Origin: an uncultured Kofleriaceae bacterium
GTDB lineage: Bacteria > Myxococcota_A > Polyangia > GCA-2747355 > CAZCFB01
Reading direction: 5' to 3'
NCBI GenBank assembly: GCA_964497805.1
Contig: CAZCFB010000013.1
Span: 4,029 to 68,028, forward strand
DNA length: 64,000 bases
Shown: piece after piece, positions 1 through 64,000 of the stretch
Numbering within the stretch: position 1 is the first letter of the stretch
How the letters are laid out: each line of letters begins with the position of its first letter
Program-made: the position numbers and the translations under genes
Notes under the pieces: model-generated
Seen by the model: only the letters and a program-made list of their open reading frames with translations
Database searches by the model: none
Told to the model about the DNA's origin: nothing

Positions 1-1065
1 CTGGTCCAGCATCACCCGCCCCTCCTCCACCGCGATGAGCAGGTACTTGTAATGCTCGATGGGGCGCTTGAGCAGGTCGGAGAAGTCCACCACGCCCCGG
101 TTGGCGCGCACCAGGTGACCGTCCAGCTCGAACAGGTTGATGTTCTGCAGGGCCGTGGGCAACGCGCTCAGGCTACGGTCAGCGGTGACCTGGCGGGTTT
201 GGGCGTCGGCGGCCAGCTGCGGCTCCACCCGGCTCGTGGCCTGGCGGTAGCGGCGGGAGGCGTAGAACCGCTCTACCTGCACATGGCGCAGCAGGCGCAT
301 GAAGTCCCCCTCGTAGGATCCGAGCAGGGCCTCATAGATGAGCTTGCACTTGGGGCACAGGTCCCCGTCGGCGAGGTACACGGAGGGGGCCAGATCGTCG
401 CACTTGCCATCCTCACATTGGCCCCGCAACTTCTCCAGCAGGTCGCCGCGCACCTCCTTGGGCACCAGCAGCAGCGGGTGGTCGCCCATCTCGCACGGCA
501 GGCGGGCGTCCACCTGGCTCTCCTCCAGGTGGGCGAAGCTGTCCAGGTACGCGGGGCTCTCACCCGTGCCGCCAGGTCCGCCGGCGAACCCGATGCCGCC
601 TCGGCTCACCTTCTCGGTGGGGAAGATCCAGTTGAAGCGGTAGGTCGCGCCCTCGGGCAGGGCGGAGTAGCTCTCCATGCCCCGGGCCACCATCTCGGTG
701 ATGGTGGACTTGGCGCTGCCGTTGGGGCCGGTGAGCAGCAGGATCCGATCAACCCGGCCCTGGCGCACGAAGTTGCGCAGGCTGCGGTGGATGGCGACCT
801 GCACCTCCTCCTGTCCGGCCACCCGCCCCTGGCCGTCAGCCCAGGGCGCGTCGAAGAGCTGTGACCGCCGGGCAGTGCGCCCCGGGGAGGGCGAATCGTC
901 CCAGCCGAAGTGCTCGAACATGTCCGCCAGGTACTGGGCCGCTCCTCGGAGCTGGGCCCGTGGGTTCTCACCCGCCAGCTCCAGGTACTCCCCGAATGTG
1001 AGCACCCGCTTGCTCCCGCGGAACTGGTCCTTGACGGTCTTGCCGATGGCGTTCAGTAGCTCCAT
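1..1065 (-). CDS. prkA: PrkA-family serine protein kinase, N-terminal AAA-type ATPase part; C-terminus cut by the window edge
   Basis: It is absent from the ORF track because the frame runs off position 1 without a stop. Manual minus-strand translation from the ATG (reverse complement of 1063-1065) gives MELLNAIGKTVKDQFRGSKRVLTFGEY... It contains a Walker A motif, ILLLTGPNGSAKSTITEMV, and CEMGDHPLLLVPKEV. Both are characteristic of the PrkA/YeaG family. Confidence 0.6.
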   Translation of the reverse strand, partial: MELLNAIGKTVKDQFRGSKRVLTFGEYLELAGENPRAQLRGAAQYLADMFEHFGWDDSPSPGRTARRSQLFDAPWADGQGRVAGQEEVQVAIHRSLRNFVRQGRVDRILLLTGPNGSAKSTITEMVARGMESYSALPEGATYRFNWIFPTEKVSRGGIGFAGGPGGTGESPAYLDSFAHLEESQVDARLPCEMGDHPLLLVPKEVRGDLLEKLRGQCEDGKCDDLAPSVYLADGDLCPKCKLIYEALLGSYEGDFMRLLRHVQVERFYASRRYRQATSRVEPQLAADAQTRQVTADRSLSALPTALQNINLFELDGHLVRANRGVVDFSDLLKRPIEHYKYLLIAVEEGRVMLDQ

Positions 1066-1101
1066 GGCGCTGTCTCCCTGGTGGCCGTCCCCCGGCCGCC
1101 C

Positions 1102-1539
1102 TCACTCCTGGACCGAGACGGTCCAGCTAACCTGCTTGTTCTTGACCTCACACACCGCGTCGGTGCAGACGCTGAAGCTCAGCTTGCCCGAGAACTTGTG
1201 CTCCCCGCCCCTGCCCATGGCCGCGGCAGGCGCCATGATCAGCTCCTGCTCGGTGAGGGTCTGGGCGTCGCCGCGGTTGATCACCTGCCTCATGGGAGCG
1301 GCGCCCATGGGGCCCTGGACCTGCAGCTTGGCTGGGTACTCCAGGTTCATCTTGTACTCCCCCTGGGGCTCCACCCTTATCTTGGCGCTCATGGGCTCCC
1401 CCACCCTGCCAGCTGGCGGAGGGGTCACGGTCACGGCGTAAGAGTCGTCCGCTGCGTCCTCGCCGCCGCCTCTCTTGCAGCCGCCTGCGACGGCGACGGC
1501 GAGGGCGAGGGCGACGGTGCATAGCTGCTTCAGATTCAC
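1102..1539 (-). CDS. small lipoprotein, unknown function
   Basis: Track ORF 1102-1590. The likely start is the GTG at 1537-1539, preceded by a Shine-Dalgarno-like AAGAGAGG. The signal peptide VNLKQLCTVALALAVAVAGGC ends in a lipobox. Confidence 0.5.
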   Translation of the reverse strand: MNLKQLCTVALALAVAVAGGCKRGGGEDAADDSYAVTVTPPPAGRVGEPMSAKIRVEPQGEYKMNLEYPAKLQVQGPMGAAPMRQVINRGDAQTLTEQELIMAPAAAMGRGGEHKFSGKLSFSVCTDAVCEVKNKQVSWTVSVQE

Positions 1540-1634
1540 AGTTGCTTGCCTCTCTTTATCAACATGCAACCTAGCATAAAACGGCCCCACCGGGACCGAC
1601 GGTCCCGGCGTGCCCGTAGCGGCCTTCGGCCGCC

Positions 1635-3137
<1,503 letters not shown>

Positions 3138-3161
3138 GAATTATCTGGTACTCTATATTTC

Positions 3162-3530
3162 GTGCTCAAACGAACCCTACTTATCCTGGTCGCTTCCTTC
3201 TTCCTCTTCTCATGCCCTGGTGAGCTGTCGGATCCTCCCGGCAACACCGGCAAGCTGGATCTGGGTGGTCAACCCCCCAAGAAGGATACGGGCGGCAAGC
3301 CGCCCAAAAAGGACCTCGGCGGGCAGCCTCCCAAGAAGGACCAGAACTGGCAGCCACCCAAGAAGGACAAGGGCGGGTGGCCACCGGCGCCGGACCAGTG
3401 GCAGCCCCCCAAGGACAAGGGCTACAAGCCCTCCCCCTTCGGCTGCCAGGTGGACGCAGAGTGCTTCGGCCTCAAGTGCTGCGCCACCCCGTGGGGCGTC
3501 AAGCTCTGCGCCGAGGACTGCAGCTGGTAG
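3162..3530 (+). CDS. small secreted/lipo-protein with tandem GGQPPKKD repeats and a C-terminal 6-Cys knot
   Basis: N-terminal signal MLKRTLLILVASFFLFSC. Four to five copies of (G)G(Q/K)PPKKD encoded with differing codons. C-terminal CQVDAECFGLKCCATPWGVKLCAEDC. AT-rich promoter-like DNA lies directly upstream (3140-3160). Confidence 0.55.
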   Translation: MLKRTLLILVASFFLFSCPGELSDPPGNTGKLDLGGQPPKKDTGGKPPKKDLGGQPPKKDQNWQPPKKDKGGWPPAPDQWQPPKDKGYKPSPFGCQVDAECFGLKCCATPWGVKLCAEDCSW

Positions 3531-3533
3531 CTG

Positions 3534-5105
3534 CTAGCAGCCAGTAACCACCTTCACATCGTCGATATAGACACCCTCGGTGTCATTTGCCCAGTTGTCC
3601 TTGCTGTCGAAGGTGAAGATGATGTTGACGGTCTTGCCTGCCTGGGAGGAGAGGCCTACCTCAACCTGGACCCACCGCTTGTAGTCGCCCACCGGGAGGG
3701 TAGTGTTGCTCTTGGTCCAGAGCACCTTGGTCCCCGCCGAAACAGTGAGCACGTCCACCTTGCTGGTGGTTTCTGTGTCCATGTAGAGCCAGAAACTGAT
3801 GGCCGCCTTTTTGCCCGCGGGGAAGGTGAAGGCCTTCATGGCGGTTCCGGTCGTGGTGGCGCCGGTGTCGTAGTTGCCCGCGGTCTTGCTGCCGTAATAG
3901 AGGCTCCCCTTGCCGCTCCTGGAACGGGTGGTTGACTGCTGCCAGCCCACGCCCTTGACCGCCGCCGACACCTTGAAGCTCGACAGCCCGGTGTCGAAGG
4001 TGCTCGCCTTCACAGTGGCCGCCGTGGGCGCGCTCCAGGCCAACCCGTCCTTGGCCGGGGTACATACGCCGCACGCGCTGGTGCTCTTGGCGCCGCTCAT
4101 GTAGCAGGACCCGCCGATGAAGCACCGGTTGGCGTCCGCGGTCCACGAGGTCTGGCTCTTGGACGGCACGCAGGACGCGCAGCCCGCCTTGTGCTTGTCC
4201 CCCTTGTCGTAGCAGATCCCGCCGATGAGGCACTTGTCCGGTGTCGCGGACCACCCCTTGGCGTTCTTCTTCGGGTCGCACACGCCGCAGCCGCTGGCGT
4301 CCTTGGTGTTCTTCGGGAAGCAGTAGTAGCCGATCTTGCAGATGTCCGGGGTTGGGGTCCAGGCGAACAGGCTCTTGTTGGGATCGCAGTAGCCGCAGCC
4401 GTTCTTGTCGTAAGTGGCGGTCTTGTAGCAGACCTTGTTGATCAGGCAGTAGTTGCTCTTCATCGGGTTCTTGCAGCCGCCCTTGCCGTCGCACACGTCG
4501 TCGGTGCAGCCCAGGCCGTCAGCGCACTTGTTGCCGTAATAGGTGCCTGCGCAGACGCCGTCCTTGCACACGTCGTTGACCGTGCAGAGGGTCTGATCAT
4601 CGCACTTCTTCTGCAGGTAATTGGGCGTTGAGCTCCACTGGGTCTGACTGGTCTTCGGGTCGCACGACTTGCATGGATCCTTGGGGTGCACCGACTCCTT
4701 CATGCCCGGCTTGACGCACTTTCGGACGCTGTCCCCGCCCTTTGGATCGGGCACCATCAGGGCACACCAGCCCGCCGTAATCGTGTTGTTGTCGCACATG
4801 CCGAGGCCGGTGCAGCGGTCCGTGGTGCAGTCCAGCTTGTCGCTGCAGTCCTGATACCGCTCGGGGTAACAGATGCCGTCCTTGCCGCAGATCGGATTGA
4901 TGGCGCAGGCGTTGTGGGGGCTGCACGTCTTTCCCGGGTTTTTGCACGGCCACAACTTGGCGTCGCCTTTGACGAAGCCGTCATGCGCCGGGTTGATGCC
5001 CGCGTCATGGCCTGCCTGGTTGTCGTCACCGTCGTCGGAACAGGAAAGGCTCGTGAGGATCAAGGCGAGGCACAGGATAAAGGTAGTTAAGCTCTTGCAC
5101 TGCAT
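3534..5105 (-). CDS. Cys-rich repeat lipoprotein with a C-terminal beta-sandwich domain
   Basis: Signal plus lipobox LTSLSCSDD. Many CxxC...W repeat units (e.g. CGYCDPNKSLFAWTP, CGVCDPKKNAKGWSATP, CASCVPSKSQTSWT). A C-terminal ~150 aa domain free of Cys. Codon usage is slightly lower in GC than its neighbours. Confidence 0.65.
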   Translation of the reverse strand: MQCKSLTTFILCLALILTSLSCSDDGDDNQAGHDAGINPAHDGFVKGDAKLWPCKNPGKTCSPHNACAINPICGKDGICYPERYQDCSDKLDCTTDRCTGLGMCDNNTITAGWCALMVPDPKGGDSVRKCVKPGMKESVHPKDPCKSCDPKTSQTQWSSTPNYLQKKCDDQTLCTVNDVCKDGVCAGTYYGNKCADGLGCTDDVCDGKGGCKNPMKSNYCLINKVCYKTATYDKNGCGYCDPNKSLFAWTPTPDICKIGYYCFPKNTKDASGCGVCDPKKNAKGWSATPDKCLIGGICYDKGDKHKAGCASCVPSKSQTSWTADANRCFIGGSCYMSGAKSTSACGVCTPAKDGLAWSAPTAATVKASTFDTGLSSFKVSAAVKGVGWQQSTTRSRSGKGSLYYGSKTAGNYDTGATTTGTAMKAFTFPAGKKAAISFWLYMDTETTSKVDVLTVSAGTKVLWTKSNTTLPVGDYKRWVQVEVGLSSQAGKTVNIIFTFDSKDNWANDTEGVYIDDVKVVTGC

Positions 5106-5171
5106 AGGTTCACTCCTTCAAAAAGGAGATTATCGCTCCATCCTGCCCGTGGCAACCGCGAGCCAGCGGAG

Positions 5172-5206
5172 TATAAAGAGAGAGGGTCTGACCCTCTCTC
5201 TTTATA
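5172..5206. promoter_or_regulatory. 35-bp near-perfect palindrome (17-nt arms, 1-nt centre) in a divergent intergenic region
   Basis: TATAAAGAGAGAGGGTC-t-GACCCTCTCTCTTTATA read directly. It lies between the divergent starts of the 3534-5105 (-) gene and the MBL gene (+). Confidence 0.5.
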
Positions 5207-5369
5207 CCGATCCAGGATGGTGCATCGGTCCAGGATTGTGCCCTGTTTCGGCACGGTCGCGCCTGGTCGCATCGCATAACCTGCTGGAATCAGGGCGGAC
5301 GGCCCCTGGCACCTGCCTTGCACATTCAAAAGGCAGACAGGGTTGAAGAACCTGCAAAGGAGGCCGACC

Positions 5370-6218
5370 ATGCACAACACACTACGCTTTTGGGGTGTCA
5401 GGGGGAGCATCGCCTCACCGGGCCCACACACCGCGGGAGCCGGCGGGAACACCGCCTGCGTCGAGGTGAGGCTGGGGGGAGAGCACATCATTATTGACGC
5501 CGGGACTGGCATCCGGCAGCTGGGGCTATGTAGGCAGGGAGAGGCGATGGACGCCTGGCTGCTGCTGGGCCACCTGCACTGGGATCACATCCAGGGCTTC
5601 CCCTTCCTGGGCGCGCTTTTCGATCCGAACACGCGGCTAAGGATAATCGGCCCCCAGGGGGTTCGTCTGGCCCTGGCCGCGCAGATGTCCGGGCCGTCCT
5701 TCCCGATCTCCCTGGACCAGGTCCCCGCGCGGCTGGAGTTCACCGAGGTGTCCCCCGGGCGCCGCATGCAGCTGGGGGAGGTGTCTCTCTCCACGGCCGC
5801 CCTGAACCACCCGGGGGGCGGGGTGGCCTACCGCCTGGAGCATGATCTGCGCTCCCTTGTCTACGCCTGCGACACCGAGCACCCGGAGAGGGGCCACGAT
5901 CCGGCGCTGGCGGAGCTGTCAGGAGGGGCAGGCATCTTGATCCATGACGCCCAGTACCTGCCTGATGAATATCCGGCCAGGCAGGGGTGGGGGCACAGTA
6001 CGTTCGAGGCCGCCGCCGCCCTGGCCCACGCCGCCCGGGTGCCGCGCCTGCTGTTGACCCACCACGATCCCACGCGGGACGACCTGGCCCTGGCCCGGCT
6101 GGAACGAGACGCCCGGACTCTGCACCCCGGAGTCCGCGCTGCCCGTGAGGGGGACATCCTGGAGCTGGAAGAGTGGACGGGGGACGAGATGGATGATCTT
6201 CAGGAGATGAACCGATGA
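5370..6218 (+). CDS. MBL-fold metallo-hydrolase
   Basis: N-terminus LRFWGVRGSIASPGP...GGNTACVEV plus HLHWDHIQG metal-binding motifs. The start was chosen at MHNTL inside track ORF 5343-6218. Confidence 0.7.
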   Translation: MHNTLRFWGVRGSIASPGPHTAGAGGNTACVEVRLGGEHIIIDAGTGIRQLGLCRQGEAMDAWLLLGHLHWDHIQGFPFLGALFDPNTRLRIIGPQGVRLALAAQMSGPSFPISLDQVPARLEFTEVSPGRRMQLGEVSLSTAALNHPGGGVAYRLEHDLRSLVYACDTEHPERGHDPALAELSGGAGILIHDAQYLPDEYPARQGWGHSTFEAAAALAHAARVPRLLLTHHDPTRDDLALARLERDARTLHPGVRAAREGDILELEEWTGDEMDDLQEMNR

Positions 6219-6240
6219 CTTCGAGATCGCAGGTGGGCAG

Positions 6241-6263
6241 TTGACAGTCGACAGTCGACAGTT
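6241..6263. repeat. tandem heptamer repeat TTGACAG-TCGACAG-TCGACAG-TT upstream of the sigma-54 activator gene
   Basis: Read directly from the sequence. It contains two GTCGAC palindromes. Confidence 0.4.
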
Positions 6264-6283
6264 CCGAACCAGGAACGTAACAT

Positions 6284-7753
6284 TTGTCGCCCATGCCCAA
6301 GCGTGAACCCCCAGGCGTCCTGCACTCGGTGGCGGACATGATCAACCGGCCCGTGACCAGGGAACAGCTGCTCACGGTCCTTGTGGACTCCATGGTGCAG
6401 GCGGCCGGGGCCGAGCGGGGGACCATCTACCTGGTAGACGGCCTCACCGGCGAGCTTTGCAGTCGGGCGGCCCACCTGCCGGAGATGGAAGAGATCCGGC
6501 TGCCTCCGGGCCAGGGCGTGGCGGGCCATGTGGCGGACAGCGGAGGGTCGGTGCTGATCCAGGACGTGGAGGAGGACCACCACTTCTTCCCGGGCATCGA
6601 CGAGCAGACTGGTTTCACCACGCGCAGCATGGTGGCGGCGCCGGTGCTGGATGATGATGGCGCGGTTCGGGGCGTGCTCCAGGTGCTCAACCGCCGGGAG
6701 GGCAGGTTCGGCCCTGGCGACCTGCGCCTGTTGGAGGAGATGGCCGCCCAGGTCAACGAGGCCCTGGGCCGCACCTCAATGCGCCCCTGCGGCGACCGGC
6801 AGCACGGCGTGCTGGTGGACGGCCCGTTCAACAACATCGTGGGCGAATCTCCGCTCATGGCCGAGCTTTACCGCCGCATCCAGGCCGCGGCCCGCGCAGA
6901 CGTCACGGTGCTCATCCGGGGGGAGACAGGCACCGGCAAGAGCCTCGTGGCCAGAGCCGTACACGACAACAGCGCCCGCGCCGCAGGGCCGCTGGTCCAT
7001 GTGGACTGCACCGCCCTGCCCTCAGGCCTCATAGAGAGCGAACTGTTCGGCCACGAGCGTGGTGCCTTCACTGGAGCCGAGCGCCGGGTGCGCGGCAAGT
7101 TCGAGATGGCCAACGGCGGCACGCTGCTGCTGGATGAGCTGGGCGACCTGCCCCTGGCCCTGCAGGGAAAGCTGCTCAGGTTCCTGCAGGATCGGGCCTT
7201 CGAGCGCCTGGGCGGGCGAGAAACCCTCAAGGCCGATGTGCGGGTCCTGGCTGCGACCAACGCGGATCTGGACGCCCTGGTCAAGGAGGGGAAGTTCCGC
7301 AGAGACCTTTACTACCGGGTCCGGGTGGTGGAGTTGGTGGTCCCCCCGCTGGCAAGCCGCGGCGCGGTGGACATCCAGCGCCTGGCCGAGCACTTCCTGG
7401 ATCTTTACGCCCGGCGACATCGGCGACGGATCCGCGGCATCACGGAGGAGGCCATGGCTCGGCTGCAGGCCCACTCCTGGCCGGGCAACGTGCGTGAGCT
7501 GGAGCACTGCATGGAGAGCGCAGTGGTGCTCTGCCCGGGGGATCTCATCGACGCCGGCCACCTGCCCTTGCCAGCCGGGGATCCTGATCCCGGGGCGCCT
7601 GGATCCGGCTACCCCCCCGGCACGCCGCTGCGCAGCGTGGAACTGGATCATATCCGCAGGACCGTGGACGCTTGCGGTGGAAACCGCTCAGAAGCGGCCC
7701 GTCAGCTCGGGATCGGGCGCAACACCTTGCAGCGAAAGCTAAAAGTGGATTAA
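6284..7753 (+). CDS. sigma-54-dependent transcriptional activator with an N-terminal GAF sensor domain and a C-terminal Fis-type HTH
   Basis: GAF-like N-terminus. AAA+ core [19 protein letters not shown], the GAFTGA motif (ERGAFTGA), and C-terminal [20 protein letters not shown]. Confidence 0.85.
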
Positions 7754-7845
7754 TTCTGCGCCTGGATCCGCCTCACAGCTTGTCCCATCTCCCATGATGT
7801 CGTACACTTCTGTCCGGAGCGGAATTTTAACGCCAGGAGAGATCT

Positions 7846-10200
7846 ATGCGCCTAAAGAACTATTGGCTTGTGATGGTTGTCGGCCTCTTTTTTGCCGCCG
7901 GTTGTACCGACCTTGACGGAGACTTTGACAACAACGGCAGCGACGGTGGAGGGAGCGTAAGCCCTGACCTGTTTGCCACCGTGGACGGCGGGGATGCGTG
8001 CACCGATCCGAGCGGAGACTACGACGGAGACGGCATCACCAACGCCCAGGAGGGCTGCCTCAACGGCCGGGACTCCGACCAGGATAAGATCCCTGACTGG
8101 CAGGACTTCGACTCTGACGGCGACAAGATCCCGGACAGCCTTGAGAAGGGCGTCAAGGACAAGAACGGCAAGTGCGTGGGCTCCAAGAACGGCAAGTACC
8201 CGTGCGACACCGACGGCGACGGCGTGCCCGACTACCTGGACAAGGACTCTGACGGCGACGGCATGCAGGACGGAGAGGAGGACGCCAACTACGACGGCCT
8301 GCTCGGCTGCTGCCTCAAGACCTGCAACGCTCCGGACGTCAAGTGGCAGAAATCCAACTGCAAGCTGACCACGGACGGCTGCGGCAGCGGGCAGAAGTGC
8401 GTCAACAAGTCCTGCACCCCCTCAGCGGCGTTCAAGTGCTCCGAGGGCGAAACCGCGCCTCTCAAGAAGGATACCTTCGGCGACGGCAAGCTGGATAACG
8501 AGCGCGGCACCTTCATCTGCCGCGACGCCACCGAGGACAAACCTCAGGGCCGCAAGCCCGTGCAGCTGCGCCAGGACACCAAGGGCGACTACCACATCGC
8601 CATCGAGAAGTTCGCCAAGTACGGCGCGGTGACCGTGGCCGGCGCCACCACCACCAACAAGCTGGCGGCCGGCTCCATCAACTACGACAAGACCTCCGAC
8701 GAGGTGGCCGGCTTCGTGATCTCCAAGGCCACCACCAACACCAGCGTCAGCGACGACCTCACCGCCCTCATCGCCCTGCTCAACAGCTCGGGCGTAGGCA
8801 CCATGACCGTGCGCGCCTCCGGTACCGTTAACAAGAGCCACGACAAGTACGACCAGGCTGAGGGGACCCTGGTTGACATCGCTGCCAGCTCAACCACCGA
8901 CGTGAGCTCGGCGCGTAACGCCATCATGGCCGCCCTGCTGGGCAAGAGCCTCAGCGATCTGACCAACGTCTCGTCTCCCTTCGGCTCCAGCCACAGCACC
9001 CTGCAGCTCCGCTTCACCACCGTGCGCCGCTTCGCCTTCAAGAAGGACAGCGCTGGCAAGCTGGTCCTGGACAGCAAGGGCAACCCCACCGACGATAACG
9101 ACAGCACCAAGTGGCGCACCATCGTCATGGGCGCCGTGGCCTCCAAGACCAACTACCAGAACCCGAAGCTGCAGACCGGCTTCCTGGTGGACGACCTCTC
9201 CAACGGGACCGCCCTGGCAATCGCCAAGGACACGGTGAGCAACGAGTGCGACGTCGGCACCATCACCCAGCTGCCCGTGGCGGACATCATCTGGGTCATC
9301 GACGAGTCTGGCTCCATGAGCGACGAGCGCCAGGACGTGGTGAACAACGCGAACAACTTCTTCTCCCGCGCCCTGGCCTCCGGCCTGGACTTCCGCATGG
9401 GTGTCACCAACGTGTGCACCCCCAACGGCTCCTACAAGAAGTGCCTGGGCAAGTTCTGCTCCAAGATCAGCTCCAACACCTCGGACGACGGCGGCACGGA
9501 CCGCTTCCTGCTGCCCACCGAGCAGAACATCTTCTCCTCCTGCATCAAGAACCCGCCCTGCTACGAGGGCGGCAGCGAGTACAGCCTGGTCAACGCCAGG
9601 GACGCTGTGAAGCGGCACCTGCCGCGGGCCTCCAACGATCCGCTCAAGATCCGCACCCAGGCCACCCTGGTCATCATCGTGGCCACGGATGAGATCGCCA
9701 ACAGCCTCTCCGGCGTGGGCTTCTCCTCCTCTGGTTGCCCCCTCAGCGCGGCCATCCAGACCAAGCTGGACACGGCCCTGCAGTCGTACCTGAACCTGTT
9801 CACGGGCGTCACCGACCCCGAGGGCGTGTCCATGTACCACATCATCGGCAACGTGTGCGGCGGGACGTCCACCTACGGCATCAACCACGGCCACATGACC
9901 CTGGCCAAGAAGCTGGGCGGCCAGTCGGCCTCCATCAAGCAGAAGAACCTGGGCAACACGCTGCAGGTCATCATCGACGCCATCGTCGGTAAGGCATCCC
10001 CGGTTGTGCTGGATTACGTGCCGATCTCCTCATCCCTGGCCGTGGCCATGGACGCGGTGGAGATCAAGCGCAGCCGCACCAACGGCTTCGACTACCGCAC
10101 CAACGCCAACTCCCTGGTCTTCATCAACGTGAAGTACAAGAAGGGCTCCGAGGTCATCGCCAGCTACAAGCGCTGGAAGCGTCAGGAAGATATTAAATAG
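7846..10200 (+). CDS. large lipoprotein, paralog A: thrombospondin type-3-like Ca-binding repeats, Cys-rich module, VWA domain
   Basis: Signal plus lipobox LFFAAGC. Repeated DxDxDGxxD motifs (DYDGDGITN, DFDSDGDKIPD, CDTDGDGVPDYLDKDSDGDGMQDGEED). Cys-rich CCLKTCNAPDVKWQKSNCK. VWA MIDAS motif VIDESGSMSDE. Confidence 0.8.
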   Translation: MRLKNYWLVMVVGLFFAAGCTDLDGDFDNNGSDGGGSVSPDLFATVDGGDACTDPSGDYDGDGITNAQEGCLNGRDSDQDKIPDWQDFDSDGDKIPDSLEKGVKDKNGKCVGSKNGKYPCDTDGDGVPDYLDKDSDGDGMQDGEEDANYDGLLGCCLKTCNAPDVKWQKSNCKLTTDGCGSGQKCVNKSCTPSAAFKCSEGETAPLKKDTFGDGKLDNERGTFICRDATEDKPQGRKPVQLRQDTKGDYHIAIEKFAKYGAVTVAGATTTNKLAAGSINYDKTSDEVAGFVISKATTNTSVSDDLTALIALLNSSGVGTMTVRASGTVNKSHDKYDQAEGTLVDIAASSTTDVSSARNAIMAALLGKSLSDLTNVSSPFGSSHSTLQLRFTTVRRFAFKKDSAGKLVLDSKGNPTDDNDSTKWRTIVMGAVASKTNYQNPKLQTGFLVDDLSNGTALAIAKDTVSNECDVGTITQLPVADIIWVIDESGSMSDERQDVVNNANNFFSRALASGLDFRMGVTNVCTPNGSYKKCLGKFCSKISSNTSDDGGTDRFLLPTEQNIFSSCIKNPPCYEGGSEYSLVNARDAVKRHLPRASNDPLKIRTQATLVIIVATDEIANSLSGVGFSSSGCPLSAAIQTKLDTALQSYLNLFTGVTDPEGVSMYHIIGNVCGGTSTYGINHGHMTLAKKLGGQSASIKQKNLGNTLQVIIDAIVGKASPVVLDYVPISSSLAVAMDAVEIKRSRTNGFDYRTNANSLVFINVKYKKGSEVIASYKRWKRQEDIK

Positions 10201-10224
10201 AAGGACCGGGCCCACGGCCCGTCC

Positions 10225-10315
10225 CTTCTATTTGCGGGCCTTGGCCCGCTCCGTTCATCGCCTGGCTTCGCTAGGCTAGGGCCCGCCAGCGCTTCCGCGT
10301 GGCGGGCGGAAAAAC
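10225..10315 (+). repeat. conserved multi-hairpin 3' element, copy 1: terminator-like hairpin plus three further GC-rich hairpins
   Basis: GCGGGCC-tt-GGCCCGC, GCCTGGC-ttc-GCTAGGC and GCCCGCCA-n11-TGGCGGGC read directly. About 85% identical to copy 2 at 12836-12925. Confidence 0.5.
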
Positions 10316-10452
10316 CGCTCTCCCTCCACCATTAAAATCCTTTGCCTGACCAAGGCTATTGATCTTTTTGCAGCCAGGTCATGAAATAAGAGCGTATAGA
10401 GGCTGTGGAATTTGTATATTCACGCCCTCGTTTATCTATCTGGAGGATCCTG

Positions 10453-12810
10453 ATGCGGACAACGACCTTATTACTCTCCTGCGCGAGCCTGGTGCTGGCC
10501 CTCTCCTGCACAAACATTGACGACGGCGATAGCAACCCGGCCGGTTCCGATAGTGGCACCACGCCTGACATCCTCGCCGTGGGTGACTGGGGCAGCTCCA
10601 TCTGCTCGGACCCGAAGGGGGACTACGACGGCGACGGCATCAACAACGCCATGGAAGGGTGCCTGAGCGGCCGGGACTCGGATCAGGACAAGATCCCGGA
10701 CTGGCAAGACTTCGACTCGGACGGCGACAAGCTGCCCGACTCCAAGGAGAAGGGGGTCCAGGGCTCCACAGGCAAGTGCCAGGGCGCCAAGAAGGGCAAG
10801 GACACCTGGCCCTGCGACACGGACGGCGACGGCGTTCCCGACTACCTGGACAAGGACTCCGACGGCGATGGGCTGTTCGACGGCAACGAGGACGCCAACT
10901 ATGACGGCCTGCTCGGCTGCTGCCTCAAGACCTGCAACGCGCCTGATGTCTCCTGGCAGAAGGCCAACTGCAAGCTGACCAAGGACGGGTGCGGAAACGG
11001 GCAGAAGTGCGTCAACAAGAAGTGCACCCCCGCCGCGGCCTTCAAGTGCTCCGAGGGTGAAACAAACCCAAAGCAGAAGGACACCTTCGGCGACGGCAAG
11101 CTGGACAACGAGCGCGGAACATTCATTTGCCGCGACGCCACTGAGGACAACCCCCAGGGGCGCAAGCCGGTGCAGCTCCGCAAGAACACCTCGGGTGACT
11201 GGCACATCGCCATCGAGAAGAGCGCCAAGTACGGCGCCATCACCGTGGCCGGGGCAACCACCACCAACAAGCTGGCCGCGGCCGCAGTCAACTACGACAA
11301 GACCACCGACGAGGTGGCGGGCTTCATCGTCTCCAAGTCCACCAGCAACAGCGACATCCAGAACGACCTGACCTCTCTGATCGGCCTCCTGAAGAGCTCC
11401 GGCGTGGGCACCCTGACGGTGCGCGCCTCGGGTACCCAGAACAAGAGCCACGACAAGTACGACCAGATCGAGAGCACCCTGGTGGACATCTCCGCCAGCT
11501 CAACCACAGACGTCAGCTCCGCCCGCAACCAGGTCGTGGCCGCGCTCCTGGGCAAGACCCTCGCAGATCTGACCAACGTCTCGTCCCCCTTCGGCTCCAG
11601 CCACAGCACCCTGGTGCTGCGCTTCACCACGGTGCGGCGCTTCGCTTTCAAGAAGGACTCCGCGGGCAAGCTGGTCCTGGATAGCAAGGGCAACCCCACG
11701 GATGACCTGGACAAGACCAAGTGGCGCACCATCATCATGGGCGCCGTGGCGGCCAAGACCAACTACCAGAACCCGAAGCTGCAGACCGGCTTCCTGGTGG
11801 ATGACCTGTCCAACGGGACGGCCGTGGCCATCGCCAAGGACACGGTGAGCAACGAGTGCGACGTGGGCACCATCACCCAGCTGCCCGTGGCGGACATCAT
11901 CTGGGTCATCGACGAGTCCGGATCCATGAGCGACGAGCGCCAGGACGTGGTGAACAACGCCAACAACTTCTTCTCCCGCGCCCTTTCCAGCGGCCTGGAC
12001 TTCCGCATGGGCGTAACCAACGTGTGCACCCCCAACGGCTCCTACAAGAAGTGCCTGGGCAAGTTCTGCTCCAAGATCAGCTCCAACACCTCGGACGACG
12101 GCGGCACCGACCGTTTCCTGTTGCCCAGCGAGCAGAACATCTTCTCCTCCTGCATCAAGAACCCGCCGTGCTACGAGGGCGGCAGCGAGTACAGCCTTAT
12201 CAACGCCAGGGACGCGGTGAAGAGACACCTGCCCAGGGCCACCAACGACGCCTCCAAGATCCGCAAGAACGCCACGCTGGTGATCATCGTGGCCACCGAC
12301 GAGATCGCCAACGAGCTGTCTGGCATCCTCGGCTACTCCTCCAAGCCCTGCCCCCTCACCGCGGCGGTCCAGACCCAGCTGGACACGGCCCTGCAGCCCT
12401 ACCTGAACCTGTTCACGGGGATCACTGATCCCGAGGCCGTGTCCATGTACCACATCATCGGCCATGTGTGCGGCAGCGCCACCAGCCAGGTGAACCATGG
12501 CCACATCACCCTGGCCAAGAAGCTGGGCGGCCAGGCGGCCTCCATCCAGCAGAAGAACCTGGGCAACACCCTGCAGGTCATCATTGACGCCATCGTCGGC
12601 AAGGCCTCCCCGGTGGTCCTGGACTACGTGCCGATCTCCTCCTCCCTGGCCGTGGCCATGGACGCCACCGAGATCAAGCGCAGCCGCACCAACGGCTTCG
12701 ACTACCGCACCAACGCCAACTCGCTGGTCTTCATCAACGTGAAGTACAAGAAGGGCTCTGAGGTCATCGCCAGCTACAAGCGCTGGAAGCGCCAGGAAGA
12801 TATCAAGTAA
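10453..12810 (+). CDS. large lipoprotein, paralog B of 7846-10200 (TSP3-like repeats, Cys-rich, VWA)
   Basis: Start taken at MRTTTLLLSCASLVLALSC, with GGAGGA six nt upstream. From the first TSP3 repeat onward it is near-collinear with paralog A, with scattered substitutions and an identical C-terminus (...KRWKRQEDIK). Confidence 0.8.
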   Translation: MRTTTLLLSCASLVLALSCTNIDDGDSNPAGSDSGTTPDILAVGDWGSSICSDPKGDYDGDGINNAMEGCLSGRDSDQDKIPDWQDFDSDGDKLPDSKEKGVQGSTGKCQGAKKGKDTWPCDTDGDGVPDYLDKDSDGDGLFDGNEDANYDGLLGCCLKTCNAPDVSWQKANCKLTKDGCGNGQKCVNKKCTPAAAFKCSEGETNPKQKDTFGDGKLDNERGTFICRDATEDNPQGRKPVQLRKNTSGDWHIAIEKSAKYGAITVAGATTTNKLAAAAVNYDKTTDEVAGFIVSKSTSNSDIQNDLTSLIGLLKSSGVGTLTVRASGTQNKSHDKYDQIESTLVDISASSTTDVSSARNQVVAALLGKTLADLTNVSSPFGSSHSTLVLRFTTVRRFAFKKDSAGKLVLDSKGNPTDDLDKTKWRTIIMGAVAAKTNYQNPKLQTGFLVDDLSNGTAVAIAKDTVSNECDVGTITQLPVADIIWVIDESGSMSDERQDVVNNANNFFSRALSSGLDFRMGVTNVCTPNGSYKKCLGKFCSKISSNTSDDGGTDRFLLPSEQNIFSSCIKNPPCYEGGSEYSLINARDAVKRHLPRATNDASKIRKNATLVIIVATDEIANELSGILGYSSKPCPLTAAVQTQLDTALQPYLNLFTGITDPEAVSMYHIIGHVCGSATSQVNHGHITLAKKLGGQAASIQQKNLGNTLQVIIDAIVGKASPVVLDYVPISSSLAVAMDATEIKRSRTNGFDYRTNANSLVFINVKYKKGSEVIASYKRWKRQEDIK

Positions 12811-12835
12811 CAAACGACGGGCTGAAGCCCATCGT

Positions 12836-12925
12836 TTATTACTTGCGGGCCTTTGGCCCGCTCCTTTCATCGCCTGGCTGCGCCAGGCTAGGGCCCACCG
12901 GCACTTCCGCGCGGTGGGCGGTCCA
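12836..12925 (+). repeat. conserved multi-hairpin 3' element, copy 2
   Basis: GCGGGCC-ttt-GGCCCGC, GCCTGGC-tgc-GCCAGGC and GCCCACCG-n11-CGGTGGGC. The last stem differs from copy 1 by two compensatory base-pair changes. Confidence 0.5.
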
Positions 12926-13000
12926 GGCGGACCACTCCTCTTCTTCTCTTACCTCTTGGGAGCTTTTCGCGTGTATCCCTGTTGCGGGGGAGGGTCGCTG

Positions 13001-13294
13001 CTACTTGCCGGCAGGTTGTGCCTGGCGTGCGGAGCAGGCCTTGAGCAGCTTGGTGTTGTCCTCGCGCAGAGTGTCCAGTTCCTTGCGCAGGCCAAACAGC
13101 TCACTGCGGATCTGACCGGTCTGGCTGGTAAGCCGGATTGTCAACTCGTCCAGGCGGACATCGTTGCTCTTACCCACCAGCCAGAGGCCGCCGCCGAGGG
13201 TAACCACCAGTAGAATAATGACCAGATAGAGGTAGACATTGAAGCTACTACCTCTCTGTTCCTTCTTGAGAACCGCCATCAGCCGCTCCTGCAA
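13001..13294 (-). CDS. small single-pass membrane protein with a coiled-coil tail
   Basis: One hydrophobic helix (FNVYLYLVIILLVVTLGGGLWLV) followed by a heptad-like charged segment. No homology is recognisable. Confidence 0.35.
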   Translation of the reverse strand: MQERLMAVLKKEQRGSSFNVYLYLVIILLVVTLGGGLWLVGKSNDVRLDELTIRLTSQTGQIRSELFGLRKELDTLREDNTKLLKACSARQAQPAGK

Positions 13295-13451
13295 AGGGCC
13301 AGGTTTTTATACGGAAAAGACGATTATACGACAGGGTTCTTTTGAATTGAAACGAATTGCCCATATCTTCAACATGTTTTTCGTGCCTTGTAACGCTTCA
13401 GGCGCTGGATTGACTCTGAATTACACTTTTGCTGAAAACTGGAGCGTCAAG

Positions 13452-14222
13452 ATGATTGCCTGGATCCTCATTACCCTGATGATGCTCATCCCGATCCCCG
13501 TCGTGGCGGAGACTGCCCCCCCCCCTCCTCCTCCCCCAGCGCCTGTTGCCGCTCCCAAGGATTCTCCGAATCATGCGGTTTTTGATCGGATCCTGCGCGC
13601 CCATGTCAAGCGGGGCCGAGTGAACTATGGGGCCATCAAGGCCCGTGATCGCGGTGCGCTGGAGGCATACGTGAAGTCAGTGGCCACCGCGAACCTCAAG
13701 GGACTCAAGCGCAGGGAGAGGCTGTCCTTCTACCTCAACGCGTACAACGCGCTGGTGATCAAGTCCGTGGTAGACCGCCTGCCTCTTCGCAGCGTCAAGA
13801 AGGTGAAGGGCTTCTTTGACGGGGCGCGTCACAAGGTGGCGGGCCGGTCAATCTCCCTCAACGGCCTCGAGAACAAGATCATCCGGCCCCGGTTCAAGGA
13901 GCCGCGGATCCACTTCGCCCTGGTGTGCGCCGCCCGCTCATGCCCGCCGCTCATGGCGCGCGCCTTCAAGGCAAAGACCCTGAACCGGGACCTGACGCGG
14001 CTGACGCGGAGCTTCCTCAAGTCCCGCGCCGGCCTGGTCATCGAGGGTGGCAAGGTGAAGGCGTCCAAGCTGTTCACCTGGTACGCGGATGACTTCGTAA
14101 AGGCGGCCGGGTCCGTGCCAGCCTACCTGGCGAAGTACCGGCCCGAACACGCCGCCCTGCTCGCTCAGGGCGGGTTGAAGATCGGCTTCCTCGAATACGA
14201 CTGGGCCCTCAACGGGCCATGA
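13452..14222 (+). CDS. DUF547-family secreted protein
   Basis: Signal MIAWILITLMMLIPIPVVA with a proline run. Hallmark motifs SFYLNAYNALVI and HFALVCAARSCPPL. The start (13452) is preceded by GGAG. Confidence 0.65.
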   Translation: MIAWILITLMMLIPIPVVAETAPPPPPPPAPVAAPKDSPNHAVFDRILRAHVKRGRVNYGAIKARDRGALEAYVKSVATANLKGLKRRERLSFYLNAYNALVIKSVVDRLPLRSVKKVKGFFDGARHKVAGRSISLNGLENKIIRPRFKEPRIHFALVCAARSCPPLMARAFKAKTLNRDLTRLTRSFLKSRAGLVIEGGKVKASKLFTWYADDFVKAAGSVPAYLAKYRPEHAALLAQGGLKIGFLEYDWALNGP

Positions 14223-15510
14223 TCGCCATGCCCTCCAGGATCGCCCTGGCCTGATCCGCCTTGAGCAGCAGCGCCGCCCCGTCCCCTCCCCTTGTGGCAA
14301 CCAGAGCGCCGCCCTCCCCGTCGTGAAGGGTCAAGGCCTCCACAGGTCCCGCTTCGGCGACGAGCAGGATCCTCGCTCTGGGCTCACCGCCTGTGGTCCC
14401 GGCGAAGAGCCTGGCCCTGGCGTCCCGTATGGCCTTGATCCAGGCGCGCACCGCCAGGCTGTCCACCACCCCTGCTTGCCCCGGGCGTGTCCAGCCCTCC
14501 GGCTTGCGCACCAGGCTCTCTTCGACGCCCCCGGCGCGTAAGCTGACCTTCTCCAGGTCCGGTTCCTGAAGTCGTGTCAGGCGCAGATCCTGAAGGGACC
14601 ATGGCTCCGGCGAGAGGGCAGCCACCTCCGGCTGTTCCACGCACCCCCCAACGCGGCGCTCCTCCTTCCCGGCGCGCCGCTCGGTCACCGCCAGGAGCAC
14701 CCTGTCGGCGCGGCCCGGGCAAGCGCCCGCGTGGTCAAGGATCACCTCCACACCCGATCCTCCTGAGGTCCGGATCCAGGCCCTCGCGGCGCCGGCGGGC
14801 GCGGGCAAGATGCGCTGGGCGCGCAGCACGGAGAGGGCGTTGAGCAAGCGCCGCGTACGCTGGGCAGCTGCCCGGCAGGTGTTCCCCGCCGCAGTGGCCG
14901 CCCAGCCGGCGCCCTGTCGTTCCAGCACCCCCTCGCCCGAGGTTGTGTGGATCTCCACCCGCTGTATCTGCCCGGGGGGCAGGGGTACGAGCTGTTGATC
15001 TCGGAGGTCGGCCGTGGTGAGGGAGAGCAGCCCCACCAGCCGGACAGGGGCCACGGCCAGGCGCGCGCCGGAGGCGTCCTTCACCCGCACATTTACCCCC
15101 TCCCCGCTCACATCTGCCGCCCCCACCTTGATCTCCACCTCCCCTGCGGACAGCCCCAAGGTCAGGGTGATCCGGGGCGTGTCAAGGCCAGCAGCCGGCG
15201 GCGGCTTGGAGCCGGGCAACAGGCGGAGCGGGCGCATGAACTCCACCCCGGCCAGCAGCCGCTCCACGCCCGTCGTGTCTGCCCGGTCCTGCACGGGTGA
15301 CTCCATGCGCCACCCGGTGTCATGGCGCTTGAGCAGCAGGGGCTTCGCCTCCCCGGACCTCTTCAGCTTGACGGTCCGCACAGCGCCCCCCTCCAGCGCG
15401 AGCAGCCGGCCGCTCCCCTTTGCCGGTCCCTGCCCGCTCCCACCAAGGAGGAGCATCGCGCCAAGGAGGGCAGCGGAGATTCCGAGGAAGGCGATGGTCT
15501 TCCAGCTCAC
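14209..15510 (-). CDS. DUF4340-like protein (usual third partner of GldG-type ABC systems)
   Basis: N-terminal membrane anchor. Its start lies 3 nt from the GldG-like gene stop. Composition and context are typical of this family. Confidence 0.5.
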   Translation of the reverse strand: MSWKTIAFLGISAALLGAMLLLGGSGQGPAKGSGRLLALEGGAVRTVKLKRSGEAKPLLLKRHDTGWRMESPVQDRADTTGVERLLAGVEFMRPLRLLPGSKPPPAAGLDTPRITLTLGLSAGEVEIKVGAADVSGEGVNVRVKDASGARLAVAPVRLVGLLSLTTADLRDQQLVPLPPGQIQRVEIHTTSGEGVLERQGAGWAATAAGNTCRAAAQRTRRLLNALSVLRAQRILPAPAGAARAWIRTSGGSGVEVILDHAGACPGRADRVLLAVTERRAGKEERRVGGCVEQPEVAALSPEPWSLQDLRLTRLQEPDLEKVSLRAGGVEESLVRKPEGWTRPGQAGVVDSLAVRAWIKAIRDARARLFAGTTGGEPRARILLVAEAGPVEALTLHDGEGGALVATRGGDGAALLLKADQARAILEGMAIMAR

Positions 15511-15513
15511 TGG

Positions 15514-17763
15514 TCAGCGCCTCCTCCGCCACCAGACCAGCAGAGCCAGGCCGAGGGCGCAGAGCGGGAGCAGGACCACCACGAGCAAAAACACCTTGTG
15601 CAGCTGGGCCCGATCAAGGATTGACCTCGCCGACTGACCCGCCGGCGGCCCGGGGAGCGCCCCGAGCTTGTCGTCGCCGGCCAGCCAGCTCACGGCAGCC
15701 AGGAAGAGCTCCCGGTTGTGGTCTTTCACGCGCTGGCCCGACTGCCGGCGGTTGAGCAAGCCCCGCTCGCAGCCGAACACCACGATCCGGGTGGATCGCC
15801 ACTGAACGGCCACCGCCACCGCCGCCGGGCCCGGTGAGTCGAGCGCGCGATCCAGCGTGAGGGGGCGGTCCCCGCGTAGAGAGGCGAGGTCAGCCTCGGC
15901 CCACCCCTCCGCGCTCGTGACAATGAGAGGCGCGGCCTTGAGACCAGCCATGGTGCCCGGCAGCGGGCGAACCTCCCGGCTCAGAGGCCAGACGGTGATC
16001 CGCCCGGCTACCGCGCGCACCGCCGGGTGGTCCGCGTACCCGTCGCGCGTGCCCCAGGTGAGGAGCGGCTGCTCGCCGGGGACCTGCATCTTGTCCACCA
16101 GGATCTTGTGGGGCAGGGCCACGCCCCAGCGGGCCATGAGCGACTCCACGCCAACCACGCCGTGGCGCGTCACCCGGCGGTCCAGCACGGGCCCCATGAG
16201 CAGGAAGAGCCTCCCCCCGCCGCGCAGGAATTTCTCCAGGGCGTGCACCTCGGCCGGGGCGAACGCGCGCCGCGGGCCGCCGATGACCAGCACCCGGCAG
16301 CTGTCGAGCCCGCCGCCCTTGCCCGTGGCGGTTCCCAGCAGCCCCGCCGGCCCCAGGGCCCGCACCGTATAGCCGTCCCGGCGCGCCTCGTCGGCGATGA
16401 TGCCGTACCCCTTCTGGTCGTACGAGTCCACGAGCGCCTCGCCGTGGCCCTGGCTAAAGCAGAGCACCCGCGGCCTCGGGTCGAGCAGCCCCCGCAGGGC
16501 CGTAAGCAGGGCGGCCTCTCCGCGGAAGCCGAGCACCCGGGGCGGCGACACGGAGTGATCCACGCCGGTGGCCATCTGGCTGCTTGTGACCAGCCGCGTC
16601 CGCTCCCCCCCGGAGAGCACCACCACCCCGCGGCGCAGGTCGTCGCCGCTGACGCCAAAACGCCGGGCCAACACCTCCGCCCGGGTGGGCGCCGCGTCGA
16701 TGTCCACGCGCTCCACGGTGAAGGCCCCGCCCGAGCGCTTGGCGAAGCGGTGGAGCACCTCCTTCACCCTGGGGTACATGGATGGCTGGAGCCGGTCGGG
16801 GGGCACCATGAAGAGGTACGCCTTCACCGGCCGCGCCATGGTGCGCAGCACCTGGACCGTGCGCGGCGAGAGGGTGTAGGTCCCCCCGGCGGTCCAGTCC
16901 CACCTGGCGTGGTGCCTGGCGCCCAGGAGGTTGATCAGGACCAGGTTGAGCAGCAGCAGACCCACGCCGAGGAGCAGCCTCAGCCGCTGACGACGGCGGC
17001 GGGGAGCGCGCAGGGCCAAAACCGCGCAGGTGATGCAGAACAGGGCCACGCTGCCGTAGAGGAGCAACGCGCGGCTGTCCACCAGGCCGCGAGAGAAGTC
17101 TTCCATCTGCTGGAACAGATCCAGGGCCCCGGCCAGCTGCCTGAGCCAGGCTGCCTGCACGAAGAGCTTGAGCGGGCCGAGCTGAAGGAAGGAGCCGAGC
17201 ACGGCGAAGGTGGCGATGCCCGACAGGAGCTGGCTCCGGGTGAGGCTGGAACAGAGCACCCCCACCGACAGGGCCGCCGCGCCCAGGGCCAGGGTGCCCA
17301 GGTAGCCGGAGGCCACCACCCCGACGTCGGCCTCGCCCCCAAGGCTGGCGGCGAGCATCACATGGCACAGGGTGGGCGCCCAGAGGAAGACATAGAACAG
17401 GCACACCGCCAGGAACTTGCCCAGCACCACCTGCGCCGCGCCCACCGGGGCCGCGAGGAGGATCTCCAGGGTGCCCAGGCGCCGCTCCCCGGCCAGGGTG
17501 CGCATGGTGAGCAGGGAGATCACAGCGATGACGAAGAGCCAGTAGAAGAAGCTCCCGCCGAAGAAGTAGTTGAGCACCGGCCCGGGCGGACCCTTGGGGT
17601 GGTTGCACAGCTCCAGCAGCACGTAGAAGGCGTACCCCTGCACCAGCAGGAAGAGGGTGAGCACCACCCAGGCCAGAGGCGAGAGGAAGAGCCCCCGCAG
17701 CTCCCGGCCCACCAGGGTCAGGACCAGCCTGGGCTTCCCTGGCGCTCCTGCCCTGTCCCTCAT
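15514..17763 (-). CDS. ABC-2 family permease fused to a GldG-like ABC-transporter-associated domain
   Basis: N-terminal ~240 aa with six hydrophobic helices (FLSPLAWVVLTLFLL...). A C-terminal ~500 aa GldG-like domain ends in a TM anchor. Its start ATG overlaps the ATPase stop (ATGA at 17760-17763). Confidence 0.65.
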   Translation of the reverse strand: MRDRAGAPGKPRLVLTLVGRELRGLFLSPLAWVVLTLFLLVQGYAFYVLLELCNHPKGPPGPVLNYFFGGSFFYWLFVIAVISLLTMRTLAGERRLGTLEILLAAPVGAAQVVLGKFLAVCLFYVFLWAPTLCHVMLAASLGGEADVGVVASGYLGTLALGAAALSVGVLCSSLTRSQLLSGIATFAVLGSFLQLGPLKLFVQAAWLRQLAGALDLFQQMEDFSRGLVDSRALLLYGSVALFCITCAVLALRAPRRRRQRLRLLLGVGLLLLNLVLINLLGARHHARWDWTAGGTYTLSPRTVQVLRTMARPVKAYLFMVPPDRLQPSMYPRVKEVLHRFAKRSGGAFTVERVDIDAAPTRAEVLARRFGVSGDDLRRGVVVLSGGERTRLVTSSQMATGVDHSVSPPRVLGFRGEAALLTALRGLLDPRPRVLCFSQGHGEALVDSYDQKGYGIIADEARRDGYTVRALGPAGLLGTATGKGGGLDSCRVLVIGGPRRAFAPAEVHALEKFLRGGGRLFLLMGPVLDRRVTRHGVVGVESLMARWGVALPHKILVDKMQVPGEQPLLTWGTRDGYADHPAVRAVAGRITVWPLSREVRPLPGTMAGLKAAPLIVTSAEGWAEADLASLRGDRPLTLDRALDSPGPAAVAVAVQWRSTRIVVFGCERGLLNRRQSGQRVKDHNRELFLAAVSWLAGDDKLGALPGPPAGQSARSILDRAQLHKVFLLVVVLLPLCALGLALLVWWRRRR

Positions 17764-18491
17764 CGCGCTCCCCCGGTGAGCCGGGTGAAGAGCTCCTCCA
17801 GCCCGCCGGGCGCGCGGTCCTCGCCCAGGAGCTCGTCCATGGCGCCCTGGGCCGCAACCTCGCCGCGGTCGAGGATGATCAACCGCTGGCACACCGCCTC
17901 CACCTCACCGAGCAGGTGCGATGAGAGGATCACCGTCCGCCCGCTGTCGGCCGCCAGGTCACGGATCAGGCGGCGGACCTGGGCCATCTGGTTCGGGTCG
18001 AGGCCCACCGTGGGCTCGTCCAGGATCAGCAATGGCGGATCTCCAAGCAGCGCGTCAGCCAGGGCCACCCGCTGGCGATACCCCCGGGAGAGCTGGCCGC
18101 ACAGGCGCCGCCGGGCGGAGGCCAGGTCACACAGCTCCAGCACCCGGTCAACCTCCTCCCGCCGCCGGGCCCTGCCCACCACGCGCAGGGCGCAGCGGAA
18201 GCCCAGGTACTCCCCGACCCGCATGTCCACGGGCAGGGGCGCCCCCTCGGCCACGTACCCCAGGAGGCCGCGCACCTGGAGCCCACGCTCAGGAAGAGGC
18301 AGGTCGTCCACCTCCACCCGCCCCGCGTCCGGGGCCAGGAGGTTGGCCAGCACCCGCAGGCATGTGGTCTTCCCCGCGCCGTTGGGGCCGAGCAACCCGG
18401 CGACCTCCCCCCGGCCCACCGAGAAGGTCACATCACGCAGGGCCGGCACGCCGGCGAATGACCGGCACAGCCCCTCGACGCGGACCATCAT
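17760..18491 (-). CDS. ABC transporter ATP-binding protein
   Basis: Walker A GPNGAGKTT, signature LSRGYRQR and Walker B LLILDEP. Confidence 0.85.
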   Translation of the reverse strand: MMVRVEGLCRSFAGVPALRDVTFSVGRGEVAGLLGPNGAGKTTCLRVLANLLAPDAGRVEVDDLPLPERGLQVRGLLGYVAEGAPLPVDMRVGEYLGFRCALRVVGRARRREEVDRVLELCDLASARRRLCGQLSRGYRQRVALADALLGDPPLLILDEPTVGLDPNQMAQVRRLIRDLAADSGRTVILSSHLLGEVEAVCQRLIILDRGEVAAQGAMDELLGEDRAPGGLEELFTRLTGGAR

Positions 18492-18646
18492 CTCTTATCG
18501 TTGGCCGTCGCGAGGCGGCTGGGACCAAGGCCGCGTGGTTTCGCGGCAGCGAAGGCATGCTCGCGGCACGCCGAGCTGACGCGGAGCCGCTTCGGCCGAC
18601 GGTAGCGGCCGCCGCAGCAGGCAGGGCGGTGAGAGATGATGGTCAA

Positions 18647-19615
18647 TCACTTGGTGGACTCGGGGGCGCCCTCTTTGGGGTGAGGCTTCTTCGGCGCCGG
18701 CGGGGGCTGCGGCGATGGCTGTGTCGCGTTGGCGATGGCCTCGAGGCTGAGCTGGATGGCGCGCTTCTCCGCCTCGTCGCTGGTGCGCTTGCGCAGGGCG
18801 CGCAGGGCGCCGGCCCCTGCCTTGAGCCCCTGCTGCCCCAGCGCGCGGATGACCGCCAGGCGCACTGCCTTGCTGCCGTCGCTCAAGGCCAGCCCCAGGG
18901 CCTTGGCCGTGGACTCATCGCGGGCCTGCCCCAGCAGCGCCGCGGCCATGGCCCGCTCCTCCTCGTCCTTGGAGAGGCCGAGCACCTTGATCAGCCCGGT
19001 GCGCTGGGCCTCGTAGGCCAGGAACGCCTTCTGGGCGTTGGTCTGGTCCTTGAGGCGCAGGTAGATGCCGGCCAGGTCCGAGTAGGCGGTGAGCTGATCC
19101 GGGTTCAGGGTCAGGGACTGCCTGAGCATGTCCGCTGCCTCGGCCAGCTTGCCCCCCTCCTCCAGCCCGATGGCCAGCGCGCGATACGCGTCAGGATCTT
19201 GCGGCGACAGCTCCACCACCTTGCGGTACGCCTCGAGGGCCGCGTCCTTCTGCCCCATTTCGGCCAGCGCCGAGCCGAGGCCGAGGTAACAGTTGGCGCT
19301 GAGCTTACCCCCCTCCTGAGCGGCGATGGCCCGCCTGAACGCCTCCACCGCGGGCTCGAGCCGCCCCCCGCGCAGCAGGCCCTTGGCCTGTTCGTAGTAG
19401 ATCTTCTGGGCCAGGGGGCCCTTGCTCGGGATATCGGGCGCGCGCTTGGCCGCCACTTTTTTGGCCTTGCTCGCCGGCTCACGCTCCTTGTCAGCGTGCC
19501 GCTTGGGCGAGGGGCACCCGCCGCTCAGGACCAGGCCCATGGCCAGCGAGAGCATCATCGCCGCTGTAAAGAGCCGCCTCACCGCCTGGGCCCCTCCGTG
19601 GCTGCCGCGGGCCAC
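18647..19615 (-). CDS. TPR-repeat lipoprotein with C-terminal HEAT-like repeats
   Basis: Signal plus lipobox MMLSLAMGLVLSGGC followed by TPR-like units. The true start is probably the internal Met near 19558, which removes the apparent overlap with the upstream kinase gene. Confidence 0.55.
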   Translation of the reverse strand: MARGSHGGAQAVRRLFTAAMMLSLAMGLVLSGGCPSPKRHADKEREPASKAKKVAAKRAPDIPSKGPLAQKIYYEQAKGLLRGGRLEPAVEAFRRAIAAQEGGKLSANCYLGLGSALAEMGQKDAALEAYRKVVELSPQDPDAYRALAIGLEEGGKLAEAADMLRQSLTLNPDQLTAYSDLAGIYLRLKDQTNAQKAFLAYEAQRTGLIKVLGLSKDEEERAMAAALLGQARDESTAKALGLALSDGSKAVRLAVIRALGQQGLKAGAGALRALRKRTSDEAEKRAIQLSLEAIANATQPSPQPPPAPKKPHPKEGAPESTK

Positions 19616-21387
19616 TCGCTGGTGGGCACCGGCGCCTGGCCACGTTCGGCCGGCAGGGTGATGGAGAACGTGGTCCCCTCACCTGCCTGGCTGTGGTAGT
19701 CGATGAGGCCGTCGTGTTCCCGCACGATGCGCTGCACGATGGCCAGGCCCAGCCCGGTGCCGTTCTCCTTGCCAGCGGTGGCGAACGGCTTGAACACCTT
19801 GCCCTCCATCTCCTCCGGGATGCCCGTGCCGGTGTCGGAGAAGGTGAAGATCAGGTTGCCAGCCTCGCGGTCCACCTTGCAGGTGAAGGTGCCGCCGTTG
19901 GGCATGGCCTCGGCCGCGTTGCGCGCCAGGTTGTGGAACACCCGCCGCATCTTCGGTTCGTCGAAGAACGCCTCCGCCGTGTAGCTGGCGTCCACCTCCA
20001 GGGCGATCTCCCGCCCGGTGAGCAGGTGGCGCAGGTGCTCCTCCATGTCCTTGAGGAAGCGGTTGAGGTACACCTTGCGGATCAACACATGCGACTCGCC
20101 CCGGGCGAAGGCGAGCACCTCCTGCGTCATGGCGGTGAGCACCGCGGTCTGCTTGACGATGCTCTCGGCGAACTCGGTGCGCTGGGCGCGGTCCTCCGCC
20201 TCGGTGATCAGCTGGGCGTAGCCCGAGATGATGGTCAGCGGCGTGCGCAGATCGTGAACCAGGCTGGAGAGGGCCTGGCCGATGGAGGCGAGCCTGCTCT
20301 GCACCTCCTTCTCCTGCTTGGCGCGGTCCAGGTGGATGGCGTGGGCGATGCGGCTGGCCACCAGGGTTAGCAGGGTGCGGTCCTCCTGGTCGAAGTCCCG
20401 CCCGCCCACCTTGTTGAGCAGCTCCACCGCTCCGAGGGTTCCGTCCTGCCCGAGCAGGGGCACGCACAGAATATTGGCCGGCACAAAGGCCAGCTGGCGG
20501 GCGATGTCGCCGTGGTAGCGCGAGTCGTTGATGGGATCGTTTGTGCAGGCCGTCTGCCCGTTCTCGATGACCCAGCCGCAGATCCCGCGCCCCAGGGGCA
20601 CGGAGATGGTCCGGATCCGTTCCCGCACCTTTCCCGTGGCGTTGGAGAAGAAGATCTGCTGCCGCTCATGGTCGCACAACACCACGCTGGAGGCCTCGGC
20701 CCCGATGAGCTCGGTGGTGCGCTCCAGCAGCCGGTCGAGCAGCTCCTCCAGGGACTCGGCCTCGGTGATCTGCTTCTCCACTTCCAGCAGCAGGTCCAGC
20801 TCCCGTGCCCTGCGCTCAAGTTTTTGCTGTGTGGCCATGAGCTGGCGGTTCTGCTCCACCTGGGCCAGGTAGAGCCGGGAGTTGTCGATGGCCACCGAGG
20901 CGTGGCTGGCCAGGGCGGTGAGCACCTCCTCGTCATCCGCGGTGAAGGGGCCGCCCTTCTTGTTGAGCACCTGCACCACCCCGGTGAGGCGGCTCTTGTG
21001 GTCCAGCATGGGCACGCAGAGGATGGAGCGGGTGCGGTAGCCAGACGCCTGGTCCACCTCCTGGTTGAAGCGCGGGTCGGTGTAGGCGTCCTTGATGCGC
21101 ACCGCCTTCTCGGACTCCGCCACCCACCCGGCGATGCCCTGGCCCAGGCCCAGGCGGATCTCCTTCATCCCCTCCCCTTCCAGCACCTTGGTCCAGAGCT
21201 CCTCACCCGACTCGTCCAGCAGGTAGAGCGTGGTGCGGTCCGCCTCCATCAGTTCGGTGAATTTGCTCACCAGAAGATCCAGCAGGTCATCCAGGGCGAG
21301 GGTGGATCCCACCGCCCGGGTGATGAGCAGGATGCTTCGGTTTTTCTGTCGTTCTCGCTCGAGCTGGTCCATGACCTGTACCGTCAA
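19579..21387 (-). CDS. sensor histidine kinase with two GAF domains (no receiver domain, cytoplasmic)
   Basis: Two GAF-like segments. HisKA box HDLRTPLTIISGYAQL and an HATPase_c with N/G boxes (GTGLGLAIV). Confidence 0.8.
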   Translation of the reverse strand: MTVQVMDQLERERQKNRSILLITRAVGSTLALDDLLDLLVSKFTELMEADRTTLYLLDESGEELWTKVLEGEGMKEIRLGLGQGIAGWVAESEKAVRIKDAYTDPRFNQEVDQASGYRTRSILCVPMLDHKSRLTGVVQVLNKKGGPFTADDEEVLTALASHASVAIDNSRLYLAQVEQNRQLMATQQKLERRARELDLLLEVEKQITEAESLEELLDRLLERTTELIGAEASSVVLCDHERQQIFFSNATGKVRERIRTISVPLGRGICGWVIENGQTACTNDPINDSRYHGDIARQLAFVPANILCVPLLGQDGTLGAVELLNKVGGRDFDQEDRTLLTLVASRIAHAIHLDRAKQEKEVQSRLASIGQALSSLVHDLRTPLTIISGYAQLITEAEDRAQRTEFAESIVKQTAVLTAMTQEVLAFARGESHVLIRKVYLNRFLKDMEEHLRHLLTGREIALEVDASYTAEAFFDEPKMRRVFHNLARNAAEAMPNGGTFTCKVDREAGNLIFTFSDTGTGIPEEMEGKVFKPFATAGKENGTGLGLAIVQRIVREHDGLIDYHSQAGEGTTFSITLPAERGQAPVPTSEWPAAATEGPRR

Positions 21388-21447
21388 GTCGAGATTAAGC
21401 CGAGGGGGGTGATTCAGGCAAGGGAGGGGCCGATCTGGCCCGGAAAA

Positions 21448-23511
21448 TCAGGCGTCCTTACGGGCCTTGATGATCTCCTCCTGCACCTTGGCGGGCACGG
21501 CCTGATAGGAGGCGAACTCCATGGAGAAGCTCGCGCGGCCGCTGCTCATGGTGCGCAGGGGGGTGGCGAAGCCGAACATCTCGGCCAGGGGCGCCAGGGC
21601 GTTGATCTTCTGGGCCCCCTTGCGGAAGCGCCGCATGGAGACGACCTTGCCCCGCCTGGAGCCGAGGTAGCCAACGATCTCGCCGATGTACTCGTCGGGC
21701 GTGTTGATCTCCACCTTCATGATTGGCTCCAGGATGCGCGTACCGCCCTTCTTCAGGGCCTCTCGCACCGCCGCCTTGGCCGCGGTCTTGAACGCCATGT
21801 CAGAGGAGTCCACGTCGTGGTGGGTGCCGTCCAGGAGTACGGCGTTGAGGCCGAGCACCGGGTAGCCAGCCAGGACCCCCTGCTCCAGCCCGCTGCTGAT
21901 GCCGCGGCGGATGGCCGGGAAGTAATCGGACGGCACCGCGCCGCCCTTGATGCGTGAGGCGAAGGTCTGCTCCCCGTCCGAGTTGGGCGAGAAAGCGATG
22001 ATCACATGGGCGAACTGACCGTGGCCGCCGGTCTGCTTCACATGCTTGTAGTTGATCTCCAGCGCGCGGCCCAGGGCCTCCCGGTAGGCCACCTGCGGCT
22101 CGTCCACCCGGCAAGTGACCCCAAACTCGCTGCTCAGGCGGTCCACCAGCACCTCCAGGTGCAGCTCCCCCATGCCACCAAGCACCAGGTCCCCGGTCTC
22201 CTCGTCATGGGTCACGGTGAAGGATGGGTCCTCCATGGCCAGCCGCCCCAGGGCCTTGATCAACTTCTCCTGCTCCTTCTGATCCGGCGCGGACACCCGC
22301 TGGCTGATCACCGAATGGGGCACGGTGATGGCCTCCAGCAGCACCCGGTGGTTGGGGTCGCACAGGGTGTCGCCGGTGGTGGTCTTCTTCAGGCCGATGA
22401 TGGCCACGATCTCGCCGGCCTCCGCCTCCTCCATCTCCTCCCGTTCCTTGGCCTTGATCCGCATCAGGCGCCCCACCCGCTCCTTCATGTTCCGGGTGGA
22501 GTTCCAGATCTGGTCACCGCGGCGCAGGGTCCCGGAGTAGACGCGCACGAAGGTCTGCTGGCCCACGTACGGGTCATGGATGATCTTGAACGCCAGGGCG
22601 GAGAGGGGATCAGTGGGAATGGGCAGGCGGGTGTGGGTCTTCTCCTCATCCTCGGGGTCGATACCCACCACGGCCCCCACCTCCACTGGCGAGGGGAGGT
22701 AATCCACCACCGCGTCCAGCAGCAGCTGCATTCCAGCGTTCTTGTACGCCGCTCCTGCCAGCACCGGCACGATGAGCAGCCTGGCCACAGCGCTGCGCGT
22801 GGCCGCCTGGATCTCTTCCGGGGAGATCTCCCTGCCGTCCAGGTAGCATTCCATCAGATCGTCGTCGAACTCGGCCAGGGCCTCCAGGAGCTGCTCGCGA
22901 CCAGTGGCCACCTCCTCAGCCATGTTGGCCGGCACATCGAACTCGGCCCTCTCGAATCCCTCGTAGCGGTACGCTTTCATCTCCACCAGGTCCACCACCC
23001 CGATGAAGCTGTCCTCCTCCATGATCGGGATCTGGTAGGCCACAGCGTTGGCGTCAAGGACCTTGCGCATCTCCGCCACGGTGCCGGCGAAGTCCGCCCC
23101 GGGCCGGTCCATCTTGTTGATGAAGGCCATGCGCGGCACCCGGTGCAGGTCCGCCTGGGACCAAACCGTCTCGGACTGGGGCTCCACGCCGCCCACGGCG
23201 CAGAACACGGCGACCATGCCGTCGAGCACCCGCAGGGCCCGCTCCACCTCAACGGTGAAGTCCACATGCCCCGGCGTATCGATGATGTTGATCCGGTGGT
23301 CACGCCAGCCACAGGAGATGGCGGCGGAGGCGATAGTGATGCCCCGCTCCTGCTCCTGCTTCATGAAGTCCATGGTCGCCTGGCCGTCATGCACCTCGCC
23401 CATGCGGCGGGTGACCCCTGAAAGGAAGAGGATCCGCTCGGTCACCGTGGTCTTGCCGGCGTCGATGTGGGCCGCGATCCCGATGTTCCTGGTCTTGTGT
23501 AACTCGCTCAT
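21448..23511 (-). CDS. fusA: elongation factor G paralog
   Basis: Start taken at [22 protein letters not shown] (G1 box) inside the longer track ORF. Full five-domain EF-G architecture with a typical C-terminus. Confidence 0.85.
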
Positions 23512-23713
23512 TTCACTTCTCCAAACCCGTGGCAGCGACCGCGGGGTAGCGGAGAATAGCAGGGTTGCTGTGGCCCGCCAGTGGCAACCCGGAAAATGTT
23601 TATGAAAGTTGCATGTTGGGCAGTAGCCAGCCGATACTGAGGAGGACCGTAGTACTGACTGGTAGTAGGGATAGCCCCTCCACACGGGGGGCCGAAATAG
23701 GCGAGGACGTCCA

Positions 23714-25468
23714 GTGTCAAAGGACATCGCAATAGGCATCGATCTCGGAACGACCAACTCCTGCGCGGCCATGGTGGAGAACGGCAAGCCTCGGGTGATC
23801 CATTCCCGGCTGGGCTACCCCACAATCCCCTCTGTGGTCACCTTCAGCGCGGAGAAGGTGGTTGTGGGTCAGGCGGCCGAGCGCCGGCTTGTGTTGGCTC
23901 CCCAGGAAACCATTTACGGCTCCAAGCGCCTGCTCGGCCGCACCTTCCTGGCCGGGGTAAAGAAGCGCTTCCAGCCCCACTTCCACTATCAGCTCGTCGC
24001 CGACGAGGATCACTTCATCGGAGCGGAGATAAGCGGGCAGACCATCTCCATCGTGGACGTCTCGGCCCATATCCTGAGAGAGATCAAGCGCAACGCCGAG
24101 GACCGCCTGGGCCACGAGGTGACCAAGGCCGTTGTCACGGTGCCGGCTTACTATAACGACAACCAGCGGCAGTTCGTGCGCGAGGCGGGGGAACGCGCCG
24201 GCCTGGAGGTGTTGCGCACGCTCAACGAGCCCACCGCTGCGGCCCTCTGCTACGGCATGGGGCGCGGCGAGAACAAGACCCTGCTGGTGTTCGACCTGGG
24301 CGGCGGCACCTTTGACGTCTCAATCGTTGAGGTGAACCAGGACTCCTTCACCGTGCTCGGCGTGGACGGCGACACCTTCCTGGGCGGCCTCGACTTCGAT
24401 CATCGCATCACCGACTGGCTGCACGACAAGATCTCCGAGGACATGGGCGAGGAGCTGGAGCTTAGCGCCGTGGGGCGGGAGCGCCTCCGCCTGGTGGCCC
24501 GGGACACCAAGCACCAGCTCAGCGTGAAGGACGACCACGAGATCACCATCCCCAACCTGGTGCTCATGGACGGCACCAAGGTGGACGTGATCCAGCACAT
24601 CACCCGCGAGATGCTGGAGGATATGACCTCCGAGTTTCTCGACCGGACCATGGACCTGGTGGGTAAGGCCATGGACCGCGCGTCAGTGCGCGCCTCCGAG
24701 ATCGACGAGGTGCTGCTGGTGGGCGGTCAGACCCGCATGCCGGCGGTGCACCAGCGCATCCGCGAGAAGTTCGACAAGGAGCCCACCAAGCGGGTGCACC
24801 CCGACGAGGTCGTGGCCTTGGGCGCCGCCATCGACGCCCACAACTACAGCGACCCCACCAAGCCCAAGCTCAACGACGTGGTGCCAATGACCATCGGCGT
24901 GGCCAACGCCGCGGGCATGTTCATGCCGGTGGTGCCGCGCAACACCCCCGTGCCCCACGAGGACTCCATCGAGGTGGCGGTGCCAGCCAACTGCGACTCG
25001 TTCCAGATCGCGGTGTTCCAGGGGGACCGCTCCCACGCCTTTGACAACGAGTTCCTGGGCAGCATCACCATGGACGGCCTGGATGATGTGCCGGCCCAGA
25101 AGCTGACGGTGCTGTTCATCCTCAACGCCGAGGGGCTGCTCACCCTCAAGGTGCGCTCGGAGCAGGGAGAAGAACGACAGGTCACCCTGGCCACGCGCCT
25201 CTCGCCAGAGGACGCGCTGGTCACCATGGGCCGGGAGCAGATCCAAGTCACCGCGCCATCCGACCTGGGCAGCGCGGCCCGACGCCGGGCCCAGCACACG
25301 CCCACGGCCGCCGAGCTTGAAAAGCTGAGGGCCCCTGCCCTGGCCCCGCCCTCAGCGCAAGCGCCGAGCAATGATCCCGCCTCCCGCTACGGCGGCTCCG
25401 CGCTGATCCAGATGGGGGGGAATAGGCCCGGGCTGTTCAAGCGGATCTGGCGCTACTTCTTCGGCTAG
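23714..25468 (+). CDS. Hsp70-family protein (DnaK-like, atypical short C-terminus)
   Basis: [14 protein letters not shown] and [12 protein letters not shown] actin-fold motifs. It is 584 aa and has a divergent substrate-binding region. Confidence 0.8.
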
Positions 25469-28140
25469 TGCGCCTCGGTCCAGTTTGATCCCACACCGGT
25501 GTCCACCTTGAGCGGCACGTCCAGCTCCATGACCGCGCCCATCTCTTCCACCACCATGGCGGCCAGCTCGTCCGCCTGATCCGGGTTCACCTCGAAGATG
25601 AGCTCATCGTGCACGGTGAGGATCATGGGGGCGTCGATCTCCTCCTGCCTCAGCCGCCTGTCCACACGCAGCATGGCCAGCTTCATCATGTCGGCCGCCG
25701 TGCCCTGGATCGGGGTATTGCGCACCATGCGTTCGGCGTACATGCGCATGTTTCGGCGCTTGTTGTTGATGTCCGACACCGGCCGCTTGCGGCCCATTAG
25801 CGTGTACACCGCCTCGGTCTCCCGGGCCCGCTCGATGGTCTGCTCCATGAATGCCTGCACCCCGGCGTAGCGCTGGAAGTAGCTCTCGATGTACTGGCTG
25901 GCGGTGGCCCGAGGGATCCGGAGCTGCCGGGAGAGGCCCCAGTCGGACTGCCCATAGATGACGCCAAAGTTAACCGCCTTGGCCACCCGCCGCTGCTCGT
26001 CGGAGACCTCCTCCGAGGGCACACCGAACACCTCGGCCGCAGTGCGCCGGTGCACGTCCTCCCCCTCGCGGAAGGCGGCGAGCAGCAGGGGGTCCCCTGA
26101 CAGGTGGGCGAGCACCCTCAGCTCCACCTGGGAGTAGTCGGCCGACAGGAGCACCCTCCCCTCCGGCGCTGTGAACGCGGCGCGGATCTGCCGCCCCAGG
26201 GGAGTGCGGATTGGGATGTTCTGCAGGTTCGGATCCGAGGAGCTGAGCCGCCCGGTGGCTGCCACGGCCTGGTTGTAGCTGGTGTGCACCCGCCCTGTGC
26301 GCGCGTTGATCAACGCCGGCAAGGTGTCGATGTATGTGTTCTTCAGCTTGGAGAGGGTGCGGAACGCCTCAATCTGCCCGGCGATGGGGTGCTCCAGGGC
26401 CAGGTCAGCCAGGGTGTCAGCGTCGGTGGAGTAGCCGGTCTTGGTCTTGCGCCCGGGGGTCAGGCCGAGGTCCTCGAACAGCAGTTTCTGGAGCTGCTTG
26501 GGTGAGTTGATGTTCACCGGCCAGTCGGCCTGTGCCTGGATCTCCTGCTCCAGCCTGACCAGATCCCCTTCCGTTTCCATGCTCAGCCTCATGAGGCACG
26601 CCGCGTCCAGGTGCACCCCGGTGCGCTCCATGCGCGCCAGCACGGGCCAGAGGGGCATCTCCACCTCGTGGAAGAGCCGCTCCAGCTCCGGCTCACGGGC
26701 AAGCCGGGCGGAGAGCCGCTGACACAGGCGGAAGGTCACGTCCGCGTCCTCCGCGGCGTACTCGGTGGCCCGGTCCACATCCACCATGGAGAAGTCGCCC
26801 CCCTTCCCCGCCACCTCCTTGAAGGAGAGCATGGAGTGGTCCATGTGGTCGCGTGCAAGGGCGTCCAGGCCGTGGGAGTTGCGCCCGGCGTCCAGCACGT
26901 AGGAGGCGAGCATGGAGTCGAAGGTCACGCCCTGTACCTCAACCCCATGTTGCTTCAACACCATCCAGTCGTACTTGAAGTTCTGGCCGTATTTGGGCAG
27001 GCCGGGGTCCGTGAGCAGCGGGTCCAGTTGGGCCAGCGCCTGCTCCACGGTGAGCTGCTCCGGCCGGCCCAGGTAACCGTGGGCCAGGGGGATGTAGCAC
27101 GCCTCCCCCTCCGCCCAGGCCAGGCTGATCCCCACCAGCTTCGCCTTCATCACGTCCAGGTCGGTGGTCTCCACATCCACGGCGCACGCCCCCGCCTCTC
27201 GCACCAGGCCGATGACCTCCTCCAGCCCCTCTGCGTCCAGGACGGTGCGGTAGGCGCTCCGGTCAACCGCGGGCGGCACGTCGCCCCCCAGGCGATCCAT
27301 GAGGCGCGTGAAGCCGAGCTCGGTGAACAGCTCGCCCAGAGCCGCGGTGTCCAGCTCGGTCCGGCGCAGGTCCTCCAGGCTGTGCGGCATATCGCAGTCC
27401 ATCTTCAGGGCAACCAGGCGGCGCGAGAGCCGGGCCTGGTCCGCGAACTCGGTGAGGTTCTGCTTCAGCTTCTTGCCCGACACCTCCTCCACCGAGGCGA
27501 GCACCGTTTCAAGGTCGCCGAACCGGGTGAGCAGCTTCACCGCTGTCTTGGGCCCCACGCCGGGCACGCCGGGCACGTTGTCCGACGCGTCCCCACACAG
27601 CGCGAGGTAGTCCCCAAGCTGGGCGGGCGTGATGCCGAACTTCTTCTCCACCCCGGCCGGATCCATGAGGCTGTTCTTCATGGTGTCCAGCTGGCGCACC
27701 TGGTCGCCCACCAGCTGCATCAAGTCCTTGTCGCTGGACACGATGGTCACATCCATGCCCGCGTCCACGGCCAGGCGCGCATAGGTGGCGATGAGGTCGT
27801 CCGCCTCCACCCCTTCCTGCCGGATGGCGGGGATACGGAAACCATCGGCCGCACGGTCCACCAGGGGGAACTGAGGCACCAGCTCCTCCGGCGCGGGGGG
27901 GCGGTTCGCCTTGTACTCGGGGTAGATCTCCTTGCGGAAGGTCGGCGCCGCCGTGTCGAACATGCAGGCCATGTAGTCGGGCTGCTCCTCGTCGAGCAGG
28001 CGGAATAACATGTTGCAGAACCCGAGCACCGCCCCGGTGGGCACACCCTTGGGGCTGGTCAGGGAGGGTAACGCGAAGAAGCTACGAAAGATGAAGCCGG
28101 AGCCGTCCAGGAGGTAGATGCGAGGTTTGGTGTCGGGCAT
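25465..28140 (-). CDS. polA: DNA polymerase I
   Basis: 5'-3' exonuclease N-terminus (RIYLLDGSGFIFRSFFA), a 3'-5' exonuclease region, and polymerase motifs (RRVAKAVNFGVIYG, LTVHDELIFE). Confidence 0.9.
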   Translation of the reverse strand: MPDTKPRIYLLDGSGFIFRSFFALPSLTSPKGVPTGAVLGFCNMLFRLLDEEQPDYMACMFDTAAPTFRKEIYPEYKANRPPAPEELVPQFPLVDRAADGFRIPAIRQEGVEADDLIATYARLAVDAGMDVTIVSSDKDLMQLVGDQVRQLDTMKNSLMDPAGVEKKFGITPAQLGDYLALCGDASDNVPGVPGVGPKTAVKLLTRFGDLETVLASVEEVSGKKLKQNLTEFADQARLSRRLVALKMDCDMPHSLEDLRRTELDTAALGELFTELGFTRLMDRLGGDVPPAVDRSAYRTVLDAEGLEEVIGLVREAGACAVDVETTDLDVMKAKLVGISLAWAEGEACYIPLAHGYLGRPEQLTVEQALAQLDPLLTDPGLPKYGQNFKYDWMVLKQHGVEVQGVTFDSMLASYVLDAGRNSHGLDALARDHMDHSMLSFKEVAGKGGDFSMVDVDRATEYAAEDADVTFRLCQRLSARLAREPELERLFHEVEMPLWPVLARMERTGVHLDAACLMRLSMETEGDLVRLEQEIQAQADWPVNINSPKQLQKLLFEDLGLTPGRKTKTGYSTDADTLADLALEHPIAGQIEAFRTLSKLKNTYIDTLPALINARTGRVHTSYNQAVAATGRLSSSDPNLQNIPIRTPLGRQIRAAFTAPEGRVLLSADYSQVELRVLAHLSGDPLLLAAFREGEDVHRRTAAEVFGVPSEEVSDEQRRVAKAVNFGVIYGQSDWGLSRQLRIPRATASQYIESYFQRYAGVQAFMEQTIERARETEAVYTLMGRKRPVSDINNKRRNMRMYAERMVRNTPIQGTAADMMKLAMLRVDRRLRQEEIDAPMILTVHDELIFEVNPDQADELAAMVVEEMGAVMELDVPLKVDTGVGSNWTEAH

Positions 28141-28178
28141 GCCCGATCTTTAGCACAGCGGGGAGTGGCAGGAATGGA

Positions 28179-28730
28179 CTATTCCTCGGCCTGTTCCTCG
28201 GCCTCGTCGTCCTGCTCATCGACCTCCGGCTCCTCCTCCGGGATCGGCGCCACCTCATCCAGCAGCTCATCCATGTCCACCTCTTTCCCCTTGCGCTTCA
28301 TGGCCACGCTGCTCTTTACCTTGGCCTTGGGCTTCTGGGCGTCATTGGGGATGAACCGGATCTCGGTCTTGATCTCGAAGGAGAGGCTGGTGAGCAGGCG
28401 CGTCAGCTCCTCGTTGAGGTTCAGGCTCTCAAGGAACTCGCGCAGCTCCCCCGCCACGATGCGGAAGAGTTCGTTCTTGGTGGTGCCCGCCTGCTGGATC
28501 AGGTACGTGGCCGCATCCTTGGGCAAGGAGAACTCGTTGGCCAGCTTGCGCACCCCTTCCTCGGTGGTGAACACCGCGCCGAGCCCGGCGTAGAAGGTCC
28601 GCTTCAAGATCTCGGGCATCAGCCCTTCCAGCCGTTGCCTCAGACGTTCGTCGATTCTGGGATCGTCTTCTCGCTCTTCGTCGATGGGGTCATTTCCTGC
28701 CATGACCAGAACCTCCTGCAAAGATTTCAT
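28179..28730 (-). CDS. hypothetical acidic protein
   Basis: The ORF has coding-like codon usage and a highly acidic C-terminus. No recognisable motifs. Confidence 0.35.
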   Translation of the reverse strand: MKSLQEVLVMAGNDPIDEEREDDPRIDERLRQRLEGLMPEILKRTFYAGLGAVFTTEEGVRKLANEFSLPKDAATYLIQQAGTTKNELFRIVAGELREFLESLNLNEELTRLLTSLSFEIKTEIRFIPNDAQKPKAKVKSSVAMKRKGKEVDMDELLDEVAPIPEEEPEVDEQDDEAEEQAEE

Positions 28731-28770
28731 GACGTTACCACAACCCCCAAAAACGATCTATGATGCGAGG

Positions 28771-30480
28771 ATGCCGCAACAACCAAACGGGGAAAGTTCG
28801 CGCAACCTGAGCCCGCTCGGGCGCGTGGTGAAGGCATACTGGGTCACCTTTATTGTGCTCTCCTCGTACCTGTGGTGGCGGTTCAACACCCGCTTCCACT
28901 CCCGCACCTCCAACCTGGCGCGGCTCGAGGCGGCCAACCGCCGCAACGCCCGGCGCATCTATATCGCCATCCTTCAACTCCAGGGCCTGTACATCAAGGT
29001 GGGGCAGCTGATCAGCATCATGACCAACTTCCTTCCGCCCGCCTTCCGCACCGAGCTGGAGGGGCTGCAGGACCAGGTGCCGCCCCGGGCCTACGACCAG
29101 ATCGAGAAGCGCCTGCGCGAGGAGTTCGACGGCAAGGGCCCTGAAGACCTGTTCGCGGAGTTCGACAAGGAGCCCCTGGCCAGCGCCAGCATCGGGCAGG
29201 TGCACAAGGCCCGCCTGCCAGATGGCCGCGAGGTGGCCGTGAAGGTGCAATACCCGGACATCGATCGGGTGGTGCGCAGCGACCTCACCTCCCTTCGCCG
29301 GATCATCGCCATCATCCAGCGCACGGTGCCCGCCTACCAGGGCCTGGACAACGTGTACCTGGAGATCAAGGCGATGATCCTGCAGGAGCTCGACTTCCAG
29401 GCGGAGGCGCGCAACATCGACGCAGTGGCGGTGAACTTCACCGACGATCCCACCATCTGTTTCCCCACGGTGGTGCCGGAGCGCACCACCCGCCGCGTGA
29501 TCACCACCGAGTTCATGGAGGGAATCAAGGTCAGCGACGTCAGCGGCATGGACACCATGGGAGTGGACCGCCAGGAGGTGGCCCGCATGGTGGTGGAGGC
29601 GTACTGCCGGCAGATCTTTCACCACGGCATCTACCACGCCGATCCCCACCCGGGGAACATCCTGATCTCCAGGGGCCCAACCATCAAGTTCCTCGACTTC
29701 GGCGCGGTGGCAGAGATCAGCCCCAACATGCGCCACGGCATCATCAACATCCTGCAGGGCGCGATCAACCGCGACACCAGCAAGGTCATCGCCGCCATGC
29801 GCGAGATGGGGTTCATCGCCCTGGACAGCGATCCCCGGGTGTTCGATCGGGTGGTGGACTACTTCCACAGCCGCTTCCAGGACGAGATCCAGCTGGAGAG
29901 CTTTAACCTCAAGGACATCAAGCTCGATCCGGCGCGTGGCCTGGAGAACCTGGCCGATCTGCGCCACATGAAGATCTCCCTGCGGGACATCACCTCCTCC
30001 TTCCAGGTGCCGAAGGAGTGGATCATGCTGGAGCGCACGGTCCTGCTGCTCATGGGGCTATGCACCGACCTGGATCCTGATCTGAACCCCATGGAGGTCA
30101 TCCGGCCGCACATCGAGGAGTTCGTGCTGGGCAAGGACCGGGACTGGTCCAAGTTCCTGCTCGATACGGCCCGGGACGTGGGCCTCTCCACCCTGGCCCT
30201 GCCCCAGGAGATCAAGAAGTTCACCAACCGGGCGTTACAGGGAGACCTTGAGGTCTCGGTGCCGGAGCTGGAGCGCGCGGCGAAGCTGCACTACACCATC
30301 GCCCAGCAGGTGATCTACACCGGGCTGGCGGTGGCCTCCTTCGCCTTCGCTCTGTCCATGCACGACCGTGGCGAGCTGGATTTCAGCCGCTACCTGATGG
30401 CGGGATCCGGCGTGTTCGGGCTGCTGCTGCTCAAGTCGATCTGGAGCACGCGGCGCTGGATGAAGCGGGGCCGGCGGTAG
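28771..30480 (+). CDS. ubiB: ABC1/UbiB-family atypical kinase
   Basis: ABC1 motifs (KVGQLISIMTNFLPPAF, ASASIGQVHKARL, HADPHPGNIL) and C-terminal TM helices. Start at MPQQPN, preceded by GCGAGG. Confidence 0.75.
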   Translation: MPQQPNGESSRNLSPLGRVVKAYWVTFIVLSSYLWWRFNTRFHSRTSNLARLEAANRRNARRIYIAILQLQGLYIKVGQLISIMTNFLPPAFRTELEGLQDQVPPRAYDQIEKRLREEFDGKGPEDLFAEFDKEPLASASIGQVHKARLPDGREVAVKVQYPDIDRVVRSDLTSLRRIIAIIQRTVPAYQGLDNVYLEIKAMILQELDFQAEARNIDAVAVNFTDDPTICFPTVVPERTTRRVITTEFMEGIKVSDVSGMDTMGVDRQEVARMVVEAYCRQIFHHGIYHADPHPGNILISRGPTIKFLDFGAVAEISPNMRHGIINILQGAINRDTSKVIAAMREMGFIALDSDPRVFDRVVDYFHSRFQDEIQLESFNLKDIKLDPARGLENLADLRHMKISLRDITSSFQVPKEWIMLERTVLLLMGLCTDLDPDLNPMEVIRPHIEEFVLGKDRDWSKFLLDTARDVGLSTLALPQEIKKFTNRALQGDLEVSVPELERAAKLHYTIAQQVIYTGLAVASFAFALSMHDRGELDFSRYLMAGSGVFGLLLLKSIWSTRRWMKRGRR

Positions 30481-30716
30481 ACGCGGCGCGGGAGTTCTCA
30501 TGCAGAAAAGAGAAAACCGGGCGCCCGCGTTGGACGCCCGGCGAGGTGTTGAGGCTCTTGCTGGTTACTGCTCCGCGGGCTTCGGCTTCTTGATCGGCCG
30601 GGGCCTCGGCTTTGGAGCGGGTCTCCACTGGGGCATCTGAACTCTCCCTACTGATGTTGTCTCGAAGAAATTCTATACTGCTAAGAATTCGTGCCATTTA
30701 GAATTCCATTGATGAA

Positions 30717-32363
30717 GTGGTGGGTCAATCGCCCATGAGCGTGTCCGAGGACAAGGGAGCGCCAGAGGCCGAGGAGCCGGCCAGGATCCAGGCCAGGATT
30801 CAGTGGGGACGTGAGGATCTCTGGATCATCCTCCCCCTGCTCGCCCTGGCCCTGGGCGTGCGCCTGTACGGCCTCATTGATCTCACCTTCATTGACGACG
30901 AACTGAGCCACATCTACTTCCTCGGCAAGGGCGCGGAGTTCGTCTGGGACGCGGTCTTCGTCTCCGCCCTGCTGCCGGTGTGGTTCTTCATGTACAAGGC
31001 CTGGATCCTGGTCGCGGGCATAGGGCTCGGCGCAAAGCTGTTCAGCGTCATGTGGGGCGTCCTGTCGGTGCTCTGCCTGTACGGGGCCATGCGCGAGGTG
31101 CGGGGCCGGTGGGTTTCAGCCGCGGCCGCCGGGCTCCTGGCGGTCATCGGCTTCCACATCCACTTCTCCCAGATCGCAACCCCCTACGCCTTCCTCACCT
31201 TCCTGGGATCCGCGGCCCTCTGGACCCTGCTGGCCACGCTCCGTCGGGGGAGCGCCATCGCGGCTGCCCTGCATGTGCTGGTGCTGGTGCTGGCCAACTA
31301 CACCCACCAGTCAGGCCCGCTGCTCTGGGGGGCGGAGCTGGCCGGCGTGCTGCTGCTCCTGGCCTTGAAGGCCCGGGGGATCAGACCTCGCCCCTTCCTG
31401 GTCGCCCAGGGCGTGGCCCTGCTGCTGAGCCTGGGCCTGATCCCGATCCTGTCCGCCCAGTGGCAGGCCGTTCAGCAGATACAGGGGATCTCATACCTGC
31501 CCGAGGTATCGGTGCCGGTGCTCCTGGACCGCCTGCACGGGTTCCTCGCCTTCGGCTCCCAGGAGGATCATGTCTCATGGGTCGTGGAGGCCATCGCCCT
31601 GGGTGTGGCCCTGGCCGGCGCCCTGGTGGCGGCGGTGCGGTCCCGGCGGCGAGGCCATGGCGCGCCCTGGGCCACCTTCCTGTTCGCCATGGTGCTGGTG
31701 AGCCCCATGCTCCTGTGCGCCATCCTGGGAGCGCTGGTGCGCAAGGAGTTGCTGTACGAGACCCGCTTCTTCGCCATCTTCATCCCTGCCCTGCCCGCGT
31801 TGACCGCGGCCGTGGCGGGGCACCTGGCGGGCCGCAAAGGCGCCCGCTGGAGGAAGGCGCGGGCCGTGGCGGCGGCGTGCCTGCTGCTGGTCTTGCTCGC
31901 GCCTCAGGCGGGGTCCTTGAGGTACCTCTTCGGGGGCACGCGGACGCAGGAGAACTTTCCCATCCACGAGATCAGCAAGATCATCGCGGCCAACTCCTTG
32001 CCGGGCGACATGGCCGTGGTGCACTCGTCCTTCTACCTCTTCTTCTTCGACTACTTCTACGCCGGGGACACCCCCCGCTTCATCGGCGCCGTCACAGAGG
32101 GCTTCCACCTACGCCCCTTTGGCGGCCTGCACGATGTGGCCGACCAGGACTCAGTGGCCGAAGTGATGGAGCGCCTGGCCGGGACCGAGCGTGTTTGGCT
32201 GGTCCTCACCCCCACCACCAACGCCCACCTCCGGGATCCGGATGGCCTCATCGTCGCCGGCATCGAGCAGGAGTTCGACCTGGACTCCCAACAGTGCTGG
32301 CGTTGTGATTCCGGCGATCCCATCCATGTGAAGCTCATGCTCCGGACGCTGTACCACGACTGA
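30717..32363 (+). CDS. polytopic membrane protein, putative GT-C fold glycosyltransferase (ArnT/PMT-like)
   Basis: About 12 predicted TM helices. A DDE motif in the first extracytoplasmic loop (TFIDDELSHIYF) and a large C-terminal soluble domain. Confidence 0.45.
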   Translation: MVGQSPMSVSEDKGAPEAEEPARIQARIQWGREDLWIILPLLALALGVRLYGLIDLTFIDDELSHIYFLGKGAEFVWDAVFVSALLPVWFFMYKAWILVAGIGLGAKLFSVMWGVLSVLCLYGAMREVRGRWVSAAAAGLLAVIGFHIHFSQIATPYAFLTFLGSAALWTLLATLRRGSAIAAALHVLVLVLANYTHQSGPLLWGAELAGVLLLLALKARGIRPRPFLVAQGVALLLSLGLIPILSAQWQAVQQIQGISYLPEVSVPVLLDRLHGFLAFGSQEDHVSWVVEAIALGVALAGALVAAVRSRRRGHGAPWATFLFAMVLVSPMLLCAILGALVRKELLYETRFFAIFIPALPALTAAVAGHLAGRKGARWRKARAVAAACLLLVLLAPQAGSLRYLFGGTRTQENFPIHEISKIIAANSLPGDMAVVHSSFYLFFFDYFYAGDTPRFIGAVTEGFHLRPFGGLHDVADQDSVAEVMERLAGTERVWLVLTPTTNAHLRDPDGLIVAGIEQEFDLDSQQCWRCDSGDPIHVKLMLRTLYHD

Positions 32364-32414
32364 TCACCCGCCCCCCCCGCGCTCCCCGGGTCCGTGCTAT
32401 ATGCTCGTACCTTC

Positions 32415-33956
32415 ATGAGGGTCTTGCTCGTCCAGCCGCCGCGGCCGCTCTGGCCATACATCAACGAACAGGACAACTACCTCCTGCCCCAGTGGATGGT
32501 CTGCCTGGGCGCTGTTTTGCGGGACGCGGGCCACGAGACGCGGTTGCTCGACTGCATGCCCGAACGCGTGGGCTGGAGGACGCTGGAGGCGCGCATCAGG
32601 GCACTTCGGCCAGACATGATCTGCGCCGGTGAGAACCACGCCCTCTTCGCCTCGAGTGTGGTGCGCCTGGTATCCCTGGCCAAGGCCATCGACCCGGCCA
32701 TGATCACGGTGGTGGGGGGCGGGCACTTCACCAACACGGTGGAGCACTACCTGCCGGCAGAGCCCATGGACTTCATCGTGCGCGGCGAGGGCGAGGCGAC
32801 CCTGCTGGAGCTGGCCGGGGCCCTGGAGTCCGGGGGCCTCGAGGAGGCCCGCACAGTGCACGGCGTCGCCTTCGCCGAGGACGGCGAGGTGCGTTACACC
32901 GCGCCCCGGGAGCTGGTGGAGGACCTGGACAGCCTGCCCATGCCGGCCTACGACCTGCTCCCCCTGCGCGCCTACGGCCGCGCCCGCTACCTGTTCAGCC
33001 CTGGCGGGGTTACCGTCCACCACAGCCGCGGCTGCACCGGGAGGTGCCAGTTCTGCGCCTGGTGGCGGCAGATGGCCCAGCGCGAGGTCACCTGCAGCGA
33101 CGGATGCCGCACCGAGCGCCTGGTGCCCCGCTGGCGCACCAAGTCCGTGGAGCGCACCCTGGCCGAGATGGAGGCGCTGCACCGCCGGTACGACAAGCGG
33201 TGCCTGGTGTTCGTGGATCCCACCTTCAACCTGGATCCTGAATGGAACGACGAGTTCGCCGAGGCGCTCATCCGGAAGCGGTGGGACCTCACCTGGTTCG
33301 CCTTCATGCGCGCCGACTTCATCCTGCGCGATGAGGGGCTGGGCATCTTCGACAAGCTCGTGCGCTCCGGGCTGGTGCACCTCTGCGTGGGCGTGGAGCG
33401 TCAGGATGACGACCAACTCGACGCCTGGGACAAGCCCGGGGCCCGGGCCGACGACTACGTCCGCTGCTTCGACCTGCTGCACGACAAGTACCCCGAGGTG
33501 TTCCGCCAGGCTACCTTCATCGTGGGCACAGCCTCGGAGACCCGGGCGTCCATGATGTCCCAGCTGCGCTACGCCCGCCGCATCCGCGCGGACTACCCCG
33601 CCTTCCACCCGGAAACCCCGTTCCCCGGCACCGACCTGTACGAGGAGGCGCGGCGCACCGGCAGGCTGGAGCTCACCGACTTCGACGACTTCGACATGAT
33701 GACCGCGGTGATGGGGACGGACCACCTGACCCGCGAGCAGGTGGAGGATGGCCTGGTCCGGCTCAACAAGGCGTACGTGGGGCCCAGGTGGTGGCTCAAG
33801 GGCATGCTCTCCAGCTCCGCGTACCGGCGAGACATGTACATATGGTGGTCCCTGGTGACCGGCCGGGTCTTCCTGGACGCGGTGAAGCGCCGGGTGAACC
33901 CCCTCTCCCCGGAGCCGTACACCAGCGCCTTCACCCCCGACTGGTACGAGGCATAG
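32415..33956 (+). CDS. cobalamin-binding (class B) radical SAM protein, paralog 1
   Basis: N-terminal Rossmann-like B12-binding domain (MRVLLVQPP...ICAGENHA). Radical SAM motif CTGRCQFC. Confidence 0.8.
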   Translation: MRVLLVQPPRPLWPYINEQDNYLLPQWMVCLGAVLRDAGHETRLLDCMPERVGWRTLEARIRALRPDMICAGENHALFASSVVRLVSLAKAIDPAMITVVGGGHFTNTVEHYLPAEPMDFIVRGEGEATLLELAGALESGGLEEARTVHGVAFAEDGEVRYTAPRELVEDLDSLPMPAYDLLPLRAYGRARYLFSPGGVTVHHSRGCTGRCQFCAWWRQMAQREVTCSDGCRTERLVPRWRTKSVERTLAEMEALHRRYDKRCLVFVDPTFNLDPEWNDEFAEALIRKRWDLTWFAFMRADFILRDEGLGIFDKLVRSGLVHLCVGVERQDDDQLDAWDKPGARADDYVRCFDLLHDKYPEVFRQATFIVGTASETRASMMSQLRYARRIRADYPAFHPETPFPGTDLYEEARRTGRLELTDFDDFDMMTAVMGTDHLTREQVEDGLVRLNKAYVGPRWWLKGMLSSSAYRRDMYIWWSLVTGRVFLDAVKRRVNPLSPEPYTSAFTPDWYEA

Positions 33957-33961
33957 CCGCC

Positions 33962-35395
33962 TTGCGCTTCCTCCTGATCAACCCCGCCCAGGATCCGCGC
34001 CTCACCGCCGGCTACTACCGGCGCATGCTCTCCATCATGCCGCCCATCAACCTGGCATACCTGGCCGCGGCGCTGGAGCAGGCCGGGGTGGAGGTGGCGG
34101 TGCACGACGACGCGGTGGCCGGCGGGGATCCAGCCGCGCTGGCGAACGCGCTCAGGCGCTTCCGTCCCGACGCCGTGGGGCTCTCCGTGGTGACCAGCAT
34201 GATGCCCGACGCGGCGCGGGTGATCCGGGGGGTGCGGCAGGCGGCGCCGGAGGCTGCCGTGGTGCTCGGCAACATCCACCCCACCCTGTATGACGGTGAC
34301 CTCCTGCGGCAGGGTCTGGCCGACGTTGTGGTGCGCGGTGAAGGGGAGCACACCGTCGTGGAGTTGTGCCACGCGCTCTCCTCGGCGGGTGGGGACATGG
34401 CGCAGGTGCCCGGCGTCTCCTTCATGCGGGAGGGCGAGGTGGTGCGCACCCCGGACAGGCCGCGCATCGAGGACCTGGACAGCCTGCCCCTGCCCGCCTG
34501 GCACCTGTTCCCCCTGGACGGCTACCGCCTGTTCAACTTCGCCCGTGTACGGGAGCCGGGCACGCTGATCCAGGGATCGCGCGGATGCCCGTACGGCTGC
34601 ACCTACTGCTCTCTCAAGATCATGGGCTCAAGGCGGCGGGTTCGCAGCGCCGGGAGCCTGGCCGACGAGTTCGAATACCTGCTGTCCCGCTTCGGCTACC
34701 GGCAGCCCTCCTTCGTTGACCCTATTTTCCCTTTCACCAAGAAGGAAGGCCTCGACTTCGCCGCCGAGGTTGTGCGCCGGGGCCTTCACCGGGAGCAGGT
34801 CTGGATCACCGAGACCCGCGCTGATCTGGTGGATCTGGAGCTACTCCAGGCCCTCCGCGAGGCGGGCCTGAGGCGCATCATGTTCGGCTTCGAGGCGGGC
34901 CAGGACGCCCAACTCCGGGCCATCAACAAGCGCGGCTCGGCCCAACAGGCGGAGCGGGCGGTTCAGCTGGCGCGCAAGGCCGGCGTCCAGGTCATCGGCT
35001 TCTTCATGCTCGGCATCCCTGGCTCGGACCGGGCGTCCCTGCAGGCCACCATTGACCACGCCCGCGGGCTGGACATCGACTTCGCCAAGTTCACTGTGTT
35101 CACACCCTTCCCCGGCACGTCGGCGCACAAGGAGCTCCTGGCGCGGGGTGATCTGCCAGAGCCCGAGAACTGGCGCCGCTACACCAGCTACCCGTCCAGG
35201 GAGGTCCCGCCCTGCTACGTACCCGAGGGGCTGTCCGCCGACGATCTCGTGAACGCCCAACGGCGCGCCTACCTCTCCTGGTACCTGCGCCCGACCGTGA
35301 TCTACAACCAGTTGGCGCGGGTGCGCGCCCTCGGGTTGGATGAGCTGCTGGCCGGCGCGGGCACAGTGCTCTCGGCCTTGAGGAGGCGGGGCTGA
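33962..35395 (+). CDS. cobalamin-binding (class B) radical SAM protein, paralog 2
   Basis: Likely TTG start giving (M)RFLLINPAQD. B12-binding N-terminal domain. Radical SAM motif CPYGCTYC. Confidence 0.75.
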   Translation: MRFLLINPAQDPRLTAGYYRRMLSIMPPINLAYLAAALEQAGVEVAVHDDAVAGGDPAALANALRRFRPDAVGLSVVTSMMPDAARVIRGVRQAAPEAAVVLGNIHPTLYDGDLLRQGLADVVVRGEGEHTVVELCHALSSAGGDMAQVPGVSFMREGEVVRTPDRPRIEDLDSLPLPAWHLFPLDGYRLFNFARVREPGTLIQGSRGCPYGCTYCSLKIMGSRRRVRSAGSLADEFEYLLSRFGYRQPSFVDPIFPFTKKEGLDFAAEVVRRGLHREQVWITETRADLVDLELLQALREAGLRRIMFGFEAGQDAQLRAINKRGSAQQAERAVQLARKAGVQVIGFFMLGIPGSDRASLQATIDHARGLDIDFAKFTVFTPFPGTSAHKELLARGDLPEPENWRRYTSYPSREVPPCYVPEGLSADDLVNAQRRAYLSWYLRPTVIYNQLARVRALGLDELLAGAGTVLSALRRRG

Positions 35396-35546
35396 TGAGC
35401 CTTAAGACCGCTGGCGGCGCGGTCGCGCCCGCCGGCCACAGCCTGGCGCAGCCGGGCGAAACAACAATGCGGGCCGAAGGCCCTCAGCTGGGCACGTCGG
35501 GCCGAAGCGCCCGTCGGGGACAGCTGATATTGAGGCGGGGCTGATG
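35378..35546. repeat. 17-20 bp direct repeat (TTGAGG(AGG)CGGGGCTGATG) flanking a 133-bp intergenic insert between rSAM paralogs 2 and 3
   Basis: Repeat 1 (35378-35397) covers the paralog-2 stop and contains an overlapping ATG. Repeat 2 (35530-35546) carries the paralog-3 ATG. Confidence 0.45.
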
Positions 35547-36893
35547 CCCTCTCGGCGCCCCGTCTACCTTGTGCTGCCGTTCCAGCCCATGGCCGGCACC
35601 GAGCGGTTCTATCCGCGCACCATGGTGAGGCCGCCGCTGGGGCTCCTCATCCTGTCCCGGGTGCTCAGGGAGGCCGGCTACAGGACCCGGGTGTTTGACC
35701 TCTCCGCCCGCAAGATGAGCCCCGCCAGCCTCGGGGAGGCGGCCCGCCGTGAGCGCCCCCTGGCCGTGGGCTTCTACGCCAACTGCCTGACCCCTCGCTG
35801 GACCACGGCGTACATGCGGGCGGTGCTGGAAAGCGCCCCCGGCGCCCCCGTGGTGGTGGGTGGACCTGGCGGCGACTCCTACCAGCAGTGGCTGGATGTG
35901 GGCGCCGCCGCCGTGCACCGCGGGGAGGGTGAGCGCGCCATCGTGCCCATCGTGCGCTACCTGCAGGGCGAGGAGGACCCGGCGGAGATCCCGGGCCTGG
36001 TCTACCGCGATCCAGCCGGCCAGGTGCGCGTGAACCCGGTGGGTCCCGTGATCGAGGACCTGGACAGTGTGCCCCTGCCCGACTGGGACGCGGTGAAGAT
36101 CGCGGACTACCACGACCGCGCGTTCCTCCTGGCCCGGCGGCCCTACTTCACCTCCATGACCTCGCGCGGCTGCCCCTACCGGTGCGCGTTCTGCTACCAG
36201 GGCGTCCACTCCCGCCATACCTACCGAAGCCGCAGCGTGGGGCGGGTCCTGGAGGAGCTTGAGATCCTGGTGGGCCGTTACGGTGTGCGGCATGTTGCCT
36301 TCCAGGACGATGTCTTCGGCCTCGAGCCAGGCTGGGTGGAGTCTTTCTGCGAGCAGATCCAGCGCCGCGGGCTGCGCCTGGGCTGGAACGCCATCGTGCA
36401 CCCCATGACCTTCCGCGGGCGGCACGGAGAGCTGTTCGCCCTGATGAAGGCGGCCGGCCTCAACACCATCTCCGTGGGGGTGCAATCGTCGTCGCCGGAG
36501 GTGCTGGAGCGGATCCACCGCTCACCGCGGGAACCGGAGCATGTGGCCGCTGCGTTGGAGGCGGCCCACGAGCTGGGGATCATGAGCGCCATCGAGTACA
36601 TCTACGGCCTGCCCGGGGACACGGTGGCCACCCTGCGCGAGAACACCAGGGTCGCTGCCAGCTCGCTGGCCACCGTGGTCAACTTCCACGACCTGACCAT
36701 CTACCCTGGCATCCCATTGAGCGGCATGAGCGCGGAGGAGCGCGGCGAGCTGCTGCCCGGGCCCGTGGTCAAGCGGGAGCTGCTCAGGGCCTACCTCGCC
36801 TTCTACGCCAACCCGGCCGCGCTGGGGCGCATCGCCCACTTCGCCGGGCTGGGCGCCGCCAGGCGTATTGCCGGCCGATTTCTGTCATCATGA
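35544..36893 (+). CDS. cobalamin-binding (class B) radical SAM protein, paralog 3
   Basis: B12-binding N-terminal domain. Radical SAM motif CPYRCAFC. Its stop overlaps the paralog-4 start (ATGA). Confidence 0.8.
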   Translation: MPSRRPVYLVLPFQPMAGTERFYPRTMVRPPLGLLILSRVLREAGYRTRVFDLSARKMSPASLGEAARRERPLAVGFYANCLTPRWTTAYMRAVLESAPGAPVVVGGPGGDSYQQWLDVGAAAVHRGEGERAIVPIVRYLQGEEDPAEIPGLVYRDPAGQVRVNPVGPVIEDLDSVPLPDWDAVKIADYHDRAFLLARRPYFTSMTSRGCPYRCAFCYQGVHSRHTYRSRSVGRVLEELEILVGRYGVRHVAFQDDVFGLEPGWVESFCEQIQRRGLRLGWNAIVHPMTFRGRHGELFALMKAAGLNTISVGVQSSSPEVLERIHRSPREPEHVAAALEAAHELGIMSAIEYIYGLPGDTVATLRENTRVAASSLATVVNFHDLTIYPGIPLSGMSAEERGELLPGPVVKRELLRAYLAFYANPAALGRIAHFAGLGAARRIAGRFLSS

Positions 36894-38410
36894 GACCTCC
36901 CATGAAGGTCCTGTTCATCTCCTCCAACCTGTACTCCCAGTTCCCCGCCTGCTTCCCCAACGGCGTGGGTGCTTTGAGCGCGTACCTCAAGCGTGAGGGG
37001 CACCAGGTGGAGGCCCTGCACCTGGGCCGGAAGCGTGATGAGGCTCGCCTGCCGGGGTTGCTGCGGGGCCTGGAGCCCGACCTGGTGGGCATCTCGACGG
37101 TGACCTGCGAGACGCCCATCATCCGGCGGGTGGCCAGGGCGGCCAAGGCGTGGCGCCCGCGGGTGCCGGTGCTGGTGGGCGGCATCCACGCCATCGTCTC
37201 CCCGGAGAGCGTGCTGGAGGTGCAGCAGGTGGACGCGGTGTGCTGCGGCGAGGGGGAGCTGGCCCTGGCAGAGTACCTGCGCCGCATGGAGGCAGGGGAG
37301 GACCTGGCCGGGGTGGGCAACTTCATCACCCGAGCCGACGGCGGCGGCACGGTCAGGGGCGAGAGCATGGCGTTCATCCAGGAGCTGGACGATCTGCCCC
37401 TCATGGACCGCGGCGTCACGGACATGCAGCAGGTCATCGACGCCAACAACGGCGTGCTCAACGTGATCTTCTCCCGGGGCTGCCCCTGGACCTGCAAGTT
37501 CTGCTGCAACCGCGACATCAAGAAGGCGGGCACCGGCACCTACGCCCGGGTCAACAGCGTGCCCCGGGCCATCGCCGAGCTGGAAACCCTGGCCGACAAG
37601 TACAGCTTCCGCCATGTCCTCTTCCGGGACGACACCTTCACCTGGAACCGGGAGTGGTCCCTGGAGTTCGTGGCGGCCTACAGGGAGAGCAGCCTCACCG
37701 CGCCGTTCGACATCTTCAGCCGGGTGGACTGCCTGGACGACGAGCTGCTGCAAGCCCTGGCCAGCGGCGGCTGTCATCACATCTTCATCGGCCTCGACTC
37801 GGGCAACGACTTCATCCGCAACGAGGTGCTGCACAAGGAGCAGGAGAACGAGGACCTGCTGCCAATCTGCGAGAAGATGAAGGCCCTCGGCATCACGCCG
37901 ATGATCTCCAACATCGTGGGCCTACCCCACGAAACACCGGAGATGTTCAGGGACACCATCGAGCTCAACAAGCAGATCCACCAGGACATGGTGGTCTTCT
38001 CTCCCACCTGCGGCGCCTGCCCCAAGATCTGGGTCTTCACACCGTGGCCCGGCTCGGAGCTGTACAACATGTGCCAGCGCGAGGGGTGGCTCGAGGAAGA
38101 GGCCGGGGTCCGCAAGGTGTACCGCGAGTCGACCCTGCGCATGCCCGACTTCCCGGCGGCAGAGATTGACCGCCAGTACCGGCGCTTCCGTTTCAACGTG
38201 TACAAGGACAACTTCCCCCTGCACGCCCTGCTCTATCTGGTCTATGACAGCGCCAAGTTCCAGTCGCTGTTCGAGCGGATCCCCATGGGGCTCATCGGCG
38301 GCGTGCGACAGTCGGTGCTGACGTTGATGAACCCGGGTAAGAGGCGGGAGTTTGTGGAGAGGATGCTGGGAGGGGGTGGGTTGAGGGATGATCCGCGGGG
38401 TCACGCTTAG
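36890..38410 (+). CDS. cobalamin-binding (class B) radical SAM protein, paralog 4
   Basis: MKVLFISSNLYSQ B12-binding N-terminal domain. Radical SAM motif CPWTCKFC. Confidence 0.8.
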   Translation: MRPPMKVLFISSNLYSQFPACFPNGVGALSAYLKREGHQVEALHLGRKRDEARLPGLLRGLEPDLVGISTVTCETPIIRRVARAAKAWRPRVPVLVGGIHAIVSPESVLEVQQVDAVCCGEGELALAEYLRRMEAGEDLAGVGNFITRADGGGTVRGESMAFIQELDDLPLMDRGVTDMQQVIDANNGVLNVIFSRGCPWTCKFCCNRDIKKAGTGTYARVNSVPRAIAELETLADKYSFRHVLFRDDTFTWNREWSLEFVAAYRESSLTAPFDIFSRVDCLDDELLQALASGGCHHIFIGLDSGNDFIRNEVLHKEQENEDLLPICEKMKALGITPMISNIVGLPHETPEMFRDTIELNKQIHQDMVVFSPTCGACPKIWVFTPWPGSELYNMCQREGWLEEEAGVRKVYRESTLRMPDFPAAEIDRQYRRFRFNVYKDNFPLHALLYLVYDSAKFQSLFERIPMGLIGGVRQSVLTLMNPGKRREFVERMLGGGGLRDDPRGHA

Positions 38411-38449
38411 TCGACGGTCACGGCCCAAGGCCCACGGCCCATGTCTCCC

Positions 38450-41400
38450 CTACAATCCCTTGAGGATTCTCACGACCTGGGCGCGTTCGGCCTGGGTGCT
38501 TGACCTGATGGGGGTGCGGGCCAGGTAGAGGCGGTAGAAGAAGATGGCCTTCTTCCGCTTGCCTGCCTTGCGGTGGGCGTCACCCAGCAGCCTGATGGCG
38601 CCGGACAGATCCGGGTTCAGGGAGAGGGCGCGGCCGCCGTCGTTGATGGCGCCCGAGGGATCACCCTTTCCGAGCCGGGCCTTGCCCCGCAGCATGTACA
38701 CCCGGGCGGTGGGGCTCATGGAGAGCAGCGATGAGGCAGCCTTGGCGGCCGCAGCGTACTGCCTGGCTGCCAGCAGCGACTCCACCCGGCTGGCGCGGCT
38801 CTTGACCAGCCGGGCCGCGCTTGCCTGTTCCCGGGCCGAACGCCGGCACAGCTCCAGGTTGTATCGGGCAGCCTCGTCGTCGCTGTTAAGGCGCAGGACC
38901 TTGCGGTAGAAGGACGATGCCCTGTCCATCTGCCCCAGGGCCATGGCCGTGGCGCCGCCCTTGTACAGGGCCTCCTGGCTGGACGGATCCAGCTTGGCCG
39001 CCTGCTCGTACAGGCCCATGGCCACCACCAGGTGCCGCTTGGAGAACTCACGGTCCGCCATGCGAACCAGCCCCTTGGCCGCATCGCTGGCAGACTTGTA
39101 CATGCTTGTGGGCGCCTGGGCCGCCGGGAAGGGGAGCGTGCCCTCGGCCGACAGGTCCCCGCTCACCGCCCGGGCCAACTCCACGCTGCCGCTGGACGGG
39201 GCGGGAGTGGCGACGGGCTGACGCGCAGCCTCGGCCTCCGCCGCCTTACGATCCTTGGCCTCCTGGCGGGCCCGAACCTTGGCCTCGCGAGCCGCCAGGG
39301 CCTCGGCCTTCTTGCGCGCCCTGGCGTCCTTGCGCGCCTGGATCTTCGCCTCTCGCGCGGCCTTTGCCTCGGCCCGCTTGCGCGCCTTGGCCTCCTTGCG
39401 CGCCCGAATCTTTGCCCGCCGGGCCTCCTTGGCCTCGGCTGCCTCGCGCTCTGCGTCGAGAGCCAGGGCCTGGCGCTTACGACCCTTGATGTACTCCGCA
39501 ACGGTGACCGTGCGGCCGCGGTCGCCTGGCATCGTGATCTTGGTGGCCGGGGGGGTTCCCCCCAGGGCCTTCAGTTCCTGGTGAGCGGCCAGCACCTGGG
39601 AGGCGGCGAAGGCCCGGTTCTCGACTCTCAAGTACTTGCCGTAGGCGATGACCGCCTGGTCCTTCATGCCGAGGTCGCGCAGGGTACGGGCCAGCTCAAA
39701 GTGGGCGTCCGGGCTGGGCTTGCCCTTGCCGAGGTAACGGCGAAAGGAGCCGACAGCGGAGACGTTCTCCTTGGCCGCCCGCTCCAGGCGCGCCTTGTGC
39801 AACCAGCCAGTTTGGTAGCCGAGGTTGTCGCGCATGCCCACGCGCAGGGCCGAGATCCCCTGCTTGTAATGCCCGAGCTGGTACGCGCAGAACGCGAGCC
39901 CGTTATAAGCGGCCGTATTGAACGGGTCCTTCCTGGTGGCGCGAACGAACAGGGGCTGCGCCTGCTGGCACTTGCCCAGGCGGGCCAGGGTGTCCCCCTG
40001 CTGGCGCAGCTTGTCCGAGGCGGACACGGCGTTGCCGTCGGGCTCACCCGGCGCCGGGGGCGCCATGGGCCTGTCCTCGGCCGGGGACACCAGGGGGAGC
40101 AATCCGCGCTTGCCCTTCTTCCTGCGTCCCTTGCCCTTGGATGCGTAGGCCGCTGTGGCGTCCATCATGGCCATGTCGCGCTCTCGCTGGCGCCTGGCCT
40201 CTTCGTCCCCGGCGCTTGAACTGTCGGCAGCCACTGCTGCCTCGGCCTCGCTGGCCGCCACAGGTTTCTTGTCCGCGCTGTCCACGGGCGGCAGCCCCGG
40301 CAGGGCTGGCGGCGAGGCGCTGGCGGCGGCTGGAGCTGCGGCAGCCACAGGGGCGGCCTTCCCCTTGCCCCGCATGCGCGCGATCTCCACACGGGCCCGG
40401 TGGATCCACTTCTCCTGCCCGCTGCGCTTCTCCTTCTCGATGTACCGCTCGAACGATGTGGCCGCGGCGCTCTTCTTGCCCATCCCCTTGTAGGCCAGGG
40501 CGAGGCCAAAGTACGGATCCGCGTTGTCCGGGTCCTTCTCGATGTACCGCTGGTAGGCCCTCACGGCCTTGCCGTGGCGCCCCAGCTTGCGAAGCGCGTA
40601 GGCCAGGTTGTACCAGGCCTGGTTGTAGCCCGGGTTCGCCTTGATCGCGGACCGGAACACCTTCACCGCCTTGCTATAGCGGCGAGAACGGAACAGGCAG
40701 GTGGCCAGGGCGTCCAGGGCCGCCGTGTCACCGGGGTTCGCCCTGATGGCGGCCAGGTACTTGTCTGCGGCCTCCGCGACCTTTCCCTCCCGATACAGTC
40801 TGTCCCCCTGCTGGCGGGCCGTCTCATTGCGAGCTGGCCTTGGCGTCGCGGCTGGCGGGAGCGTGGGCGCCGTCGCCGTCGCTGGCGCGAGCGCTGGAGC
40901 TGGTTTGGCAGCAGGCGCACTTGTGGCGGCCTTCTTCAACATCTCATCAGCCATGGCCCCTGCCTTGGCCACCCAGGAGGCGCGGTCAGACCGCTTCTCC
41001 AGCTCGGTGTAGCGGCGGAAGGCGTCCGAAGCCAGGCCAAACTTGCCCTGTGCCTTGTAGGCCAGCCCGAGGCCGAAGTACGGGTCTGCGCTGGTGGGTT
41101 CCATGCGGGAGAAGGTCTTGTATGCGCGGATGGCGTCCGCCATTTTCCCCCTCTTCCGGAGGGCGTAGGCCAGGTTGTACCAACCCTCGCCGTACTTCCG
41201 GTCCCGCTTCACCGCCCGCTGCAGCAGTGAGATGGCTTGGTCGTATTTGCGCTGACGCAGGTAGTGGGTGGAGAGGGCGGTGTACCCTTCCCGGTAGCTC
41301 GGATCCGCAGCCACCGCCTTCTTGTAGCTCGCCTCGGCCGAGACCTGATCGCCGGCGGCTACATGCGCGTCACCCTGTTTTTTGAGGGCCGCCGCCTTCT

Positions 41401-41491
41401 TGCTTTGTGCGTTGGCAGAGGACGCGGAGATTAGTGGCAAGACAACTGTGAGGGCGAGCAGGACGCGCCGGAGCTGCTGGTGCTGGCTCAT
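38450..41491 (-). CDS. giant secreted TPR-repeat protein with a central Ala/Lys/Arg-rich repetitive (TolA-like) segment
   Basis: Signal peptide followed by many TPR units (WYNLAYALRK..., PYFGLGLAYK...). The central segment is EAKARKRAEAKAAREAKIQARKDARARKKAEALAAREAKVRARQEAKDRKAAE. Confidence 0.7.
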   Translation of the reverse strand: MSQHQQLRRVLLALTVVLPLISASSANAQSKKAAALKKQGDAHVAAGDQVSAEASYKKAVAADPSYREGYTALSTHYLRQRKYDQAISLLQRAVKRDRKYGEGWYNLAYALRKRGKMADAIRAYKTFSRMEPTSADPYFGLGLAYKAQGKFGLASDAFRRYTELEKRSDRASWVAKAGAMADEMLKKAATSAPAAKPAPALAPATATAPTLPPAATPRPARNETARQQGDRLYREGKVAEAADKYLAAIRANPGDTAALDALATCLFRSRRYSKAVKVFRSAIKANPGYNQAWYNLAYALRKLGRHGKAVRAYQRYIEKDPDNADPYFGLALAYKGMGKKSAAATSFERYIEKEKRSGQEKWIHRARVEIARMRGKGKAAPVAAAAPAAASASPPALPGLPPVDSADKKPVAASEAEAAVAADSSSAGDEEARRQRERDMAMMDATAAYASKGKGRRKKGKRGLLPLVSPAEDRPMAPPAPGEPDGNAVSASDKLRQQGDTLARLGKCQQAQPLFVRATRKDPFNTAAYNGLAFCAYQLGHYKQGISALRVGMRDNLGYQTGWLHKARLERAAKENVSAVGSFRRYLGKGKPSPDAHFELARTLRDLGMKDQAVIAYGKYLRVENRAFAASQVLAAHQELKALGGTPPATKITMPGDRGRTVTVAEYIKGRKRQALALDAEREAAEAKEARRAKIRARKEAKARKRAEAKAAREAKIQARKDARARKKAEALAAREAKVRARQEAKDRKAAEAEAARQPVATPAPSSGSVELARAVSGDLSAEGTLPFPAAQAPTSMYKSASDAAKGLVRMADREFSKRHLVVAMGLYEQAAKLDPSSQEALYKGGATAMALGQMDRASSFYRKVLRLNSDDEAARYNLELCRRSAREQASAARLVKSRASRVESLLAARQYAAAAKAASSLLSMSPTARVYMLRGKARLGKGDPSGAINDGGRALSLNPDLSGAIRLLGDAHRKAGKRKKAIFFYRLYLARTPIRSSTQAERAQVVRILKGL
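39225..39475 (-). repeat. imperfect tandem nucleotide repeats encoding the A/K/R-rich coiled-coil segment of the giant TPR protein
   Basis: Repeated cttgcgcgcc / ggcctcggc units read directly. Confidence 0.5.
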
Positions 41492-41695
41492 GAACCACCT
41501 CTGGGGGTTTTTGCATTCAGTGATGATACGTTTCTCGCCGGGATTTTACCGTGCATTCCCGCCATCGTCACCTCTCGAAAATACCGTGAAAAATTGGAGA
41601 TACCCCATTGACCCTTTAAGCTCATCTGGTAGTTTATTGGCCCATCAGCACACACTGTAGTAAGGTGTAGGCAACTGTAAGAGGGAAGCTGACAA

Positions 41696-41785
41696 GATGC
41701 TCTACGTCGTTGGAAATGTCGCCTTGATGCTCGTAACTGTCGGACTCTTCGTGGCGACCATCCGCCTGGGCCGCCCCGAGTCGTA
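41696..41785 (+). CDS. candidate 29-aa single-TM mini-protein
   Basis: ATG preceded by AGAGGGAAG at the correct spacing. Product MLYVVGNVALMLVTVGLFVATIRLGRPES. It lies in an AT-richer intergenic stretch and falls below the ORF-track length cutoff. Confidence 0.25.
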
Positions 41786-41858
41786 GCAGACCCCCCTGCC
41801 CCACCCCACGGCTCCCTGCCGCGGGTATCCAGCTTCTACTTGTAATTTCGAAGACGTA

Positions 41859-43616
41859 CTACTTGATGGTCACCGGCCCGCCCACCTTGGTGGCGATCCA
41901 CTGCCAGTTGTCGATGATGGCCGCGGAGTCGAGGATCCTGTCCCCCTCGTCATGGATCCAGAAGGTGAGGGTCATGGTCTCCCCCGGCTTGCACGGGGCG
42001 GTGGTTGTGAGCCAGCCCGATGAGCTGCCTGCCTGCTTGCCGCTGATCCACTTGTCGTAGCCGGTGCCCGAGAGCTTCTGGGTCGCGCTGGAGGGATTCT
42101 CGAACCAGCCGTTGTTCACGGTGAGCGGCTGGCCCTTTATATCGAAGCTGATGTTCTGGGTCTTGCTTAGCTTGGCGCTGCTGAGCACGGCGTAGAAGGT
42201 GTCGTTGAACGAGCTCTTGACCCACTCCGGGTACTCGGCAGAGAGGAAGATGAAGTCGAACTTGAAGCCCTGGGCGTTCTTCGGGACCTTGATGGTGAGC
42301 TTCACCCAGGATGGGTCGTTCTCGGTGCGGCTCTCGCAGCACCCGCTGGGGCCGGGGTGAACCCACTTGCTGCCCCCTGGCACGGTGCACTTCATGCAGC
42401 CGGTGGTGCTCACCGGGTTGCCGTTGGTGTACTGCTTGGTGCCGTTCTGCACGTTGGTGCTCCACGCCACCCCGGACGAGATTGTGAAGAAGCCGCACCC
42501 CCGGCGGGGCTTGATCACACCGTATGAGCCGGTCTTCACCCCTCGGCTGTTGGCCTTGCCGCCGGAGGTGATGGTGACGCCCTTGAGGCACAGGTCGATG
42601 GCCTTGGCCTCGGTGACCCCGCCAGCGCAGTCGCACTGGGGCACGTTGTCCACCTTGCCGTCGCAGTCGTTGTCCTTGCCGTCCCCCTGGATCTCGGCGT
42701 ACTCCGGGCTGCGGGCCGCGTCATTGTCGTCGCAGTCCCCGTCACACCCGCTCACTCCGTCGCCGTCGTAGTCCTGCTTCTCCTGGTTGTCCGGGATCTT
42801 GTTGCAGTTGTTGTCGGTGGGGCTGTTGCACGCGACCTTGGCGCCCGGGTAGATGTTCTTGTCCTTGTCGTTGCAGTCCCCGTTGGTGACGGTCCAGCCG
42901 TCCCCGTCGATGTCCTCGTCCACCAGGTTGTCGCAGTTGTTGTCCTTGCCGTCGCCAGCGATCTCGGCGGCCTTGGGGTTCACCTTGGCGTCATTGTCGT
43001 CGCAATCCCCGGAGCAGGGGCCGTAGCCGTCCTTGTCCTTGTCCGGCTCCTTATCGTCGATGTATCCGTTGCAGTCGTTGTCCTTCTTGTCGTGGCAATT
43101 CTCGGTGGCCTTGGGGTTGACGTAGGCGTCCTTGTCGTCGCAGTCCCCCTTGGCCGTGGTGTAGCCGTCGCCGTCGTAGTCGCCGTCGATGATGCCGTCG
43201 CAGTTGTTGTCCTTGCCGTCCGCCACCTCCACCGCCGCGGGGCTGATGGTCTTGTCCTTGTCGTTGCAGTCCCCCTGGCACGGCCCGTAGCCGTCGCCGT
43301 CTCCGTCAGGCTCGTACAGGTCAGCGGTGCCGTTGCAGTTGTTGTCCACGCTGTCGTTGCAGATCTCCGTGGCGCCGGGGTGGATAGATGCGTTGTAGTC
43401 GTTGCAGTCCCCCTGGGTCTCGGTGTACTTGTCCCCGTCGTTGTCGATGGTGCCGTTGGGATCGTCGGCGTAGTCGCTCAGGCCCGCGTCGAAGATCGCG
43501 CTGAGGCCGTCGGCGTCAGACGGGTGGTTGGTGAACAGGGTCTCGGTGCGGCACCCGCCCATGGTCACCAGGGCCAGTACGGCAAGGACGCAAAGGATTG
43601 GGGATAACCTCATCAT
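41859..43616 (-). CDS. lipoprotein with ~8 MopE-type putative metal-binding Cys/Asp-rich repeats and a C-terminal beta-sandwich domain
   Basis: Lipobox LVTMGGC. Repeats of GDCxDxDxxxxPxAxExCNxxDNNCDGxxDE. A C-terminal domain with FKFDFIFLSAEYPEW and WIHDEGDRILDSAAIIDNWQW. The start ATG lies 1 nt after the upstream VWA gene stop. Confidence 0.75.
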   Translation of the reverse strand: MMRLSPILCVLAVLALVTMGGCRTETLFTNHPSDADGLSAIFDAGLSDYADDPNGTIDNDGDKYTETQGDCNDYNASIHPGATEICNDSVDNNCNGTADLYEPDGDGDGYGPCQGDCNDKDKTISPAAVEVADGKDNNCDGIIDGDYDGDGYTTAKGDCDDKDAYVNPKATENCHDKKDNDCNGYIDDKEPDKDKDGYGPCSGDCDDNDAKVNPKAAEIAGDGKDNNCDNLVDEDIDGDGWTVTNGDCNDKDKNIYPGAKVACNSPTDNNCNKIPDNQEKQDYDGDGVSGCDGDCDDNDAARSPEYAEIQGDGKDNDCDGKVDNVPQCDCAGGVTEAKAIDLCLKGVTITSGGKANSRGVKTGSYGVIKPRRGCGFFTISSGVAWSTNVQNGTKQYTNGNPVSTTGCMKCTVPGGSKWVHPGPSGCCESRTENDPSWVKLTIKVPKNAQGFKFDFIFLSAEYPEWVKSSFNDTFYAVLSSAKLSKTQNISFDIKGQPLTVNNGWFENPSSATQKLSGTGYDKWISGKQAGSSSGWLTTTAPCKPGETMTLTFWIHDEGDRILDSAAIIDNWQWIATKVGGPVTIK

Positions 43617-43617
43617 C

Positions 43618-44757
43618 TCAATTCACCTCGCACTTGAAAGTGGCGGTGACGGTGTGCTTGGTCCCGTCTTGTAGGGATTTACAGTAGCTCCCGTACAGCT
43701 TGATCTTGGTCATGGTGGCGTCCGAGAAGTCCCAGCCGTTGGTCTTGGTCTTGTCCCTGGGCACCGGCTTGCCGTCCAGGTAGACCAGCACGTAGTCGGG
43801 CTCCTTGGGCTTCTCTGCCAGGTCGATTGTGCAGGAGATCACCGAGGCCGCGATGATGTTCAGCGCGTTCTGGATCTCTGTCTTGCTGCTCGCTTTGTAA
43901 TAGGAGGTGGTGCCGCCTATCTGGGGCGCGCCCCCCGCGATGGCCATGGCCTCGAGCAGGGTTACGTACTCGGCGGTCCCCTCCAGCCCGATGACGAAGG
44001 TCGTGATCCCCTTGCTGGTCCTGATCTCCTTGATCACCTTGAGGCTGTTGGCGTCGTCCAGGCAGGTGTGGCCCACGTTGCACTTTGCCGTGGGATGGCT
44101 GGTGCAGCAGTAGTCCTTGCTGGAGGCGTATGTGCAGCTGCACTTGGGCTTGGAGATGAGCAGGTAGTTGCAGTTGGGGCCACCGTCGGTGGCCAGCACC
44201 AGGTACTTCTTGGCCGCCTTGTTGCCCAGGCTGGAGAGAGACGAGGCCGCGTTGTTCAGGGCCGCCGCCGTGGGCGTGCCCCCGGCCGGTTTGGCGGCTG
44301 CCAGGTAGGAGAGCACCCCGGCGCGGTTGTTCAGGCCCACCTTCACCTGGGGCCCGGGGGTCTTGCACATGGAGTCCGAGGGGTACATCAGCAGGCCGAA
44401 GTGGATGCTGCTCTCGTACTTCTGAAGGGCAAAGTCCGCGGCCCCGTACAGCTCCTTCCACTTGGTGACCGTGGCGGAGGACGCCTTGTCGCTCATGGAG
44501 CCCGACCGGTCCAGCACCAGGTACACCTCGGCGGGCGGGGCCTGCTTCAGGGTGAAGTTCTTCGGCTTGCACCCGGGCAGCGCGTCACGGTGTTTGGCGC
44601 CGCCGTCGTTGGGTTTGAAGGTGTCGAAGCCAGCCTCAACCTTGGCGTCAGAGGAGGCGGCAGCATCGACCGGGGCGCTCAAAAAGGTCGACGACCCCTC
44701 GCAGGCCGGGAGCGCCAGAAGCAGGGCTGCGAGCAGTATGCGGCTAGTTTGGCTCAT
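43618..44757 (-). CDS. VWA-domain lipoprotein
   Basis: Start at MSQTSRILLAALLLALPAC (lipobox). MIDAS motif LVLDRSGSMSD. The longer track ORF includes non-coding upstream DNA. Confidence 0.7.
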   Translation of the reverse strand: MSQTSRILLAALLLALPACEGSSTFLSAPVDAAASSDAKVEAGFDTFKPNDGGAKHRDALPGCKPKNFTLKQAPPAEVYLVLDRSGSMSDKASSATVTKWKELYGAADFALQKYESSIHFGLLMYPSDSMCKTPGPQVKVGLNNRAGVLSYLAAAKPAGGTPTAAALNNAASSLSSLGNKAAKKYLVLATDGGPNCNYLLISKPKCSCTYASSKDYCCTSHPTAKCNVGHTCLDDANSLKVIKEIRTSKGITTFVIGLEGTAEYVTLLEAMAIAGGAPQIGGTTSYYKASSKTEIQNALNIIAASVISCTIDLAEKPKEPDYVLVYLDGKPVPRDKTKTNGWDFSDATMTKIKLYGSYCKSLQDGTKHTVTATFKCEVN

Positions 44758-44808
44758 CAATGGCGGTTCTCCGATCTCCAACGCTGCCATGGTAGCATTC
44801 ATGTCGTC

Positions 44809-45411
44809 ATGACCACCCTCGAAAAGCTCATCGGAGCCCGCCGCGCAGACCTCTCGACCATCTCGACTCACCTGGACGCCCTGCCCCACCAGGACCGCAT
44901 GGAGCAGGTGCTGGATCTGGGCTGGCGATCCCAGCGCCGCCTCTTTGAGGTGTGCCTCCAGGGGCCCGCCGTCACCCTGGATCACTTCGTGCCCCCTGGC
45001 GTGCCCGACCTGCAGGAGGTGGTGCACCACGGGCGCAACACCTTCCCCACCTTCCGCTTCTTCCAGAAACGGTTCTGCCGCCCAGGCGGAGAGACCGAGC
45101 GCCTGTACGGCTACAACCATGGCCCAACGCTGCGGCTGCTTGGGCCGGGCTACTTCGTCGCCCACCCCACCGAGAGCACGCCAGGGTGGGGAGCGCGCGG
45201 CGCCGTGGTGGTGGACTACTTCATGGTGCCCGACACCGAGGTGCCGTCAGGCTGGCCCAAGGTCATCCCCAACAGCGTGGGCGGCCAGCGCCTGGTGTAC
45301 GACCGCACCCGCGACTTCATGCGCAGGGTCTCCGAGCATGTGAGCATCGGGAGGGCGTGGAAGGAGAAGCGGAAGCTGCCGGCGTATTTCGTGTTGGTGC
45401 GCGAGGACTAA
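44809..45411 (+). CDS. hypothetical protein, 200 aa
   Basis: ATG at 44809 is in frame with track ORF 44068-45411. No recognisable motifs. Confidence 0.4.
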   Translation: MTTLEKLIGARRADLSTISTHLDALPHQDRMEQVLDLGWRSQRRLFEVCLQGPAVTLDHFVPPGVPDLQEVVHHGRNTFPTFRFFQKRFCRPGGETERLYGYNHGPTLRLLGPGYFVAHPTESTPGWGARGAVVVDYFMVPDTEVPSGWPKVIPNSVGGQRLVYDRTRDFMRRVSEHVSIGRAWKEKRKLPAYFVLVRED

Positions 45412-45432
45412 CCCCGTCGACGTCGACCTAAC

Positions 45433-46065
45433 CTATCCGTAAATACTCTTCACAAAGGCCTGGAGCAGGTCGTGGAACTTGTCCGTCTCGTCCAGGTAGC
45501 AGGCGTGGCGGGCATCTTCGAGCACCTCCAGCCGGGCAGACGGAATGGTCCGCTCCAGGTGCCTTCCCATCTCCACGGGGTAGCGTGCGTCATCCTCGCC
45601 CCAGATCACCAGGGTTGGGACCTCGGATCCTGACAGCCTGTCCGCGAACTCATTCACAGCCACGGGGGCCACGGCCACCAGGCCGTTGAGGTCCTTGGGG
45701 TGGCGCTGCATCCAGGGGAAGGCGTAGCGGCCGGCCAGGCAGGGGGCGACAACCACAGGTCGGGAGATCTCCAGGGCGGGCAGGATCTCCTTGAGGTAGG
45801 TGTTGGGCGAGAGGCGGATGTCATCTGTGGTGCCGAAGCCGGGCAGGTCAATGGCGATGGCCCGGTACCCCATGCCCGCCAGCAGCTTGAGGGTGCCAAG
45901 CTCTTCCCACACCGAGGCGTCGCTGTTGCGGCCATGGAGCAGGAGCACGGGCGGATCTTCGAGCCCCCCGGCGGCCAGCACATGGATCCGGTAGGTGCTG
46001 TGCAGGGTGTGGTAATCGTCGATGGCGATTTCGTCCTCGGCGGTGATGCACTCGTCGGTGGTCAC
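45433..46065 (-). CDS. alpha/beta-fold hydrolase
   Basis: HGRNSDASVWEELG and a nucleophile-elbow-like context. It has typical alpha/beta hydrolase length. Confidence 0.6.
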   Translation of the reverse strand: MTTDECITAEDEIAIDDYHTLHSTYRIHVLAAGGLEDPPVLLLHGRNSDASVWEELGTLKLLAGMGYRAIAIDLPGFGTTDDIRLSPNTYLKEILPALEISRPVVVAPCLAGRYAFPWMQRHPKDLNGLVAVAPVAVNEFADRLSGSEVPTLVIWGEDDARYPVEMGRHLERTIPSARLEVLEDARHACYLDETDKFHDLLQAFVKSIYG

Positions 46066-46132
46066 ATGCTTACTCTCTGCAGGTTTAACCGGAATCTAAT
46101 TGAGGAGGAGCACCTGCGCAACCTCCCAGGGC

Positions 46133-46927
46133 TCAAGGCCACGCTGCCAGGTAGTCGAAGCTGGCCCGGGAGTAGAAGGTCACCAGGGCCACGCCGCCGT
46201 TGAGCATGTCCAGGATCGGGAACAGGATCGATTTGTTCTGATCCGGCAGGTAGCAGGTGATCACGCTCCCCACCGCCCCCACCCGGATCCTGTACGGCGA
46301 GCCCAAGGCGATGCTCGCTGTTCGGCTGTCCAAGATTGTGCAGTCATTGGTGCCGCCCCCAGGGCAGCGGGCCAGGACCAGCTGGTTGGCGTCAGGGCTC
46401 ACCGCGCAGACATACATGGCCGGCGGCGCGGGGGGCTTGTAACCCGAGGTCTGCACCCGCACGCCCAGGCCCGCCCCCTCGGTCCAGCTCGCGATGCCCT
46501 TGATGGCGTGGATCTGCACCAGGGTCTCGGCATAGTAATCATTGGCCGGCACCGCGGCGGTGGCGTGGCAGCCGTTGTTGGCCGTGGAGGTCTGGTGCAG
46601 CAATCCGTCGAACACCTTCCAGGTGCACCCCGCCCCGGCCCTGACCGCACCCATGCCGCCCTTGAAGAGCTCCTTGATATAAAACCCGCCGGTGTCGCTG
46701 CGGCCCAGGTCCTGCGTGCTCAGCTCCGCCCAGGTGATCTGATCCCCTGCCGGCTCGGCGTCACCGGCGGCTGCGTCTGCGGAGACCTCCCGATCCTCAT
46801 ACTGGAAGATCAGGTGGCACCCCGTGAGAGCCAAACACAGGGCAGCGCATGTGAGGATTCGAGGCACGGATCCAGGATAGCAAAGGAAGGGCAAGGGCAA
46901 AGCCAGGGTCCACGTATTATTCCCCAT
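46133..46927 (-). CDS. hypothetical lipoprotein
   Basis: Lipobox CLALTGC after a hydrophobic N-terminus. No known motifs. Confidence 0.4.
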   Translation of the reverse strand: MGNNTWTLALPLPFLCYPGSVPRILTCAALCLALTGCHLIFQYEDREVSADAAAGDAEPAGDQITWAELSTQDLGRSDTGGFYIKELFKGGMGAVRAGAGCTWKVFDGLLHQTSTANNGCHATAAVPANDYYAETLVQIHAIKGIASWTEGAGLGVRVQTSGYKPPAPPAMYVCAVSPDANQLVLARCPGGGTNDCTILDSRTASIALGSPYRIRVGAVGSVITCYLPDQNKSILFPILDMLNGGVALVTFYSRASFDYLAAWP

Positions 46928-48140
46928 GATGCCTCACCCACCACCCCTGGCCCTGGCCCTGGCCCTCCTAATCCTCCCTCACCCTGCCCTTGCCCAGGAC
47001 AACAGCCTCCTCATCGCAGCCCTCCCGCCCGGCGGCACCCACGCCGCTGACCGCGCCATCCACGCCCGCCTGGGTGAAACTGTCCAACTCTTCGCCGTGC
47101 TCAAGCGTGGCCGCGGCCGCCGCGCCGTCTACCACACCGACGCCCCTGCCCTGCGGCTGCGCGGCAGGCGCGTCGCGAAGTCCAGGATCCGCCCCTGGTC
47201 CTCGGCCAGCGCGTCGTCCCTTCAGTGGCTGCGGGTGGAGCCCCGCCCCCACCATGTGGACACAGATCCCCCCAACCCCGGGAACCCGGCCTACTCCAAC
47301 GCCATCCTGTTCGGCAAGAAGCACGGCTCCTGGCTCGGCTTCGACACAATCGAGTACCACGAGACCGACATCCCCGGCGCCTCGGAGAGCGCGCTCACGG
47401 TTAGCCGGGTGCGCCCCACCAACGATAAGGTGAACGTGCACGGCGGGCTCGGCACCATGCGCTACCGGGTGCGCGCCCGGATCGGGGCCCAGGAGCTGGG
47501 CTCACACGGGGCCGCCGAGGTCAGCCGCCAGGGCATCTCCACCAGGGTGATGCGGGTGACCTTCCGCTCGGGGGACTCCCTGGCAGGACACCTGCGGGGG
47601 TACTTCAATGTGCCCAACGTCTTCGGCAGCGCAGGAGGAAGCGGCAAGCGGCACCAGGCGGCGCGGTACCAGGGGGCAGACTGCGCCGACGTGCTCATCG
47701 GCGCTGCCAGGGAGGCCGGGGCCAGGGTGCCCTACACAAGCGTGGCCGGGCTCCGCGCCCACACGGTGAAGCTCACCCCGAGGCTGCTCCTGCGCCGGGA
47801 CGGCCTGTACAGCGAGGACGGCCTCACCCGCCAGACCCTGCGCTTCAACGAGGAGCTGAGCTCGGGTGACCTCATGTTGATCGACTACAAGGGCTTCGAC
47901 GGCTCCCCCCGCTCCTGGGACCACATCGCCATGATCGACCGGGACAGGGGCAAGGCGGGCGTGTTCGACCCCGACGATCCCGTGCTGCACATGGGCTACC
48001 TGTACGGCCTCACCGAGGCGCCGGCCCACACCGAGGGTCCCGCGTACGTCCAGTTCAGGCGCCTGAAGAAGAAGTACCGGCGGCAAATGGATCGCCGCCG
48101 GCGCTACTTGCAGCGCAGGGCGGCCAGGCAGGCGCGCTGA
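46926..48140 (+). CDS. hypothetical secreted protein with a basic C-terminal tail
   Basis: Signal ALALALLILPHPALAQD. The C-terminal tail is rich in R/K/Q. Confidence 0.4.
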   Translation: MMPHPPPLALALALLILPHPALAQDNSLLIAALPPGGTHAADRAIHARLGETVQLFAVLKRGRGRRAVYHTDAPALRLRGRRVAKSRIRPWSSASASSLQWLRVEPRPHHVDTDPPNPGNPAYSNAILFGKKHGSWLGFDTIEYHETDIPGASESALTVSRVRPTNDKVNVHGGLGTMRYRVRARIGAQELGSHGAAEVSRQGISTRVMRVTFRSGDSLAGHLRGYFNVPNVFGSAGGSGKRHQAARYQGADCADVLIGAAREAGARVPYTSVAGLRAHTVKLTPRLLLRRDGLYSEDGLTRQTLRFNEELSSGDLMLIDYKGFDGSPRSWDHIAMIDRDRGKAGVFDPDDPVLHMGYLYGLTEAPAHTEGPAYVQFRRLKKKYRRQMDRRRRYLQRRAARQAR

Positions 48141-49303
48141 GTGGGCAGGCCCGAGAGGCCGGCTTGCATGGCGACGCCCACGGTATCTCCGGCCCACGCG
48201 GTCGCCGGCCTGCTGGAGGTGAGCAGGCAGCCTGCCACCGCCACCGCCCCCCCCACGGGCGCGCCGTCCCTGTTCAGCAGCCGGGCGGAGAGCCTCAGAT
48301 CGGCACGCTTTGCGTCGTACACCACAACGAACCGCTTGCCAGACCATGCCAGGGCCATGGGGGCGTCTCCAGCGCCCACGCCGCTGGCCACCTTGCGCTC
48401 AGGCCCCAGGCCGCTACCCATGGCCTGAACAATCCTGAACATCAGATCCACCTTGCCAGGGTTGGTGGCCTGCTGGAGGTAGAGGATCCCCACCCGGTCA
48501 GGGCTCACGAGGACGTAGCGCGCGGCCCAGGGACCGGACCGCTGGGCTACCACGGCTGGGAACGCCAGCATTCTCCCGTCCTGTGCCAGCCTGGCCAGCA
48601 TGTAGTGCTTGCCCCACCAGCCCGCCAGGAATCCTCCGTCGGACCTCTCGGACAGCCAGAGGTCGTTGTAGCTGTCGCCAGTCACAACCCTGCGCGCCGC
48701 CCCTGTCTTGCCAGCGCTGTCCATGGCGCGGAAGTTGATCGTCCCCACCTTGCTGGGGTGGGTGTAGATCATCCCGTACCCGCCTTTCCCCCGCGCCGCC
48801 AGCGCCTGGGCCATGGCCTGGGCCGTGATCTCGAGCGTCGGCCCCAGGGGCTTACCCGCGCCGTCGAACCTGGCCAGCACCAGCTTCGGCACCATGGATC
48901 CGGTGGTCGAACCCCGCATGAACAGGGCGGCCCACTCCTGCGGCCCCACCGCCAGGGCCGCCGGCGCGCCCGGGATCGCGCTCGAGACCACCGCGCCCGC
49001 CGTCGGTGATGGCTTCAGGCCAGCGCCGAAGGTTGCGAACCGCAGCTCCAGATCGTTGGTGCCTGGTTTGCGCGTGGTGGTCCACGAGACCCCGAGGAGG
49101 CCGCCCCTCCCTGCGATGGAGGGCGCGTGGCTGTCCTTTCCGGGAGGCCCGAGCTCTGCCGAGCCCAGGGATACCAACGAGCTGCAGGCAGCCGGGGGAA
49201 CGGCGCCGTCAGCTTCAGGAGAGGTGGCCTTGCCGGCCAAACCGGAGCGGCCGCAACCAGAGGCAAAAACTGGGAGGACAAGGGAGAGGATCAGGAGGCG
49301 CAT
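48104..49303 (-). CDS. hypothetical lipoprotein
   Basis: Start taken at MRLLILSLVLPVFASGC (lipobox). Confidence 0.4.
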   Translation of the reverse strand: MRLLILSLVLPVFASGCGRSGLAGKATSPEADGAVPPAACSSLVSLGSAELGPPGKDSHAPSIAGRGGLLGVSWTTTRKPGTNDLELRFATFGAGLKPSPTAGAVVSSAIPGAPAALAVGPQEWAALFMRGSTTGSMVPKLVLARFDGAGKPLGPTLEITAQAMAQALAARGKGGYGMIYTHPSKVGTINFRAMDSAGKTGAARRVVTGDSYNDLWLSERSDGGFLAGWWGKHYMLARLAQDGRMLAFPAVVAQRSGPWAARYVLVSPDRVGILYLQQATNPGKVDLMFRIVQAMGSGLGPERKVASGVGAGDAPMALAWSGKRFVVVYDAKRADLRLSARLLNRDGAPVGGAVAVAGCLLTSSRPATAWAGDTVGVAMQAGLSGLPTQRACLAALRCK

Positions 49304-49324
49304 GCCTCCAGGGTACACCTACGA

Positions 49325-50218
49325 TTAAAGCAGGGTCTGGGCGCCGTCCTCGAAGGCCATGAAGCTATCCTTGCCCAGCACCTCCAGCAGGGGCCCGTTG
49401 TTGGCCACCTCGTCGGTGTCGGTGGTCTGCAGCAGGTCCTTGTTGAAGATGGAGACGAAGTAGGTGCTCGCGATGAAGAGCTGCTTCGGCAGGTGCAGCT
49501 TGAACACGTTCTTGCCGATGAGCCCGCACAGGATGTCGGTGATGTCGTCCAGGGGGATCGCCCTGGGCCCGCCGATATCGAAGGCCTCGCCCTTGAACCG
49601 ATCCTTCTCGATGAAGAAGTTGATGGCGTGGTTGAAGTCGTCCACATGCACCGGCTGCCGGGTGTACCTGCCGTCGCCGATGACCGGGATGGCGGGCAGC
49701 TTCTTGATGAAGTTGACCAGGGCGTGGAACGACTGGTCGCGGGCCGCCTTGTGGTCGGGCAGCAGCGGACCGTATGGCGCCGCCGGGCGCAGGCTCACGT
49801 GGGGCACGCCCGAGGCCTTGGCCGCGTTCTCGTCGTCGATCTTGGACTGGGCGTACTGGTTCAGCTTGGAGAAGTTCACCTGCGAGGAGCTGATGTAAAC
49901 CAGCTTGGCCCCGGAGATTTTGCACGCCTCCAGCACGTTGACCATCATCTTGGTGTTGATGTCGCGGGCGTTGTCCTCGGTGATGGCCGCGGCCATGTGC
50001 ACGATGACGTCCGGCTCGGTGGAGGCCAGCATCTGGGCTGACATGGGCCGGGTCAGGTCAGCGGTGAGGCAGGTGAGGTTGTCCGCGGTGAAGCCCAGCG
50101 GCGTGGACCGCACCTGGGCCACCAGCTTCCAGTCAGGGTGGTTGCGCAGGGTGTACTTGATGTAGTGAGCGCCCAGGAATCCGGACGCGCCGGTAACGGT
50201 GACGGTTAGAGGGGCCAT
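49325..50218 (-). CDS. NAD(P)-dependent epimerase/dehydratase-family SDR
   Basis: TGASGFLG Rossmann motif and catalytic YAQSK. Confidence 0.7.
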   Translation of the reverse strand: MAPLTVTVTGASGFLGAHYIKYTLRNHPDWKLVAQVRSTPLGFTADNLTCLTADLTRPMSAQMLASTEPDVIVHMAAAITEDNARDINTKMMVNVLEACKISGAKLVYISSSQVNFSKLNQYAQSKIDDENAAKASGVPHVSLRPAAPYGPLLPDHKAARDQSFHALVNFIKKLPAIPVIGDGRYTRQPVHVDDFNHAINFFIEKDRFKGEAFDIGGPRAIPLDDITDILCGLIGKNVFKLHLPKQLFIASTYFVSIFNKDLLQTTDTDEVANNGPLLEVLGKDSFMAFEDGAQTLL

Positions 50219-51087
50219 CTGTCGTCTCCCTTGGCCAGGTAACGCACGCCCTCGTCGAAGTCGATGAGCGGCATGTCAAAGGTTTCGATGAACTTGGCCG
50301 GATCGGCCACGCGGTCCTCGCCGATGGTGTTCATCTGGTCCGCGTCAGCGCTCTTGGTCAGGGTGAAGAGCAGCTTGAACATTGCCGGCGGCAGGGGCAC
50401 GGGCACGTAGGTCTCCACGCCCACCTCCCGGGCCAGCAGGTCCATCATCTCCATCCAGGTGTACGCCGTGGGAGACCCCATCTCGAAGATGTCGTTGGGG
50501 TATATCTCCTCGGTGATCATCTTGTGCACGGCGGTGGCGATGTCCCAGATGTAGCAGGGCGTGCGCTTGTACTTGCCGTTGCCCACAACCGGCACCATGT
50601 GCTTGCGCAGGGCGTTCATGAAGGTGTCGTACTTGGGCTCGCCGAAGGCGTACATGGTGTCGGGGCGCAGGATGACGTACTTCATGCCCGACTTGCGCAG
50701 CTCGTGCTCGCTGTCCAGCTTGGCGTACTTGTAGAAGTTGTTGCACCGCATGGAGGCGTAGAAGGAGCTGAAGAAGATGAACCGCTCCACGCCCCGCTCG
50801 CCCGAGTAGTCCAACAGGTTCTTCATGGACACCTCGTTGGCGTGCAGCAGGTACGGCGTGGCCTGGTCCGCGGCGGTGTGGATCACCACGTCGGGCTTGT
50901 AGTCCTTGATCGGGTCGTAGGTGTTCCAGTCGGTCAGGTCCACCACATGGGACTCGAGCTTGGGGTGGAAAACCTTGGGCGGGACGAAGTCCACGCCGAT
51001 GACCTTGTCCACGTTCTTCTGTAGGGCCAGGTAGAGCGCAACCCGGCAGCCGGAGAAGCCGCTGGATCCCGTGAGCAGTACTTGCAC
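50206..51087 (-). CDS. NAD(P)-dependent epimerase/dehydratase-family SDR
   Basis: TGSSGFSG Rossmann motif and catalytic YKYAK. Confidence 0.7.
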   Translation of the reverse strand: MQVLLTGSSGFSGCRVALYLALQKNVDKVIGVDFVPPKVFHPKLESHVVDLTDWNTYDPIKDYKPDVVIHTAADQATPYLLHANEVSMKNLLDYSGERGVERFIFFSSFYASMRCNNFYKYAKLDSEHELRKSGMKYVILRPDTMYAFGEPKYDTFMNALRKHMVPVVGNGKYKRTPCYIWDIATAVHKMITEEIYPNDIFEMGSPTAYTWMEMMDLLAREVGVETYVPVPLPPAMFKLLFTLTKSADADQMNTIGEDRVADPAKFIETFDMPLIDFDEGVRYLAKGDDRWPL

Positions 51088-51190
51088 TTGAGCCTCCTTA
51101 TTGGGGGTCGTGTCCGAGTGGGGCTTATATACGGGCTACGCCGCGGTGTGTCAACGTACTGTCGCTGCTACTGCAGCGTCCGGAGTGGGG

Positions 51191-52528
51191 CTACAGAGGA
51201 GTGTCCCGCTGGTACACCTCCAGCGATTTCACAGGCGCGCCGGCGCTGTCCAGGCCACCGGAGATCAGGACGCTGTTCTTGCCCAGGCGGTCCACGCGCG
51301 GGACAGCGCGCTGCACGGCGATGTCCGAGCTGCTCACCGCCTTGAGGGTGATGGCGTCCAGCAACTCGACCTTGCTGGCCAGGGCGGCGTCCCCCTCCCC
51401 TCCCAGCACAACCAGGCGGGCGCCCACTACGATCGCCTGGTGCCCCTTGCGGCCGGCGGCCAGGGCGTCCTTGTAGTGCGTGACCTTCAGGGTCCTGGGA
51501 TCCACTCGCCAGATATCCCGTATGGCCTTACCGGCCGAGTCCGCGCCCCCCACCAGGAGGAAAGTGCCGTCGCTCATGGCGCACGCCGCGGCGCCGGAGT
51601 CGGGCACCGTGCCCGCGAGGGTCACGGCCTGGGCCGAGAGGGAAGACCGGGTGAACACCTCCACCTTGCCCGCGCCAGCGACGAAGGCGTGCCCACCCAC
51701 ACCGGCGGCCACCGGCGCTTTGCGGGCGGCGGCGGATCGGGCGGAGAGCTTGCGCAGGCCCGGCACCGAGGTGGAGGTGCCTGGATCCAGCTGGAGCAGG
51801 GTGTCCAGCGCCACGCCCTTGGCGTCCACACCGCCGGCGATGAGATAGGTCCCGTCCCCCAGCGGGGCGGAGGCAGCTCCCTTGCGGCGGGCCAGATCGT
51901 CCAGCTTGTCAGCGAAAGATGTCCAGGAGGAGCCATCGTAAGAGAGGATCTTGCTGGCCATGGCCGAACCGTCGTGGCCCAGGGCAATGGTGACGCAGCG
52001 GCCGCCACAGGGGGCCATCACAGCGCCAACCCGGGACTCTGGCAGGGCCGGAAGGTCCTTCATGGAATGGGTGAAGAAGTCATACAAAGCAGCTTGTTTA
52101 TTCAAAGCAAAGAACACACCAAATCCGACCAATGACTGCGTCTGCACGCCTGCGCCGGACAGCTTCACTTCTGGCTTCAGCTTGCTGGCCCTTCCGGCCA
52201 GGGCCACGAGCAGTGAGACCTGTCCCTCCTCGGGCACCAGCAACATGGGCGGGGTCTCGCCGCGGGCGGTGATCTTGCCAGCGGTGGCGCCCTCCAGGGT
52301 GATCACCCCGGCGGCGCTCTCCACCTCCACCTCCACCTCGATGTCGATCCTTTTGGGATCTGTCACGGTGAAGTTGCGGTCCACGGCAGGATCGGTGACA
52401 TGGAGGCGCACCGTGTCCACACCGGCCAGCGGATCCGGCCCGGGGGGGACAACGATCTTCAGATCGAGCACGGGCGGGTCCGAACATGCGGCAAGGAGGA
52501 TGAGCAGGAGGGGGAGGCCCCGGTACAT
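51191..52528 (-). CDS. Kelch-type beta-propeller lipoprotein
   Basis: Start MYRGLPLLLILLAACSD (lipobox). This ATG overlaps the rSAM gene stop (ATGA at 52526-52530). It contains repeated xxGG beta-propeller blade motifs (LIAGGVDAKG, LLVGGADSAG, VVLGGEGDAA, LISGGLDSAG). Confidence 0.6.
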   Translation of the reverse strand: MYRGLPLLLILLAACSDPPVLDLKIVVPPGPDPLAGVDTVRLHVTDPAVDRNFTVTDPKRIDIEVEVEVESAAGVITLEGATAGKITARGETPPMLLVPEEGQVSLLVALAGRASKLKPEVKLSGAGVQTQSLVGFGVFFALNKQAALYDFFTHSMKDLPALPESRVGAVMAPCGGRCVTIALGHDGSAMASKILSYDGSSWTSFADKLDDLARRKGAASAPLGDGTYLIAGGVDAKGVALDTLLQLDPGTSTSVPGLRKLSARSAAARKAPVAAGVGGHAFVAGAGKVEVFTRSSLSAQAVTLAGTVPDSGAAACAMSDGTFLLVGGADSAGKAIRDIWRVDPRTLKVTHYKDALAAGRKGHQAIVVGARLVVLGGEGDAALASKVELLDAITLKAVSSSDIAVQRAVPRVDRLGKNSVLISGGLDSAGAPVKSLEVYQRDTPL

Positions 52529-53610
52529 CAGATGCCCTGGCGGTCCAGCCAGCAGAAATCCCCCGGCTGCACCAGGCGCTCGTGCAGGCCGCCGCCCAGG
52601 CAGAGGGAGAAAAAGGAGCACCCCTTGCAGTGCCCCTCCTTGCGCCACTTCAGGTCACGGAAGGCCTTGAACTCCCGGTGCCAGATCTCGGAGAAGCGGC
52701 GCTCCAGGGCCGAGCCCTGGGCCCACTCCCGGGGCATGGAGGGGCAAGCGCTCACCTGGCCATCGCACAGGATGGAGGCCACGCAGAGCCCCGCGTAGCA
52801 CTGGCCCATCTCCGGGCGAACCGACAGCTCCCGGTCCACGCCGAGGAAGCCGCCGCAGGAGAAGCGGACGCCAGTGTCACCCTCCTTCTCCTGTTTGCGT
52901 TTGTCCTCGACGTACTGGAACAGGCGGTTGATGTGGTGCGGCTCCATCCAAAGCTCGGGATCCGGCGGACCGGAGACCCGGCCCATGCGGTCGATGGTGA
53001 TAACCCGGTAGTGGGTGGCCCCGGCGGCCCGCACAGCCTGCTCCACCTCCTCCAGGCTCTCCAGGTTGGCCGGGCGCACGCAGGTGATGGCCTCCACCAC
53101 GTTCATGCCCACCTCGCTGCAGTGGCCGATGGCGGCCAGGGCCTTGTCGTAGGTCCCCTTGCCCCGCATGGCCTCGTGCTCCTCCCTGAGCCCGTCCACG
53201 CTGATGGTGATGGTGTTCATGCCGGCCTCGGCCAGCAGGGAGGCCTGTTTGCGCCCCAGGAGCACGCCGTTGGTGACGATGCAGGCCTGCATGCCCAGGC
53301 GGTGCATGCGGTCCACCACCTGGAACAGGTCCTTTCGCATGAGCGGCTCGCCGCCGGTGATTGAGACGAAGATGCGGCACGGGTCGAAGTCCTCGGCGAT
53401 GGTGTCGAGGATGGCGAAGATCTGGTCGGTGCTCAGCTCCTCGTGCGGGGAGCGCGCCTCGCAGCTTGAGCCGCAGTGCACGCATTGGAGGTTGCACTTG
53501 AGGGTGCACTCCCAGAAGAGGTAGGTCAGTTCAGGCCTGGCGAAGAGCTTCTTGCGGCGCTCCATCTCGCGCCGGATGGCGACCAGCTTGGGAAAGTCTT
53601 TGGGTTTCAT
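52528..53610 (-). CDS. radical SAM enzyme with a C-terminal SPASM/twitch-like Cys-rich extension (anSME / peptide-maturase-like)
   Basis: CNLQCVHC (Cx3Cx2C), the GGEPLM SAM-binding motif, and C-terminal CYAGLCVASILCDGQVSAC...CKGCSFFSLC. Confidence 0.8.
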   Translation of the reverse strand: MKPKDFPKLVAIRREMERRKKLFARPELTYLFWECTLKCNLQCVHCGSSCEARSPHEELSTDQIFAILDTIAEDFDPCRIFVSITGGEPLMRKDLFQVVDRMHRLGMQACIVTNGVLLGRKQASLLAEAGMNTITISVDGLREEHEAMRGKGTYDKALAAIGHCSEVGMNVVEAITCVRPANLESLEEVEQAVRAAGATHYRVITIDRMGRVSGPPDPELWMEPHHINRLFQYVEDKRKQEKEGDTGVRFSCGGFLGVDRELSVRPEMGQCYAGLCVASILCDGQVSACPSMPREWAQGSALERRFSEIWHREFKAFRDLKWRKEGHCKGCSFFSLCLGGGLHERLVQPGDFCWLDRQGI

Positions 53611-53628
53611 TCAGCAGGAGGGCGCGGC

Positions 53629-54111
53629 TCAGGAGGGCTGGCCGCCATACTTGGGCGTGCCGCCGTACATCGGTTTTGGTCCGCCACTGTCTGCCTTGCC
53701 GCCGTACTTCACCGAGGGACCGCTGTCCACCTTGCCGCCGTACTTCACCACGGCGCCGTCCAGCTTGACGCCGCCGTACTTCACCGTGGGGCCGGTGTCC
53801 GGCTTGACCGTCATGTCCGGCTTGCCGCCGTACTTGGTCATGGCCATGTCAGGCTTGCCGCCGTACTTCACCACACCCTGATCGGGCTTGGGCACGGAGC
53901 CGTCCTGCTTCTGCCCGCCGTACTTCACCACGGGGCCGGTGTCCTTGGGGGGCACGCCGCCGTACTTGGGCGTATTGTCCCCATCGTCATCAGCGCAGCC
54001 GGAGATGAGGGATGTGATGCTCACGGTGCCGCCGAGCACCAGGAAGGCGCCGGCAGCAGATGACATCAGGTCCACCACGAAGGAACGACGATCTTTCTTT
54101 TTGCCAGTCAT
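53629..54111 (-). CDS. Tat-signal lipoprotein consisting of nine (V/T/P)KYGG repeats
   Basis: MTGKKKDRRSFVVDL twin-arginine motif, hydrophobic core, lipobox LISGC. The mature part has eight KYGG and one MYGG spaced 6-17 residues apart. In the DNA the repeat unit is AAGTACGGCGGC. Confidence 0.6.
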   Translation of the reverse strand: MTGKKKDRRSFVVDLMSSAAGAFLVLGGTVSITSLISGCADDDGDNTPKYGGVPPKDTGPVVKYGGQKQDGSVPKPDQGVVKYGGKPDMAMTKYGGKPDMTVKPDTGPTVKYGGVKLDGAVVKYGGKVDSGPSVKYGGKADSGGPKPMYGGTPKYGGQPS

Positions 54112-54196
54112 CTCTAAGTACCCCTGTTTGCCAAGGACTTACATTCTATGCCCGTGCGGTCCATGTGGTCAACGAGGCGGGCCACCACTCTATTCC

Positions 54197-56545
54197 CTAC
54201 AGGTACCCGAACCGGCGCCTGAGCACCCAGTCCAGCCCCAGGAGCAGCACGGCCAGGGCCAAGGACCACCACCGGCTCCAGAGGGCCAGGTCCTTGCGCC
54301 AGTTGGCCTGCAGCACCCGGGGCTGCAGCAGCTTCAGGTCCGCGGGCAGGCTGGCGGCCTTTTCCAGGTAGCGCCCCCCCGTGACCCGGGCCAGGGCGCG
54401 CAGCAGGGCCGGCCGGGTTCCAGGCTCCCGTAGCTCTGGCCCGGCGGGCTCCACCAGCACCACCTCCTCCAGGGCCGTGGTCTGCCTCCCGCCCAGGGTG
54501 GCCGTGGCGCGCAGCCGGTAGGCGCCCGTGGTCCGCGGGGTGAAGCTCAGGGCCAGCTCCCCCTTGCGGTCGGTCTTCCCCTTCCCCGCCTTTCCCTTTG
54601 GCGCCGGCTTCCCCATGGCGAGCGCGGGCGGGATGATCTCGTGGGACACCTCCAGCCCGGCGGCCGCGCTGTAGTCCGGGTTGTGCGCCCGGACCACCGC
54701 CCTCACCTGCGAGCCCAGACGCACCCGATCCTGCTGGGCGATGATGCGCAGGTACTTGAGCTCCGGGTCACGGATGAGCCAGCGGATGGCGTTGCGCCAG
54801 AAGCGATCGTAGGCCTGGCGCCCGCTCCCCTGCCCGGCAGAGAGGAAGGCCCAGTGCCAGGATGTGTCGGTGGTCAGGGCCAGGGTGCGCCCCTTGCCAG
54901 CTTCAGCGGCCGCCAGCACGGGCATGGCCCCGCCGCCGCGAAGGCGCAGCTTCGGGTGAGTCATCAGGGATGTGGCCCCGGGGCTCAGGCTCGCCACGAG
55001 GTTCACCCCCTCCAGCGCGGGCAGCCCGGCGATGATCCGGGCGGTGTGTTCGCTGGAGTTGCCGAGCTGCAGGATCGGGTGGTCACGCCCCTGCCTGGTC
55101 ACCCTCGGTTTGAACCGCTCCACCGAGGTGAGGCGCCCCGGGTTGGCGCGCTCCGGCAGCAGCCGCACGGGCAGCACGGGCTCCAGCACCGTGCCAGCGT
55201 ACCCGCCAGAGCTGAAGCTCAAGTCACCGCCTAGCATGGCCAGGCCGCCCCCCTGAACCACGTAGCGGCGGATATGGTCCAGGTAGCCGCCGATGCCGTA
55301 CGGCCCGTAGTTGAAGTTCTGCAGCAGCACCAGGTCGAAGGAGCCCAGCTCCTCGGAGAAGAGCTCGTCAGTGGGGAACGGGATCAGGGAGAGCTCGTTC
55401 TGGTTCACGGCGGTCAGGTCGGACGGGGTGCGCAGAATAAAGAAGGAGATCAGGTCCACGTTGGGGTTCCGCTTGAGCAGCCGCCGCAGGAACCGCTGGT
55501 CCCAGGAGGGGCGGCCGACCAGCTGCAACACCCGCACCCGATCGCGGATCACCTTGAGCACAAAAGAGCGCCGGTTGTTGTGCCGGAGCGCCTCCCCCGG
55601 CAGCCGGGGGAGTGAGACCTCGTACACCCTCTTGCCCACCTTCTGGGGCACAAACTCCAGCCGCACCCGGTAGCGCGTCTTGCCCTTTGTTACGTGCACA
55701 CGCTGGCGGGCCACCACCGTACCGCTGCCGCCGCCGCTTCCGCCCTCGGTGAGGGTCACCTCCAGGCGGCCCGGCTTGACTCCCAGGGCCAGCACGTCCG
55801 CCTCCACCCGCACCGCGTTGCGCACGAAGGCGAAGTGGTCAACGTACAGCTCGGTGATTGCCAGGTCGCGCACGGGATCCGCGCCGGCCAGCACGGTGTG
55901 CACGGGCACGGCCAGTTCCTCCAAAAAAGCCAGGGCGGCCTGGGGCAGCTTGGCCCCCGCGCCCAGCAGGCTGCCGTTGTCTGCGCCGTCGCTGATGATC
56001 ACGACCCCTGCCAGGTCAAGGCGGGGGGTGCGGCGCTGCAGATCCGTGAGCGCCTCCAGGATACGGGTGGCGCTGTCTGCAGCTGGCAGACCTTCCTCCC
56101 AGGCGCCGAGACCCTGCCCAAAGCTGTACAGGTCGACCAGGTGCTGCTTGCGCCACTGCCGGAGCTGGGGCTCCGACTTTTTGAGCAGGGCGGCTGCCCT
56201 GGTGAGGCGGGTGGGGCTGCCCGGGCGGGCTCGGATCCCCATGGAGGCCGAGGTGTCCACCAACACGGCCAGGTGGTTGGGGAGCCTGGTGACGCTGCGC
56301 AGCTGCACGGCGGGCTGGAGGATTATGGCCAACACCGCCGCCACGGCCAGGATCCGGGTGGCGAGCAGGGTGAACAGCACCCGCCGGCGGCGCTCCCGGC
56401 GGTAGCCCCAGACGGTGAGCAACACCGTGAGCATGGCAGCCGCCACGGCGAGCGCGATGCCGGGGGTATCCCAGCTCGTGAGGAGGACCAGGCGCCAGTC
56501 TTCCAGGGTGGTGGGCGGGGTGGGCTGCACCTGGGTAATGTACAT
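54197..56545 (-). CDS. VWA-domain membrane protein with an N-terminal double-TM anchor (BatA-like architecture)
   Basis: Two N-terminal TM helices, a MIDAS-like LAVLVDTSASMG motif, a large C-terminal domain, and a terminal TM helix. Confidence 0.55.
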   Translation of the reverse strand: MYITQVQPTPPTTLEDWRLVLLTSWDTPGIALAVAAAMLTVLLTVWGYRRERRRRVLFTLLATRILAVAAVLAIILQPAVQLRSVTRLPNHLAVLVDTSASMGIRARPGSPTRLTRAAALLKKSEPQLRQWRKQHLVDLYSFGQGLGAWEEGLPAADSATRILEALTDLQRRTPRLDLAGVVIISDGADNGSLLGAGAKLPQAALAFLEELAVPVHTVLAGADPVRDLAITELYVDHFAFVRNAVRVEADVLALGVKPGRLEVTLTEGGSGGGSGTVVARQRVHVTKGKTRYRVRLEFVPQKVGKRVYEVSLPRLPGEALRHNNRRSFVLKVIRDRVRVLQLVGRPSWDQRFLRRLLKRNPNVDLISFFILRTPSDLTAVNQNELSLIPFPTDELFSEELGSFDLVLLQNFNYGPYGIGGYLDHIRRYVVQGGGLAMLGGDLSFSSGGYAGTVLEPVLPVRLLPERANPGRLTSVERFKPRVTRQGRDHPILQLGNSSEHTARIIAGLPALEGVNLVASLSPGATSLMTHPKLRLRGGGAMPVLAAAEAGKGRTLALTTDTSWHWAFLSAGQGSGRQAYDRFWRNAIRWLIRDPELKYLRIIAQQDRVRLGSQVRAVVRAHNPDYSAAAGLEVSHEIIPPALAMGKPAPKGKAGKGKTDRKGELALSFTPRTTGAYRLRATATLGGRQTTALEEVVLVEPAGPELREPGTRPALLRALARVTGGRYLEKAASLPADLKLLQPRVLQANWRKDLALWSRWWSLALAVLLLGLDWVLRRRFGYL

Positions 56546-56616
56546 TCACAACTCTGCCTTGTCCCCGCTACCTGTATGTGGCATCAACTTAATTCCCACC
56601 ATATAGGGGTATTTAA

Positions 56617-57276
56617 ATGTCTACCCAGGTAATGACCCTCTACGGCACCTCCATCGGCAAGAAAGTGGTGATGGCCGTGACGGGGATCGTGTTCTTCGGC
56701 TTCGTGGTGATTCACATGATCGGCAACCTGCAGATCTTCGCCGGGGCCGAGCAGCTCGACGGCTACGCCGCCTTCCTCCACTCCAAGCCGGCCGTGGTCT
56801 GGGCCCTACGCCTGATCCTGCTCGGCGCGGTGGGCCTCCATGTGCTGGCCGCCACCCAGCTCACCCTGCAGAGCTGGCGGGCCAGGCCGCGGAAGTACGT
56901 CAAGCAGCGTTACCAGGAGTCTGACTACGCGGCGCGCACCATGCGCTGGAGCGGCCCGCTGCTCGGCCTGTTCATCGTGTACCACCTGCTCCACCTGACC
57001 ACTGGCCAGGCGCACACAACCTTCGTGGCGGGCAACGTGTACGCCAACGTGGTGGCCGGCTTCTCGTCCCCCGCCATCGCCGGCGTCTACATCGTGGGCA
57101 TGGTGCTGCTCGGGCTGCACATGTACCACGGGCTGTGGAGCCTGTTTCAGACCCTCGGCGCCAACCACCCCAGGTACAACCACCTGCGCCGGGCCTTCGC
57201 CGCCACGGCGACCCTGATCGTGGTTTGCGGCAACATCTCCATGCCGGTGGCTGTGCTCGCCGGAATCATCAAATAG
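56617..57276 (+). CDS. sdhC: succinate dehydrogenase cytochrome b subunit (b558 family)
   Basis: Five-TM, His-containing profile. It lies directly upstream of the flavoprotein and Fe-S subunit genes. Confidence 0.75.
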
Positions 57277-57286
57277 GGAGCGCGAG

Positions 57287-59203
<1,917 letters not shown>

Positions 59204-59211
59204 GGGACGCC

Positions 59212-59961
59212 ATGAACTTGACCCTACATGTATGGCGCCAGGCCGGCCCCGATGATGCCGGGCGCATGGAAACAATCCAGGCCAAAGGCATCAGCGAGGA
59301 GGCGTCCTTCCTTGAGATGCTGGACGTGGTCAACGAGGAGCTCACCCTGGCCGGGAAGGAACCCATCGCCTTTGATCACGACTGCCGCGAGGGGATCTGC
59401 GGCACCTGCGGCGCTGTGGTAGATGGCTACGCCCACAGCAAGCAGCGCGGCACCACCCTGTGCCAGCTCCACATGCGCTCCTTCTCCGACGGGGACGCGG
59501 TGTACATCGAGCCGTGGCGCTGCCGGGCCTTCCCCGTGCACAAGGACCTGGTGGTGGACCGGGGGGCCCTCGACCGGATCATGGCCGCGGGCGGCTTCGT
59601 CTCGGTGAACACCGGCGGCTCGCCGGACGCCAACGCCACGCCCATCGGCAAGGATGTGGCGGACAAGGCCTTCGACGCGGCGGCATGCATCGGCTGCGGC
59701 GCCTGCGTGGCCGCCTGCCCCAACGGCTCGGCCATGCTCTTCCTCTCCGCCAAGATCACCCAGCTCGGCCTGCTGCCCCAGGGCCAGCCCGAGCGGTGGG
59801 ATCGGGTGCGCAAGATGGTGTCCCAGATGGAGCAGGAGGGCTTCGGCGCCTGCACCAACCACGGGGAGTGCGAGGCAGCGTGCCCCAAGGAGGTCAGCAT
59901 GAGCTTCATCGCCCGCCTCAACCGAGACCTGATCTGGGCCAGCCTCAAATCCGAGAAGTGA
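59212..59961 (+). CDS. sdhB: succinate dehydrogenase iron-sulfur subunit
   Basis: 2Fe-2S motif [10 protein letters not shown] and cluster motifs [12 protein letters not shown] / [12 protein letters not shown]. Start at MNLTLHVW inside the longer track ORF. Confidence 0.85.
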
Positions 59962-60476
59962 TCGCGCGCCCGCCAGGCCTCCTGCTGATCACCATCCTGC
60001 TATCAGCGTGTTCGCCGTCGCCGGCGAGGACCGGCATGGCAAGCGGCGCCCCCCCTTCCCCGCCGCCCGCCCGGGTATGGCTGGAGTTGACCCCGGGGCC
60101 GGAGGACGAGGTGCCCCGCGCCGAGGTGGCCGTCCTGATCAAGCAGGGGGCGAAGGTCCAGCGGCACGCCGTGGATGAGCTGCCCGGCTGGCCAGAGGCA
60201 TGCGAGCGGCGCGCGCCCCGGGCTGGCCAGGCGTTCCTGCTCGCCTCCACATCCATGGCCGGGGACCTGTGGGAGGTGGAGGCGCGGCTGGCCGCCGATG
60301 GCTCGCGGCTCCTGCTGGTTGAGCGCTCCTTCAGCGAGGCCCGGGGCCAGCATCTGGTGGAGGAGCTGGCCGAGGTGCCCCTGCCTGCCGGGGCGCAGGC
60401 GCGGCTCGTGCCGTGTCCCCCTGCTGTCCATGAAGATCGCGCGGGCGTCACGACTCCCGCGCCACCCCATCGTTGA
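59958..60476 (+). CDS. candidate small lipoprotein
   Basis: GTG at 59958 overlaps the sdhB stop. Product (V)[17 protein letters not shown] (lipobox). Its 3' end overlaps dinB convergently by 29 nt. Confidence 0.3.
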
Positions 60477-61698
60477 GGCCCCTGCCCCCGGCCAGCCCCA
60501 CTGACTTGTAGCCGTACTTCTCCCGCACGGCGTCCAGGGAGCGGCACAGCTTCTCCTCGGAGTGGTCCTCAAACAGGCCGAGCTGAGCCGGCGGCTCGCT
60601 GAGGTTGGACAGGGCGATGCCCAGCAGCCTCACCGGGGTGGAGCGCTTGCGGGCCTGGCGGTAGATGCCCCGGATGATGCGGTACACCTCCCGCTCCGAG
60701 TTGGTGGGGCGCCCGATGCTCTTGCCCCGGGTGAGGGTTTCGAAGTCGGCGTAGCGCAGCTTGAGGGTGATGGTGCGGGCAAGCACCCCGCGCTTTCGGG
60801 CGCGCCAGCACACCCGCTCGCTCAGGGAGCAGAGCATGCGCTGGATGCTGGTGGGGTCGCCCATGTCCTCGCGGAAGGTGCGCTCGTTGGAGATGGATCC
60901 CACGGTGCCGCCCTCTGGATCGTACTCGCGGAAGGCGGGCCGGTCCTCGCCCAGGCTTGTGGCGCCGGCGCCGCGCACGCCGCGGCCAACATAGTCGGCC
61001 CAGGCGCCGAACAGCTGGCGAAGCTCTCCGTCGGGGAGGTCGGCCAGCTGCCCCAGGGTAAACACGCCGTGGGCCTCGAGCTTCTCCTTGGCCACCGGCC
61101 CGATCCCCGGGAACTTCTTCACCGGCAATGGGGCCAGGAACTCCGGCTCGGCGCCGCCCGGGACCATGATCACGCCCCTCGGCTTGGCCAGCCCCGACGC
61201 GATCTTGGCAACTGGCCGGGCCGCCGCGATACCCGCGCTGGCGGGCAGGCCCACCTCCCGCTTGATGCAGCGGATCATGTGCCACACCGTGCGGTGGATC
61301 GTGTCGTCCGGGCACCGGTCCTGGGGCTGGGCGTACATGCGCTCGCACCCGGCGAAGTCGATGAAGAACTCGTCGATGCTCGCGGCCTGGACCGACGGGG
61401 AGAAGTCATCGATCACTGCCCGCACCCGGCGCGAGTAGGTGGAGTAGTTGGACCCTCGGCCCGAGAGGAAGATGGCGTCGGGGGCCAGGCGCCCGGCCTC
61501 GGACAGGGCCATGCCTGAGTGAACACCCAGCTCGCGCACCTCGTAGCTGCACGCGGTGACCACGCCGCGCTTCCCGGGCTGACCGCCCACGATGACCTGC
61601 TTGCCCTCCAGGCTGGGGTCGAGCAGCCGCTCCACGGACACAAAGAAGGTGTCCAGGTCTAGGCAGCACAGGCGGGGTGGTGGCGGATTTGGCGACAT
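60448..61698 (-). CDS. dinB: DNA polymerase IV (Y-family)
   Basis: CLDLDTFFVSVE N-terminal motif, Y-family palm/fingers and little-finger domain. Confidence 0.85.
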   Translation of the reverse strand: MSPNPPPPRLCCLDLDTFFVSVERLLDPSLEGKQVIVGGQPGKRGVVTACSYEVRELGVHSGMALSEAGRLAPDAIFLSGRGSNYSTYSRRVRAVIDDFSPSVQAASIDEFFIDFAGCERMYAQPQDRCPDDTIHRTVWHMIRCIKREVGLPASAGIAAARPVAKIASGLAKPRGVIMVPGGAEPEFLAPLPVKKFPGIGPVAKEKLEAHGVFTLGQLADLPDGELRQLFGAWADYVGRGVRGAGATSLGEDRPAFREYDPEGGTVGSISNERTFREDMGDPTSIQRMLCSLSERVCWRARKRGVLARTITLKLRYADFETLTRGKSIGRPTNSEREVYRIIRGIYRQARKRSTPVRLLGIALSNLSEPPAQLGLFEDHSEEKLCRSLDAVREKYGYKSVGLAGGRGLNDGVARES

Positions 61699-61749
61699 AC
61701 TGTCCGTCTGTTCAGTGTACTGAAAGCCAGAATGATGAACAATGGTGCA

Positions 61750-62970
61750 ATGCGATCAAAGACCACCCAGCTGCTGATCCTGACGTTCCTGGTCCTCTGC
61801 ATCCCCGGCTGTTCAGAGGAGAGGACCATCTCACCTGGAAAGGATTCAGGGGAAGATCTGGCTCAAGCCGCGGATCTGAGCACAGCTCCCGACAAGGGGC
61901 CGGCGGCCAAAAAGCTCAAGATCGTCTTCATCGGCAACAGCCTCACCTTCGTCAACAACCTCCCGCTGGTGCTGATGAACGCGGCGGCCTCAGCCAAGCC
62001 GGCGTGGAGCATCGCGGCCGGCAAGAACCACACGCCAGGCGCCTCCTCCCTGAGCTCCAACTGGCAGTCCTGGTCAGGGTCCAGCCGCGGCACCGAGGCG
62101 CTCGACCTGATCCAGAAGGTCAAGCCAGACATTGTCGTGCTCCAGGATCAGAGCTCGGGACCGTCGGTGGCGACCTACACGGAGCTGTGGCACGGCTGGA
62201 TCCAGGCCGCCGGAGCCCGCACCGTGCTGTTCATGACCTGGGGCACCGGCGACATGGGCGGGCCGGTGTTCAAGCAGAGCGCGGGCTACCTGGAGAGGAT
62301 CTACAACAAGGCAGGACAGCGTAACGGCGTCACCGTGGCCCCGGTGGGGACCGCCTGGCAGCGTCACTACGCCAAGTCGAAGCAGTACTTGCACAGCGGG
62401 GACGCGCTGCACCCCGCCCCCCACGGCACATACCTGGCCGCCATGGTCTTCTTCGCCACCCTCACCGGCCAGAACCCCAAGGGCCTCTCGTCGGGGGGGC
62501 TCAACATCTCCACTGCCGATAGAGCCGCCCTGCAACAGCTCGCGTGGGAGACCTACTCGGCATCGCCCCAGGCCGATCTGAGCAAGCAGGTAAAGACCCC
62601 CCCCAAGGATGACCACGCCAACACCCCGGCCGGGGCGACCAGCTTGACCCTGGGAAAACCCGCCAGCGGCAAGCTCCCCATGACGGACGTGGATGTGTTC
62701 AGCTTCTCGATGCCCAGGAGCGGCAAGCTCTCTCTGAGCATTCAGGGCGTCGGCAAGGTCCTTGACCTGATGATCCTTGATGAGAAGGAGAAGATCATCG
62801 GGCGCAACAACCACGCCTCCTCCAAGCTCACTGTGGCGGACTACTACTTCAAAAACCTCGGGGAGAGCCCGACCTTGAAGGCCGGAAAGTACTACCTGCG
62901 GGTGAGCGGGATTACCCCCGCGGCCAGCACGGTGGCCGCGACCTACACCATCACCTCCCAGGCGCCCTGA
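61750..62970 (+). CDS. SGNH/GDSL-like hydrolase lipoprotein with a C-terminal beta-sandwich domain
   Basis: Lipobox LVLCIPGC. IVFIGNSLT block-I-like motif. C-terminal ~110 aa beta-rich domain. Confidence 0.55.
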   Translation: MRSKTTQLLILTFLVLCIPGCSEERTISPGKDSGEDLAQAADLSTAPDKGPAAKKLKIVFIGNSLTFVNNLPLVLMNAAASAKPAWSIAAGKNHTPGASSLSSNWQSWSGSSRGTEALDLIQKVKPDIVVLQDQSSGPSVATYTELWHGWIQAAGARTVLFMTWGTGDMGGPVFKQSAGYLERIYNKAGQRNGVTVAPVGTAWQRHYAKSKQYLHSGDALHPAPHGTYLAAMVFFATLTGQNPKGLSSGGLNISTADRAALQQLAWETYSASPQADLSKQVKTPPKDDHANTPAGATSLTLGKPASGKLPMTDVDVFSFSMPRSGKLSLSIQGVGKVLDLMILDEKEKIIGRNNHASSKLTVADYYFKNLGESPTLKAGKYYLRVSGITPAASTVAATYTITSQAP

Positions 62971-62974
62971 GGGA

Positions 62975-63754
62975 TCAGCCCGGGCCCACCTTGAGGACCA
63001 TGCCGTCCTGGGCCAGTCGCACCGGGCCGTCAAAGCGATCCTTCACGGTGACCACGGGATCTGCGGCCTCAATGTGCGGGTAGAGGTGGGTCAGGACCAC
63101 CTCACGGCAGCCAGAGTCGCGGGCCAGGTCGCCCACCTCGCTGGCCTTCATGTGGCCCGTGATCTCTTCCTCTTCCATGACCGAGCACTCGCAGACCAGC
63201 AGGTCCACGCCCCGGGCGGCTTGTCGGAGCCCGGCGCAGGGGCCGGTGTCGCCGCTGTAGCAGAAGGAACCGTGCCCGGTCTCCGCCCGAAAGCTGAAGC
63301 AGTGCTCCGTGTGTTCAGCCGACAGAGGGGTGAGGCGGAGGCTGCCCAGGACCAGGGGCTCGCCAGGTGAGAGCTCCACCACCGTGACCTCGCACCCTGG
63401 TGGCTCTATCCAGCGGCCATATACCCCGCGCAGGGCCTGCATCAAGGCTGATACGCCCGGTGGCCCCCAGATAAAGAAGGGCTGCTCCCGGGGGGGGTGA
63501 GCCGGGTTGACCAGGGCGAACAGGAGCGTGACAAGGTCGCCGGTATGATCCGGGTGGAGGTGACTCAGGGCCACTCCGGCGAGGGTTTGAAGGGATCCAC
63601 CGGCGTTGGCCAGGGATCCCGCTGCCCCGGAACCGCAATCCAGGAGGAGGCTGGCGTCCGGGGTGCGTACAAAATAAGAAGCCGGGCGGCGCCCTGGTGA
63701 TGGAATGGAAGTACCAGAACCGAGAATCGTCAATGAAAACTTGCTGTTCTCCAC
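62975..63754 (-). CDS. MBL-fold metallo-hydrolase (RNase Z/BN-like)
   Basis: LTILGSGTSIPSPGRRPASYFV...HLHPDHTGDL motifs. Confidence 0.65.
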   Translation of the reverse strand: MENSKFSLTILGSGTSIPSPGRRPASYFVRTPDASLLLDCGSGAAGSLANAGGSLQTLAGVALSHLHPDHTGDLVTLLFALVNPAHPPREQPFFIWGPPGVSALMQALRGVYGRWIEPPGCEVTVVELSPGEPLVLGSLRLTPLSAEHTEHCFSFRAETGHGSFCYSGDTGPCAGLRQAARGVDLLVCECSVMEEEEITGHMKASEVGDLARDSGCREVVLTHLYPHIEAADPVVTVKDRFDGPVRLAQDGMVLKVGPG

Positions 63755-64000
63755 CTGATCTCCCTCAAACGCGCTCTGCGGGCTGCCCTGGGTTAGACTC
63801 TATAATCATGTGCAAGTATCAGGCGCGGCGGCGTGGGCGGCAAGGTCGGGGCGAACTTCCTTTTGGATCGGCTGAACATTCTGCCGCCGACGGGCAACTT
63901 AGTATTTGTAATGAGCAGACGACCTACAGATACGATTCCGCTGCAGAGGCCCATGGCTCGTAAACCCTCAATGCCCACGGGCGAGCTGGTCTGTAAGTGC

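What the first reader, a model, noticed from the sequence alone, without database searches (positions are those of the whole stretch)
10201..10320. Duplicated multi-hairpin 3' element with compensatory stem mutations (copy 1)
Each VWA-TSP3 paralog is followed by the same ~100-nt module. First comes a terminator-like hairpin plus U-rich tract whose sequence has diverged but whose structure is kept. Then come three conserved GC hairpins. In the last hairpin the two copies differ at four positions that form two compensatory pairs (A-T to G-C, and G-C to A-T). That is direct evidence of selection for RNA or DNA secondary structure rather than mere recency of duplication. Candidate roles are a compound terminator, an mRNA-stabilising 3' UTR, a 3'-derived small RNA, or a protein-binding structured repeat.
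Basis: seen in the sequence. Interest (0 to 1): 0.6.

Follow-up and report, generated by a model that had tools for sequence, protein, structure and literature searches.

The report
Dispersed four-hairpin repeat element
The hairpin module behind each of the two paralogous lipoprotein genes is real and its stems are kept by compensatory mutations, but it is not gene-specific: it is one copy of a small four-hairpin repeat found at four places in this 64-kb stretch of an uncultured myxobacterium-like genome.

Summary
Copy 1 (10195-10311) and copy 2 (12805-12923) each hold a terminator-like hairpin H1 and three GC hairpins, H2-H4. H4 differs by exactly the two compensatory pairs reported (chance P about 0.006). 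H2-H4 differ at 12% of positions, against 26-31% at four-fold sites of the paralogs.

The interpretation needs revising. A covariance model finds two more copies in the window. One is on the minus strand between two radical-SAM genes (35398-35531). The other lies between divergent genes (about 1588-1694). Orthologous loci in related metagenome contigs carry the module too, once with H2-H4 doubled in tandem and once with H4 swapped for other hairpins.

Across seven copies 94% of stem cells pair and 12 pairs show double changes. All eight pairs of the H4 outer stem covary.

The minus-strand copy is a true insertion. A relative has the two genes overlapping (TGATG). The window has 149 extra bases, and removing them restores collinearity. 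They are the element plus a 15-nt duplication of the junction.

The element has no terminal inverted repeats and no GTAG/CGTC tags, no transposase lies nearby, and no Rfam family matches. It is best read as a new interspersed structured repeat, duplicated along with the gene and probably serving there as terminator or 3' stabiliser.

The parts
7846..10200 (+). Paralog 1: a 784-aa predicted secreted lipoprotein with acidic DxDxDG-type repeats. Pfam gives only sub-threshold TSP3 similarity.
   Evidence: ORF list, translation, Pfam, and more than 400 homologues in Myxococcota-like MAGs.
10195..10311 (+). Element copy c1, the finding itself. H1 is 10195-10233 (a two-tier hairpin that includes the stop codon, followed by CTTCTATTT). 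H2 is 10234-10249, the T-rich spacer is 10250-10259, H3 is 10260-10276 and H4 is 10281-10307.
   Evidence: Sequence, fold (z = -4.3), and covariance-model match of 91.5 bits at E about 1e-18.
10453..12810 (+). Paralog 2: 785 aa from the ATG at 10453. The ORF is open from the GTG at 10405.
   Evidence: It is 84% identical to paralog 1 in protein and 31% different at four-fold degenerate sites.
12805..12923 (+). Element copy c2. H1 is 12805-12844, H2 is 12845-12861, H3 is 12872-12888 and H4 is 12893-12919. A copy-specific small hairpin (GGTCC-AGGC-GGACC) lies just outside, at 12920-12933.
   Evidence: z = -6.6. Covariance-model match of 93 bits.
35398..35531 (-). Element copy c3: 134 nt inserted between two B12-binding radical-SAM genes that are on the + strand, so the element is antisense to them. 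In + coordinates, H4 is 35410-35436, H3 is 35441-35457, H2 is about 35469-35485 and the H1-equivalent hairpin X is 35484-35527.
   Evidence: Covariance-model match of 92 bits at E about 7e-19, sequence, folds, and the empty site in L103.
35383..35397 (+). Left copy of the duplicated 15-nt target GAGGCGGGGCTGATG. It contains the stop codon of the upstream radical-SAM gene.
35532..35546 (+). Right copy of the duplicated 15-nt target. It contains the ribosome-binding site and the ATG of the downstream radical-SAM gene.
1588..1694 (+). Element copy c4, which is more diverged. Hairpin X is 1590-1608, the linker is CGTGCCCGTA, H2 is 1619-1633, the spacer is CATGTTTTTTC, H3 is 1645-1661 (degenerate) and H4 is 1666-1686 (it lacks the apical CGC/GCG tier). 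It lies between a minus-strand lipoprotein gene that starts near 1549 and a Ser/Thr kinase gene whose likely start is the GTG at 1703. A possible 7-nt flanking repeat, ACGGCCC, sits at 1581 and 1695.
   Evidence: Covariance-model match of 41 bits (E about 1e-7) with a model that did not include it and 66.8 bits with model R2, which was built from A6 including c4, so that match is by construction. Sequence and fold.

Best explanation
**What it is**
- The module is one copy of a small dispersed family of structured intergenic repeats, roughly 107-134 nt long.
- The units come in a fixed order and orientation: a two-tier hairpin (H1/X), a linker, H2, a conserved T-rich spacer (consensus CTCYGTTGTWTC), H3 and H4.
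- H3 is an almost invariant palindrome, GCCTGGC-NNN-GCCAGGC.
- H4 has a free-to-vary 8-bp outer stem, a bulged G, a conserved CGC/GCG tier and an NNCC tetraloop.

**Shown**
- There are four copies in 64 kb, in three unrelated contexts.
- The stems are kept by compensatory change.
- One copy (c3) is an insertion with a 15-nt target duplication.
- The copy behind the lipoprotein gene is present at the same site in related lineages.

**Inferred**
- The element settled behind the ancestral lipoprotein gene.
- It was then copied together with the gene by the tandem duplication. Paralog homology stops exactly at the 3' end of H4.
- There its first hairpin, with its A-tract, GC stem and TTATTT tract, works as the gene's intrinsic terminator. 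The three GC hairpins behind it act as a back-up terminator and a barrier to 3'-5' exonucleases. This is the role known for REP/BIME elements.
- The sequence-conserved parts are most likely the contact surface for a trans-acting protein that once mobilised the element or now binds it. These parts are H3, the spacer and the H4 apex.
- The covarying stems only need to fold.
For: **Family membership**
- Model R1 was built from H2-H4 of six copies. With filters off it finds exactly four matches in the window: 93, 92, 91.5 and 41.3 bits. The next best score is 22.7 bits.
- Model R2 gives the same four.

**Orthologous copies**
- L080 4895-4981 and 5004-5090 hold a tandem doubling of H2-H4.
- L095 and L096 have H1-H2-H3 followed by different hairpins.

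**Covariation**
- 94% of cells pair, against 29-45% in the slid controls.
- 10 to 12 pairs carry double changes, and 0 of 500 shuffles reach the observed values.
- The H4 outer stems read GCCCGCCA, GCCCACCG, GCCGGCGG and GTCGAGAG, each with a matching 3' arm.

**Insertion**
- In L103 the two radical-SAM orthologues overlap as TGATG with no spacer.
- Deleting window 35398-35546 gives a gapless alignment to L103.
- The flanking 15-mers are identical.

**Constraint**
- H2-H4 diverge by 12%, against 26-31% at four-fold sites.

**H1/X homology**
- c2 H1 and c3 X share CGACGGGC.
- c1, c3 and L095 share GGCCCG in the 3' arm.

**Terminator-like form**
- In all four gene-3' copies H1 is AAATAR-stem-loop-stem followed by TTATTT, CTATTT or TTACTT.

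**Hint of RNA-level constraint**
- Mismatches are G.U on the transcribed strand in four cases (c1, c3 twice, c4). One case is A.C (c2).
- c3 folds into the canonical hairpins as the + strand transcript (z = -2.05) but less well in the element-sense strand (z = -0.98).
Against: - Only 64 kb of this genome is available, so the true copy number is unknown.
- About 78 kb of contigs from the same or related samples, searched with filters off, and about 848 kb of other related loci, held no further copies outside the syntenic site.
- An exact-pattern scan of the JGI metagenome collection found only chance hits inside coding sequence. It did not even recover the source contig, so that collection does not cover this organism.
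- Mobility rests on a single filled-versus-empty site comparison.
- No enzyme that could move the element was seen among the 50 window ORFs scanned against Pfam.
- The terminator and stabiliser roles are inferred from form only. The simple terminator scan flagged H1 only on the minus strand.
- The G.U tally of 4 to 1 is not significant.
- Gene conversion between the paralogs could account for part of the low c1/c2 divergence.
Confidence: 0.6

Rival explanations
1. Gene-specific 3' UTR element or 3'-derived small RNA of the lipoprotein paralogs. The hairpins would exist to regulate or stabilise these two mRNAs, or to release a stable regulatory fragment.
For: - The module sits directly after the stop codon of both paralogs and of their orthologues in L080 and L095.
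- The structure is conserved.
- Three-stem-loop small RNAs such as Pxr are known in myxobacteria (PMC5684412).
Against: - Equally good copies lie antisense between two radical-SAM genes and in a divergent promoter region.
- Other paralogs of the same gene family lack it entirely, in L082, L090, L091, L092 and L097-L102.
- In L095 the copy behind gene 1 has decayed to an H1/H2 fusion, and H4 behind gene 2 has been replaced.
- No Rfam family matches.
Confidence: 0.08
2. A REP/REPIN family moved by a RAYT (an IS200/IS605-type tyrosine transposase). The hairpins would be single-stranded-DNA recognition structures.
For: - The units are short GC-rich extragenic palindromes with compensatory changes, lying between or downstream of genes.
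- Related genomes carry GTAG-tagged hairpin doublets at the same kind of site: L082 7358-7410 and L095 7471-7540.
- REPs are defined this way in PMC3733652.
Against: - No GTAG or CGTC tag sits next to H2, H3 or H4 in any consistent way.
- The hairpins are three or four different units in one orientation, not inverted doublets.
- The c3 insertion has a 15-nt target duplication, which IS200/IS605-type transposition does not make (established knowledge of the family).
- No Y1 transposase was found among the window genes. This is a weak test, because RAYTs are single-copy.
Confidence: 0.12
3. A classical MITE: a deletion derivative of a DDE insertion sequence, moved in trans and making a target-site duplication.
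For: - It is small and non-coding, and present in several copies.
- There is a filled-versus-empty site with a direct duplication.
- c4 has a possible 7-nt flanking repeat.
Against: - It has no terminal inverted repeats. The best end-to-end inverted alignment of the c3 insert scores 8, against 6.4 +/- 1.4 for shuffles, and 99 of 500 shuffles do at least as well.
- A 15-nt duplication is long for most insertion-sequence families, from my own knowledge of those families.
- The copies share internal hairpins rather than ends.
- No insertion sequence was seen nearby.
Confidence: 0.15
4. Independent, convergent terminator hairpins. The similarity between copies would reflect only GC-rich terminators evolving behind genes.
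For: H1 does look like a fast-evolving intrinsic terminator whose sequence is not conserved.
Against: - H2, the spacer, H3 and the H4 apex are conserved in sequence, order and spacing across loci. Covariance-model matches reach 92 bits (E about 1e-18) at an unrelated locus.
- Copy c3 lies inside an operon in antisense orientation.
Confidence: 0.02

Closest known systems
REP elements and BIMEs (bacterial interspersed mosaic elements) of Enterobacteria and Pseudomonas
   Same: - They are short GC-rich extragenic palindromes arranged as mosaics with conserved linkers.
- They are found after stop codons and between genes of operons.
- Their stems are kept by compensatory change.
- The number of units varies: L080 has H2-H4 twice, and L095 has H4 swapped.
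- Their known host-level roles, transcript 3' stabilisation and termination or attenuation, fit the position of c1 and c2.
   Different: - There is no GTAG or CGTC tag.
- The units are three or four different hairpins, all in one orientation, rather than alternating inverted copies of one palindrome.
- The one dated insertion carries a 15-nt target duplication.
- Copy number appears low, and no RAYT was seen.
BOX elements of Streptococcus pneumoniae (boxA-boxB(n)-boxC modular repeats)
   Same: - It is a modular structured repeat of about 100-200 nt with fixed module order.
- The internal module can be repeated in tandem.
- It is intergenic and has no coding capacity.

This comparison rests on my own knowledge of the family and was not tested here.
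   Different: - The sequences are unrelated.
- BOX ends (boxA and boxC) pair with each other, which the ends of this element do not.
- The host phylum is different.
Bacterial MITEs such as Correia/NEMIS, ERIC and RUP
   Same: It is small and non-autonomous, lies between genes, has a filled-versus-empty site with a direct target duplication, and can end up inside operons.
   Different: It has no terminal inverted repeats, a much longer duplication (15 nt), and side-by-side hairpins instead of one long end-to-end stem.
Intrinsic (Rho-independent) terminators
   Same: Behind both paralogs and their orthologues, H1 is a GC-cored stem with an upstream A-tract and a downstream T-rich tract. H2 is likewise followed by a T-rich spacer.
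   Different: The T tracts are interrupted. The same unit occurs where termination would be harmful (c3, in reverse orientation) or has no evident purpose (c4).
Pxr small RNA of Myxococcus (three stem-loops, next to a sigma-54 activator gene)
   Same: It has three consecutive stem-loops with two conserved and one variable, in a myxobacterial setting, with a sigma-54 activator gene nearby (PMC5684412).
   Different: - It lies downstream of a 2.3-kb coding gene rather than behind a sigma-54 promoter.
- It is dispersed in several copies, one of them antisense.
- No Rfam family matched.

Membership tests
REP / REPIN (RAYT-associated) | Short (20-40 bp) imperfect palindromes able to form a stem-loop | tested here: met
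   H2 is 16-17 nt, H3 is 17 nt and H4 is 27 nt. All are predicted in the minimum-free-energy folds.
REP / REPIN (RAYT-associated) | An unpaired GTAG or CGTC tag at one end of the palindrome (PMC3733652) | tested here: not met
   The bases before H2 (TTT, CTT, GCT, GTA), H3 (ATC, TTC, TAC) and H4 (TAGG, TGTG, TGCG) show no consistent tag. Only c4 has GTAG before H2.
REP / REPIN (RAYT-associated) | Two copies of the same palindrome in inverted orientation (the REPIN doublet) | tested here: not met
   The hairpins are different sequences, and they come in the same order and orientation in all seven copies.
REP / REPIN (RAYT-associated) | High copy number (tens to hundreds per genome) | not testable with these tools
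   Only 64 kb of the genome is held. It has four copies. None were found in 78 kb of contigs from related or the same samples.
REP / REPIN (RAYT-associated) | A cognate RAYT (Y1 transposase) gene in the genome | tested here: inconclusive
   No Y1_Tnp or any other transposase domain was found among the 50 window ORFs scanned against Pfam. A single-copy gene could lie anywhere else in the genome.
REP / REPIN (RAYT-associated) | Insertion without target-site duplication (IS200/IS605 chemistry) | tested here: not met
   c3 is flanked by an exact 15-nt duplication of the target.
BIME-type mosaic | Combinations of palindromic units joined by conserved linker motifs, with variable unit number | tested here: met
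   The spacer CTCYGTTGTWTC and the linkers are conserved. L080 has H2-H4 twice, and L095 has H4 replaced.
BIME-type mosaic | Palindromic units in alternating orientation | tested here: not met
   All units are in one orientation.
MITE | Terminal inverted repeats | tested here: not met
   The best inverted alignment of the ends of the c3 insert is no better than shuffles, and 99 of 500 shuffles do at least as well.
MITE | Target-site duplication and an empty site in a relative | tested here: met
   The 15-nt duplication lies at 35383-35397 and 35532-35546. L103 has the uninterrupted TGATG junction, and splicing out 149 nt restores collinearity.
MITE | A related autonomous insertion sequence with the same ends | not testable with these tools
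   No insertion sequence lies in the window, and the rest of the genome is not available.
Intrinsic terminator | A GC-rich stem-loop immediately followed by a U-rich tract on the transcribed strand | tested here: inconclusive
   H1 is followed by CTTCTATTT or TTATTACTT, and by TTATTT in L080 and L095. The consensus scan reported it only on the minus strand. No transcript data are available.
Integron attC site | R''/R' core sites (RYYYAAC ... GTTRRRY) flanking an imperfect palindrome, with an integron integrase nearby | tested here: not met
   No such core sites appear in the aligned copies. No integrase domain was found among the window genes. The genes involved are syntenic chromosomal genes.
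Any Rfam family | A covariance-model match at the curated threshold | tested here: not met
   There were no matches in the whole window at gathering score. Only weak, unrelated sub-threshold hits appeared at E up to 10.

The most novel reading that the evidence does not exclude
The element may represent an undescribed class of non-autonomous mobile DNA in uncultured Myxococcota. It would lack terminal inverted repeats, be built of four side-by-side hairpins, and integrate with a long (about 15 nt) target duplication. That would point to an unusual integrase making widely staggered cuts, or to a target-primed or gap-repair route. Such an element could insert precisely at overlapping stop/start junctions without breaking either gene, and the host could then reuse it as a terminator.
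Probability: 0.15. Interest if true: 0.6.

Novelty: new variant of a known kind. Interest (0 to 1): 0.4.

Why it matters
- Structured interspersed repeats are well studied in Enterobacteria, Pseudomonas, Neisseria and pneumococci. I found no description of one in Myxococcota in two literature searches.
- This element gives a clean small example in which three things are visible in one 64-kb window: hairpin structure under selection, a dated insertion with target duplication, and capture by a gene duplication.
- If the family is larger genome-wide, it offers a handle on an unknown mobilisation mechanism, because it has no inverted ends and makes a long duplication.
- It would also show how such elements become terminators.
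- For annotation, it warns against reading a conserved 3' hairpin array as a gene-specific regulatory RNA before checking for dispersed copies.

Tried and rejected
**Searches that found nothing useful**
- Rfam on the whole window at gathering score, and on 10100-13100 at E up to 10, gave nothing relevant.
- An exact-pattern scan of JGI metagenome contigs for the H3 core gave seven hits. All lacked the H2 and H4 context and look like chance hits in coding sequence. The source contig was not recovered, so the collection does not cover this organism and the test says little.
- A pattern scan of viral contigs gave no hits.
- Model searches of about 848 kb of homologous loci, and of 78 kb with filters off, found no copies outside the syntenic site.

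**Ideas considered and dropped**
- Transposase, RAYT, integrase or reverse transcriptase in the window: none were found among the 50 window ORFs scanned against Pfam. The region is ordinary chromosome, with EF-G, PolA, Sdh and DinB.
- Terminal inverted repeats on the c3 insert: none.
- Sigma-54 promoter reading of the conserved TTGATCTTTTTGCAGCCAGG stretch downstream of c1: the GG-to-GC spacing is wrong, by inspection.
- Pxr-like small RNA: rejected on context and the lack of any Rfam match.
- attC site: no core sites and no integrase.

**Attempts that stayed unresolved**
- Orthology of the two paralogs with the two genes of L095: identities of 0.76-0.84 do not resolve it, so the age of the duplication is unclear.
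- A target duplication for c1 and c2: nothing convincing was found. Only a 6-nt ATTAAA occurs on both sides of c1.

Full report
**1. What is at the coordinates**

The window carries two tandem genes, 7846-10200 and 10453-12810, both on the + strand. They encode 784- and 785-aa lipoprotein-like proteins that are 84% identical. Pfam gives only sub-threshold similarity: TSP3_bac E = 0.055 and VWA E = 0.13. Some database homologues are named 'VWA domain-containing protein'.

Each gene is followed by the same arrangement. RNAfold predicts four consecutive hairpins.

| Unit | Copy 1 | Copy 2 |
|---|---|---|
| H1 | 10195-10233 | 12805-12844 |
| H2 | 10234-10249 | 12845-12861 |
| H3 | 10260-10276 | 12872-12888 |
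| H4 | 10281-10307 | 12893-12919 |
| Fold z-score | -4.3 | -6.6 |

No shuffle out of 200 folds as well as either copy.

H1 spans the stop codon. It has an A-rich 5' base, a GC core and a T-rich 3' base and tail. Its sequence differs at about half of the positions between the copies, yet it still pairs.

H2-H4 differ by nine substitutions and one loop indel:
These are 10285G:10303C to A:T, and 10288A:10300T to G:C.
- One substitution turns a G.U pair in H3 into G-C.
- One substitution breaks an apical pair of H4.

**2. Is it more than chance or recency?**

- Random placement of nine substitutions yields two or more compensatory double changes in 0.6% of trials.
- The paralogs differ at 31% of four-fold degenerate sites, and at 26% in the last 80 codons.
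- H2-H4 differ at 12% of positions (binomial P = 0.0014 or less).

The observation therefore stands, and so does the claim that the structure is under selection.

**3. It is not specific to the paralogs**

The syntenic locus has a GAF/sigma-54 activator gene upstream. Downstream lie a small minus-strand gene, then DUF547 and DUF4340 genes. I recovered it from related metagenome contigs.

- **L080.** This contig has one gene followed by H1-H2-H3-H4 and then a second H2-H3-H4 in tandem.
  - Its H2 is GCGCGCC/GGCGCGC.
  - Its H4 is GTCGAGAG-G-CGC-TGCC-GCG-CTCTCGAC. The architecture is the same as in the window (8 bp, a bulged G, a CGC/GCG tier and an NNCC loop), but six of the eight outer pairs differ.
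- **L095 and L096.** These contigs have two genes.
  - The first gene is followed only by an H1/H2 fusion remnant.
  - The second is followed by H1, H2 (GCAGGCC/GGCCTGC) and H3, and then by different hairpins in place of H4.
- **Other paralogs of the gene family**, at other loci, lack the module. These are L082, L090-L092 and L097-L102.

I built a covariance model from H2-H4 of six copies and ran it over the window with filters off.

| Copy | Position | Strand | Score |
|---|---|---|---|
| c2 | 12842-12927 | + | 93 bits |
| c3 | 35402-35488 | - | 92 bits |
| c1 | 10231-10315 | + | 91.5 bits |
| c4 | 1615-1694 | + | 41.3 bits (E about 1e-7) |

- c4 was found by a model that did not contain it. 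The next best score was 22.7 bits.
- A second model that includes c4 returns the same four and nothing else.
- c3 and c4 also have an upstream two-tier hairpin (X) plus a shared linker, CGTGCCCR.
- The 5' arm of X in c3 (CGACGGGC) equals that of H1 in c2. The 3' arm motif GGCCCG recurs in c1, c3 and L095. H1 is therefore part of the repeat unit.

**4. Covariation**

| Alignment | Cells forming standard pairs | Slid controls | Pairs with change on both sides | Shuffles reaching the observed values |
|---|---|---|---|---|
| MAFFT, six copies | 94.4% | 29-45% | 10 | 0 of 500 |
| Model-fitted, seven copies | 94.0% | 30-45% | 12 | 0 of 500 |

- All eight outer pairs of H4 covary.
- H3 is almost invariant in sequence, as are the spacer (CTCYGTTGTWTC) and the H4 apex.
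- The pattern is free stems plus fixed sequence patches. That is what one expects of a folded element with a sequence-specific partner.

**5. One copy is a dated insertion**

- c3 lies between two of four tandem B12-binding radical-SAM genes, antisense to them.
- It is flanked by an exact 15-nt direct repeat, GAGGCGGGGCTGATG, at 35383-35397 and 35532-35546.
  - The left copy holds the stop codon of the upstream gene.
  - The right copy holds the ribosome-binding site and the ATG of the downstream gene.
- In a relative with the same four-gene array (L103, downstream gene 63% identical), the two genes overlap as TGATG with no spacer.
- Removing window 35398-35546 (149 nt) gives a gapless alignment across the junction.
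- The models find nothing in L103-L105.
- The simplest reading is insertion of a 134-nt element with duplication of 15 nt of target.
- The insert has no terminal inverted repeats.
- c4 may be flanked by a 7-nt repeat, ACGGCCC, but I could not obtain an empty site for it.

**6. RNA or DNA?**

The evidence is thin.
- Non-Watson-Crick stem positions are G.U on the transcribed strand four times (c1 H3, c3 H3 and H4 read on the + strand, c4 H3). They are A.C once (c2 H4).
- c3 folds into the canonical hairpins as the + strand RNA (z = -2.05) but not as cleanly on the element-sense strand (z = -0.98).
- This leans towards a transcript-level constraint but is not significant.

**7. Most likely history and mechanism**

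*Shown*
- It is a dispersed four-hairpin repeat family.
- Selection maintains the pairing.
- There was one insertion with target duplication.
- The copy at the lipoprotein locus is shared across lineages.
- Paralog homology ends exactly at the 3' end of H4.

*Inferred*
- The element landed behind the ancestral gene and was duplicated with it.
- In that position H1 plus its T tract, and possibly H2 plus the T-rich spacer, act as the terminator. H3 and H4 act as a 3' exonuclease block, as REP/BIME elements do in Enterobacteria (from established knowledge of that family).
- The consensus terminator scan was not decisive.
- In c3 the element sits in the orientation that puts no T tract after any hairpin on the transcribed strand. 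That is compatible with tolerance inside an operon.

**8. Comparison with known families**

- **REP/BIME** is closest in behaviour. The element fails three REP/REPIN criteria: no GTAG or CGTC tag, no inverted doublets, and a target duplication is present (PMC3733652).
- **MITE**: the target duplication and the empty site are met, but the terminal inverted repeats are not.
- **BOX-like modularity**: this is a resemblance recalled from my own knowledge, not a test.
- **Rfam**: no match.
- **Mobilising enzyme**: no mobile-element enzyme is encoded in the window.
- **Other repeats in the clade**: relatives carry separate GTAG-tagged hairpin doublets at comparable sites, so true REPIN-like repeats also exist there.

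**9. Limits**

- Only 64 kb of this organism is available.
- The metagenome pattern scan did not cover the source contig.
- Copy number, orientation bias, the mobilising enzyme and any transcript 3' ends remain open.

**10. Verdict**

- The element is a previously uncatalogued variant of bacterial interspersed structured repeats.
- Interest is moderate. The main open point is how an element without inverted ends integrates with a 15-nt duplication.

Noticed in passing
window 35395-35544 (+): The c3 insertion creates a 49-codon open frame. It starts at the ATG of the left duplicated TGATG and ends at the TGA of the right one, which overlaps the ATG of the next radical-SAM gene. Stop/start coupling could therefore be relayed across the insert. 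By my rough estimate the chance of this frame and openness arising by accident is about 0.1.
   Followed up: partly
L082:7358-7410 and L095:7471-7540 (also L096:4339-4406): GTAG-tagged GC hairpins lie behind paralogous genes in related genomes: GTAGGGGCGGTCCTTGYGGCCGCCC and GGGAGGGGGCAAGCCCCTCCCCTAC. In L082 they form an inverted doublet with GTAG at both outer ends, which looks REPIN-like. In L095 they sit inside a longer inverted repeat (CCTTAATGCCG ... CGGCATTAAGG) that replaces H4. None were found in the window.
   Followed up: partly
L097:7385-7570, L098 (same region), L010:880-1010: Behind another paralog there are two to three tandem copies of a roughly 60-nt unit: GGGCTCGCTWCGCTCGCCC followed by GGCTTCA/GGCTTCT heptads and GGGTAGATGGTTGG. 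The copy number differs between contigs.
   Followed up: no
L093:7355-7385 and L094:2600-2643: Two contigs carrying the syntenic orthologue end 30 and 43 nt after its stop codon, which suggests an assembly break at a repeat. The visible stretch has the spacer-like GCTTCATCGC followed by a variant hairpin, GCCTCCC-GCA-GGGAGGC. Relative to H3 (GCCTGGC/GCCAGGC) this changes pairs on both sides.
   Followed up: no
window 5171-5207: A perfect 17-bp AT-rich hairpin (GTATAAAGAGAGAGGGT-CTG-ACCCTCTCTCTTTATAC) lies in the divergent intergenic region between the minus-strand gene 3534-5105 and the Lactamase_B_2 gene at 5343-6218. It is the longest perfect hairpin in the window.
   Followed up: no
window 32394-38410 and 52528-53610: Four tandem B12-binding radical-SAM paralogs are syntenic with L103. 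A separate radical-SAM/SPASM gene lies further on. Together they may form a peptide- or lipid-modification cluster.
   Followed up: no
window 1635 versus 1703: The longest ORF of the Ser/Thr kinase gene starts at an ATG inside element copy c4. The conserved kinase N-terminus (VIIAQQVGRYFLLDRIAVGGMAEIYR) begins at the GTG at 1703, so the real start is probably there. The minus-strand neighbour begins near 1549 with a lipoprotein signal peptide (…LAVAVAGGC).
   Followed up: partly
window 7595-7607 and 7758-7770: An exact 13-nt direct repeat, GCGCCTGGATCCG, occurs once inside the 3' end of the sigma-54 activator gene and once just downstream of its stop codon, ahead of paralog 1.
   Followed up: no
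window 10355-10375 and L095:4950-4975: A stretch between copy 1 and the start of paralog 2 (TTGATCTTTTTGCAGCCAGG) is conserved in L095 (TTGATCTTTTTCCAGCCAGA). It may be a promoter or 5' UTR element of the second gene. It does not fit sigma-54 spacing.
   Followed up: partly
L095:4863-4900: Behind the first gene of L095 the module is reduced to CCAAAGACAAGCCTTCGGCCTGCCCTGTTGTT. This looks like the 5' arm of H1 joined to the 3' part of H2 plus the spacer. It resembles the start of the second tandem unit in L080 (5004-5035).
   Followed up: partly

Follow-up and report, generated by a model that had tools for sequence, protein, structure and literature searches.

A gene for a polytopic GT-C-fold glycosyltransferase stands immediately before four class-B radical SAM genes (rSAM1 to rSAM4) on the forward strand of a contig from an uncultured Kofleriaceae bacterium (30735-38410; positions are those of the window, the whole 64,000-nucleotide stretch that was analysed), and the link between GT-C and radical SAM genes is conserved and non-accidental. 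The pairing recurs in many uncultured bacteria, and we found no published study of it. Our leading interpretation, still tentative, is that its product is a cell-surface sugar or glycolipid with unusual modifications. The features on which the analysis rests are as follows.

28684/28771-30480 (+): ORF of an ABC1/UbiB-type atypical kinase (PF03109, 261 bits)
30516-30542 (strand not given): G+C-rich hairpin of 11 pairs, just past the UbiB stop codon
about 30640-30716: AT-rich stretch between the hairpin and the GT-C gene
30717/30735-32363 (+): ORF of a GT-C-fold membrane glycosyltransferase, 542 aa, assigned by profile-profile comparison and AF2 fold
32394/32415-33956 (+): rSAM1, class-B radical SAM, 513 aa, CTGRCQFC (PF02310 and PF04055)
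33962-35395 (+): rSAM2, class-B radical SAM, 477 aa, CPYGCTYC, TTG start (PF02310 and PF04055)
35395-35544 (+): spacer of 150 nt between rSAM2 and rSAM3, holding a 49-codon ORF
35544-36893 (+): rSAM3, class-B radical SAM, 449 aa, CPYRCAFC (PF02310 and PF04055)
36890/36902-38410 (+): rSAM4, class-B radical SAM, CPWTCKFC, 506 aa (ATG 36890) or 502 aa (ATG 36902) (PF02310 and PF04055)

The genes follow one another closely on the same strand, with gaps of 51 nt (GT-C/rSAM1) and 5 nt (rSAM1/rSAM2), and the stretch 30735-38410 is predicted to form a single operon. Public gene calls start GT-C at ATG 30735, rSAM1 at ATG 32415, rSAM2 at TTG 33962 and rSAM4 at ATG 36902. Translational coupling of rSAM3 and rSAM4 through an ATGA had been proposed; the ATGA is present at 36890-36893, but the public call starts rSAM4 at 36902, so that the two genes overlap by 4 nt or lie 8 nt apart depending on the start used. 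A duplicated junction sequence flanks the 49-codon ORF of the rSAM2/rSAM3 spacer, which is single-copy within the window. The orthologous locus L090 lacks this spacer, its rSAM2 ending and its rSAM3 beginning within a shared TGATG, and the spacer's ORF is unrelated to a 49-aa ORF of locus L089; the ORF is probably not a gene.

The upstream UbiB kinase, named in the original prediction as standing ahead of the cluster, is a neighbour outside the conserved module, probably in its own transcription unit. It lies 254 nt from the GT-C gene, and the interval contains the strong hairpin and the AT-rich stretch, likely an operon boundary and promoter region. No UbiB homologue was found beside rSAM1 or the GT-C gene in the 84+ related loci. 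The kinase itself scored 303.3 bits against TIGR01982 (UbiB), below the cut-off of 487.55, and satisfied only the general ABC1 domain PF03109. In agreement with the lack of a cobalamin riboswitch noted in the original prediction, neither this nor any other Rfam family was matched in the whole window at the gathering score or in 28000-38500 at E<=1. The operon itself contains no nucleotide-sugar or polyprenyl-P-sugar synthase (GT2) gene, and the nearest epimerase/dehydratase genes lie 11 kb away on the opposite strand.

The membrane protein is, as judged from profiles and structure models, a divergent ArnT/PMT_2-like GT-C-fold enzyme, as had been proposed. Single-sequence Pfam search gave no PF13231 or PF02366 match above the gathering score, the sole match being PF10131 at 25.4 bits (gathering score 26.4); family membership rests instead on profile-profile comparison with the PMT_2 neighbours (hhalign, probability 98.8%, E 6.9e-17) and on a profile search whose matches were nearly all PF13231 proteins. 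The AF2 model (pLDDT 86.5, pTM 0.90) was compared with the PDB by Foldseek, and the best 43 matches were all GT-C enzymes, including STT3, AglB, PglB, ArnT (TM 0.57-0.59), ALG9/12, Pmt4, AftA/B and Emb. Model and hydropathy indicate about 11-13 membrane helices, and the protein carries a C-terminal alpha/beta periplasmic domain. Its first outer loop contains the acidic motif IDDELSH (residues 53-59), in which E56 is invariant in 8/8 sequences and both D55 and E56 are conserved at >=90% across 40; R214 is also conserved. This subfamily is rare, with 14 clusters at E<=1e-30 among 1.84 billion representatives.

The four downstream proteins belong, by domain content, to the radical SAM superfamily, and to class B by virtue of a fused PF02310 domain. 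From rSAM1 to rSAM4 they scored 61, 93, 51 and 67 bits against PF02310 (B12-binding, gathering score 32.1) and 49, 74, 79 and 77 bits against PF04055 (Radical_SAM, gathering score 29.5). Their CxxxCxxC motifs, correctly given in the original prediction, fall in one alignment column, and the Cys triad is invariant in both the rSAM1 family (C207/C211/C214) and the rSAM4 family. A GGxH stretch in the N-terminal domain is common to rSAM1, rSAM2 and rSAM4 and missing from rSAM3. No membrane segments were found in the four by hydropathy, in contrast to the polytopic GT-C protein. They had been described as tandem paralogs. Paralogous they are, but the array is split by the 150-nt spacer, and pairwise identities of just 26-31%, with each protein in a separate orthogroup, indicate ancient paralogues and no recent tandem duplication.

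The rSAM1 model (AF2, pLDDT 89.1) found its nearest structures in AprD4, TsrM, CysS, MgmA, OxsB and TokK, AprD4 being the best match; AprD4 is also the closest solved relative of rSAM2 and rSAM4 (97.6 and 74.4 bits). We know of no universal sequence signature for the cobalamin ligand of class-B enzymes. Cobalamin binding by the four proteins is putative, and AprD4, the solved relative nearest to rSAM2 and rSAM4, has been reported not to bind cobalamin (PMC12931638).

To place the four proteins among characterised families, we used NCBIfam equivalog cut-offs: BchE TIGR02026, 481; HpnJ TIGR03471, 577.6; HpnR TIGR04367, 650; ApyD NF050148, 750; TIGR03975, 282; AprD4 NF033070, 500; ladderane TIGR04072, 360. 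None was reached. BchE was the best model for rSAM1, where the alignment was full-length, and for rSAM2 (197.6, 199.5, 107.2 and 92.1 bits for rSAM1 to rSAM4). HpnJ gave 99-157 bits over the four (rSAM2, 157) and HpnR at most 129. ApyD was the top match of rSAM3 (113 bits) and rSAM4 (126 bits), and the models of RiPP radical SAM C-methyltransferases gave at most 151 bits (ApyD) and 107 bits (TIGR03975). AprD4 gave 52-107 bits and the ladderane-type lipid enzyme 80-115 bits. By these curated cut-offs the four proteins stand outside every characterised family tested (BchE, HpnJ/R, ApyD, AprD4, PhpK, ladderane), and none of their orthogroups has a characterised member. Orthology did not assign the genes to a known pathway; such an assignment would have overturned the original prediction. 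The rSAM1 family is large, tightly conserved and unnamed, with members in MAGs labelled Myxococcota, Omnitrophota and Elusimicrobia among others, Endomicrobium MAGs included; JGI names many of them 'anaerobic Mg-protoporphyrin IX monomethyl ester cyclase'.

We gathered all related loci by similarity to the query genes. A second metagenomic species (L090) has all five genes in unchanged order (identities 52/79/77/63/83%), and GT-C, rSAM1 and rSAM2 recur together in a third (L005/L008). One further member of the GT-C subfamily has its start abutting the stop of a class-B-like radical SAM gene (L126), and another lies with three B12-type radical SAM genes and a GT2 gene within 8 kb (L128). The synteny search suggested with the original prediction recovered the pairing repeatedly, and a literature search found no described system with a GT-C gene and tandem class-B radical SAM genes, as had been supposed. 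The rSAM2 orthogroup is the usual partner of rSAM1, lying <=10 kb from it in 38/84 loci. rSAM4 occurs in 7 loci, with orthologs adjoining rSAM1 in L090, L092, L089, L012 and L016 (52-83% identity), and rSAM3, the rarest, in 2, its sole ortholog being that of L090 (63% identity). The earlier term 'tetrad' overstates the core unit, since rSAM1 and rSAM2 are widespread, rSAM4 is confined to 7 loci and rSAM3 to just 2.

Neighbourhoods of rSAM1 contain variable sets of 2-11 B12-type radical SAM genes, which fall into 51 orthogroups over the 84 loci. In four of these neighbourhoods a PMT_2-like GT-C gene lies directly 3' of the rSAM1 ortholog, overlapping its end by 4-16 nt in L022, L031 and L040 and beginning 20 nt downstream in L041; the L031 pair is flanked by cysS and gatA/gatB. 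GT-C genes also lie amid radical SAM genes in L088, L091, L051, L042 and L100. Over the 84 loci, 9 of 13 GT-C genes immediately adjoin a class-B radical SAM gene (expected 3.4; P=0.007), and a GT-C gene is present in 7/27 loci with >=3 radical SAM genes compared with 5/57 others (P=0.048). Such a gene occurs within 10 kb in only about 14% of rSAM1 loci. The commonest partner elsewhere is a class-I methyltransferase gene directly upstream, amid housekeeping genes (54 loci), an arrangement uninformative about sugars. In L005 and L090 the gene immediately before GT-C encodes a secreted protein with a MopE motif (80% identical between the two loci; 4-nt overlap in L005); the window has no such gene in this position. 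Taken together, these comparisons suggest that the five-gene set is the local form of an uncharacterised class-B radical SAM and GT-C neighbourhood that is widespread in uncultured bacteria and varies greatly.

Genes of glycan type are recurrent neighbours. They include PMT_2, GT2, dehydratase/epimerase and DegT aminotransferase genes in L051; DegT and a GT2-rSAM/SPASM fusion in L042; rml genes, GT2 and GT4 in L089; carbamoyltransferase and GDSL genes in L092; and heptose-pathway genes, GT9 and GT2 in L114/L116. A census of 123 neighbour ORFs counted 6 GT2, 6 GDSL_2 and 3 epimerase genes, none of these families being among the top 25 of a 123-ORF control, an enrichment of small counts from non-independent loci. 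These neighbours fit an envelope glycoconjugate, as originally predicted, better than a classical secondary-metabolite cluster.

We favour, tentatively, a scheme in which a sugar or glycolipid precursor is tailored by radical chemistry in the cytoplasm and then transferred to the envelope by GT-C, and infer the substrate class, reactions and order of steps as follows. The four soluble, cytoplasmic radical SAM enzymes would each carry out a different step on one precursor, linked to a nucleotide or to polyprenyl phosphate; a step could be C-methylation via methylcobalamin, or deoxygenation, ring rearrangement or cyclisation. On the periplasmic side of the inner membrane, the GT-C enzyme would then take the finished unit off its polyprenyl-phosphate carrier and pass it to an envelope acceptor, which may be lipid A or LPS, some other glycan or a secreted protein. 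Methylation, cyclisation, dehydration and rearrangement look alike at the level of sequence, and all remain candidate reactions.

Precedents exist for parts of this scheme. In aminoglycoside biosynthesis, class-B radical SAM enzymes such as GenK, GenD1 and AprD4 act on sugars, and the head group of a glycolipid is remodelled by HpnJ, which works with the GT2 enzyme HpnI. The aminoglycoside systems (methylases GenK, GenD1 and Fms7; diol dehydratase AprD4) likewise deploy several class-B-type enzymes on sugars in one pathway, and include the closest structural relative noted above; however, the AprD4 scores are far from 500 bits, no aminoglycoside scaffold gene is present, and the setting here is chromosomal, envelope-type and in uncultured bacteria. 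In the Arn pathway (ArnB, ArnC, ArnA, ArnT), which adds aminoarabinose to lipid A, ArnT is the structurally closest bacterial enzyme to our GT-C protein, and L051 carries an Arn-like set (DegT, GT2, dehydratase/epimerase, PMT_2). By contrast, the window operon lacks ArnA/B/C equivalents, the Arn pathway lacks radical SAM enzymes, and the GT-C protein shares only about 14% sequence identity with ArnT.

Other substrates were weighed against this reading. The radical SAM enzymes might instead methylate or cyclise the alkyl or isoprenoid chains of a membrane lipid, adding for example the extra methyl branches of branched tetraethers, while the GT-C enzyme adds or handles the head group. Models for such a role are HpnP/HpnR, GrsA/B, Gmm and the proposed ladderane enzyme. 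Known lipid-modifying radical SAM enzymes are mostly of B12 type (PMC13459092), branched tetraether production has been proposed for uncultured Myxococcota (PMC11868695), the lipid-associated kinase adjoins the operon, and the four proteins match HpnJ, HpnR and the ladderane enzyme weakly. The hopanoid system (HpnI, HpnK, HpnJ; methylases HpnP/HpnR) similarly joins class-B enzymes and a glycosyltransferase on a membrane glycolipid, with HpnJ among the better NCBIfam matches, and the archaeal tetraether enzymes (GrsA/GrsB, Gmm) are described as several B12-type paralogues each modifying a different position of one membrane-anchored molecule. Yet all scores are far below the equivalog cut-offs (577-650 for hopanoid enzymes), the hopanoid transferase is GT2 whereas ours is GT-C, and the window yielded no hopanoid gene; genes of the shc, Tes/Mss, ElbD, Ger or polyprenyl synthase kind were identified neither there nor in the annotated neighbour ORFs of related loci; the context is bacterial with a GT-C gene and no identified tetraether synthase; and UbiB is not conserved with the module, whose recurrent neighbours are glycan-type. 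We consider lipid-tail tailoring unlikely. Synthesis of a quinone or aromatic prenyl-lipid without O2, with UbiE-like methyltransferases, U32 (UbiU/V-like) hydroxylases and the radical SAM enzymes as anaerobic C-methylases, would likewise draw on the adjoining UbiB. It also fits the methyltransferase 5' of rSAM1 (that of L088 matches PF01209 Ubie_methyltran, the sole one with this annotation on record), the tandem Peptidase_U32 genes amid radical SAM genes in L051 and L100, and U32 homologs in the flanks of L010, L027 and L036. We give it little credence: the hairpin and promoter-like gap part UbiB from the module, neither the window nor the annotated neighbours yielded a ubiA, ubiD/X or men/mqn gene, and quinone synthesis offers no place for a GT-C enzyme.

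PMT-family enzymes glycosylate proteins, and the target could also be a peptide or protein, C-methylated in RiPP or proteusin fashion (PoyB/C, ApyD) and then glycosylated; the MopE-motif protein conserved before GT-C in L005 and L090 is one candidate. Proteusin operons too hold multiple class-B enzymes, and ApyD tops the matches of rSAM3 and rSAM4. Those scores, however, fall about 6-fold short of the cut-off; neither a conserved precursor ORF nor any leader peptidase, transporter or RiPP recognition gene was identified, the GT-C gene of the window has no MopE gene upstream of it, and cytoplasmic radical SAM enzymes do not typically act on exported proteins, which makes this reading improbable. 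BchE-like tetrapyrrole chemistry has in its favour that BchE scores best among the models for rSAM1 and rSAM2 and gave the family its automatic cyclase names, and that hemD/cobA- and hemL-like genes adjoin the rSAM1 ortholog of L041. It is nonetheless barely credible, as 198-200 bits is under half of the cut-off, the window yielded no bch or photosynthesis gene, and the family occurs in lineages labelled non-phototrophic (Omnitrophota and Endomicrobium MAGs). Finally, the genes could be mere neighbours, since about 86% of rSAM1 loci have no GT-C gene within 10 kb. This is very improbable given that, for this GT-C subfamily, at least three species keep the arrangement, that two further members have radical SAM genes adjoining or near, that stop and start codons overlap in several phyla, and that adjacency exceeds expectation.

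The majority of B12-type radical SAM sequence groups have no assigned function (PMC12931638). At this locus four such uncharacterised groups, including a very large one that spans several candidate phyla, are tied to a membrane glycosyltransferase, which gives a concrete, testable hypothesis on their substrate class; the compact five-gene operon is a practical start for heterologous expression. More speculatively, and in our view doubtfully, radical SAM sets with GT-C partners might represent an unrecognised, widespread way to make and diversify envelope glycoconjugates. On this view, the set of radical enzymes would differ from lineage to lineage (as many as 11 at one locus; 51 orthogroups across the 84 loci) and would C-alkylate, deoxygenate or rearrange sugars or glycolipids while these are still carrier-linked, after which a GT-C enzyme would export them. 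The result would be a radical-chemistry counterpart of O-antigen diversification, with sugars or lipids new to any cultured organism. If the favoured scheme of envelope tailoring is true, the envelope of uncultured bacteria carries sugars or glycolipids modified by radical chemistry, which would mean new enzymology in C-C bond formation on glycans, possible new biomarkers, and new surface diversity bearing on interactions with phages and predators.

Gene mapping confirmed that a tandem set of radical SAM genes follows the ArnT/PMT-like membrane glycosyltransferase gene (GT-C), as the original prediction had it. Six genes were mapped on the + strand, and the domains and motifs were found. Gene starts rest on open reading frames and public gene calls:

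28771-30480, + strand, ABC1/UbiB-type kinase (UbiB)
30735-32363, + strand, membrane protein (GT-C)
32415-33956, + strand, rSAM1
33962-35395, + strand, rSAM2 (TTG start)
35544-36893, + strand, rSAM3
36890 or 36902 to 38410, + strand, rSAM4 (two candidate ATG starts)

The ATGA at 36890-36893, which had been read as coupling rSAM3 to rSAM4, is present, though public gene calls favour ATG 36902 as the rSAM4 start, and the version from ATG 36890 had no exact database match. Rfam scans of the window detected neither a riboswitch nor any other family, in line with the reported lack of a cobalamin riboswitch, and a tRNA scan found none.

The window is a chromosomal fragment of 66% G+C that also carries polA, an EF-G paralogue, Hsp70, sdhCAB, dinB, sigma-54 activators, Ser/Thr kinases, long TPR proteins and MopE-motif proteins. 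Its DNA is also present in metagenome assemblies JGI 3300007511 (64.5 kb), 3300007510 and 3300009008 and in ENA ERZ23498660 (71.5 kb). At 7831-10200 and 10390-12810 lie two adjacent genes for ~800-aa proteins with no Pfam match and odd codon-position G+C (GC1 ~0.53, GC3 ~0.92). The second protein is Asp/Cys-rich with a lipoprotein-like N-terminus, and the pair looks like a candidate duplication. On the - strand at 49325-53610, 11 kb downstream of the operon, two NAD-dependent epimerase/dehydratase genes accompany genes for a Kelch-repeat protein and an rSAM-SPASM protein; this group may be a second sugar-modifying set.

The membrane protein was established as an ArnT/PMT-like GT-C enzyme by several lines of evidence. 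As a single sequence it gave just a sub-threshold Pfam match (PF10131) and no match in an NCBIfam search. A three-sequence subfamily profile, compared with PMT_2 proteins of related loci, matched with 98.8% probability (E 6.9e-17, 374 columns), and nearly all matches in a GT-C profile search were PF13231/GT39 proteins. A PDB sequence profile search with the GT-C alignment returned a chance match only; the assignment was settled by fold search. An AlphaFold model built on a 40-sequence alignment (pLDDT 86.5, pTM 0.90) had GT-C glycosyltransferases as all of its 43 best PDB fold matches; the matches include STT3, AglB, PglB, ALG9/12, Pmt4, AftA/B, DPY19 and Emb, with ArnT at TM 0.57-0.59. The acidic pair D55-E56 of the first loop (IDDELSH) and R214 are conserved. 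The subfamily has few members: searched in full with HMMER, 1.84 billion representatives yielded 14 clusters at E<=1e-30, below which matches dropped to generic GT-C proteins at E ~1e-16. A word-index search found 3 proteins, the small subfamily becoming visible by the full HMMER scan. A metagenome-contig scan found no relative with the GT-C alignment and did find relatives with rSAM4.

All four rSAM proteins carry the B12-binding (PF02310) and radical SAM (PF04055) domains above gathering scores, and their CxxxCxxC motifs, as originally quoted, fall in one shared alignment column. Pairwise identity among the four, all predicted to be soluble, is just 26-31%, and a GGxH stretch common to rSAM1, rSAM2 and rSAM4 is missing in rSAM3. 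The closest solved proteins by sequence are CysS for rSAM1, AprD4 for rSAM2 and rSAM4, and TsrM for rSAM3; a model of rSAM1 (pLDDT 89.1) superposes on AprD4, TsrM, CysS, MgmA, OxsB and TokK. Because AprD4, despite its B12-like domain, reportedly binds no cobalamin (PMC12931638), cobalamin use by rSAM1-4 is only putative. None of the four reached a curated NCBIfam equivalog cut-off.

Scores of rSAM1-4 against curated equivalog families, with cut-offs
BchE: 198-200 bits (rSAM1 and rSAM2), cut-off 481
HpnJ: <=157 bits, cut-off 578
HpnR: <=129 bits, cut-off 650
ApyD: <=151 bits, cut-off 750
AprD4: <=107 bits, cut-off 500
Ladderane rSAM: <=115 bits, cut-off 360

Across 84 non-redundant loci, rSAM1-4 formed four separate orthogroups. 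The loci were collected by an rSAM1 search, so that rSAM1 is present in 84/84 by construction; rSAM2 occurs in 38/84, rSAM4 in 7/84 and rSAM3 in 2/84. The module itself is conserved in a second metagenomic species (locus L090), which has all five genes in the same order, at identities of 52% (GT-C), 79% (rSAM1), 77% (rSAM2), 63% (rSAM3) and 83% (rSAM4). The MAGs that hold the nearest related loci bear the label Myxococcales, and together with the gene content this makes the window probably Myxococcota-like. L005/L008, from the MAG 'uncultured Myxococcales SRP077602_co5_47', have GT-C, rSAM1 and rSAM2 only.

UbiB, which had been named alongside GT-C as preceding the rSAM genes, does not belong to the unit. 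The kinase gene adjoins the module in the window only, across a 254-nt gap with a hairpin and an AT-rich stretch; upstream of GT-C in L005/L008 and L090 there is instead a gene for a secreted protein of the MopE-motif type, with 80% identity between the loci. Synteny and the intergenic hairpin were the grounds for excluding UbiB from the system. The hairpin (30516-30542), a strong 11-bp G+C stem directly after the UbiB stop codon, has an A-run before it and no T-run after it on the + strand, and looks like a - strand terminator, though no - strand gene ends there. The MopE-type gene (L005 7809-10004, L090 3-1766) lies directly upstream of GT-C in each locus. In L005 it overlaps GT-C by 4 nt, and its product has the MopE motif at the N-terminus and, towards the C-terminus, a long stretch without Pfam match; in L090 it is truncated at the contig end, with the C-terminal 572 aa present. 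The secreted protein could be an acceptor.

The rSAM2/rSAM3 junction in the window (35379-35546) contains a 150-nt insertion with a duplicated junction, TTGAGGAGGCGGGGCTGATG and TTGAGGCGGGGCTGATG, at its ends. The insertion creates a 49-codon ORF (35395-35544) called as a gene by public pipelines, while L090 has a direct TGATG junction without this ORF. Because it is unconserved and has duplicated flanks, the ORF was rejected both as a small subunit and as the precursor of a RiPP.

The rSAM1 family is much wider than the module, with at least 847 clusters of ~510-aa proteins, 45-88% identical to the window protein and unnamed or auto-named 'BchE'. Relatives are encoded at 212 loci in species-representative genomes; the best 80 of these are all from MAGs, labelled Myxococcales/Myxococcota, Omnitrophota, Elusimicrobia/Endomicrobium, 'Deltaproteobacteria' and others. 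High-GC related loci were mapped with a GC3-aware caller. At least three class-B rSAM genes occur in 29/84 loci; the class-B genes of the 84 loci sort into 51 orthogroups, 36 with a single member. The maximum of eleven is in L088 (=L023), from a Lac Pavin sediment MAG labelled 'Proteobacteria bacterium', where 1605-21530 holds eleven class-B-type rSAMs, a PMT_2 gene and a methyltransferase gene within 20 kb, the largest set seen. In 54/84 loci by phmmer (52 in a first clustering), mostly the more distant ones, a class-I methyltransferase gene lies directly upstream of rSAM1, often preceded by lpxC and ruvCAB. The order ruvC-ruvA-ruvB ... lpxC, methyltransferase, rSAM1 recurs in these more distant loci (L034, L039, L046 and ~20 others, at roughly 7000-10000); it may stem from common ancestry or be a pointer to lipid A.

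Pairing of GT-C and rSAM genes recurs in this wider set. In four loci the gene after rSAM1 is a PMT_2-like GT-C, with an overlap of 4-16 nt at the rSAM1 end in L022, L031 (where the pair sits between cysS and gatAB) and L040, and a start 20 nt past that end in L041. GT-C genes also lie amid rSAM genes in L042, L051, L088, L091 and L100. Loci of other members of the GT-C subfamily were examined too. In L126 the GT-C start lies right against the stop codon of an rSAM gene that is class-B-like; in L128 three B12-rSAMs are found together with a GT2 gene inside 8 kb; and the short contig of L129 carries a GDSL gene along with several GT-C genes, and no rSAM. Directly upstream of the L126 pair, on the same strand (2865-6496), is a corrinoid methyl-transfer set (B12-binding protein, S-methyl_trans, Met_synt_B12 and an MTTB-family methyltransferase).

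As clues to the substrate, glycan genes turn up time and again in multi-rSAM loci. L051 carries PMT_2, GT2, dehydratase/epimerase, DegT aminotransferase, rSAM-SPASM and U32 genes; L042, DegT and a GT2-rSAM/SPASM fusion; L089, rml genes, GT2, GT4 and LPG_synthase_TM; L092, carbamoyltransferase and GDSL; and L114/L116, heptose-nucleotide pathway genes, GT9, GT2 and GT-C beside distant class-B rSAMs. When Pfam families were counted in 123 ORFs neighbouring the rSAM genes of multi-rSAM loci, the tally was Radical_SAM 11, GT2 6, GDSL_2 6, U32 4 and epimerase 3. A control set, also of 123 ORFs but taken from the surroundings of rSAM1 genes that stand alone, yielded methyltransferase, RuvB, LpxC, thiolase and 3HCDH, and its top 25 included none of those glycan families. 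Three gene fusions were seen at L042 19313-21415 and L091 17049-19091 and 13425-15404: GT2 with rSAM-SPASM (700 aa), B12-rSAM with class-I methyltransferase (680 aa) and B12-rSAM with a Polyketide_cyc2-like domain (659 aa). The rSAM genes at L051 161-5781 and L100 5174-9979 have tandem Peptidase_U32 paralogues set among them. This family includes O2-independent hydroxylases such as UbiU/V, which hints at anaerobic hydroxylation within the same pathway.

Several rival explanations were weighed against a sugar or glycolipid substrate. Were the genes adjacent by chance, a class-B rSAM would be the immediate neighbour of 3.4 of the 13 GT-C genes; it is so for 9/13 (P=0.007). Other rivals were modification of lipid tails, of a quinone or of a tetrapyrrole; in the window and the annotated neighbours, none of the genes identified was for hopanoids, tetraethers, ether lipids, quinone rings or photosynthesis. 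For a peptide or protein substrate, no conserved precursor peptide was found in the window and related loci. The original prediction knew of no described system with this layout. Literature searches for a GT-C plus B12-rSAM system, for bchE homologues in non-phototrophs and for B12-rSAMs in LPS or O-antigen returned nothing relevant, and the layout is not described in reviews of lipid-modifying rSAMs (PMC13459092) and of B12-rSAMs, most sequence groups of which remain unexplored (PMC12931638).

With low to moderate confidence, the best supported reading is tailoring of a sugar or glycolipid by the rSAMs before transfer to the envelope by GT-C. The rSAMs would act in the cytoplasm on a precursor of this kind, and GT-C would then move the tailored unit from a polyprenyl-phosphate carrier onto an envelope acceptor. 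In this reading the substrate and the chemistry are inferred, while the analysis did establish the fold, the domains, the operon structure and the conserved GT-C/rSAM linkage. We conclude that GT-C and rSAM1-4 (30735-38410, + strand) form a real, conserved and uncharacterised gene module, whose parts belong to known enzyme superfamilies.

Follow-up and report, generated by a model that had tools for sequence, protein, structure and literature searches.

A conserved gene pair in Myxococcota encoding a repeat lipoprotein and a radical SAM/SPASM enzyme, a candidate two-component splicease system

Gene content of the locus

The window analysed here is a stretch of 64,000 nucleotides from an uncultured Kofleriaceae bacterium (GCA_964497805.1 CAZCFB010000013.1:4029-68028), and the feature under study occupies positions 51191-56545. 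An initial annotation described four minus-strand ORFs in this region, all of which are present (Table 1). The most upstream ORF encodes a 782-aa membrane protein that was thought to carry a VWA domain. Pfam detects no such domain at E<=0.01, and the sole match is GATase1_like (PF07090, 4.7e-13). A LVDTSASMG stretch is visible in this protein. The most downstream of the four genes starts with an ATG at 52528 (MYRGLPLLLILLAAC), and its product matches Pfam Kelch families, in agreement with its description as a Kelch lipoprotein.

The genes were also described as tightly spaced. This holds for the radical SAM gene, whose ATG lies 18 nucleotides past the stop codon of the repeat-protein gene, but not for the junction between the 782-aa gene and the repeat-protein gene, because the 85-nucleotide gap there contains the sole sigma-70-like promoter candidate (54172-54143) in the 9 kb from 48000 to 57000. 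The radical SAM and Kelch genes overlap by one nucleotide at 52528 as TGATG, not as the ATGA previously read.

Table 1. Features of the locus, in window coordinates
Feature	Coordinates	Strand	Basis or remark
782-aa membrane protein, GATase1_like domain	54197..56545	(-)	Pfam PF07090
Sigma-70-like promoter candidate TTGACC-18-TAGAAT	54143..54172	(-)	Just 5' of the KYGG gene; consensus match only
Predicted substrate lipoprotein precursor, 160 aa, nine X-Y-G-G sites	53629..54111	(-)	ORF, translation
Twin-arginine codons R8-R9 (DRRSFVV) of signal peptide	54085..54090	(-)	Sequence reading
Lipobox L35-I-S-G-C39	53995..54009	(-)	Sequence reading
X-Y-G-G array	53642..53967	(-)	Pattern matches, sequence reading
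KYGG codons	53957-67, 53915-25, 53858-68, 53825-35, 53771-81, 53735-45, 53699-709, 53642-52	(-)	
MYGG codons	53659-70	(-)	
Radical SAM/SPASM enzyme, 360 aa, TIGR04133-like, predicted splicease	52528..53610	(-)	Pfam, NCBIfam, PlpX identity, AF2
CxxxCxxC (C39, C43, C46), radical SAM [4Fe-4S] cluster motif	53473..53496	(-)	Sequence; invariant in alignments A1 and A3
SPASM region, residues 271-331	52618..52800	(-)	Pfam PF13186, invariant columns
Kelch beta-propeller lipoprotein	51191..52528	(-)	Pfam Kelch families
Two SDR epimerase/dehydratase paralogues	50206-51087, 49325-50218	(-)	Downstream of the Kelch gene, same strand
404-aa lipoprotein, downstream gene	48104-49318	(-)	
Terminator-like hairpin	48076-48102	(-)	After the 404-aa lipoprotein gene

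The repeat lipoprotein

The 160-aa protein had been read as nine KYGG repeats. The repeats are real, but eight are KYGG and the ninth site is MYGG. At the DNA level they have periods of 33-36 nucleotides. The degenerate pattern AARTAYGGNGG has eight matches in the 64-kb window, all of them within this gene; the expectation from shuffled sequences is 0.14, and none of 100 shuffles reaches eight.

The N-terminus of the protein reads KKKDRRSFVVDL...LISGC, with a twin-arginine motif (DRRSFVV), a hydrophobic region and then a lipobox, as proposed for a Tat lipoprotein. The first site, TPKYGGVPP, begins at residue 47, after LISGC39. RRSF(F/L/V) is kept in 12 of 16 distinct relatives; one of the others (L006) has KRSFF and three have RGSW or RDSW, and every relative has a counterpart (A/G)C after the hydrophobic region. 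The lipoprotein has no match in Pfam or NCBIfam. The TIGR04134 model (150 positions, cutoff 39.8 bits) does not match it even at E<=10, nor the homologous protein of locus L002 at E<=1.

The radical SAM/SPASM enzyme

The enzyme carries the sequence CNLQCVHC, and Pfam matches to Radical_SAM (PF04055, 1.2e-25) and SPASM (PF13186, 2.6e-8) bear out the SPASM-like C-terminus that was proposed for it. Within the SPASM region, CKGCSFFSLCLGGGLH has Gly at the usual fourth Cys of CX2CX5CX3C, followed by an invariant His, and the splicease PlpX has CRGGC at the same position. Compared with PlpX, the enzyme may therefore differ in its auxiliary cluster and perhaps in its chemistry.

The best NCBIfam match is TIGR04133 (294.2 bits, E 1.1e-87), which aligns residues 10-345 to profile positions 5-335 of 350. 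This score is below the 425-bit cutoff for full membership, and P0146, one of the true members, reaches 512 bits. On sequence grounds, the enzyme is placed in a sister clade of TIGR04133. This clade is found only in Myxococcota-annotated MAGs and has 100% bootstrap support in a neighbour-joining tree. Its members are at most ~41% identical to outside full-length proteins that have CxxxCxxC; P0129, a homologue that lacks this motif, is 49% identical. Sequence similarity alone does not single out spliceases, as TIGR04103 scores 109 bits (cutoff 725) versus 131.8 for MftC, about 115-123 for AhbD/NirJ and 90 for WgkB.

An AF2 model (pLDDT 89.4) has a full SPASM-type fold, and its top Foldseek matches are SkfB, BlsE, SuiB, anSME, PqqE and ChlB. 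All of these six closest solved structures except BlsE are peptide- or protein-modifying enzymes. BlsE, which is the second Foldseek match and also the best PDB match by sequence, acts on a nucleoside. The initial annotation had raised the prospect of an anSME ortholog that lies beside sulfatases. The window enzyme does not belong to the anSMEs: the 25 best NCBIfam matches include no model of that family, the likeness to anSME is at the fold level only, and no sulfatase genes occur in the window flanks or the related loci examined. A mycofactocin system can also be set aside, since the MftC score is below the 265-bit cutoff, the partner has its Tyr residues at internal positions and no PqqD-like gene is nearby.

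Conservation of the gene pair

Upstream DNA can be read in 16 Myxococcota loci (L001-L008, L010-L013, L095, L096, L098 and the window). In all of them the gene directly upstream of the radical SAM gene encodes a lipoprotein that has a signal peptide and 2-11 (K)YGG(P) sites. The enzymes of these loci are 57-88% identical, and the signal peptides of their partners are mostly of the Tat type. The proposal of a pair that resembles a substrate and its maturase, with the repeat gene kept beside this enzyme in other genomes, is thus borne out in every testable Myxococcota locus. No other neighbour is common to all Myxococcota loci examined. No gene for a Y/RRE protein, protease or transporter is conserved at the loci examined, and neither is any small ORF besides the putative substrate, so any system here would be binary. 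Of the four genes, only those for the lipoprotein and the radical SAM/SPASM enzyme form a conserved unit; the 782-aa membrane protein is an upstream neighbour and the Kelch lipoprotein a lineage-specific neighbour, both outside it.

The X-Tyr-Gly site

A wider survey covered 57 superfamily loci with at least 500 nucleotides on both flanks. A same-strand adjacent ORF with a hydrophobic N-terminus and YG(x0-2)P or YGG is present in 51 of them. Among 2101 non-adjacent ORFs, only 2.3% have these sequence features. Of the six loci that miss such a partner, three are explained by script artefacts or variants. The partner scaffolds are hugely divergent, and include a globular domain, a coiled coil, a C-terminal TM segment or pure repeats. 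Because such different proteins have in common a short Y-G site and a signal peptide, the pattern is that of a modification site and not of a binding partner.

Across 69 partner proteins, both Y and G are 100% conserved. Position -1 varies (K50/M14/E8/C7/A6/L6), and Pro predominates at positions +3 and +4. Elsewhere in the superfamily M, E, C, L or V stands in place of the Lys, and locus L010, whose enzyme is 60% identical to that of the window, has AAYGGPP five times with no Lys. The repeat was initially described as not a known motif. However, X-Tyr-Gly is the defining site of radical SAM/SPASM spliceases, which excise Tyr and accept a variable X (PMC11414181, PMC11626197, PMC9811515), and a logo with invariant Y and G and variable X matches this rule. 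Partner sites of the superfamily (MYGVRPP, VYGSPE, LYGVPS and MYGVPV) appear to resemble known splice sites of the PlpA family, whose cores include AVAMYGVIRP, VIYGSPW, ALYGIFP and AMYGLPT and whose tags are PIRP(L/G)YGLPI. The natural splicease sites in the literature searched include neither Lys as X nor Gly at +2; their X is M, L or D, with D unmodified.

Relationship to known systems

The locus was called undescribed, but its nearest family, TIGR04133 (rSAM_w_lipo), has a long-standing database pairing with TIGR04134, named "radical SAM-associated putative lipoprotein". The TIGR04134 model gives 139 and 97 bits for Bacteroidota-type proteins encoded beside true TIGR04133 enzymes. In this database pair and in the window alike, a radical SAM/SPASM enzyme without an RRE adjoins a signal-peptide lipoprotein that has X-Y-G-x-P soon past the lipobox Cys (C..EYGTP and C..MYGTP in TIGR04134, LISGC39 and then TPKYGGVPP in the window), and the enzymes have in common the TIGR04133 invariants FWE.T..CN..C.HCGS.C and C.G...H. 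The window partner differs in that it lacks both a match to TIGR04134 and a globular domain. Partners in the Myxococcota clade carry 2-11 copies of the site, in the form (K)YGG(P), and their signal is mostly of the twin-arginine type, whereas that of TIGR04134 is of the Sec type. We found no mass or biochemical data on TIGR04133-like enzymes in the literature searched.

Spliceotide systems are covered by Morinaka 2018 and by Scott 2022, which reportedly predicted 939 of them. Systems of this kind include PlpX(+PlpY)/PlpA, PcpXY/PcpA, RhaX/RhaA, RcsX and RasX (PMC11414181; PMC11626197). They resemble the window pair in having a radical SAM enzyme with a SPASM domain and an adjacent substrate with an invariant Tyr-Gly, a variable preceding residue and often a following Pro. 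Multi-site precursors are known, as are binary systems that have no Y protein (PMC11414181). Unlike the spliceases, the window enzyme is not a TIGR04103 member and has Gly at the fourth Cys of CX2CX5CX3C; its putative substrate has a signal peptide and lipobox in place of a Nif11/NHLP-type leader, X is Lys, the sites number up to nine, and there is no PCAT protease or exporter at the locus.

The validated splicease PlpX, which adjoins PlpA3 and scores 824 bits on TIGR04103, shares 31% identity with the window enzyme across 334 residues (E 1e-36), and TIGR04133 is the fifth-best NCBIfam family of PlpX. Three of ten proteins taken from the tail end of the window enzyme's 150 nearest representatives are TIGR04103/TIGR03913-like. 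The PlpX clade interleaves with divergent TIGR04133-like sequences in a rough neighbour-joining tree with a single outgroup, which is only suggestive.

Two further systems invite comparison. MftC is the second-best NCBIfam family of the window enzyme (132 bits) and, as a radical SAM/SPASM enzyme, abstracts H from a peptidyl Tyr, but it requires a C-terminal Val-Tyr in MftA and the RRE protein MftB, both of which the window locus lacks. SuiB and WgkB, of the streptide/WGK type that cross-links Lys to aromatic residues, have a similar SPASM fold (TM 0.68-0.71 for SuiB), and the window repeats place Lys beside an aromatic residue, but Lys is not conserved in the window family, the N-terminal RRE domain is missing and the WgkB score is low.

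Possible functions of the pair

The analysis shows that the two genes are adjacent and conserved as a pair, that Y-G is invariant and that the enzyme is homologous to PlpX; the lipoprotein as substrate, the splicing chemistry, the order of modification and export and a role in protease inhibition are inferred. We think it reasonably probable that the pair is a two-component splicease that makes a lipoprotein with several ketoamide sites. It would most likely be a system of the established splicease type, in which tyramine is excised at X-Tyr-Gly. The functional unit would be a two-gene cassette, in which the cytoplasmic radical SAM/SPASM enzyme would act on the Tyr-Gly sites of the lipoprotein precursor before export. 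With PlpX-type chemistry, a tyramine equivalent (C8H9NO, -135.06 Da) would be excised at each X-Y-G site and the backbone rejoined. The modified protein would then leave through the Tat pathway, be cleaved by signal peptidase II and be lipidated at Cys39, and general export machinery would thus take the role that a dedicated protease and exporter have in ordinary RiPP clusters. The signal peptide, RRSFxVxxMSxAAGxW, shows unusual conservation and may double as a recognition leader. The lack of accessory genes fits the binary splicease type (PMC11414181) and export by signal peptide.

A larger unit seems improbable: an operon of four to seven genes, whose membrane protein, SDR epimerases and Kelch lipoprotein would take part in further processing or in display of the KYGG protein. 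All the genes are on the same strand, the radical SAM and Kelch genes overlap by one nucleotide in the window, a promoter-like site precedes the KYGG gene and a terminator-like hairpin follows the gene that ends at 48104. Synteny, including that of the downstream genes, is kept in three close relatives. However, these relatives, at 82% identity or more (L001, L098, L099), are the only ones in which the pair occurs together with the membrane protein, the Kelch lipoprotein and the two epimerases; in L098, at 88% identity, the overlap is replaced by an 85-nucleotide gap, and at enzyme identities of 67% and below the synteny is gone while the two-gene pair persists. The four-gene operon initially proposed is therefore not supported. 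It also seems quite improbable that the lipoprotein is not the substrate and that the enzyme acts on a small molecule or cofactor, like AhbD/NirJ or BlsE, with adjacency reflecting co-regulation or an accessory role. The AhbD/NirJ scores and the sequence match to BlsE would fit, as would the globular domain that Bacteroidota TIGR04134 proteins carry, but the partners share only a Y-G site and a signal peptide over divergent scaffolds, and no haem or cofactor genes are conserved nearby at the loci examined.

If the lipoprotein is the substrate, its Y-G sites could be modified in some other way, such as by cleavage of the Tyr side chain, modification at the Gly alpha-carbon or a Tyr-centred C-C or C-O bond that forms a cross-link to a nearby residue. 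We regard this as rather unlikely. Conservation of the pair and the invariant Y-G fit any Y-G-directed reaction, MftC, which follows TIGR04133 as the best characterised NCBIfam match, is also Tyr-directed, and the auxiliary-cluster ligands differ from those of PlpX, with Gly/His for Cys. Nonetheless, MftC requires its Tyr at the C-terminus and the window sites are internal, a three-residue cyclophane requires a beta-carbon at +2, where most Myxococcota sites have Gly, there is no conserved Cys for a thioether, and spliceases are known for a signature of X-Y-G in which X varies. The initial annotation favoured a Lys-Tyr or other Lys-centred cross-link or hydroxylation that yields an adhesive surface lipoprotein. 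Streptide- and WGK-type radical SAM enzymes do cross-link Lys to aromatic residues, WgkB is among the scoring families, and Lys precedes Tyr in eight of the nine window sites and in most Myxococcota sites. This proposal is nevertheless very improbable, as Y and G never vary and Lys does: it is Met at one site in the window itself, Ala in all five L010 sites, and M, E, C, L, V or A in the wider family.

For the two-component splicease that we favour, the product would be a membrane-anchored disordered protein with several electrophilic ketoamide groups. Ketoamides are a known pharmacophore that inhibits Ser and Cys proteases, and Lys at P1 suggests that such a product might target trypsin-like proteases.

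A conserved gene pair in Myxococcota

The gene directly upstream of the radical SAM (rSAM) gene of the window encodes a predicted lipoprotein of 160 amino acids. Its N-terminus, as read from the sequence (MTGKKKDRRSFVVDL...LISGC), has a twin-arginine motif and then a lipobox, beyond which lie eight KYGG sites and one MYGG site. The DNA pattern AARTAYGGNGG occurs eight times in the 64-kb window, where 0.14 matches are expected, and all eight are within this gene, whose repeat periods are 33-36 nt. No NCBIfam or Pfam family matches the protein even at E<=10, and, because the sequence is of low complexity, a search with it as query returned five matches only. Its counterparts in other genomes ("partners") were therefore located through loci of rSAM homologues. 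The rSAM itself begins 18 nt past the stop codon of the KYGG gene, contains CNLQCVHC with cysteines C39, C43 and C46, and matches the Pfam Radical_SAM and SPASM families.

The initial annotation placed these two genes in a tightly spaced four-gene operon, between a VWA membrane protein and a Kelch lipoprotein. All four minus-strand ORFs exist as drawn, and Pfam bears out the Kelch lipoprotein. The 782-amino acid protein proposed to be VWA matches GATase1_like instead, the rSAM and Kelch ORFs meet in TGATG with a 1-nt overlap rather than in ATGA, and the KYGG gene is preceded not by tight spacing but by an 85-nt gap that holds the sole sigma-70-like site in 9 kb. This makes the KYGG gene the likelier start of the transcription unit. 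Together with a terminator-like hairpin, this promoter-like site suggests a unit that extends from the KYGG gene to position 48104 and leaves out the 782-amino acid gene.

Features of the window and their coordinates
Feature	Position	Strand	Remark
KYGG lipoprotein gene	53629-54111	-	160 aa
rSAM gene	52528-53610	-	360 aa
Region of auxiliary-cluster motif	52618-52650		C-x2-C-x5-C-x-G-x3-H, residues 328-343
Sigma-70-like site	54143-54172	-	only one in 48-57 kb; immediately upstream of KYGG gene
Terminator-like hairpin	48076-48102	-	beyond 404-aa lipoprotein gene
Two SDR epimerase/dehydratase paralogues	49325-51087	-	~26% mutual identity; 13-nt overlap (50206-50218)
KYGG/rSAM spacer	53611-53631	-	TGA-AAPSC-TGA
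ORF	7831-10200	+	789 aa; lipoprotein-like N-terminus
ORF	10390-12810	+	806 aa; lipoprotein-like N-terminus
G+C-rich segment	14001-20000		G+C 0.71-0.72

Scanning a single genome for each species, we obtained 13 loci with rSAM homologues of 57-82% identity, all in Myxococcota-type metagenome-assembled genomes (MAGs). A signal-peptide lipoprotein with two to eight (K)YGG(P) sites is encoded directly upstream of the rSAM in 12 of them, which are all those with readable upstream sequence, so the co-occurrence that the initial annotation proposed to check holds for this pair. Further contigs show the same arrangement, with 4 sites in L095, 7 in L096, and 11 YG (10 of them YGG) in L098. By tblastn, homologues of the GATase1-like, Kelch, both SDR epimerase and 404-amino acid lipoprotein genes are found only in L001 (82%); they are present as well in L098 and L099 (88%), and L098 has an 85-nt gap in place of the rSAM-Kelch overlap. 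At rSAM identities of 67% or lower, the pair stays while the other neighbors are unrelated to those of the window. The conserved unit is thus two genes rather than four, and any wider operon is limited to close relatives.

Partner N-termini share the pattern RRSF(F/L/V)..(M/L)S.AAG.W...(A/G)C, a conservation that reaches further than a Tat motif requires. The twin arginine is replaced by RGSW or RDSW in three relatives and by KR in L006. Lysine also varies: the partner at L010:3701-4159, whose rSAM is 60% identical to that of the window, has five near-identical PDAAYGGPPGLDATTP repeats with alanine preceding tyrosine (AAYGGPP).

A tyrosine-glycine site shared by a wider family

The best NCBIfam match of the window rSAM is TIGR04133 (rSAM_w_lipo), which aligns over the full length with 294 bits and does not reach the cutoff of 425 bits. 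When 1.84 billion representatives were searched exhaustively, the Myxococcota sequences fell into a single cluster at 50% identity. Beyond it, full-length relatives with the rSAM cysteine motif reach no more than about 41% identity and are TIGR04133-like; one of them (P0146) passes the cutoff with 512 bits. The window enzyme belongs to a sister clade of TIGR04133 that is specific to Myxococcota. Partners in this clade are lipoproteins built almost wholly from tandem X-Y-G-G(P) sites, and most carry a Tat-type signal. The same search returned P0129, which shares 49% identity with the window rSAM, lacks CxxxCxxC (LFWECNERGAEGEG...), and may be a degenerate pseudo-rSAM. Three proteins of 736-854 amino acids (P0128, P0132 and P0135) each have two stretches matching the window rSAM and a TIGR04133-like C-terminal module; P0128, the one sequence read, has an additional N-terminal rSAM/SPASM module.

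We fetched 80 metagenome loci using an alignment of TIGR04133-like relatives. A signal-bearing protein is encoded adjacent to the rSAM, upstream or downstream. Its scaffold differs widely between loci: Bacteroidota-like ones have a globular domain, others a coiled coil, a tether rich in Pro and Thr, or a C-terminal transmembrane segment. What the partners have in common is a short site, such as C..EYGTP, MYGTP, EYGVP, VYGSP (three times), LYGVP, MYGVP, MYGVRPP and CYGPAP. Where each flank spans 500 nt or more, 51 of 57 loci have such a neighbor, against a background of 2.3% among 2101 ORFs that are not adjacent to the rSAM; of the six loci without one, three are explained by artefacts or variants. 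Tyrosine and glycine are each present in 100% of the sites in the logo. Position -1 is K (50%), M (14%), E (8%), C (7%), A (6%) or L (6%), position +2 is G, P, T or V, and positions +3 and +4 are mostly P. Two partners match TIGR04134 ("radical SAM-associated putative lipoprotein") with 139 and 97 bits, and the KYGG proteins do not match this model. The TIGR04133/TIGR04134 pair, for which NCBIfam release 20.0 names no function, occurs widely in Bacteroidota-like contigs from gut and environmental sources.

Some partners depart from the common layout. In a subgroup of five loci (L022, L050, L059, L043 and L018), the residue preceding tyrosine is the lipobox cysteine itself (FMACYGPAP, SACYGPMM, QACYGPLR, TACYGDFY), and L018 has ACYAPP, with alanine where glycine is otherwise invariant. 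The low-GC locus L078:4497-5474 (GC 28%) encodes a partner with four (A/L/T)LYG sites and no signal peptide, so the system is not confined to exported proteins.

Relation to spliceases and possible functions

Spliceases are recognized by a constant Tyr-Gly that follows a variable residue and is encoded next to a SPASM rSAM. At X-Y-G, PlpX and related enzymes remove the equivalent of tyramine (C8H9NO, -135.06 Da); some systems are binary, lacking the Y protein, and rely on a leader helix for activation of the enzyme (PMC11414181, PMC11626197, PMC9811515, PMC10533398, PMC11002830). Docking of the helix on the enzyme is reported for RhaX/RhaA. Cores of the PlpA family (AVAMYGVIRP, VIYGSPW, ALYGIFP, AMYGLPT) resemble the partner sites of TIGR04133-like rSAMs. 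PlpX, which we obtained via its neighbor PlpA3 in Pleurocapsa PCC 7319, aligns with the window rSAM over 334 residues at 31% identity (E 1e-36). It scores 824 bits on TIGR04103, and TIGR04133 ranks fifth among its families (148 bits). The next NCBIfam scores of the window rSAM (MftC 132, AhbD/NirJ models about 115-123, TIGR03913 113, TIGR04103 109) do not tell spliceases apart from MftC and AhbD-like enzymes. A sample of ten proteins from the far end of the window enzyme's 150 nearest representatives comprises six TIGR04133-like, three TIGR04103/TIGR03913-like and one AhbD-like. In a rough neighbor-joining tree, the Myxococcota clade (100% bootstrap) lies within the TIGR04133-like radiation, and the PlpX clade is interleaved with divergent TIGR04133-like sequences. 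An AF2 model of the window rSAM (pLDDT 89.4) has a full SPASM-type fold, and among solved structures it is closest to SkfB, BlsE, SuiB, anSME, PqqE and ChlB; we know of no solved splicease structure.

Based on the X-Y-G signature, the homology to PlpX and the fold, we propose splicing for the window enzyme. The pair and its site are what the sequences show; we infer the chemistry, the lipoprotein's place as substrate and any biological role. On this proposal, which we consider somewhat more probable than not, the rSAM would splice the K-Y-G sites of the precursor in the cytoplasm, and the product would be exported by the Tat pathway, then cleaved and lipidated at Cys39, with the signal peptide perhaps doubling as leader. 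Use of the signal peptide and general export in place of dedicated genes would explain the absence of a conserved protease, exporter or RRE gene.

One difference from PlpX may bear on the chemistry. The whole TIGR04133-like superfamily departs from the C-x2-C-x5-C-x3-C of PlpX and of typical SPASM proteins: the fourth cysteine is an invariant glycine, followed by an invariant histidine, so that auxiliary-cluster ligation may be unusual and the chemistry could differ. A Y-G-directed reaction other than tyramine excision is a possible but less likely alternative. Adjacent Lys and Tyr residues had led the initial annotation to suggest, among other modifications, a Lys-Tyr cross-link, which is very improbable because lysine at position -1 is dispensable in the family, as the five AAYGGPP repeats of L010 illustrate. 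That the rSAM acts on a small molecule is also improbable, though slightly less so, because the partners share nothing but the site and a signal peptide. Three known enzyme types are rejected: anSME, the case that the initial annotation had itself raised against its proposal, by the lack of orthology and of a sulfatase; MftC, by the lack of a C-terminal Tyr and of MftB; and triceptide-type cyclophane formation, by glycine at +2.

A more tentative idea is that the Myxococcota KYGG(P) proteins are multi-ketoamide lipoproteins, made by a splicease clade that uses an export signal peptide as leader, or else that the clade, whose auxiliary-cluster ligands differ from those of PlpX, performs an undescribed Tyr-Gly chemistry. 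In the first case, a disordered tether anchored in the envelope would bear as many as nine alpha-keto-beta-amino acid groups derived from Lys, and could act as a multivalent trap that captures trypsin-like proteases covalently.

The literature searched makes no mention of TIGR04133/4 as such or of KYGG with radical SAM, and contains nothing relevant on SPASM, twin-arginine and lipoprotein together. As described in a review, Scott et al. 2022 found spliceases as SPASM rSAMs with YG-rich neighbors; the study is reported to list 27 systems as validated and 939 as predicted, spread over 189 genera (PMC10849128, PMC10533398). Judging by this mining strategy, TIGR04133-type pairs are plausibly already among the predicted systems. 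The locus reported in the initial annotation is real but much less novel than supposed, and its value is limited because this motif logic had already been mined in that study, where the clade may be included. If splicing occurs, tyramine excision would reach from leader-bearing peptides to exported lipoproteins, general Tat/Lsp machinery would stand in for a dedicated protease and exporter, and the TIGR04133/TIGR04134 pair would gain a function. A compact enzyme free of Y protein, acting on up to nine short tandem sites with lysine as X, would be useful for introducing ketoamide handles into proteins, and the system would point to envelope-anchored protease inhibition in Myxococcota.

Other observations in the window

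The KYGG and rSAM ORFs share a reading frame, and readthrough of both stops in their spacer would join substrate and enzyme into one fusion; the in-frame spacing is not kept in L098, where the spacer is 25 nt. The SDR epimerase/dehydratase pair is retained together in L001 and L098. The nearest relatives of the window are uncultured Myxococcales/Polyangia MAGs, and Rfam and tRNA scans of the window found nothing. Its G+C content is high (about 0.62-0.72), and the G+C-rich segment is flanked by values of 0.61-0.66 at 10-14 kb and 20-24 kb. The adjacent ORFs of 789 and 806 amino acids are apparently tandem paralogues, and their antisense ORFs give near-identical peptides.
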